Source: Convolutriloba macropyga (lineage: Eukaryota). Taken from it: a stretch of DNA of 64,000 nucleotides. The notes under the pieces were generated by a model. That model was not told the DNA's origin and searched no databases. It worked only from the letters and a program-made list of their open reading frames with translations. The stretch spans positions 65,658,001-65,722,000 of the forward strand of contig NC_134475.1 of assembly GCF_964194025.1 (NCBI RefSeq). The letters run 5' to 3'. Both the position numbers and the translations under genes were made by a program. Shown in pieces: positions 1 to 64,000 of this stretch (the first letter of the stretch is position 1; every line of letters begins with the position of its first letter).

Positions 1-3000
1 TTAGTACCGCAGCTGAATAAAATCTCTAATCTATTTTGTCCTCATTAACAAGCAGTCGAAAATTTTATTACCAATTCTTTAAAAAGACAGCGCCCACCAA
101 AACAATTCAAATTTGTTGAATTGTAACAACAGGCGCACCTTTGATTTAAATTTTAGGTGTAAAATGTTTCAAATTGAGCTAGCGGATTAAATTGAGCTAG
201 CGAGCAACTCAGATCACACAAAAATCCAGAAATCAAGCATCGATGAAAGTCAGAGCAGCAGCCAAAAACTGAATTATAAAGACCAGCAAGGCCAACACAA
301 TTAATACCATTTTTAATTTACATCAATTCACAACAAAAAATTTTCTACCGAAATACGCCAAATTGCCTTGCGATGTCGAAAGGTTTAATGTAAAGCTTCC
401 AAAAAACTATTTGATTTTAATTGCTCCAGCCCAACTAATCGAAGGATGAAAATCTGTTTTTTGTTTAGTCAGTATCGCAAGTCTACGCACAAAACTATGC
501 GAGCTAAAACACGAAAATTATTCACGTTTCAAAATCGTGAACAATATTTTATTCACGCTTCTTTATCTTTTTCGAAAATTAAGGTTAGAATTTTTTATAA
601 ATTGACATAGATAAAAGGTCCCACCAGAAATTTCTATCAACGCTCTTTATCCAAATCATACAAAAAAAAAATAAGTTACTATCCTCCACCATTTATTTCT
701 TCCGTTTTATGTAGTCATAACTGTGATTTAGAGAGCCATTCAACGCTCAATCGCCCCACGTAAATATGAAACACCTCTTTTCATGCTGCAAAACTAGTTA
801 TAACGCGCCAACAAACTACCATAAACATCATCAGCTGTATCACCCAAGAGCTGATTTTTTTTCGAAACAATAAGGACTTTTATTCATGTTTACATTATCA
901 AATAGTCAAAACGTGTTCTTTTGTCTTGTCATTTAGCTAGCAACAAGAATACGATCTACTGGCTAAAGTATTGTGCTTGTGCTCTACAAAAATTACATCC
1001 TTCCGCATTTCAACTAAGCTGAATATTAAGGGTACTAGATTCAGAATAGGCTAAAGCTCAAATCATGTCATTTAATATCACAGAACTACATCGTACCACT
1101 ATCACAGCCATACCTCACGTGCGTTTTTGGATTTTATCTACAAATACCGGCCCGCTATTCCGGCGAAGCCACGACACAAACTAACCAACCCTCCGGTTTA
1201 ACCTATTTTTGCATTATATGCTAATTTGGCCATACATCAGCGTATTTTTATTCCAAAATTTTCAAAGAAAATATTGGAATATATATGCCACGCAGTCCTT
1301 TTTTCTTTGTAAACTTCATCATTTTTCGCATTTTAGGGAGAAAAAAAGGAAGAAATGTTTCCAAATTCTTCAACATTTAAACCCCAGCCCAAACAATTTT
1401 CTAGCAAACTAATAATTTTGTCCAAATTAACTTTTTCAGGCAAAATTGGATATTTAAGCCACCGCCATTTTCTCAGCTGTACAAGGACTTTGGATTGTAT
1501 TAGGTGTATTAGTGCTCTGTCTTTTTACGATCTACTGAACAAAAAACCCATATCACAAGAAGAGGGGAGAAAGAGCAACAGTGGTTATCGTTCAAGTATC
1601 AATATTAAAGAGGAAAAGGGTGTGAACAAATTTTGCTTAGGACCATCACGTTCAGCAGAAAAGCATTTTTTTCAAACTTTTGCAATTCATTATTTACAGC
1701 AAAATGGTTGACTAAAAAGATTACCGAAAAGATTTTAAAAAACATTAAACGCTTGGGAGCGCCACATTTCAGCTAACTTCTTTATTTTGCTATTCTACAC
1801 ACTTCCAAAATAATTTTTCCATGTTAATAATCTGTGATTTGTTTTCGTGGTTGCAATAAGTATTTCTGGTGCGCTTAGGACAAAATGGCGCAAATTTCCA
1901 AGCTTTTTTCTATTTAAATTTTTTTTTTGTAAATTGGCTCTTCATCTGACGTTGGGCACGAAATCTAACGTGCCCAACGTTGGGTGCGTCCTCAACTCTC
2001 TCCTTTTGAGGTATATGTATAACTTTACATGTTTCGAAGCTTTTTGAAAGTTTTCTTTTCCGTAAAAATCTGATCGAATTTATTTGTTTGGTGATATTTG
2101 CAATCAGCAATAGAATGGTTTATGAGTTATTCATTACAGCGTTTAAGCTCCGAAATTACTCCGAATTTCTTCTGAAGACTTGAACACAATAAAAAAAACA
2201 CTCAGAATTAATTGTCGAAGCGATCATCCAAACTGACATTTAATCGATCGCGTTAAAAATTCTTACTTTTGATTCACTTGGTATAACTATGGTTAAGAAT
2301 TTTTTTTCGAATTATTTCTTGATTAATTCGCTCCCTAAGTGTAAAGTAGGGTTAAATCAACCGTCTGTTGCGCCAAGAAACAGATCCAAGAAGCGTTCAA
2401 AAGTTTTCCATAGTATGAGACGGTCCATTGAGCGCAAAAGCAAAAACAAATGAAAGATTGTTTTAACTTGACCAAAAAAATGAACGTCGCTTTCTTTTCT
2501 CGCTCAAAAAATTAATGCCGCACTGAGCAAGCTTCCATAACTCACTTTTATTAGCTCTTTTATCACCGACACAGTTTTATTCGAGGATTTTGTCTCTATT
2601 TATTTATTATCTCTCAAAATCATACTTAGCTATTACTGATGGTTGCAATAGCAACGGAAATGGCTGGTGAAAATTTTTAATTGCCACTACAAAATATCTC
2701 ACGAATCCAAATTGCCCATTTAGCTGTAAAAGAATCAAAAACAAAATAAAGGCTTCTCACCTTTGTCAATTCCCCACATTTGAATTATCTTCCAAGGAAA
2801 AATTTTCAAAAGCAAGAGCGGAAATCGCGTTAAGACTCAAAAATGGGAAACGAAAGACGGGAATTTTTAAAAAGGTAATGGCGAACTTAATTCACTTTTC
2901 CCACCTAATCTAACGTGCATGCCTTTCCCAGGGAAAATGACTATGAACCCTGTATGAATAGGAAAGCAACAAACAAACAAACAAACAATTTAACGGAACG

Positions 3001-3589
3001 ATTTTCATTCTCTTCAGCTATAATACAAACGCCAACAGGTCTTCATTGATTTAACTGACAACGCAAACAGCTCAAGTCGCTTCTTTCAATTTAAGTGTTT
3101 GACGTCAATGGTTTTCAAGTGGGGAAATACCTTTTATTGAATTACTTCAAAACAGTTCAGATGTGGCTGTTATGTTCGCACTAAATTTATGCCTCGAACT
3201 TTTAACTCGCAAAGCTCATTACAATTCCACTCAACGTCGATCATCAAGTGAAGAATGAAAAACAGAACACAAAAAAAGAGCAGCTATTATTTGGTATGCT
3301 GAAATTAGCGATCACAGTAAACCATTGGTAAAAAGTTCTGATCAGAATTTTAAAAATAAAACGCGAAAACTATTGCTAGAAAACAAACAAAATCTTAAAA
3401 ATTTATCTCTTGTAATCCAAACTACCCGGGCCTTGCTACCAACACATTTCAACAAAAAAACTTTATTTTTCTAAAACGATCCCAGTATCACTGCAGGAAG
3501 TAAAAAAAAATTCTGTACAAAAATCATAAGTTTGCAAACACGACAGAAAAACTATTAAAAGTCAAAAATAATGTTTTATTAAAACTGCA

Positions 3590-3733
3590 GGACCCTTTCC
3601 GCTCGTGACCACCAGCTTAGTGCGTGCATATTATTTGCACACCCAGACGCACGTGCTATATTTTTACAAAATGATTTACTAGGTAATGACACGTGCTCTG
3701 TAACTGGGGGTGGAGCACAAACGGAAAAGATCC
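3590..3733 (-). mobile_element. MITE-like short element (family A), full copy with ~20-bp imperfect TIRs
   Basis: Ends GGACCCTTTCCGCTCGTG...CACAAACGGAAAAGATCC are inverted repeats. The core (reverse complement GCACGTGCGTCTGGG..GCAAATAATATGCAC) recurs at 21316-21350 and 44431-44465. Confidence 0.7.
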
Positions 3734-4939
3734 AAACTCCCTATGATATTTCATGGAAAACATAGATTTCTTTAGAAGAAAAAGAAGACTTTCAACCATA
3801 ATGGCTCAGATAGAAAATTGCCATGTAGAAAGTTGGCATGTCATTCAGCGCTGAAAACATTTTCGAGTGAGCTTCGGCTGAAATGGTCGACTTAGCTAGC
3901 TACTACACGTTCAGAAAAAATAGTTAAAATTTTTTAAAGCAACCGAAAGGATGATCGTAAAAATATTCGATACCGAAAAATTGCAACTAGATTTGGAATG
4001 CTGAAATATATAACACATCAGAGAACTATTGAAAAAAGCTCTCAACTAGTGTTTTCATCCAAAGATTAATAGAACATAGCATGAATTAGCTACAAGATCA
4101 TAGCTCTGTCTTATTTTTTCATGACTTCGGCTTATAATTTCGCTCGATGCACAAATTTGTACAAGAAGCAATTCAAAAAAACACTTCTTTACCCTTGCTT
4201 AGTTTAGATTGAAAACTTGTTGGACAACCAACACAGCCGTTACAGCAATTAACTCGTTTTCTGTGGCCAAAAAAGCAAGGCTAGCATTGACTGAGCTCCT
4301 TAGTAACAAGTCAATACAAACAAAAACATCAAAAAATGATTTAACTTTCTTGAACAACTTTCTTGCCTTTACTATAGTCATGCAGCTCAATGTTGAAACC
4401 AATCATTTTTGAAATTAACCACTGAGTACAAAAATGTGTACTTCGGACAAGGAGACGCGATAACATTTATTTAATCTCGCACATCATTTCCCCAAACTTT
4501 CCATCCGCATTCATTCCATTCCAACATGGCTGGAATACAGGTTTAAAAAAACTTACGACAATATATCAAAAGATTTCAGAAAAATTTCAAATACGATGAA
4601 TATGAGCAACTAAAATACTCACTCCGATTAACAAGTTCTTCAGTTCGTTCTCCCAAGTTGGATCCACAACTTTTACAGACCAAAACATGTCGGCATTGGC
4701 ATGACATTGACAACAACAACAATTTTAGGCACCCAAACAATTATGAAAAATATGATACATGTTGAACTTGAAAAGATTTTTAATGAGTTTCAGAGCAACT
4801 TATCATGCTTTTCTGATGCAGCGACAAAATTAAATACACTTCTTCTCGTGGTTTGGACACGTTTAGGAAGAAATTCTACTGGGAAAAAACTGGGAAAAAA
4901 TAAAAGAAAAAATGAAAACTAACATAGCTGGCAGATTGC

Positions 4940-5545
4940 CAGAAAAATAGCCGCAATAGCTTCGTAGATCTGCAGTTCTAAAAAAAAGTTTAAAAAAGGA
5001 CAGACCAAATAAGAAACTTATTCGTTTCATTAAGAGCTGAGATGTTATATTTTGATTAAGAATCTGTACAGGTTTTTGCTGCCTCTATTAGCTGCTCTCA
5101 AATAACCCTCAATTAGAGTGACACACATTCAGCTGACCTTGTCTCTTTGAATTAAAGTAAACAAAAGTCAATTTCAAAGTGAGGAAGTCATTTTTGAGAG
5201 TGAGGTAAGTCACGTGTGACCAAAAATTTAATCACGCGAATGAACAAAAAACTCGCTCCACTAGGAGTGAAAAATTCAAGCATTTCAGTAGAATTTGCAT
5301 GAACGAAAAGCAGATTTGAAGTTATTGTGACGTCATATGATCGTAACAAAAATCTTGACGAAATAAAAAACACAACAGGACAAGTCCTGAAATATAATTC
5401 AAACAACTTTCATTGACTAAACAAAAAACTAGACCTGGAACGGAACATGAGTGAATTGGGAAAACATTAAAAAACAATACAAAATTTAAAAAAAAAAAGA
5501 AAATCAATGTCAAAATGCCGCATGTGAACAAAAAACCACTAACGA
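4940..5545. repeat. Dispersed repeat family B, copy 1 (probable non-autonomous TE)
   Basis: Collinear blocks AAAATAGCCGCAATAGCTT, GTCACGTGTGACCAAAA, TGACGTCATATGAT and CAGGACAAGTCCTGA recur at 10855-11420 and partly at 12075-12395. Confidence 0.65.
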
Positions 5546-5744
5546 GAAAGGAAAAATTGGTTCAAACATAAAAATAGGCCTAGAATGATTTATGAATGGA
5601 TTGAAAAAAACATTTAGAAAAAAATCCGATACAAAAATGGAAAAAACGGTAAAAAACTTCATGGTTTTTTTTTTACAATTCAAAGAATTTGAATTGTAAA
5701 AAAAACCAAGAGAAGGCCAATAATAGCCTCAAACCAGCATTTAA

Positions 5745-5945
5745 ACAAACCAACACACCCATATATTAACACACATACGCACAAACATATACACATATAC
5801 GCAGAATAATATACAGATATAAACACACACAAACACAAACACGCACGCACACAAAAACACAGACACTGCAACAAACAGACAAAAACGCGCGGGCTCACGA
5901 ACACACACAAATGCGCACGCACGTACGCACGCGAACGAGCACACA
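5745..5945. repeat. Degenerate CA/CACG-rich microsatellite
   Basis: Runs such as AACACACACAAACACAAACACGCACGCACAC. It produces spurious Cys/Val-rich ORFs. Confidence 0.75.
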
Positions 5946-6750
5946 AGTAAAGTCCGAGCAATTATTAAAGCAGATTCTTGCATTTCGTCAGGAAGCGTTT
6001 TCCGTTTTTTCCACGTTCTATTTAAGTAGCTATAATCGCTCGTGTATCAAATTAATCAGCTATAACGGTAACAAGAGAGTAGACTTCAATTGAAGAGTTG
6101 TTCTGACTGAAGAATAAAAAGGAGTTAATTAAAATAAAATTAAATTAACCATTCATAATTGACTTCTTCGCTAATATCTAAAATAGACCAACTTTGCCAC
6201 TGGAAGTTATTTGAGCTAAGCGCCAATTGGACACAACAGTACAGGGTGTCAATTCCAACGACGCCAGTTTTTCCAAAATTGTCCAGATTTACAGCACGGT
6301 TGATTGTTTGTTCGCTTCGCTTTCAGATACAATTTTTATTGGAAAGCTGCCAACGTTTCTATCTACAAAGCAGGGCCATTACAGACTTTGATTACATTTT
6401 ATCTATTATCAAATATAAATTATATTTTCCCAATAGTTCCGGAATGCGTTGTTTATTCATCGCATAATCCGTGTCTTGATGTGCTAATTACAAATTAAGG
6501 TACTACTTATGGTTTGGGTAGACTTCAAATCGAAAATAAAACTTTGCATTGAATTACATTTGCGATAGTTGTTCAAAGTGAGTCGCTGCAACGGTCCTGT
6601 TCAAAATTTTTTTATGTCTTCTCAGATCGATTGAGACAATTTCATGCATTAGAGAATAACACCTTGAAAAGTTCTTGCGTACAGCAAAAGAACTGCAGCT
6701 AATTTGGGTTATACAATAGAAAGGGTAGTACTGTTCCTTGCTGTTTTTAT

Positions 6751-9018
6751 TCACAGCAACCCGTTTGTTTTCAGCTTACATTCAAAGCCCGCTCGGAATT
6801 TTTGCCGAATGCTTTCTCGCTGTTTCAGATAGTCGGCGTGTTTCTTTTTGAACGCGTCAATTTCGGCCTGCGGAATGAAAGTTTGATTGGGCGCATTCGT
6901 TATCAGCTGATTTTTCTGCTTGTTTGCATTTTTGCTATTCGGTACCTTTTGAGACGCTTTTCTGTTATCGGGAACCGAAACGTGAAATGATATCACCAGA
7001 GATTCATCACTCCCTTCGTCCATACAGAATGCCTTTTTAGCCTCTGATGGACCCTCTGGAGCCTTTCCCGGCGTACGATTAATTTCCCGCTTTTCAGCTG
7101 AGGAGCCATTTGATTTTTTATCCTGTTTACTTCCACAATCGGCTTTCTTAACTCCTTTATTCGCGCTTTCCGTGTGTGTTCTGGTCGAACTAGACATTGT
7201 CATTGTTTTCGATATTTCGTCTTCACTCGAACTTGATGTTTTCGTTTTTGCCAGGTTGATAGGTTTCCCCGAAGCGGACTTGTTAGGGCAGTCTTTAACA
7301 GCCCCACGGCGACGTACAGGTGAGGAATTGTTCGTTGACGCGGGAGATGACGATGATTCGGGACTACTAGAACAGCTAAGAGTTGAAATTCCGCTGCTGC
7401 TCGTGTTCATTTTATTCCCTTTTCTCCGCGTGAGATTACACGATGTGTCCCGCGGATATTTGTACTCATCTTCGCGAGGACTGTTTCCACTTTCACTTGT
7501 CGAGTATCCCCCGTCTGAAAAGTTATTCCCAGGCGGCGATAAGCTTTCACGTCTCGTTTTACTGTTGCTGCAATTCCGACTCACCTTTCCATTATTTCCC
7601 ATATTTTGTTCCAAATCGTACGTTTCAATGCTACACATTTCTGTGACGTCCAAATTCTGTTCATACATTTGTTTCAGTTTCAATTTCCGATTTCGTTTCT
7701 TTTCACGTTTCCGTTCTTTTTGAGCCTCGTGTTTTGCGTCTACGAGAGCTATTTCTTTCAAAGTTTTATCAATTCGCATCAAACCTTCGACATCTTCAAC
7801 GGCTGCTTCTAGTTTACTCCTGAAGGTGAGCCAGACCACGTGAGGTAAAAGTTCAACGCACGCTACGAATGCCGAGAACTTCATGACAATTGCTTGGACC
7901 CGTTTGTACAAGAACATTGCAATACACAACACCGCCTCTTTCTGTGCGACATCGAGGGTTCTCGCATGTCGCTCTTCGTTCGGGTTGCTTGTATTCATTT
8001 GATTTTTTAACCGGTCCATCATATCAGCTAACACTGACGTTTCAGGAGCCACACATACAAATCGTTCGCCTGTTGTAGCGCACGTTTCCATTGATAGAAA
8101 CTGGTACGTGTCGGGGTTGTAATCTTCGTATTTTGGTGCATTTTCGGGCTCGAATAGGAGTTTGAACGCATTCGATAGGTGATATTGGCAGTCATCGCAA
8201 AACTTGTGTTTTTTCGTGAACATTTCCTGACTCGTTTTCAGCTCCGATTCAGATATACGTAGAATTTCCTTCCTACAACTGGGTGTTGTATTTTCCCACA
8301 AAACATTCCACTGGATTTGGGATTCCCTGTTGCCTCCTAAGTCGTGATTCACAGAATGATAAACACACCTAGTTTTGTTCTTTTTAGGAAGCGCTTCGAA
8401 TATTTCTTTCACTCTGAACTTCGAAACCGACAATTTTTCTATCAAACTATCGGCGCTTTTGATGTCACTGTGTTTGTACAGAATCTTGATTTTAGAGCAA
8501 CTTGCAAATTCGAATTTCTCAAATTTTGAGAATTGAGATTGTTTCAGGTTATCTAACAGGGTTTCGATGCCTTTTCTGCAGCCTACACAGGTAATATCGG
8601 CGCCTCCGATCGCTAGCACCTCTTTCGTACTTAAGTTTACACATTTACTGAACTGTTCATATGACACCATTGCGAAATTCCTGATGTCAGCTGTGAATTG
8701 TTCCGTGAGAACAGATGGCTTTGTTTGCGAAGGAGGTACGATGTACGAATTGCAGTGTTTATGAGAGCTGCCGTGTTTCTGAATCATTGCTCTTGTAGGT
8801 TGCGTTGCGTGTTTTGGGTCTGTAGACGGTGGGTTCGATCTGAGCAGGAGCTGGTAATCATCGGATACTGGAATCATGACAGCCGCACCTGGACCTGGGT
8901 CGTTACTACTGGATGGGTTACAGGTGGTGGTGGTTACGAGAGGTTTGTATGTGTCGTTATCGCTTGACACCACCTTGATCATTCTCTCAATTGTGAAATT
9001 AGCACCGTTCGTCAACAT
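6751..9018 (-). CDS. GGNBP2: Gametogenetin-binding protein 2 (GGNBP2/ZNF403) homologue, 755 aa, single coding exon
   Basis: Long uninterrupted ORF with GGNBP2 signature blocks ITCVGCRKGIETL, KKHKFCDDC and EERHARTLDVAQKEAVLCIAMFLYKRV. These are followed by a basic KERKREKKRNRK coil, a Ser-rich linker and the conserved C-terminal IPQAEIDAFK...RESIRQKF helix. Confidence 0.9.
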   Translation of the reverse strand: MLTNGANFTIERMIKVVSSDNDTYKPLVTTTTCNPSSSNDPGPGAAVMIPVSDDYQLLLRSNPPSTDPKHATQPTRAMIQKHGSSHKHCNSYIVPPSQTKPSVLTEQFTADIRNFAMVSYEQFSKCVNLSTKEVLAIGGADITCVGCRKGIETLLDNLKQSQFSKFEKFEFASCSKIKILYKHSDIKSADSLIEKLSVSKFRVKEIFEALPKKNKTRCVYHSVNHDLGGNRESQIQWNVLWENTTPSCRKEILRISESELKTSQEMFTKKHKFCDDCQYHLSNAFKLLFEPENAPKYEDYNPDTYQFLSMETCATTGERFVCVAPETSVLADMMDRLKNQMNTSNPNEERHARTLDVAQKEAVLCIAMFLYKRVQAIVMKFSAFVACVELLPHVVWLTFRSKLEAAVEDVEGLMRIDKTLKEIALVDAKHEAQKERKREKKRNRKLKLKQMYEQNLDVTEMCSIETYDLEQNMGNNGKVSRNCSNSKTRRESLSPPGNNFSDGGYSTSESGNSPREDEYKYPRDTSCNLTRRKGNKMNTSSSGISTLSCSSSPESSSSPASTNNSSPVRRRGAVKDCPNKSASGKPINLAKTKTSSSSEDEISKTMTMSSSTRTHTESANKGVKKADCGSKQDKKSNGSSAEKREINRTPGKAPEGPSEAKKAFCMDEGSDESLVISFHVSVPDNRKASQKVPNSKNANKQKNQLITNAPNQTFIPQAEIDAFKKKHADYLKQRESIRQKFRAGFECKLKTNGLL

Positions 9019-9406
9019 TGTCTAATTGTTGGTTGTACACCTGTATTATACTTGAGATAGTCAATTAAAATCTGAAATCAAGCACTTACCTCAACAAACT
9101 TTATCCTCTCAAAAATTAAATTATCTTCCGTTTAAAAAATAATTACCTCAGAAATGACAGTTTAAACCTAATTTACCAACAAAATCTTTAAGGTGACGTT
9201 TGACGCCGTCCTTCGAAACACGCATTCAACATCATTTAAAATGGAAGACTTGATTAAGCCCAGTTCATCACCAACAATGCAAGACCTCTTTTGATTGATA
9301 ACATTAACGATTAATTTGTATGACTCGAATCATTTGCAATAATTTGTTATTATAAAGATCAAAACCTGCTGCTGAGCTGTACAAAAAATAGAGAAATAAA
9401 CTTGTA

Positions 9407-10055
9407 CTATTTTTGAAAAAATCCATTAACAACATGGGCCATTAAAGCCATACCAGCATCTGCATTATAATCTTCAACAAACAAATCAAACTCTCTTCTA
9501 ACTGCAGTGAAAAACTTCACATTAGGCTGTGACCAAATCACATTTTTCACACCCTCGTCATCAGAAAATCTAGTCGTATTCAACTGACAAGTTGCGAAAT
9601 GAAGATCGAAGCCAGTACTGCCAACACACTGTGCCACAATCGGTTTGGGCAAATCCAGCTCTTGATGACCGTATAAATGTCTGGCTTTGGTCACGGCATT
9701 TGAGAATGCGAAAAGGCACACTGCGTATTGCATCTGGTCAGGTTTGAGAGTAACAGCAGGTAGAAAAGACGTGTGAGGGTAGAACTTGTTTTTAGCTTCA
9801 GAACTTGCAACTCCGAAAGACTCAAAAGGTTGGTACAAATCGGTTAGTTTGAAATCCAATAACGGATTCAAAGGGTGGAAATTGGCAAATTTGTGACTTT
9901 CGGTTTGTTTGACTTGGCTTTCACTATATGGGGCTTCAAGTGGTTGATCCACCATGAAATTTATGCAATTATCCTGTCTTAGGAGAACAGAGTTGAAGCC
10001 GGATCGTTCAAACATGGATTGAATGATTGTGTCAAATGTTGTGAAGACCCTACTC
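9407..10055 (-). CDS. MRPL37: Mitochondrial ribosomal protein mL37, coding exon 2
   Basis: PIVAQCVGSTGFDLHFATCQLNTTRFSDDEGVKNVIW matches the mL37 C-terminal motif (FQLNT...EGVKN.W). The acceptor TTTTTTATTCTAG|G at 10056 joins in phase 2 to exon 1 (TTC AG|G AGT = F-R-S-R-V-F). Confidence 0.88.
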
Positions 10056-10854
10056 CTAGAATAAAAAAATGATACTATCACTCAATATAAGGTCCAAAAC
10101 TTAATTCTATACTAAGCAATGAAAATAGTACTACTGGAAAAGTTATAAAATCTTCAAGAGATAAAGGACAATAAAAATAAAGGACAACTACAGTGTAGCC
10201 GACTAACGTCGGATGAGTTAATCTAGAACGACTTATGGGCAAAAGGCGGAGGTCAATAAGCGGGGCATTAGGTTTACAATGGGGCTTCAAATGATATTAT
10301 TAGGGCTTTCATATGTCAATAGTAGAATTTAAAAAGACAAAAGGGACGAATTTCGACGCGCGTTTCGATTATTGGTAGCATACTACTGCCATTTGAGCTC
10401 AGCTGATTAGAATTATAGAATAAAGAACGAGAGAGCACTTTCGACCATACAAAAATTGAGAAGCCGATCGTGATAGAAGTCTCGCCAAGTCAAAACGGTC
10501 AAGGAAAAATTTTGCATAAAAAGAGACACGTTTACAATATTTGCTTTCTCATCGTTCGAGAGCAATTATAGACTGCGTAATTGATAAAATAATTCAGCCC
10601 TTCAAACACTACTTGTCAAAGAGAATGTTTTCCGTAAAGCCTCCGATTGATACCCTCAGCCCACATGAGGATGGAGAGGTGAGCAATTGCCTAAAGATTC
10701 CGAATGCAGGCAATTTGGCTCATTCCCCCCAAAAAAGTGCATGTAACACCAGCAGCACAAAAATGCTGAAGACTATGTCTCAGAGATACCGAAAAAGAAT
10801 TCTCGAAAAGTATAACCGTAAAAGTCTTTGCATTTCTCTAAAACGAAAACAGAT

Positions 10855-11420
10855 TGTCAGAAAATAGCTGCGATAGCTTTATAGACATATAGCGTCAAAA
10901 GACATGCAAAGACTACTACCAAGTTCCATCTTGAATTGATTTAAACTGATGCACTGCTAAGCTTTCCATCGAACAACCTCGATTAGATTAATATCCTCAA
11001 TTAACCTTAATTCGTAATTCAAGTTCACCAAAAGACAATTTGAGAGAGGGAAAAACAGTTTGCGATTGGATTATGTCACGTGTGACCAAAACACTATTCA
11101 CGAACACGAACAAAAAATAGCTACAATAATGGTAAAGTGAAGTCACGCACGCAATTATTTCATTTAAGAACTACATGAATGAATAAACAAAAAGTGATTT
11201 GAAGTGAGGATGACGTCATATGATATTACCAAAAATCTTGACAAAAAAACAGCAGGACAAGTCCTGAACCAATTCAAAATTTCATCAACTAAACAAAAAA
11301 AACAGACCTAGAAATGCTAGGATTAGATTAAGAAAAACTATTAAAACTCGAAAAAAAATTAACACAGTAGCCAAATAACCGCATGTGAAACAAAAAAAAC
11401 CACAATCGGGAACGCGAAAT
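10855..11420. repeat. Dispersed repeat family B, copy 2 (inside the MRPL37 intron)
   Basis: Aligns by eye with 4940-5545 (GTCACGTGTGACCAAAA, TGACGTCATATGAT, CAGGACAAGTCCTGA, CCGCATGTGAA). Confidence 0.65.
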
Positions 11421-12074
11421 TTGGCAAACACGCATTTTTCTCACTACTTGAGAGTGATAAAATTTCACGCGTCAAAATTGCTTTTAATTGGGTTTCAATT
11501 GATTTATTGTACAAATAGAAACAAAAAGAAAGCTCTGTCGAGAGAAAACTAAAAATTGTTCGATGTTCAGAAAGCTAACTTTTGAGCATCTATCGATGAG
11601 GCTCAACTTCAACGCCGTGACCAGTTGGGTCTAGCTAATGACGTAAACTTCCTTAATGTGTTGGGTCTAGTGGGTGACAAATATTTCTTTGATGATCAAA
11701 GTATATTTTTTTACTGAAGTTCTATACTTTACTTCTATACTTCTGAAATTTTTCTATACTTTGGAAGCACAAAAAATATTATTCCAGAGAGTTTACCCAT
11801 AAAGCAAAGCAGATAAAAATAGCACCTTTGTAAAGGCGTCCTTTTGTCTCGGAAAGCGTAGTCTACGGGACTCAATTTTAGGAGATCTGGATAAATAACT
11901 TCTAGATAATGAAAAGTTTGAGCTGACAAAAAGTCCAGAATTTTTCGCGGGATGACATTAACCAGAGAATTTTGTCAGTGGAAAACTTTCAACTCTCCCT
12001 CAAAAACTGGAGAATTCGTTGTTATGAAATATGCATAAGAAAGCTTAGAGAGATTATCGTGTAAATTGAGGACA

Positions 12075-12395
12075 AAAATAGCAGCTTAACTTTGTCTGCA
12101 AAAATCCTGGGAAACCAATACAAGAAAAACGCCTTTTAGTGTAAGGTTAATCACGGGTGACCAAAATCTTAATCACGACTAAAAAAACCAAAAATCTCGC
12201 TACAATAAGAGCAAAACATGACGTCACACACGCCATTCAGTCAAAATTGCATGAATTAGTGAACGAAACGTAAATTTGAACTAAGTGTGACGTTATATGG
12301 TGGTATCGAAAAAATTTGACACAAAATAAAAAGCAGGACACGTTCTGACCGACAATTCAAAGAATTTCCAATAACTTAACAAAAAACATGGCCTT
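12075..12395. repeat. Dispersed repeat family B, partial copy 3
   Basis: ATCACGGGTGACCAAAATCTTAATCACG, GTGACGTTATATG and GCAGGACACGTTCTGA occur in the same order as in copies 1 and 2. Confidence 0.55.
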
Positions 12396-12557
12396 ATGCT
12401 TTAAATAACACAGCTGGAGTCATTGGTAGCTAACATATTCTGGGCATACATCTCCTTATTGAGAAATTCCTTCGAATTTATTTCTTGTCAATATTTAACT
12501 ACCCAGTTGTATTCTCAATTCTAGCTTCATTCAGACTATCCACAACCACTAAAATAC

Positions 12558-37500: not shown

Positions 37501-40500
37501 ATTCATCGATCAAAGTGTCAAGGATCAATTACAAGCCAAATGCACGGACGTTACCTTGAACAAGTTGGCATACATGGGATGCAAAATTTGAGGACAGAGA
37601 AGGTTCTTATCACAATAAAGGGACTACATTAAAAGGTGCATTCGATTGAAGTGTTTGCACACCCATCAATCTCAATGGGAAACACGACATATGATTACAA
37701 GGAACTGAGGAACAACTTCAGACACCTGATTGTTCTCACTAACAAAACATTCAACCTGATGGAAGTGGGCATAATACTTGGACAAGATGCTTACGAAATT
37801 CAACATTCATTGGACTAAAAGTTTGGAACACGAAGTGAGACTTTTGCCGTCGTAACAGAATTAAGATGGGTAGACTGTGGTCCAGTGACAGGCAAGAAAA
37901 TTCAAAACTTTTGTCATTTCGCCTCCACAGAAGATGCGAAAGTGGCAGAAAATATTCAATCATGGTGGGACATTGAAACTTATGCTTCCAACATAAATGT
38001 TGTAACTCAATCAATGAAAGAGCAGCAAGCTCAGAAGTTCTTAGAGAGCATGACAAAGATTACAGGCGAGCGATATGAAGTAGGCTTGCTCTGGAGTGAA
38101 CCAGAACCCAATCTTCCAAACAACTACGGCTCGGCCCTTGGTCAGCTCTACTCATTGGAACGAAGACTCCAAAAGGACCCTAACTTGAAAGGAATGTATC
38201 AGCACTCAATTGATACAGATGTTAAAAAGGGGTTTGTGAAGATCCTTGGTAGATCGGAAGTCAAAGGTACTTTTGGAAAGAAACGGTATTTGCCACACCA
38301 TCCAGTATTAAACCACAATAAACCGAGTGAAGTTCGTCGCGTTTGCAATGCTGCAGCCAAGTAATACAATGTATGCCTAAATGACAAGCTAATAGCCGGA
38401 CCCGATCTCTTACACGGATTGAGCGGATCAAAATTCAGAATCCGAGAGGGACCAATAGCCCTAAACGCAGATATTGAATCAATGTTTCTGCAAGTGCAAG
38501 TTCCTGAAAGAGATAAAAGCTGCCTGAGATTCCTGTGACGACCAACAATGAACGAACCTGTTCAAATTTACGGATATCAACGTCATGTTTTTGGAGCAGA
38601 GTTCACCAACATGTGCCAACTACGCTCTGAAGCGAGTAGCGATCGATAACGAAGACGAGTTCCCTATTGCAACAAAAACAATCCAAAGCAAATTCTACAT
38701 GGACGATTTAATCAAGTCAGTCGAAACACTTGAAGAAGCAATCAAGGTTTTCAAACAACTGCAACCTCTTCTCTCAAAACGCGGATTTGAACTGAAGAAG
38801 TGGATCACCAACAGCGACTTGGTATCCAACGCAATCCCAGTGGACTTGAGATCAATCAGCAACACAAAGCAGGTCGAAGTAGAACCCGATAAGGATGGTT
38901 CATCCGTACTTGGGCTTCAGTGGACGATTACCGATGATAGTCTACAGGTTTGTAAAGGTACAGGCAAACAAATTGAGAACCCAATCACCCAAAGGAAAAT
39001 CTTATCCCTTCAGTGCTTGATCCTCTTGGACTGTTTGTACAATTCAGTGTTCATATGAGACGACTCCTGAAGAGCATCTGGACCAAAAATGGACAACATT
39101 GGTACAACTCAGTAGAACCTACCGAAGAAAAAGAGTTTTTGAAGTGGAAGGTGCGAATTCCAGAATTAGCAGAAACCCGCATTGATAGAAAATACTTCAG
39201 CACAGCCAAGGACAAATGTGAACTTCATGTGCTTGCCGAGGCATCTGAACATACAATGTGCGCAGTGGCATACCTACGTTCAAAGCCCAAAGAATACTCA
39301 GCAGACTTTGTAATCCGAAAGTGCCGAGTCGCACCGATGCGACACCTTTCCATACCACGCTTGGAACTACAGCAGCAGTGATGGCGGTGAGACTTAAAGA
39401 ACAGATAGTGAAGGAACACGAATCGAAGATTTAAGGTTGTAACTTTTGGACAGACTCCACTACTGTTCTGCAATGGATTCATAGCTCCCACCGTAAGCAA
39501 CAGGTGTTTGTTGCAAACAGAGTTGCTGAGATGTTGGGTACAGCTAATTGTTCGCAGTGGAATCATGTGAGTGGTATTAACAATCCAGCTGACATCGGGA
39601 CACGAGCCATCAATGTTGACGAACTTAAGAGAAGCGAATGTCTCACTGGGCCGGCCTGGTTGAAGCAACGAGATAACAAATGGCCTGAACAGGTGAACTT
39701 AACGTTTGCTTCAGACAAACAAAACGACCAAATGGTCTTCTCATCAAAGGTTGAAGAGAAGAAGCCGATTTTTCGGAGGGAACGATTCAGCAATTTCAAC
39801 CGACTAGTGAATACAATGACATACGTACAGCGCGTATTCAAAAAACACAAACCGGCAACAAAAACACCCTCTCTTTTGAAGAAAGAGAGAGTGCACAAGC
39901 AAGCATCTTCAGACTACTGCAGCAAGTACAGTTTGCTGAAGAGATGAAATCTCTCATGGTTGAAAAGGAAATTCCAAAAAACAGCAAAATCCTCCAATTT
40001 TCACCATTCATTGACCAGCAAGAACTTATTGGAGCTCAAGACAGAATAGATGAAAGTCAAATTAACTTCGAAACCAAGCATCCAATACTGTTACATTGGA
40101 AGGACCATTTAGTTGAATTATTCCTGCGAAATGAACATAAGAATAGTCATCACGAAGGTACTGAACATGTCAGAAACATAGTTCAGCAGAAATTCTGGAC
40201 CCTAGGCATACGAAATGCTTTGAGATCGATCAAAAACAAACGCATTAAATGTCGAAAAGGAAGTGCCCAAACAAAGGCACCAGTAATGGCAGATCTACCT
40301 GAAGAGCGATTAGTCGAATCAACAGTGTTCTCGAATGTGGGCGTAGACTATTTCGGACAATTCACAGTAATGATTGGCCGAAGAAACGAAAATCGTTGAT
40401 GCTGTCTATTCACAAGCCTTACTGTACGAGCAGTGCATATAGAGATCGTACCAAAACTAGACACTGATAGTTGTCTGAACGCAATTATGCGATTCATTGC

Positions 40501-42056
40501 TCAAAGAGACAATTCGGTCAAAATGATTAGTGAAAACCGGACAAACTTCGTTAGAGCTGAAAGAGAATTGGCAGAGTTTATAGCAGCATGGAACAAGGAG
40601 CAAATTGAAGAACACTGATTCAACAAGGTATCAGCTGGAAATTCATCCCACCTGCAGCGCCACACTTTAGAAGAGAGTGCGAAAGAATGGTTAGGAGTTG
40701 CAAGAAGGCAATGTACGAAGTGCTGGGCAATCGATCAGTCACGGAAGATGTTCTGTCAACCACCATGTGTCTTGATGAACAGACGCTGAATGCTAGACTG
40801 CTGACACCGGTCAGTTGTGATGTTATCGAATTAGAAGCCATCACTCCAAACCATTTCCTACTTGGCAGCAAGAACCTTTGTTTACCGTATTTATCAGGTG
40901 CAGAGCAATTTGTTGACCATAGAAAGCTCTTCCGACAAACACAAGCTTACGCAGACCTCATCTGGGACAGGTTCCGTAACGAGTACTTGCCAACGTTGAA
41001 CAGTCGAAAGAAATGGCAGACCCCAACGGAGAGAAGTCTTCAGCAGTGTGACCCTGTGTGGTTAGTGGAATACAGTGACAAACGTGGATTTTACGATCTG
41101 GGTCCAAAAACCGAAACCTTCGAAGGTTCCGACGGTTTGATTCGGTCAGCGAAAATCCAAACGAAAAATGGATACTACAAGAGGCCAGAAGTGAAGCTCG
41201 CTCCAGTACTACTAACAGGCGATGATGTGTTCAAGAAGGAAAACAGGGCCGGCGATGTTGGAGCTGAGCTTAAGGAATAACAAATAAATGCGTAGGACGA
41301 AAACTAATACGGTGTTCTATTTTTATCCGGACTATCAATCCCTTTAGCAAGAAAACTGTGTATAGCGAATCAGAAACAGCCGCGTATGCCACGTAAGCAG
41401 ACAAAAATGTTAACAAACTGATAGAAAAAACAACTCACAAGTTGTTTTTCCCAGCCTGGCAACTAGAGCTAGCACATAAACTCAGCAAAAAGATTGTTGA
41501 AATAATATAGACTTGAGCAGTATATTTGTTACTGCATCGTGTCAAAACCAAACACTTGAGCAGTATAATTGTTAAATTGATACTATGTCTTGATACCATA
41601 AATTTGTCTTGAGCAATATTTTATCTAATATTGTGTCTTGTATCGAAAATGTCTCGAACAGTGAATTAAATTTTCTGTGTCCTGATTTCCAATCTTCAAC
41701 TCGTGAATACTCTGCAAAAATTGCAACACAAACACCTAGGTTTAAGTTAGAAACCAATTCTTCATATCACTTCTCAGGCATATATTTTTGCCTCAGATTT
41801 TTTCATCAAAACCATTGAACTGGTAAACATATAGAAATCCCGTATTGTGTGATCTGTGGACCCAGTTCAATTGACAAAACAATCCAAAACTAAGTTAGTT
41901 AAATTAGTTAATGCAACGTTAAGTACAGCAGAACGGATATACAGTTACAAAAGCAAACTGCATAAACGAAGTATCTGGACAGATTTTGTAAGCACTCAGA
42001 ACGAACTGGGCGGTGTAAAACTTTCTTTGTGAAACACAAGGAGAGCAGCCGTTACA
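34571..42056 (+). mobile_element. BEL/Pao LTR retrotransposon 2, full-length but decayed (LTRs 34571-35348 and 41256-42056)
   Basis: TG...CA LTRs about 85-90% identical by eye, PBS-like TTTGGTCCGCCAACCCGG at 35349 and PPT-like GAAAACAGGGCCGGCGA. Coding remnants: gag FDGIPLEWPEW and CYGCLGKGH, protease FLDIGS, RT FYMDD, integrase VGVDYFG. The TSD is degenerate (CCGGT/TCGGG). Confidence 0.93.
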
Positions 42057-44334
42057 TCGGGTGTAAAGTTGTTTTAAGACCGCGACATAAAGTAGTTTTA
42101 CATCCTTATTCATAAGATTAAAAACATATAAGCATTTGAAGCGGAATCCGTTTCCATAAAGCAACCGGTTGTATTTTTTAAGTATGGTAGTAATGACATT
42201 TCCTAAAAATTAAAGACGATCAAATTATTTCTGAGTAAAAATAAAATTCGAGCCATTTGTCTATGTTGCCTCGATTTACATGATTACTATTCAAAAACAA
42301 AATCTACAGAACTCTATTTAGGATATTGTGGCCACCACTTCCTTGTAAAGCGGCATGACATGAATAACCAGGATGAGGTCATCAACCCAAAACAGGTATT
42401 GGCCAGACAGACTTGGTTTTTGGGCTGGGGGTTGCAAAACGATCATACCCCGCAATAGATTTTAACCAGACCGAACACACTTTGGCTACCCTTGGGTAGG
42501 CCAAAAATACTTTGGTCTCCATCGATCAGAACGAACAGATTTGCCCCGAATTTTGGACAGGTCGAACAGACCTAAGGCCAGTGTTTTGGCCAGAACATAA
42601 GCCAGAACAACCAAACACTGAGTCAGGCCATTGATCAGACCCAATTAAAGATGTCTGACCCAATAAAAGCATCAAATAGAAATTTTATTGTATTCCTTCA
42701 ATTTTGTTGAACCAGAAATGAAAACGCAAAAAAAATTATTTGGTGAAAAAATTTGTCATTTTAGAAGTCATTGCGAACTTAAGAAACTGTTTTGATGAGG
42801 TAGTATAGTCATATAAATATAGGCGTAGGTTACCAATGATTGAATGTTATTTTGAAAAAAGTCAATTTAGCAAAGGTTTTTAAATTTTGCTTCAGAACGG
42901 CTCTTCGTTTGGTTGGAGATCTGGGCTTTGAATATGGCTTTATTCCAGAACCAACAGACCGAAAAGTGGGTATCGGCCTAAGCATAAAAAGAGTGAAATG
43001 TTGGTATTGACTTGACAAAACAGGTCGAATTTTGGGTGGTGATCAGAAAGAACAGAAATTCTAATGGTCAGACGGAGGGCACGACCAAAGTTTTTCCAGA
43101 CCATTGAGATGGGTTACACCGCGCCCCCTGTCCTCGACCCAAGTCGGTGTGGCCATTATCTGTCCCCGGTTGCAGATCTCGTCCTGGGCAGACTTTCTGC
43201 TTAGCTTGGAGTAAGGAATGGTTATTGATGTTATGCTATTCATGTGGAACAATGTTGGCCTTTATTTTTTAATTTCTCTCAGATCAGTTTTTGTGGCGAC
43301 TCTCGAACCCGGAATCTTAATGACCACTTCAAACATTAAAGAGTGTGTTTCCATCTTTTTTATATTCGTTAACTGGGGGTAGCGGTATGTGTCGGAGATA
43401 ATAAATAGGTGGGGGATAGATAATTTAGGGGGACTTAGTTACATGACAGGCAGGTTGGTGAGGTAAGTACAGGGGTGTAAGTAAGTGGGAGTGGGAAGAG
43501 GTGGGCGGGTAGGTAGGGGGGGGGGTGGCGGCTGTAGCTTGGATAGGGAAGATAGACTGTTATAGCATCCTAACTGCGAAATAACTTTTTGCTCTTCAAT
43601 ATAACCAGTAGTTCTTAATAACTGTACATTAACAAAATAATTTACTGTTATTGTTGAAAACAAAAGTCAGCTTTATAAAACAGAAGTACAAAAACTCTTT
43701 GTCGCAAAACTTTGTAGGATATAAATACTCTTCTTCGAGTCGTAAAAAAGACCCGATGCTTCCAATATTAGTTTTACACTAGTTTTACTCAAAATTTTCA
43801 GGCAATTTCACAGTTTATTTTCAGTTTATTTTTTAGTGCGCATTTGTAGCCATTTTACACGCTGAACAAAGGCTGAAATTTCATCACCAGTTAGCCATTT
43901 CAAAAGCACATTTATAATTTAAAACGTGAGGACGTTATTGCACTGATAGAAATTTATACGGGTCAGAATTTATTCATAATTCTAGAACTAAAATTTAACT
44001 CCTGTATTTAGGCCACTGCTGTATTGAAATCTCGTGGAAAATGACAATCTTTCGTTTTTATTATACAATGCTCAAAAGCTGACTCAAAACATTGTTAAAT
44101 AGCTTTGATAATCGGCTCTTAAATGGTAAGCTTTATTTATTTATTCAAAATATTCATTCTGTATCATTATTTCAGATTATCAGGATTTGAACAAAAATAA
44201 AAGCGTCTGAAATATGATACGAGGGGTTAAATAATCGAATATTCTCTTTTCTCTTTTCCATTTTTTCTCTTTTTCCATCACTGACTTTTTCATTAATTAA
44301 ATATATCGTTGTTTTATTCTTTGAACAGTTTTTC

Positions 44335-44465
44335 AGATATTTTCCGTTTGTGCCCCCCCCCACCAGTTCGCCATGCACCCCTAGTACAGAGCGCGTGTCA
44401 TTGCATAGTAAATCATTCAGATAAAATATGGCACGTGCGTCTGGGGGATGCAACTAATATGCACC
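44335..44465 (+). mobile_element. MITE-like family A, left part (interrupted by the Maverick; right part 58132-58171)
   Basis: The left end GATATTTTCCGTTTGTGCCCCCC pairs with GGGGGACATAAACGGAAATGATCC at 58147-58171. Joining the two parts recreates the copies at 3590-3733 and 21316-21382. Confidence 0.75.
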
Positions 44466-46530
44466 AGTAGTATACTAAAATGCACGTATTGTCACGGGGG
44501 GGGGACGTCCCCCCCCGTGACAAATCGTGCATAACGTTTTGTCACGGGTGGGGACGTCCCCACCCGTGACAAATCGTGCGGTACATTTTTGAGGTCGAAA
44601 AATTTTGTCTCTCAATTTTGCCGGGGGACAAAAAAAAAATTTTCTCGATTTGTGCCGGGGACAAAAACTTGTAAAATTTTCTCAAATTTGTGGGGGACAA
44701 AAACTTGCAAAATTTTTGTCAATTTTGTGCGGTGAGAAAAACTTGTGAAATTTTTGTCGAATTTGTTCGGTGGGCAAAAACTTACGATTTTTCCAGCTAT
44801 TTTGTGCGGGGAATAAAAACTTGTTAAAATTTCACAGTTTTCTGGAATTATTGAAAAACTTGTGAAAATTTTGCAATTTTTGGGGGTCCCTTAAGTTGGT
44901 TTTAAAATTTAAAAATTCTTAAACCCTTTTTTAGTCAAAAAGACTATTCATGGGTTTTCAAAAGACAGAAAATTTACTAAACTTTTCATTATTTCAATCT
45001 CGTCATAAGTTTTATGACGAGATTGCCGACCGGTAAATTGATGTGCCGACCGGCAATTCCAAGTGCCGACCAGTAAATTGTGTAAAACAAGGTGTTTGAG
45101 GGACAATGCAAATGTGATCACGTAATATAGTGTAAAACTTGGGGAAAACTATAAAAATGACAAAATTTCAACGGGAAAAACTGATGTCCGACTGAACCTT
45201 ACTGCGTAACTTAGGCAAAATGATAGAATGAGCAGTCTATTTCCCTTAAATACTTAAAAAAACTAAGCTTAAAAAAACTTAAATACTTTAAACCAAAATG
45301 GAGTCAAATTTTGGTGGTTTTGATCCAACATCTGGTTTTGATCCAACATCTGGTTTTAATTTGATAGTTTTATTGCCCATTTGTTATCCCAGATTAGGGA
45401 GTGTGGGCAGATAAAAAACCAATAAAATTTAAGTGCCAGGGCTCCAAATTGAGAATTATTGTGTCTGATAAGAAATTTGCAGCGTCCGAGGTGAAAAGGA
45501 TGCAACTTTGCAGAAAATGAGAAGAAATATACGTATGAAATGGACAAAACAAATGCTCGAAACTATATGAAATGTTCCAAAAAAGTACTGAAAAAGTGTT
45601 TGAAAATGTGCGGTAAAGCAATTCATATACCACAACTGTATGACGGAAGAGTTAAAAATGGAGAAAAAATTAGTGTATTTTTAGAGTAAAAATTGTTGTT
45701 TTTGAACAATTTTATGCAAAATACTTCCTCAAAAAGCAATTCCATTATGCACAAACTGTTTTGCATTGAAAATGACAACAAGTGCCGACCGGTAAATTGT
45801 GTGAAACAAGGTGTTTGAGGGACAATGCAAATGTGATCACGTAATATAATGTAAAACTTGTGGAAAACTATAAAAATGACAAAATTTTAACGGGAAAGCT
45901 GATGTCCGACTGAACCTTACTGCGTAACTTAGGCAAAATGATAGAATGAGCAGTCCATTTCCCTTAAATACTAAAGAAAACTAACTTTTATTTTTTGTGA
46001 ATGATATTCTAATTTTTTCTCTACATTAATAAACAGTTTTCCTGTTCTGTTTTTGTTCTCCAAAAATCTTCATAGCACTAACAATAACTTAAATAAAGCT
46101 GTATTTCTACAGAGTTTATCAATTTTTATCTAATCTGCACTTGTTTTTTCCGACCTGTGATTGGTTGAAAGCTGACTGAAGATTAATTTTAGCCTGGTGC
46201 ATATGTCAATATATGTTTTTGATTTTTGTTTGTTTTGCAAAATTTGGTCAAGGTTTTTGTGATTGGTTGGCCGAGTTTTAGGAATTATTATGTCTACTAC
46301 ATGTGCCAACATATGTCTTTCATTTCTATAAGCAATTCAGTGTGGTGGTCTCCGCTTCTCTGATTGGTCACTCGAGTTTAGCCTTTATTATCGTCTTGCA
46401 CATGTTTGAACACGTACTGTTTTATTATCAAAGACACGGTGTGGTCACAAGTTTGAGTTTGTATTTAAAAAGAAAGTAGTATGTCGTCGTCTCAAGATTA
46501 CTTTGATTTTTATCACAATATAGCGCGTTC
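44466..46530 (+). repeat. Left terminal inverted repeat (~2.06 kb)
   Basis: Reverse complement of 56305-58131 apart from an extra block at ~45020-45295. It contains two GC-rich palindromes (44490-44522, 44540-44571), ~35-bp tandem repeats (44620-44880) and several CCAAT boxes. Confidence 0.9.
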
Positions 46531-46801
46531 TGAAAAACGATATGTAGTTGCCTGTCTGAAAACATATGATAATACTGGAACTTCTATATCGCTGAAACTT
46601 TTCAAAAAAGAGAACGGAGACAACGAATTTCGTTTCAACCAAAAACTCACTCTCTCTATGCAGGAATTGGAGCAAGTGGGAGAAAATATAGATGCTATTA
46701 GAAGAATAGCTCTCTCAAAATTTGCGAACGATCAGAGCAGCTCTGGCAAAAAGAAAGTTACAGCCTGGTTCCAGTTTAGAAACAAATGGTCAAAATCGTA
46801 G
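46481..46801 (+). CDS. Maverick ORF, PC4-like ssDNA-binding protein candidate (3' end probably disrupted)
   Basis: ATG start. The pattern YVVACLKTYD..SISLKLFKK...QKLTLSMQELEQV resembles the PC4 fold (ISL..EQW..L). Pattern recognition only. Confidence 0.45.
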   Translation: MSSSQDYFDFYHNIARSEKRYVVACLKTYDNTGTSISLKLFKKENGDNEFRFNQKLTLSMQELEQVGENIDAIRRIALSKFANDQSSSGKKKVTAWFQFRNKWSKS

Positions 46802-46861
46802 CTGCAGATTCAAAAAATCAAAAAAAAGCCTCAGAGAGTGATAAAGAGAATTAAATAGCAA

Positions 46862-47467
46862 ATGAAAATGGTTGAAGCAATGTTTGAGCGTACACCTGAA
46901 TATCTTCGACAATTCCAAAAACTTTTTCGATATTTTATTGGCAATAGTGAGCCCCAATTTGATTCTAATCTTACAAAAAACTTCGCATACAGCCAGCACA
47001 AAAATGAAGATCATTGCAAAATACAACAATTTCCTTACCATGTCATTGCTGCTGTTGATCAATTACCGCAGTCCTTCAAGGATACTTCTTCTAAACCATA
47101 AACAATACCATGTCTCTTCACTTGTTTTCAATTGCTCATTCGGGGGTTTTCTCACATAGTGCATTATGGCGAAGTGATGGAAAAACTTCAAGACGCAGTC
47201 AGTTACAACGATCAGCACAATCTAGCTGTTTCAGTTTCTAAGAAAAAATTACCAAATGTAAACATGCTAATGACACAGGATTTCCAAACGCAAACTGACT
47301 TTTTACCTACTTGCACTATTGATAGATTTTATAGTATTTATAATGGTGGTATGTACGGTGAGCTTTCCAAAATACTTGATATATTAAATAGTGGCTATGT
47401 TTGTTTGCATCTTGATAATAGTTTGATTTTGATAAATTTTAATATGGAATCGAAATATTTTAATTAA
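46862..47467 (+). pseudogene. Fragmented Maverick ORF(s) of unknown function
   Basis: Consecutive short + strand ORFs (46862-47101, 47132-47467) converge on the protease gene. No recognisable motif. Confidence 0.35.
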
Positions 47468-47528
47468 CAATTGTCTTGTTCTCTTGTCTTTGAAGAAAGA
47501 ACTGAGCAAAAAAAGTTAATAAAAAATG

Positions 47529-47954
47529 TTAGAGCATATGGTTAGCAAAATGTATCAAATCATTATCGTTCATATTCAACATCAAAAGATATTCATAACC
47601 AAACATCACATGTGCAATAAAAATGCAAAAAAGTCCAAAAAGTTTTGAATTTTGATTTTGAACTGGCTTAAGTTTGAGTATTTGAGTTACTTCATTGTAA
47701 AATTTTAACAGTCGGCAATACAATAATTGGTAGTTTTGTATCGGGGTTCCAAGCGGATCTGCCAAATAAACTTTGTTTTTGTGAAGCAAAAGAACCATCC
47801 AATGACTTCCTGCATGTTGCGACGGTGAAGCATTGACTATGATAAATCCTTCTCTTGTTAACTTTGGGAAATTGTCCGCGGCAAAAACTCCATAAAAATA
47901 ATGCTTCAAATGAATACATTTTCCCAGCAAATAGCGTATTTCATCACTATCCAT
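47529..47954 (-). pseudogene. Adenain-like cysteine protease (catalytic Cys replaced)
   Basis: MDSDEI...GVFAADNFP...IIVNASPSQHAGSHWMVL...YLADPLG...QNQNSKLFGLFC: His and Asp are present, but the Q...CG.FC nucleophile reads FG. Confidence 0.85.
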
Positions 47955-47959
47955 CTCTG

Positions 47960-49270
47960 GGGTAGGTGATAATCGAGTTTTTTTCACCTTTCGTTCCGAA
48001 TTAACATAGAATGTTGAGCTTCTTTCACCCAGAAATAGAATTTCTACGTTGGCTGCCAATGCTCCGTCAAATGTAAGTTGAACTGAAATTGAGCAATTTG
48101 TAAGTTCTGGATGAATGAAATCATGAGAAGCTTCTTGCGTTGATGTTAAATCAAAAGCTAGAATAAAGTGATTGGGATAATTGTCCAGAGTTATGCCATG
48201 CCCACCTTTGTCAAGAAAATCTAGGGCTTCAAGAGTATTGAAATAAATGCGGTGGTTGAAATTTGTTGAGACAGGAGTTCCAACAATAGGTTGACCATTT
48301 CGATAAACAACAATTTGGCTCAAGTTGAATTTCTGGTAGTGTAAGGGATTTGTGCGATTAGTTCCGAGGTATGCTTGATTTGTTGCCATTGCAATTATCA
48401 TACGCCGTACAGGTTCTTTCGAGAAAAAATCCTCATGGCTCCAACTTCTTATTCCAGTTGTAGCTGAAAAAGTTCGCGGCAATACTTCTGTATAGCGATA
48501 CACGGCAGGTGTTTTTAGTAGAGTTTTCTCAATCGCCGTCAAAACATGATCCGCTATTGTCATTTTTCTAACGTAGAGATAAGCTTCAATTATTTTGACT
48601 TTGTAATGTTTGTTTGACTCTGAAATTACAGCAAAATCATTTGTAGACCTTCTAAATGAAATTCGCAGAGTAACACCACTAAGTAAGTGTTTATCACAAG
48701 TTAAAATATCACTCGCCGCCTTTCCAAAAAATAGTTTTCCTGGGAATTAGCAACAAGAGCTTTTCTGGCCGCTACGTCGTCCGCGCGACCATCGGCGCCA
48801 TCAATTTTAGCTGGCTCTTCCTCGTAATAATATCCCTGACAAACTAGCCATGTGTTTTTTGCAGTTTTTCTTGAAGAAAATTCTGTTTCAATGAATGCTC
48901 TGTGAGCATAATTTACGTTTGTATTGGAAATTTTAACACCGTTAGCAGATACAGTGCATTCTGAAAATAAAGAATGTAATGCGTTGTTGCTAACGTATGG
49001 CGCGTCTGTATTTGTAGCATCAGTTCCTGTTCTTAAATCGCCGTCATTGTTTCGGGAGATTTTACATTTAATTTCGAGGAGAAGTTTCTGTAAATCTATG
49101 AAATTGTTTCTATCGCCCAAAACTTCAAACTCAAGCATTGGACCGTGCGGTGAATAAGATGGTCCGACTTTTTGAGTAAAAGCATTGTCAAAAGTAATAA
49201 ACAGAGACTGTTTTTCAAACAAATCAAGTGTGGTGGGTGTTGCCTCTGCGGGCAGTAAATTAGTAATTAT
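47960..49270 (-). pseudogene. Double jelly-roll major capsid protein (hexon-like), frameshifted
   Basis: N-terminal TLDLFEK, then FEVLGDRNNFIDL, NNALHSLFSECTVSANG, NYAHRAFIET, NPLHYQKFNL and ILAFDLT. Split across ORFs 48701-49222 and 47529-48563. Confidence 0.88.
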
Positions 49271-49274
49271 TTTG

Positions 49275-49652
49275 AACTTTAGAAAAGAAATTTGACCGAC
49301 TTCTCGTCAAGGGCTTCTTCTTACGAATGCCTTGTTTTGGGTTTTCACCGTTGGTTTTTAATTTACGTATTCTTTTTGATCCGCCCACTTGTTTTCTCAC
49401 AGTTTTTTGCACAGTCGATTTTAATGCTTGTTTTGGAGAGTTTTTCTTTGTAACAACCTCTATAAGCTCAGGAGCTGCTTGAACAATTAATTCACGTCAA
49501 ATCTTTTTGGCTACAAGCCAAAGAAATTTTCTTGCAATCAGTAATGCTGCTCTGCCAATACCTGCTGCTAAAGCCCCAAAACCGCTTCCTCGTTGACGAT
49601 AGTGTCCTGAAAAGTATGGTGACACCGATTGCTGTTGATAGTAGGCTTCCAT
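49275..49652 (-). pseudogene. Basic core/membrane-active virion protein precursor (pX/cupiennin-like); not in the ORF track
   Basis: Manual translation gives MEAYYQQQSVSPYFSGHYRQRGSGFGALAAGIGRAALLIARKFLWLVAKKI*...RKQVGGSKRIRK, with adenain-type QxGxG/QVGG sites, an amphipathic helix and a Lys-rich tail. It sits between penton and MCP. Confidence 0.7.
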
Positions 49653-50517
49653 TTAGTCGAATTTTTTAAAATTTAAAGTCAAAATAACTTTTCCTGTTCC
49701 AGCGAATGGAACTAATTCTCCAGTTTCTGTCCGCAATTGAATTTCAATTGACTGAAAATTTTTTGATAATAACTTTTTGTATTCCAGGTTGCTGAAGACA
49801 ATTCTGTGCGTTGGCTCTATTTCGCAGGGGCTACTGTTTTTCAGGCGTTGTTTTGAATCAATGACTCGAATAAGAGGAGCTTTAGTATCACCTACGTATT
49901 GATACTCAATAATGTTAACGTAAATAAAAATCAGTTGCTTCCCTGCAGACAAATCAAAAGGATAATCGCCAATAAAAATTTTTTTCTTCGTCATCAGCCG
50001 TTGTCAGATTTTCAAAAGTGTCCAACATCTTGTATCCAATATGATAACCAGACCCATCGTGAATACCGTTGAAACCGAGTATGCTTGGAATTTCTTTATC
50101 TGGAAAAGTAATTCATTCGTTTTTACCAAAAAAGAGGAATAAAACTCCGTTGAATTTGTTAAATTGAAAGTCAAAATGAGGCAATCCAGTAGCTGTTTTT
50201 AAGGATCTCAAAAGATGGTCACGGTTTTCATAGGAACCAGTTCCAATAATTGCTCGTTCTCCACCGTATGGTCTGGAGACAGCATCAAATGGAATACTTT
50301 TTTCATAAAACTTAAGGCCTTCAGAAGAAAATATCTTTAAATCACTTTTGTTCACTTGATTTATTTTTGCCCGGAAGATAATTTCACTTAGTGCAACTCG
50401 CCAATCCCCCTCCAAATTAATTTCTTCATTGAAATAATTTTTGAATGAGGACAAAGTGTTTTGAGGAAAAATATTCATAGAGGCTGATGAAACTAAGTGA
50501 ACCGTGAATTCATTCAT
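49653..50517 (-). pseudogene. Minor capsid protein (penton), disrupted
   Basis: MNEFTVHLVSSASMNIFPQNTLSSFKNYFNEEINLEGDWRVALSEI and FIYVNIIEYQYVGDTKAPLIRVI...IEIQLRTETGELVPF are typical Maverick penton motifs. Confidence 0.88.
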
Positions 50518-51578
50518 GTTTTGTTATTTCACTACTGTTGTATCTAACTTTGACCAACTCTAATTCATAAAATTTTCCCTTGAATGGCTCCTGGGATGCG
50601 TCAATGAGACTATAAGTAGGAGGATTTGTTGTAGGTATATCGTAAATCTCAAAAACTTCGTTGGTAAATGTTTGCTTGTATCCTTTTCTAAAAGGAAGAT
50701 CCGCTTTTGATATTCGCACAAAGTCCCCAATGTAAAACTTTGGTCGGCGAACTAGATTTGCTGAATCATTAAAAATTATTGATATCAAGTAAGGAACGTC
50801 TTTCTTTGTCACTTTATTCGGCGCCATTTTCGTTACTCTGTTGACTCTAGAGTTTATGGTTTGCACAAAGCTCTGCAATTGATTAATATACGAATATGTC
50901 CATTTGTCCTCTAAATACTTGTATATCAAATTCTTGAGTGATCGTATATTTGTTTCCGCAAATGCTGATTTTTTCTCGCTGAACGTTTTATAAACTTCGA
51001 TTTCATTTTTCTGACATAGAGTGCTGAAAGAGCCCTTAAATTCTGTACCAGCATCTACACACACTTTTTTAGGTCGCTTGTTCCTTATCTTTTTCTTGAA
51101 CGCATCTGCTGTTGTTGTGGCGCACTTTGTTTTTAACTGTTCGAAATTTATCCACATGAGCCAAGTCTAGCGACCAAATTTTGTTCACATCGTAGGCAAT
51201 AACCTTCAGTGTTGAAAATTTTTTTCTATATTTTTTATGCTTTGTGTGGGCATTTTAAACCTCCAGGAACAATTTCATTTTACTTGGTTTCAAGTTTGTG
51301 ATTCTTTGTAGATTTTTTACGCTTCCATATGCTGCGGGACCTTTCTTATATTTCAACTCAAGCAATTTTTTCTCATTCGTCGAAAGACTCCCAGTTCTTC
51401 TCCTCTTGCTGAGTTCTGTCTTCCTTCGAAGTTTCGAAACCACTTCCGGCGTCTGAGGATTCTTCTGTAAGTAATTGACTGGTTTCTTTGTGCTTGATTC
51501 CTTTTGGCGAAATAGTTTCCCTTTTCTTTTTTGGTTTGGCAGTTCTTTGAGTTCTTTTCCGGATCGCAATTTTAGCAT
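50510..51578 (-). pseudogene. Polinton-type retroviral-like (rve) integrase, disrupted
   Basis: YKKGPAAYGSVKNL, WSLDLAHVD, PKKVCVDAGTEFKG, KSAFAETNIRSLK, PKFYIGDFVRISK..PFRKGY and GKFYELELVKV. There is an internal stop and an apparent deletion near 51150. Confidence 0.9.
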
Positions 51579-52059
51579 TTCTGTTGATCACCAAGTCCTC
51601 TTTTATGTTTAAAACCTCAAGAATCTTAAAATAATCTGGATTACTTAGTTTTTTAGTTGGTTGTTGCAAATCATAGAGAAAAATAGGGACATTTATTCCT
51701 GTTGCTGTTCCGTCAACAATGAAATTTTCATTTTCGTCTATAACAACTTTTTTTGACTCTTTAATGAGGCTAACTATTTTCTCCGTCCTGGTGAATTTCG
51801 CTGGCGCTTAAACGTTAAGATTTTGAAGAATTTTGTCTGCTTTCACTTTTGACAACTCAGTGGGATCAGTTGTTTCCCTTGTATCTAAAATTTCCTGGTA
51901 TTCTTTATTAGTGTTTTCATTTGGTCGCATACAGTTCAAAAACGAAAATTGAGCACCTCTATGCTGAACTCTGGGATCATTTAGAATTTGTGAGGAATAT
52001 GGTTGCTCTTTCAAAGATTGATTTTTGGGAATCAAAAAAAACTCTTCAGCAGTTGACAT
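51540..52059 (-). pseudogene. Maverick hypothetical protein (one internal stop)
   Basis: MSTAEEFFLIPK... continues in frame to FLYDLQQPTKKLS..DYFKILEVLNIKEDLVIN. It lies in the packed minus-strand gene array. Confidence 0.5.
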
Positions 52060-52062
52060 GGT

Positions 52063-52362
52063 TTAACTCAAATGGATGAAACAAAATTTTATAATGAGTT
52101 GAATCAATTCGAAACCGGTTTTTGTTAGAAAAAGCGCTCGTCGTTTATCCATTGATGACTTTTTCTTGAGAACAATTTCAAATATGTATCTGTATTTTTC
52201 TAAGTCTCTCACTTTCACTCTAACATGACCCAGCAAGACATTGTGAAGGCATTCACATAGAACCAGTATAACATCACTATCACAATTACGCAGGTATTTC
52301 CTTAACTTTTTTGGTTGCAAATGCACCATTTGCTTCAGTATAGATAATTTGTTCTCTTTCAT
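52063..52362 (-). CDS. Conserved small Maverick/adintovirus protein
   Basis: LRNCDSDVILVLCECLHNVLLGHV matches the (I/L)CECxxNxLxGxV motif I recall from small ORFs next to Maverick ATPases. Confidence 0.6.
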   Translation of the reverse strand: MKENKLSILKQMVHLQPKKLRKYLRNCDSDVILVLCECLHNVLLGHVRVKVRDLEKYRYIFEIVLKKKSSMDKRRALFLTKTGFELIQLIIKFCFIHLS

Positions 52363-53005
52363 TGTTTAGAGGGGTTGTTTCTGCTTTATCAGATGGAAGG
52401 TAGAACACTCTAGGACCTGGCTCAGTAATATTTGAACAGTATCGTAAACAATCCGAAGTTTTTGGATCAAGATCGATAAGCAAATGCCCAAATGGTTCTT
52501 TCGTTGCCAATTGATAGCAATGTTTTAAAAATTCAACAAAATTTAACTGCCTGCCTAAAAATTCGCCTTGTTGAATATCGCGGGCTGATTTGAACAGAAT
52601 GATGTGGGATGTGTTCAAGTCTATTGTACGAGACCACTTGCTCTGCTGATAAAGATTGTGCTTTATGTAAATAACATTAATCTTTTTGTGACGCCCTGCA
52701 GTGGCCAGCTTAACAAATTTTTTGCCGTTTTAAATTTCATTGCACGAGTTGTCGATTATCAAGAGAGAGTTTTCAAGGTTATTCAAAAATTCTAAATTGG
52801 CATACTTTTTGAAAATAACTCCAAGTTCCTGCTCCATTTTGACGTATATTTGTTGCATTTCTCTATATAAAATTATAATGTGGTTAAATTTTGGGTAAAA
52901 TGTGTTTCCACTCAACATTTTGAAAATTAACTCTGTTTTGCCACAACCTGAGGGCCCTACAACGGCCATGAAGACTCTATCTTGCGTAGATATAATTTTA
53001 TTCAT
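52286..53005 (-). pseudogene. A32/FtsK-like DNA packaging ATPase, frameshifted
   Basis: Walker A VVGPSGCGKT, Walker B LLIIDN (DD expected), ATAGRHKKI...HNLYQQ and NTSHIILFKSARD...PFGHLLIDL. Confidence 0.9.
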
Positions 53006-53276
53006 AGTCTTGGATTTAGTAAAATGTATCCAACTAAACTTGACAATCTGGACATTAAAACTGAGCTTTCTTGACAATTTGGTTTTAACACGGTTAACTT
53101 CACAATACAAAGTGATATTAGTAGTAAAATAACAAACATTTGCACAAAAATACAACTTTCGAGCGTGGCAAAGTTGTTTGGTTACAAAATTTCCAAGACG
53201 ATTTGCTGCTACTTTCTTTTTCAAAATAATTTTCCTCTACAACAGCGTCAACTTGATCGACTGTTTCTCCTTCCAT
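53002..53276 (-). pseudogene. Small putative membrane protein upstream of the ATPase (frameshifted; not in the ORF track)
   Basis: MEGETVD...CNQTTLPRSKVVF...LSSLVGYILLNPRL* has hydrophobic segments. Its stop overlaps the ATPase start (ATGA). Confidence 0.5.
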
Positions 53277-53370
53277 CTCAACAAAAAATAAAAACTTGTT
53301 GAAAAAGTATCAATTGGGTATCAGATTACATAAAACAACTCATAGCAATTAAACTCAGTTAGAAAGTCTT

Positions 53371-53806
53371 TCATATGAACCATGAAGCACTCAGAGAGTC
53401 TCTCAGTTTTGTTATAATGAACAATTTTGTGATTTTGTGCACTCTTTCTTCCTTCATCAAGAGTTGAATCTCTTTTCGCAGTGAAGGATCGTTTTTGTCA
53501 ATTTCCTCACCAACCGGGTGCTTCGACATCAGTAAGAGTTTCGGAGGACAGACTCTGGGTTGATTTTTTGACATTCTGCTTTCTCCACTGAAGAAAAGGT
53601 TCAATATAATACACTAAATGAGTGAATGAGCGAATTTCGTCCTCATTCAGCAACAATTTAACTTTTCTCTGAAAAAACTGATTTCCGGTTTTTATGGTTT
53701 CGTCTTTGGAAATTGAAAGACTCAGATTCCCGTCCCCCGTAATCAAGGCACAAATTGTTGAACTCGGTGACAACGCTGTCTCCATTTTCGTCAATTCCTC
53801 TCTCAA
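53371..53806 (-). pseudogene. Maverick hypothetical ORF, disrupted
   Basis: ORF 53507-53806 (METALSPSS...LSLSISKDE...KLLLNEDEIRSF) lies in the gene array. Function unknown. Confidence 0.35.
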
Positions 53807-54259
53807 TGGTTAACCAGTTGAAAGAGAAAATGGCTTTTTCTTTTGCACAATGTTTGTTGAAAATGTTTTTGCCCTTTGAATGATTTTGACAATTTTGTGT
53901 AAAATAGTTCACAGATATCGAAGGACACTCAAGTGAATTCAGATCAATAACAGGACATTGAAGCAATTCTGACAAAAACTTAACTTTTTCCGCTCCCTTA
54001 GCGTAGAATATTGCACTAGGATTCCGCAAGCGAACGCTTTGAATTATTTGTGTTAGATAAATATAGGGATAATTTCCTATGTCCCAATCAATACCGTGCA
54101 AATTTCTACTCAACCAACTGAAATATTGCTTTTGTTGAGCTGTTAACTCACTATAACTTGTTGGTGGTAAAAATGACACGCAGTCTTCAGTACAAATTCC
54201 AAACTATTAACAAAAAAATTTTTTTTTCTGTGACGTAATCCTTCAACGTCTAACACCGC
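53780..54259 (-). pseudogene. DEDDh/DnaQ-like 3'-5' exonuclease-family protein
   Basis: N-terminal VLDVEG (Exo I DxE, ~54240-54256), then LHGIDWDIG, FYAKGAEK..FL and C..H......HCA. Frameshifted near 54200. Confidence 0.6.
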
Positions 54260-54655
54260 TCAGCATTCAAATAGGTGAAAAATTGACGGATGAAAAATCT
54301 TTATATATAAGCAAAATAATATTCCCGACAAATGCCCGCTATAACTGTTGCTGCTTTTCCACGGAAGCATATAAGAATAACCAGGTCCTTGGTTATATAT
54401 TTCGTATATGAAACCTCTTGCGTCGTGTAAAATAGCGTGCAAACGTAAAATTTTTGATACTTTTAGATACTTGTCGAGAGATGAATTGTCGATGCCAATT
54501 AGACCTCCATATGGACGCAACTTTAGAGCAATATCATGATCAAAGCAGTCCAACTCACTAAAATATTCACTTGCTGCCAGGAAATAGTTTAATCTTACTG
54601 ATTTTTCAGGATAAGATGTAGAAATGGATAAGTATTTGTCGTGAATGTTTTCCAA
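54260..54655 (-). CDS. Small HD-motif protein, possibly phospholipase A2-like
   Basis: PYGGLIGI...LRLHAILHDARGF...GPGY. The helix-HD arrangement recalls viral PLA2-type domains. Tentative. Confidence 0.35.
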   Translation of the reverse strand: MENIHDKYLSISTSYPEKSVRLNYFLAASEYFSELDCFDHDIALKLRPYGGLIGIDNSSLDKYLKVSKILRLHAILHDARGFIYEIYNQGPGYSYMLPWKSSNSYSGHLSGILFCLYIKIFHPSIFHLFEC

Positions 54656-55023
54656 TCAGTTTCTACAAGGAACTGGTTGATCAAAACGCATGCCAAGTCT
54701 TTTTTTCTCACTTACCAAACTGCAACTCAACAAAGTTTTTAATGCTTTTCGCTGAAGAGTCTAAAACATTTTTTATTAACAATCTCTAAACAAAGAGTGA
54801 ATAAGATTTTGTCATTCTAATAATAGCGACAGACTAACTTATCGGGTTTTGAATTTTATAGTTTTAAACACTAAGAACCAATCACCGCAATGCTGACTGC
54901 ATGTTGTTTTTGTTTGTCCATGAATTCTCCAATTGGTTATGATAAGACTTAGAACAACGCATTCGTATACTGTGTAGTCAGTGTCCTTTCGCCTTACTAG
55001 AACTAAGGTTAAATTTCAAAATT

Positions 55024-55166
55024 TTGCTGTATTTTGATTGGCTAAGATAAAAACCAAATATATCCAGCTATTATGCTCTACGTGACAAGTATTGTTATTG
55101 CTGTTTTCTGATTGGCTAAGATAAAAACCAAATATATAAAACTATTATGCTATAAGTGACAAGTAT
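55024..55166 (+). promoter_or_regulatory. Tandem duplicated 74-bp CCAAT/TATA-like module in the divergent intergenic region of the Maverick
   Basis: TGATTGGCTAAGATAAAAACCAAATATAT...CTATTATGCT...GTGACAAGTA occurs twice, between the minus-strand gene array and the + strand ORF at 55512. Confidence 0.45.
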
Positions 55167-55511
55167 GTTTTTGAGATTTTCTTAGAAGCAACACGCCTAA
55201 ACATGTAGCAAAAACAATTGAACACAAATAATCACTTTCTTTCAATTCTTGCATACTGTTTGGTTACTCACAAAATCCAAATCTTTGCTCTACAACAAAC
55301 TGAAAATTGTTTGCAAACTCTTTTCACAGTCTTTCCTCATTTCTTTTTGTCTTTCTCCACTATTGATAACAATCTAATTATTCTCGAAACAAGATTGATA
55401 CAAAATTCTTAAGTCTTAGAACAAATTGTTTTATCTTTTGATTATATAGAAAAGCTGACCAAAAGTTTTCACGACCTGACAAATTACCACAACAAATCAT
55501 TAATTGCAGCA

Positions 55512-56102
55512 TTGTCTTCAAAGTTTGAACATGTCTCCGGTGGCAATTATTCTGAAAGAGGAGAGGCCAATCCCGATTTGAGAACAACAGCATATGAAAC
55601 TTACAAAATAGAGAAAGTCGTTATTGTTAAACAAGAGTTGCGGGACAACGAGTGGATTACAATTAACCACATGGCGCTACCAATTGTAATTTTCGACTAC
55701 ATCAAATCATTCAGATTTGAAAAGGCGCTGATGAAAGGAGCACAGTACACGATCGATCATGTTACCGGCTACGTAAGAGAATTTGTTTTCAATCCAGAGA
55801 CGATTGATGAAAATGTTAGGAAAATTCTTTACGACTATGATATCAAAGAGATTCCTCTATACGAAAATCAGGAGGGCTATTGGAGGAACCTGGAAATTAT
55901 TGATAGTTTCTGGCTTATTCCAAAAAGCCCTGAAAGCCCAAACATTACAAGTCGGTCAAATTCTCCTCTACCAGACTCAACGCCAACTCCCTCAACTCCC
56001 AAGGTAGCGGAAGTTTCCATAATTGCCAGCAGCAGTCTCGAGACGCCACCAGTGAGCCTTTGCTTTGCTCCAAAGAAACGAAAGCTTGATATCAACTTCT
56101 AA
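55512..56102 (+). CDS. Maverick ORF of unknown function with a Ser/Pro-rich tail and C-terminal NLS-like APKKRK
   Basis: 196-codon open frame without stops. The start shown is non-ATG. No polymerase motifs. Confidence 0.5.
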   Translation: MSSKFEHVSGGNYSERGEANPDLRTTAYETYKIEKVVIVKQELRDNEWITINHMALPIVIFDYIKSFRFEKALMKGAQYTIDHVTGYVREFVFNPETIDENVRKILYDYDIKEIPLYENQEGYWRNLEIIDSFWLIPKSPESPNITSRSNSPLPDSTPTPSTPKVAEVSIIASSSLETPPVSLCFAPKKRKLDINF

Positions 56103-56304
56103 TACTCATTTAAAGACATTGCTTCTTTTGTTTCTGAGATCTTCTAGTGTGAAAACTATTTTGATAGTATTGTTTGTTCCGTGTTATATAGCCTAATATT
56201 TTTTTCTATTTTTTGTCTCAGCGCACATTGTTCCACTTGAAATTGAATTTTTGCTTCCACTCCACTTTTATCTCATACACAGTAAACAGTATACACAATC
56301 TATT

Positions 56305-58131
56305 GAACATGCAATATCGTGATAAAAATCAAAGTAATCTTGAGACGACGACATACTACTTTCTTTTTAAATACAAACTCAAACTTGTGACCACACCGTG
56401 TCTTTGATAATAAAACAATACGTGTTCAAACATGTGCAAGACGATAATAAAGGCTAAACTCGACTGACCAATCAGAGAAGCGGAGACGACCACACTGAAG
56501 TGCTTATGGTAATAAAAGAGACCACACCTTGTCTTTGATAATAAAACAATACGTGTTCAAACATGTGCAAGAGAGTAATAAAGCCTAAACCCGATTGACC
56601 AATCAGACAAGCTGAGACGACCAGACTGAATTGCTTATGGAAGTGAAAGACATATGTTGGCACATGTAGTAGACATAATAATTCCTAAAACTCAATTGGC
56701 CAACCAATCACAAAAGCCTAGACCAAAACTTGCAAAGCAAGCAAAAATCAAAAACATATTTTGTCATATGGACCAGTCTAAAATTAATCTTCAGTCAGCT
56801 TTCAACCAATCTTAGGTCGGAAAAAACAAGTGCAGATTAGATAAAAATTGATAAACACTGTAGGCATACAGCTTTAGTTAAGTTATTGTTAGTGCTATGA
56901 AGATTTTTGGAGAACAAAAACAGAACAGGAAAACTGTTTATTAATGTAAAGAAAAAATTAGAATATCATTCACAAAAAATAGAAGTTAGTTTTCTTAAGT
57001 ATTTAAGGGAAATGGACTGCTCATTCTATCATTTTGCCTAAGTTACGCAGTAAGGTTCAGTCGGACATCAGTTTTCCCGTTAAAATTTTGTCATTTTTAT
57101 AGTTTTCCCCAAGTTTTACACTATATTACGTGATCACATTTGCATTGTCCCTCAAACACCTTGTTTTACACAATTTACCGGTCGGCACTTGTTGTCATTT
57201 ACAATGCAAAACAGTTTGTGCATAATGGAATTGCTTTTTGAGGAAGTATCTTGCATAAAATTGTTCAAAAACAACAATTTTTACTCTAAAAATACACTAT
57301 TTTTTTCTCGATTTTTAACTCTCCCGTCATACAATTGTGGTATATGAATTGCTTTACCGCACATTTTCAAACAGTTTTTCAGTACTTTTTTGGAACATTT
57401 CATATAGTTTCGAGCATTTGTTTTGTCCATTTCATACGTATATTTCTTCTCATTTTCTGCAAAGTTGCATCCTTTTCACCTTGGACGCTGCAAATTTCTT
57501 ATCAGACACAATAATTCTCAATTTGGAGCCCTGGCACTTAAATTTTATTGGTTTTTTAATCTGCCCACACTCCCTAATCTGGGATAACAAATGGGCAATA
57601 AAACTATCAAATTAAAACCAGATGTTGGATCAAAACCAGATGTTGGATCAAAACCACCAAAATTTGACTCCATTTTGGTCTAAATGTAGTTATATTACAT
57701 AAAACTTATGAAGAGATTGAAATAGTAAAAAGGTTTTTAAATTTTCTGTCTTTTGAAAACCCATGAATAGTCTTTTTGACTAAAATAAGGTTTAAGAATT
57801 TTTAAATTTTAAAACCAACGTAGGGGACCCCCAAAAATTGCAAAATTTTCACAAGTTTTTCAATAATTCCAGAAAACTGTGAAATTTTAACAAGTTTTTA
57901 TTCCCCGCACAAAATAGCTGGAAAAATCGTAAGTTTTTGCCCACCAAACAAATTCGGCAAAAATTTCACAAGTTTTTCTCACCGCACAAAATTAACAAAA
58001 ATTATACAAGTTTTTGTCCCCCGGCAAAATTGAGAGACAAAATTTTTCGACCTCAAAAATGTACCGCACGATTTGTCACGGGTGGGGACGTCCCCCCCCC
58101 CGTGACAATACGTGCATTTTAGTATACTACT
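56305..58131 (-). repeat. Right terminal inverted repeat (~1.83 kb)
   Basis: Reverse complement of the left TIR. It has a private ~130-bp tandem duplication (56389-56640) and carries the first ~16 codons of the 46481 ORF in antisense. Confidence 0.9.
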
Positions 58132-58752
58132 TGCACCCACTAACCTGGGGGGACATAAACGGAAATGATCCAGTTTTTCGTTTTTTTTCCTTTTCTCAAA
58201 TTGCACCGCAAAGATATCAATTTTTAAGTATAAGTTTGTCTTACAACTCATATCATTAAAGAGGATTCTACTAATAGATCTCCCGCTCCCCAGTAGGTTA
58301 TGCAACCACCTGTTACAGAACCCGTGCCGTTACACAGTAAATCAATGCGTAAAAATATAAAAGTTTGGAGCGGGGGGGGGGGGGGTGGGGGTTGCATGCT
58401 TATTGCACCTCTTTTTCAGAATGCACCTTTTGGCGGCAAGTTATTTTCATACTATTAAGTTAAAAATGGCCCAGATAAAAGTCAGTAAAGGTTTGTTTTT
58501 CGTTCTGTTTTTATCATGAAAACGCTAGAATATGATATGACCATGGTACTGGGCAGAGAAAAATGCAGAATTGAAAATCCATGATTCAGTACTGAGATTG
58601 TCTGTTAATTAGTTCAGTCCGCGATATAATTTCGAATTCATGAAGCCAACTGCTGCATTCATTTTTTGTCTGCACATTATAGTACTAGCTTCGGTTTAAC
58701 GACTTCAGCTGGCTTTGGCTGTGTTTTTTCAACTATTTTTGTCGCCTAGGAG

Positions 58753-59163
58753 ATGCCGAAGTTAATATTTCTGGCCACATTAATTGTCGCGAGTCACAGC
58801 CGGGCATCTGGCAACGACAGAAATGCCGCCAAACGAAGTTTTGAGAAGAGATACAGCGACTGGTACGACAAATACAATCAGTACCTGCAGAACAATTTGA
58901 GCCCGGATAAGCGACAGATGGGGTATGGGTCGTATCCTGGACAACCCATGGGCTATGGTGCACCCGCTCCCATGGGCATGCCGTACCCACAGCCACCCAT
59001 GGGGTATCCTGGTGCAAGTCCATACGGGTATCCACAGACTATGATGCCCGGGCCCGGCATGCCTTATGGAATGCCCTCCCCCGGCGGTTATGGGGCACCC
59101 GCCCAGTACCCGTACTATGGGGGATACCCAGCCAGTCCTCAAATGAGCCCGTATCGTGGATAG
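58753..59163 (+). CDS. Secreted prepropeptide, 136 aa, Gly/Pro/Tyr/Met-rich
   Basis: ATG-to-TAG ORF in a GC-richer island, with an N-terminal hydrophobic signal (MPKLIFLATLIVASHSRA) and three KR dibasic sites. The last peptide starts with Q and ends in RG-stop. Confidence 0.7.
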   Translation: MPKLIFLATLIVASHSRASGNDRNAAKRSFEKRYSDWYDKYNQYLQNNLSPDKRQMGYGSYPGQPMGYGAPAPMGMPYPQPPMGYPGASPYGYPQTMMPGPGMPYGMPSPGGYGAPAQYPYYGGYPASPQMSPYRG

Positions 59164-59332
59164 AGGGATTATTTTCTGCTTCCACCCCATATTTTCCCCG
59201 CCTTACTTTTTTACACTTCAGAAACTATTTCTTGCAAAATACAACAAGGGGTTGAAGACTGAAAACCCTTTTAATTACTTTTCCCAGAAAATCAACTTGA
59301 TCAGAACAACGGATAGGTATCCGTAATGAATA

Positions 59333-59590
59333 TTACCACACGGTTGTTATCGCCACCGAGAAGTTATCAAAATCCGAGGAGAAGCCGAGGTATCACGATA
59401 ACTTCGAGGGCGATAACAACCGTGTGGTAACTTTTTAAATCAACGCCTATTGCGATCATGTTTGGTTCTTTAGACTACAAGTTCATCAAACTGTTTCCAT
59501 CAATAGACTACGAGTTTATCACCACTCTTTTATCGCCACTGTTTGCTTATTAACAAAGGCGATAAAAGAGTGTGATGAACTCGTAGTCTA
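59333..59590. repeat. Paired long hairpins (59333-59430 and 59504-59590), probable fold-back non-autonomous element
   Basis: TTACCACACGGTTGTTATCGCC / GGCGATAACAACCGTGTGGTAA is a perfect 22-bp arm pair around CCGAGGAGAAGCCGAGG. The second hairpin is TAGACTACGAGTT...CTCTTTTATCGCC / GGCGATAAAAGAG...AACTCGTAGTCTA. Confidence 0.75.
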
Positions 59591-60749
59591 ATGCTGAAGT
59601 GTTTTTCCACTGTCGATTGGGCATTAAAATTTATTACACTTGCAGTTTATTTAACTGCTGTTATCGCAAGAGGTGTTGATTAAATTTTATTGGCCCAATT
59701 TCGCTAAGTTATCGCCCATCAATTTCACTTACAAGGAGTAGTTCAGTACTTACCAGCTTACATAAGTAATTTCCTATTTTTTATTTCCCTATGTATTAAG
59801 ATTTGAGGAGTCAATTTTGAGGACAATTCTTATCCAAAATTTTCCTAATTTACAAAAATCAGTGATATCGACAAAAATTGACTGTTTTACTTGTTTTAGA
59901 ATGAGAAAAATTAATTACACTAACAAAATCGGGGGCAAATTTGCGGACCATGATTTAGTTATATCTTTGCGTTGTTCTGATCACGCAGCCGATGGGGTGA
60001 GGGGGTGGAAAATTGAAAAAATACGTGAGGGAGGGAAGGGGTTGGAGGGGACTCTAACAGAAAATAGCCGACAGGGGCGTCTCGTTAAAATCGGCAATAG
60101 GCGATTGGGCAGAAATAATAACTTGATTTATAAAACTGTGATTTAACCTATGTTTGAAATAGCTTTGAGATCTGTAAACATGATATTCCACATTTCGAAT
60201 CGAGTCAACAAAAACATTAAAATAATTTTCGTAATTTTGCTTTTTCAAGTATGCTGTAATATTACACTCGAACAGTTCATCATTAAATTCAGTTGATGGG
60301 ATGCCTTCCTTAGAAAAATAATGTTTTCAGATGTAACAAATTATCAGCACCCAGGTGAAAAAATAAATGTCGCTAATACTTCAAGGCATTGACAGATATC
60401 GTCATTTCAGTAACAAAGCAGTGATAAAGGTGGCCAAATACGAATAATTGGACGGAGTAAAGACTTTCAGCTAACTTGGAGTGGGAAATTTGAGTTTGAA
60501 CACATTTTCAGAGAGAATTCGAGGGTTTGCGGGTATTTGCTGTCATTCTGCTGCGTTATCACTTATTATTATTGAGGACAAGCTTCACTGAGGATCTATG
60601 GGAGAATCAAAGAAATCTAACAAATAATTTCTTGTGATAGTTCATGGTCTATTTACTTTCATATCATTTGTAATTGTAGCTGAGGAGAGAGTCTACCGCT
60701 TTGAAGGCTTCAATTCAAACTTTTTCATAATGCAAAAAAACATATAACA

Positions 60750-63700
60750 ACGACGAGGCAATATTTTTAAATTGGTAAGAACATAGCGACAAGTGGTTTT
60801 TTAGACCGCAATTTTTGATGCTCATTTGGCCGCAATTTTGTCTGATAACGAATAAGTTCAATGCCAGTCATCAATTTGTACCGATGAATCCAAAAACCCG
60901 AAAATTATTGAGACAAATATTGTCTTACTTGATAGGTCTTACGATTAGGATTATATAAAAATATGTTAAACGAACTTTTGCCGAGCATTATACGTAAATT
61001 GGAACGGTTTCTATGCATATTTTATTCATTATTTAAGTCCGTACTCAAATACTCAGATCTGTTTAGCTAATAATCTCTCGCTTACATCTGATCGTTTTAA
61101 TTACTCTGTAACATCCTCCGGCCCAGAAGAAGATGTTGGGAGAATGAGTACTAATTTTAAAAGCGGGCGGACGAGCGATCCGGTGGACGTGCGCAAGACG
61201 GCGAAACGTGCTTCGCTGTCTGAGTCGTAACGGAGTTTAGTGATCCGAGCAGTTGGGTTATAACCCCTAAGATTGGTCTCTTGATCTACCAAAACCAAGT
61301 CATCAGACTTTAGGTGTTGCTCGGTAAGCGTTTACCACTTGAAACGGCGGTTCAGCGCCGCTACGTGCTCTTTGATCCAACAAAATTAAATAGCGTTATC
61401 GAAAGACTGTGCTCGGGCGTAACGCGTACGGTGATCGAACTCGTCGACACCGACAGCTGACGGAATTGCGTTTGCTTGGTTACCAAGTAGAAAATGTTTA
61501 GGTGTTATTGCGCCTAGGTTGGACGGGTGGGCACTTACGGGCGTTAACGGGCGTGCGTTTAGTTTAGTGCGTATTCCACGAGGCAAAAGGTAGTGTTTAA
61601 AACTTCGTCAGCGAGGCGACGAGTAACAAGGATAGTGTTAAGTATTCGCTTGAAACTACTTTCTAATCTCTCCTAGATGCCTCCTTGGTGTGGGCAACTG
61701 GGTGGGTTGAACTTCACCTTAATACCTTTATGGACAAGTTCCTCTGAAATATTGATGATATTCCACTTCTCGAAATTTTCGCCTAGTTCCTTTGCAATTG
61801 ACGGAACAATTGTTGGTGTCACCTGACGGGAGACAAACCGCTCCACTCGCATTACGCATGAACTGGCGTCCATGGACGGAACAATTTCAACATGAACGGC
61901 TCAAGTAATTAAGCATGTGAAGACGAAACCCCACCTCTTCTCGGTAGTCCTTGGCACAGTAACGTAAAATGGGCCAAAGTAGGCAACACCAGTGTTTGTG
62001 AAGGGACGAGACTGAAATGCGAGTCTTTCCATTGGTAGGACAGCCAAGATTGGTTGAATAGTGGAAGCGCAGAAGTTTCTGCAAAAGATGAAGTTGGATT
62101 CAATCGAATGCAGTCAGGTTTGTAACTTCAAGTTGGTATAACGTTCCTGTACTTTAACCTGCAGATAGTCAATGCCTTGATGGTGATTTTTGACGTGGGT
62201 GTGCCGCAGAAACATCTTTACAAATATATGGCGTGCGTTAAGAACGATAGGATGGGTTACATCATAATCAACTTCGACCAACCATTTGATGCGGCCAGCC
62301 GAACGGAATGGACCATTTGGTCCAACAAAGAGGGAAAAGGGGGTAATACGGCTACTCCGTTTACCGTATTTGTTTTCCAGGAGATCTTTTCTTTTGGGAA
62401 TTAAAAGATTCTCCTTGAACGAGATACTGAAGATGAAGCTCGGCTTCGTCAAGTTCATTGGGATCCAATCAATATACTGCGATCAACATTGCGGTAGCAT
62501 TCATGCGAGCGGTTAATTAACTGCCTTAAATGCAGATGAGGTCAATGATGTGTGAGTATCATCAGTTTCTTTGGTTGCTAAATTGATTTTGATGCTATTA
62601 ACTACTTCAATGCTTGGTTTGAACGGGAATTGCTTGGTTCTTAGGAATTCCGGGCCCTTCACTACTTGATTGCAATACCTCAGCAGATATATCACGAGTA
62701 CTGGCCTCTGCCGGGTTATCACTTGAGTCAACGTGGTTATATTCGTCAACGGTTTTGTGTTCAATGATCTCGCCAACACGGTTCGCAACAAATAATGGGT
62801 GCTTGGTAGTGAATGTAAGCCATTGCAAGACAGTAGGGCTGTCATTCCACATGCAAACCATATTGACTTTCACTGTAAGAGCTTGACAGATATCTTGTTT
62901 CAATCGCGCGGCCAGTAGCGCTGCCTTTAATTCCAGCTTCGGAACTGTCATCACCTTCATAGGTGCTAATCGGGCTTTACCAAGGACAAACGCAAGCTCC
63001 TTTTGGGACCAACTGGATTTTTTTTTGAGCTCGGAGAAATGCAACACCACTGAAGACTTCTTGTGAAATATCGCAAATTATGTGTAGTTCCAGGTGTTCA
63101 AAGTTTCCCGAGTATCAGCTCCTCGGTATTGTGATTTCCGCAAGCTTGGGTAGTTCTGCACTCCATTTGAGGAACCTTTCTACAGTGTCTTTTGTTAGCT
63201 CTTTATCCCAATGCTTTCCGCGGACACGCCAGATGTCCTTTAGTAACAATCGAGCACCAACGGTAAATGGTGCCACTAGACCAATGGGATCAAATACTTT
63301 AGACACTAGGCTTAGTACCAAGCTTTGTGGTAAAGATTTAGTTACTGTACTGGAGGCATCTTGACTCACAACTAGGGTATCATTGCTTTGATCCCATTTT
63401 AACCCGTGCACTTGCAAAGATGCCTCCTTATATGATGCGACTTGGTTCGGCGGACTACGGTGACCCATCAATTTGATCAGCCAGATTTGGTACATTGCAT
63501 ACAAGCTTAGTAAGCTTGAACCCACTTAGATGGAGAGGGAGCCTCAATTTCTTCGATCTATTGATAGCCCTCTGAGGGAATCCATCGAATCTAGATAATC
63601 GTCCAAATAGAAGTTTTCTAGGACGGCTTTGGTTGCTTCCGTGTAGTGATCTATATTGTCTCGGGCCGCGCGTTGCAATGCATAGTTAACGCAAGTGGGT

Positions 63701-64000
63701 GAGTCTTTAGCCCCAAAAATATGGCGCGTGTATTGATACACCACGACATTTGTTGTGGGGTCCTCCCGTATATAAAAATGTAGTGATGGTTGGTCACGGT
63801 CTGGGACACCAACATGGAGGACCATGACCTCAATATCTGCGGACACGGCAAATTGATGTTGACGAAACCTGAGTAGTACATGGATTAAGTTCTGCAGCAA
63901 GTCGGAGCCAGTGAGCAAAAAGTTCTTCAAAGAGGTACCGTGAAACTTCGCTGGACCAATTAATACCCTACAAACTTTCCCCGGTTTGTTCGGGTTGATT
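60750..64000 (-). mobile_element. BEL/Pao LTR retrotransposon 3, decayed pol plus start of the 3' LTR; continues beyond the window
   Basis: LLTGSDLLQNL, HIFGAKDSPTC, FYLDD (RT), VFDPIG, GKARLAP..TVPKLEL (RNase H) and FNPPSCPHQGG/LNARPLT (integrase). PPT GGGCCGGAGGA is followed by TGTTACA at 61113. The left LTR boundary is uncertain. Confidence 0.88.

What the first reader, a model, noticed from the sequence alone, without database searches (positions are those of the whole stretch)
44466..58131. Polymerase-less Maverick/adintovirus-type endogenous virus that keeps the whole virion module and integrase
Seen: both ends are intact (AGTAGT termini, perfect TGCACC TSD). The ~9.8 kb between the TIRs is almost fully tiled by protease, MCP, core protein, penton, integrase, ATPase, exonuclease-like and small ORFs. 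I find no pPolB motif (DxxSLYP, KxxxNSxYG, YxDTDS) in the ORF track, and no unassigned stretch is long enough for a ~3-kb polymerase. Known: pPolB is the defining replication gene of Mavericks/Polintons, and AGTAGT ends are the protein-priming origin. Inference: this is either a helper-dependent satellite lineage that packages and integrates itself but borrows polymerase/terminal protein in trans, or a single copy that lost pPolB after insertion. The copy is decayed, so both remain open.
Basis: partly seen in the sequence, partly recalled or inferred. Interest (0 to 1): 0.8.

Follow-up and report, generated by a model that had tools for sequence, protein, structure and literature searches.

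The report
Polymerase-less satellite Mavericks matched to helpers
An animal genome holds many copies of an integrated DNA virus that keeps its capsid and integrase genes but has no DNA polymerase, and each of three such lineages carries the same end sequence as one polymerase-bearing relative, which suggests a virus that borrows its replication enzyme from a matched helper.

Summary
Confirmed and extended. The 13,666-bp element (AGTAGT ends, ~2-kb TIRs, TSD TGCACC) has no pPolB, and this is not one damaged copy: 18 of 18 sister copies read end to end are collinear, polymerase-less and have perfect 6-bp TSDs. The genome holds six related subfamilies: three pPolB-less (W = window family, A, C; ~13-14 kb, one shared rearranged layout) and three pPolB-positive (E, B, D; ~17-19 kb). 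Gene content differs only by pPolB. The terminal ~80-115 nt match in pairs (W-E 95-96%, A-B 94-98%, C-D 92%; 50-72% between pairs), each polymerase type is found only next to its own terminus type, yet W is only 67-77% identical to E inside and is sister to A. Capsid, protease and integrase genes evolved under purifying selection between W and A (dN/dS 0.09-0.28). A reciprocal form (pPolB kept, integrase and capsid deleted) also spread to two loci. Best reading: long-lived, capsid-encoding satellite Mavericks replicated in trans by a helper's terminal-protein polymerase and matched to it by the origin. Inferred from sequence only; no replication shown. polB-less mobile polintons have one precedent (a butterfly preprint); the origin-matched helper pairs were not found in my searches.

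The parts
44460..44465 (.). Left target-site duplication TGCACC
44466..46530 (+). Left terminal inverted repeat (~2.06 kb); runs into the start of the first ORF
44466..44579 (+). Terminal ~115 nt (AGTAGT end, G-run/C-run palindrome): the only stretch of the ends shared with pPolB-positive subfamily E; presumed replication origin
46481..46849 (+). L1, ~125-aa protein with a PC4/Pur-alpha/Whirly-like ssDNA-binding fold (lead only); frame broken here; also present in pPolB-positive forms
46862..47467 (+). L2, ~200-aa conserved ORF of unknown function; one stop here; its tree groups the three polymerase-less lineages
47529..47954 (-). Adenain-like cysteine protease (PF00770)
47950..49270 (-). Major capsid protein (441 aa in open-frame relatives; label by size, order and recall); frame broken here
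49260..49652 (-). Basic core-type protein (~132 aa; label recalled); one stop here
49653..50517 (-). Penton/minor capsid protein (287 aa in relatives; label by size and order); broken here
50510..51587 (-). rve integrase; broken here by a deletion private to this copy
51373..52362 (-). Two conserved ORFs (~228 and 99 aa), unknown function, shared with pPolB-positive forms
52286..53005 (-). A32/FtsK-type packaging ATPase (239 aa); one stop here
53005..53806 (-). Three small ORFs (~91, 81, 99 aa), unknown function
53658..54290 (-). 209-aa ORF with a DEDD-exonuclease-like start (label recalled, no profile hit); broken here
54260..54691 (-). 143-aa conserved ORF (called PLA2X-like in my scripts from a recalled motif; untested)
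55531..56102 (+). R1, ~190-aa protein ending in PKKRKL; weak PC4/Pur-like fold; lies directly upstream of pPolB in pPolB-positive forms, moved and inverted here
56305..58131 (-). Right terminal inverted repeat
58132..58137 (.). Right target-site duplication TGCACC

Best explanation
The element is one decayed copy of a helper-dependent satellite lineage of Mavericks (polintoviruses). An ancestor lost pPolB and was rearranged; its descendants (W, A, C) kept virion, packaging and integrase genes under selection. In a nucleus where a complete Maverick with the same terminal sequence is active, the helper's terminal-protein/pPolB primes and copies the excised satellite; the satellite packages and integrates itself with its own proteins. 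Because priming is specific for the ends, a satellite lineage persists only by carrying its helper's terminal ~100 nt, and it changes helper by taking over that stretch by recombination. Shown: absence of pPolB, independent insertions, paired ends, polymerase-terminus linkage, purifying selection, gene exchange between A and B. Inferred: replication in trans, virion formation, a single loss, the direction of end capture.
For: 18 of 18 sister copies polymerase-less with perfect TSDs, 18 different TSDs among 19 copies, flanks not shared apart from short 46-80 nt repeats. Gene sets of W, A, C equal those of B and E minus pPolB; no gene is gained. Terminal identity W-E 95-96, A-B 94-98, C-D 92, other pairs 50-72. 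Polymerase type against terminus type is diagonal: E 3/0/0 of 5 hits, B 0/24/0 of 32, D 0/0/18 of 23. Terminus-to-terminus lengths are bimodal: A/B 13 pairs at 12.3-14.1 kb without and 11 at 17.1-17.4 kb with pPolB, of 28; C/D 10 at 12.6-13.4 kb without and 6 at 19.0-19.1 kb with, of 26. W is not a deletion of E: 67-77% nt inside, W+E clade rejected in 7 of 9 gene trees. Ends do not follow the element's own integrase (W integrase 85-89% to A and B, whose ends differ; A/B versus E 69-71%; C versus D 65%). dN/dS W versus A: capsid 0.09-0.12, protease 0.17-0.19, penton 0.11-0.19, integrase 0.26-0.28. Ages run in pairs: C-C and D-D copies 99.4-99.5% alike, A-A 97% and most B polymerases 95-99%, W-W 95-97% and E polymerases 89-95%. 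An integrase-less, capsid-less, pPolB-positive form sits at two loci with one deletion junction, so same-ended elements do act on each other in trans. Specificity of polymerase/terminal protein for homologous ends is established for phi29 (PMC2175359, abstract).
Against: No replication, particle or expression data. Only 3 E-type copies with the exact window terminus were found, only one read in full, and it is decayed and looks slightly older than W, so the genomic E copies may not be the molecules that helped. A, B, D and E are each judged from one or two fully read copies; the rest is by position, from searches that scored only 40 candidates each. A single loss is supported only by the shared layout, long TIRs and the L2 tree (94/96; 97/97 without B); the clade W+A+C is rejected in 6 of 9 genes with B included and in the ATPase tree even without B. 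Since A and B swapped the exonuclease-to-penton block (97-98% aa), part of the purifying selection could have acted in a polymerase-bearing genome. Shared ends could reflect neutral recombination between co-replicating genomes.
Confidence: 0.75

Rival explanations
1. Polymerase-independent spread: the integrase excises and re-inserts the element (cut and paste with host repair), with or without packaging; matched ends are a by-product of recombination.
For: Integrase is kept under selection; all insertions carry integrase-type 6-bp TSDs; A and B clearly recombine.
Against: Three of three polymerase-less lineages match a different polymerase lineage at exactly the terminal ~100 nt while the rest of the TIRs is unrelated or far more diverged; ends do not follow the integrase tree; capsid selection is hard to explain without amplification before packaging.
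Confidence: 0.1
2. Ordinary recent deletion derivatives (defective genomes) arising repeatedly from each complete subfamily, like the polB-less butterfly polintons.
For: Each polymerase-less form shares its ends with one complete form; A and B are 97-98% alike over four genes.
Against: W versus E 67-77% nt, C versus D 66-70% nt, A versus B protease 55%, L1 42%, L2 43%; W and A are sisters but have different ends; layout differs from the complete forms.
Confidence: 0.05
3. The helper is something else: the distant alpha-type pPolB Mavericks of this genome, or a larger DNA virus as for virophages and some PLVs.
For: Alpha-type pPolB elements with long open frames are abundant (77 matches among 91 scored of 3,893 candidates).
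Against: Their ends share little beyond the first 5-8 letters (49-60% over 80 nt) and no DNA similarity with the window element.
Confidence: 0.05
4. A cryptic replacement replicase is hidden among the small ORFs, making this an autonomous PLV-like virus.
For: Several ORFs have no family hit; L1 and R1 have ssDNA-binding-like folds.
Against: All those tested are also present in pPolB-positive B and E; apart from capsid, penton and integrase none exceeds about 240 aa; no helicase or primase hit.
Confidence: 0.04
5. A single copy that lost pPolB after insertion.
For: The window copy is decayed.
Against: 18 of 18 other insertions have the same layout.
Confidence: 0.01

Closest known systems
Mavericks/Polintons (polintoviruses, adintoviruses) of animals
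   Same: TIRs with AGTAGT ends, 6-bp TSD, rve integrase, A32-type ATPase, adenain protease, integrase-penton-core-capsid-protease order (PMC8097293 passages; same order in distant metagenome relatives).
   Different: No pPolB, which by definition all Polintons encode (PMC5499653, abstract start in listing); three diverged lineages share the loss.
polB-less polintons of Pieris mannii and a Gypsy-replaced group (preprint 10.1101/2025.02.07.637071, sections 12-13 read)
   Same: TIR-flanked polintons that lack polB and stayed mobile; the authors leave their mobilisation open.
   Different: Those are highly similar to complete copies and tied to TE insertions; here the lineages are old, rearranged, under purifying selection and matched to unrelated-interior helpers only at the ends.
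Polinton-like viruses and Tlr1 that lack pPolB (PMC11161782, PMC11296320 passages)
   Same: Jelly-roll morphogenetic module without a canonical pPolB; trans-acting integrase has been suggested for some.
   Different: They replace pPolB by helicase, PolA or primase fusions; here nothing replaces it.
Satellite viruses that encode their own capsid but use a helper's replicase (e.g. satellite tobacco necrosis virus; recalled), and non-autonomous DNA transposons
   Same: Works like them: cis ends recognised by a helper enzyme, own capsid kept.
   Different: dsDNA, integrating, and the helper is a close relative with an interchangeable structural module.

Membership tests
Maverick/Polinton (Polintoviricetes) | Terminal inverted repeats with simple-repeat ends and 6-bp TSD | tested here: met
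Maverick/Polinton (Polintoviricetes) | Retroviral-like (rve) integrase | tested here: met
   PF00665 E 2.8e-9 on an open-frame relative, 85-91% identical to the window gene
Maverick/Polinton (Polintoviricetes) | Protein-primed family B polymerase | tested here: not met
   so it is a derivative of the family, not a member in the strict sense
Maverick/Polinton (Polintoviricetes) | [quoted passage not shown] | tested here: met
   PF04665 and PF00770
Maverick/Polinton (Polintoviricetes) | Double jelly-roll major capsid and single jelly-roll penton | tested here: inconclusive
   No Pfam, PHROGs or PDB-sequence hit; not folded; size and position fit, and homologues keep the order in distant relatives
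Polinton-like viruses / Tlr1 | A replacement replication protein (helicase, PolA, primase fusion) | tested here: not met
   No such hit, no long unassigned frame, no gene absent from the pPolB-positive relatives
Satellite virus (helper-dependent, own capsid) | Lacks its own replicase but encodes a capsid under selection | tested here: met
   (capsid identity itself inferred)
Satellite virus (helper-dependent, own capsid) | Replicates only with a helper | not testable with these tools
   Only indirect: paired ends and ages
Defective deletion derivative of a co-resident element | Near identity to the complete parent along the kept sequence | tested here: not met
   W-E 67-77% nt, C-D 66-70% nt

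The most novel reading that the evidence does not exclude
A single ancient polymerase-less Maverick lineage has survived as a true satellite virus by repeatedly capturing the replication origins of new helper lineages, while trading structural genes with them; together with the reciprocal polymerase-only form that has the same ends as C, the group is splitting into complementary replication and virion segments, an incipient bipartite dsDNA virus recorded in an animal germline.
Probability: 0.35. Interest if true: 0.9.

Novelty: new variant of a known kind. Interest (0 to 1): 0.78.

Why it matters
pPolB is the defining gene of Mavericks, and how polB-less copies move was raised as an open question in a recent preprint. 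Three natural satellite-helper pairs with matched ends give a direct handle: they delimit the Maverick replication origin to about 100 terminal bases, predict which polymerase recognises which end, and argue that virions matter (capsid genes are kept by elements that gave up their polymerase). Surveys that bait with pPolB would miss or discard such elements.

Tried and rejected
Viral-contig scan with the capsid protein: 12 candidates, none confirmed. Metagenome scan: 14 distant loci (38-58%), mostly short; 2 of 14 show a pPolB piece, none shows both ends, so they say nothing on polymerase loss elsewhere. Sequencing runs: no RNA holder listed. Contigs of a run labelled as a second organism cover 30 of 30 bins, but in short pieces at low depth, so presence in another species is only a hint. 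The 18.6-kb W copy is not a helper: its extra 4.8 kb is a nested LTR retrotransposon. Two unpaired W-type termini examined led to a 2.2-kb TIR-only element and a 595-bp end fragment, no pPolB. Six alpha-type pPolB elements share only part of the integrase at protein level. R1 had no usable Atlas hit; fold matches of L1 (Z 6.2) and R1 (Z 4.3) are below the tool's trust level. Non-coding parts of W gave no clue to the rearrangement path. Three look-ups in earlier scan findings were empty. The 2006 Polinton paper was not held, so its non-autonomous families are known to me only from recall.
Full report
Observation. The element spans 44466-58131 (13,666 bp), starts AGTAGT, ends ACTACT and is flanked by TGCACC on both sides. 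The TIRs are about 2 kb and leave 9,774 nt between them. Thirty pPolB open frames from the same genome give a best tblastn E of 0.04; eight pieces of the pPolBs of the element's own clade give nothing at E<=1 in 45 polymerase-less records, the window element among them, but find their controls at E 1e-14 to 0. Protease, integrase and ATPase are confirmed by Pfam; capsid, penton, core and exonuclease labels have no profile support and rest on size, order and recall. Most genes of this copy are broken.

It is a family. A DNA search of the own genome (1.18 Gb) scored 40 of 1,073 candidates and returned 40 places at 91-100%. I read 18 sister copies end to end: all are collinear with the window copy, none has pPolB, 18 of 18 have a perfect 6-bp TSD, 18 different TSDs occur among the 19 copies and the flanks are not shared. 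Length outliers come from internal duplications, deletions or a nested LTR retrotransposon. Copies are about 96% alike (105 pairs of 15 loci). The only named homologues of the capsid protein come from the acoel Convolutriloba macropyga, so the host is probably this acoel or a close relative (inference).

Six subfamilies. A protein search showed further capsid groups (103 scored of 5,852 candidates). Reading representatives gave three polymerase-less forms, W (window), A (two copies read, about 90% nt to W) and C (two complete copies of 13.0 and 12.8 kb with TSDs, about 70% nt), and three pPolB-positive forms, B (17.4 kb, one read in full), D (19.0 kb, one in full, one in part) and E (17,674 bp, TSD CAGGTC, decayed; one in full, ends of two more). 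B, D and E run: structural block, L2-L1 on the other strand, R1, pPolB. W, A and C run: R1 inverted at the far end, structural block, L2-L1, with long TIRs of 1.2-2 kb against about 0.1-0.5 kb in B, D, E. Of 15 non-polymerase genes tested, all are present in W, A, C, B and E, and 14 in D. Nothing replaces pPolB. L1 and R1 fold weakly like PC4/Pur-alpha ssDNA-binding proteins (Atlas 0.86; Foldseek E 0.03; Z 6.2, rmsd 2.3 over 58 residues and Z 4.3, rmsd 3.4 over 61), are leads only, and occur in the helpers too.

Ends come in pairs. Over the first 80 bases (homopolymer runs shortened), W-E are 95-96% identical, A-B 94-98%, C-D 92%; W/E versus A/B 68-72%; everything else, including two unrelated alpha-type pPolB families, 49-61%. 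W and E share only the terminal ~115 nt of their non-coding ends. Genome-wide, exact terminus patterns matched 64, 83 and 99 places, with 0 for the reversed controls. Taking polymerase hits of at least 88% identity over at least 500 nt (5 of 45 rows for E, 32 of 44 for B, 23 of 42 for D), those lying inward of an exact terminus fall on the diagonal: E 3/0/0, B 0/24/0, D 0/0/18. Paired termini give two size classes for A/B (13 of 28 at 12.3-14.1 kb without pPolB, 11 at 17.1-17.4 kb with) and C/D (10 of 26 at 12.6-13.4 kb without, 6 at 19.0-19.1 kb with); 0 of 19 W-type pairs and 0 of the 40 places have a clade pPolB hit nearby. These searches scored only 40 candidates each, so counts are lower bounds.

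Not simple deletions. W and E are 67-77% identical inside, C and D 66-70%. In nine gene trees of eight rows (C2, D2 and one W copy left out; no outside root) a W+E clade is rejected in seven, not in ATPase (p 0.49) or R1 (p 0.07). W groups with A in capsid and protease (100/100) although their ends differ. A and B are 97-98% identical in the exonuclease-like, ATPase, integrase and penton genes but 55% in protease and 42-43% in L1 and L2: a recent exchange between a polymerase-less form and its same-ended partner, which implies that they replicated together. Against a tidy single origin: W+A+C is one clade in the L2 tree (94/96) and not rejected in protease and R1, but rejected in six genes when B is included, and in ATPase even without B. 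Between W and A dN/dS is 0.09-0.12 for capsid, 0.17-0.19 for protease, 0.11-0.19 for penton, 0.17-0.21 for ATPase, 0.26-0.28 for integrase (three W copies). Ages also pair up: C-C and D-D 99.4-99.5%, A-A 97% with most B polymerases 95-99%, W-W 95-97% with E polymerases 89-95%; E thus looks somewhat older and rarer than W.

A reciprocal form. Two 13.0-kb elements with C/D ends keep pPolB, L1, L2 and R1 but lack ATPase, integrase, penton, core, capsid and protease; both have the same deletion junction, are 91-95% alike, and the one read in full has a TSD (GAAGAC) (the second was read for 8.5 of 13.1 kb). An integrase-less form spreading to two loci is the simplest evidence that same-ended elements complement each other in trans.

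Mechanism. Shown: loss of pPolB, many independent insertions, paired ends, polymerase-terminus linkage, purifying selection, recombination. From established knowledge: Maverick pPolBs carry the terminal protein at their N-terminus (PMC11161782, passages), end repeats are expected to serve protein priming (PMC8097293, passages), and phi29 polymerase/terminal protein recognises homologous ends (PMC2175359, abstract). Inferred: the helper's polymerase copies the satellite from the matched ends, the satellite packages and integrates itself, and lineages switch helpers by taking over about 100 terminal bases. I put this at 0.75.

Comparison with print. Polintons are defined by pPolB plus integrase (PMC5499653, listing only). 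PLVs and Tlr1 that lack pPolB carry another replicase (PMC11161782, PMC11296320, passages). The preprint 10.1101/2025.02.07.637071 (sections 12-13 read) reports mobile polB-less polintons in butterflies, highly similar to complete copies, and leaves their mobilisation open; this is a precedent for the bare observation. Eight full-text searches and passages of PMC8502044, PMC11131425, PMC6431247, PMC4028283 and preprints 10.1101/2023.08.22.554363 and 10.64898/2026.10.13.758929 showed no old, selected, origin-matched satellite lineages. The library lacks most subscription papers, Repbase and the 2006 Polinton paper, and I read no supplements, where such families could be listed.

Verdict.

Noticed in passing
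L155-L156 (G000:C13:47731566-47744582) and L157 (G000:C5:14775856-14788932): pPolB-positive, integrase-less and capsid-less 13-kb form with C/D ends and one shared deletion junction at two loci; complementary to subfamily C.
   Followed up: partly
L119-L122, L135-L136: Subfamilies A and B share a 97-98% identical exonuclease-to-penton block with a breakpoint in or near the capsid gene; tree shape suggests transfer from the polymerase-less side to B (inference).
   Followed up: partly
L101-L118: Unrelated alpha-type pPolB Mavericks with long open frames; the same structural block occurs with two different end types and opposite pPolB orientation (L104/L113/L117 versus L108/L110), another case of ends travelling with the polymerase.
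   Followed up: no
L097:469-2641 (G000:C2:71385968): A 2.2-kb element made only of W-type TIR sequence with both ends, a MITE-like derivative.
   Followed up: no
window 46316-46446 and 55024-55182: 131-bp and ~75-bp CCAAT-rich units that vary in tandem copy number between sister copies (up to about a dozen in L040); probably promoter elements.
   Followed up: no
window 45060-45266: The left TIR of the window copy holds a ~200-bp duplicate of TIR sequence from 45790-45985 in place of the matching right-TIR segment.
   Followed up: no
L081:3667-8475: A 4.8-kb LTR retrotransposon inserted between L2 and the protease gene of a W copy.
   Followed up: partly
L130:7494-9998: D-type pPolB has N-terminal C2H2 fingers and an endonuclease VII-like insert (Pfam, below cut-off); PF03175 detects this clade poorly, so family searches missed all helper copies.
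   Followed up: no
window 23334-29443 and 36968-41280: Two decayed BEL/Pao-like LTR retrotransposon remnants (label recalled from the ORF sequences).
   Followed up: no
window 6751-13180: Host-type open frames on the minus strand (756, 224 and 214 aa), not examined; inverted repeats at 14.8-19.1 kb and an N run at 20473-21203.
   Followed up: no
run X5: Contigs from a run labelled as a second organism cover the whole interior in short pieces, one 98% alike across the TIR-L1 border.
   Followed up: partly
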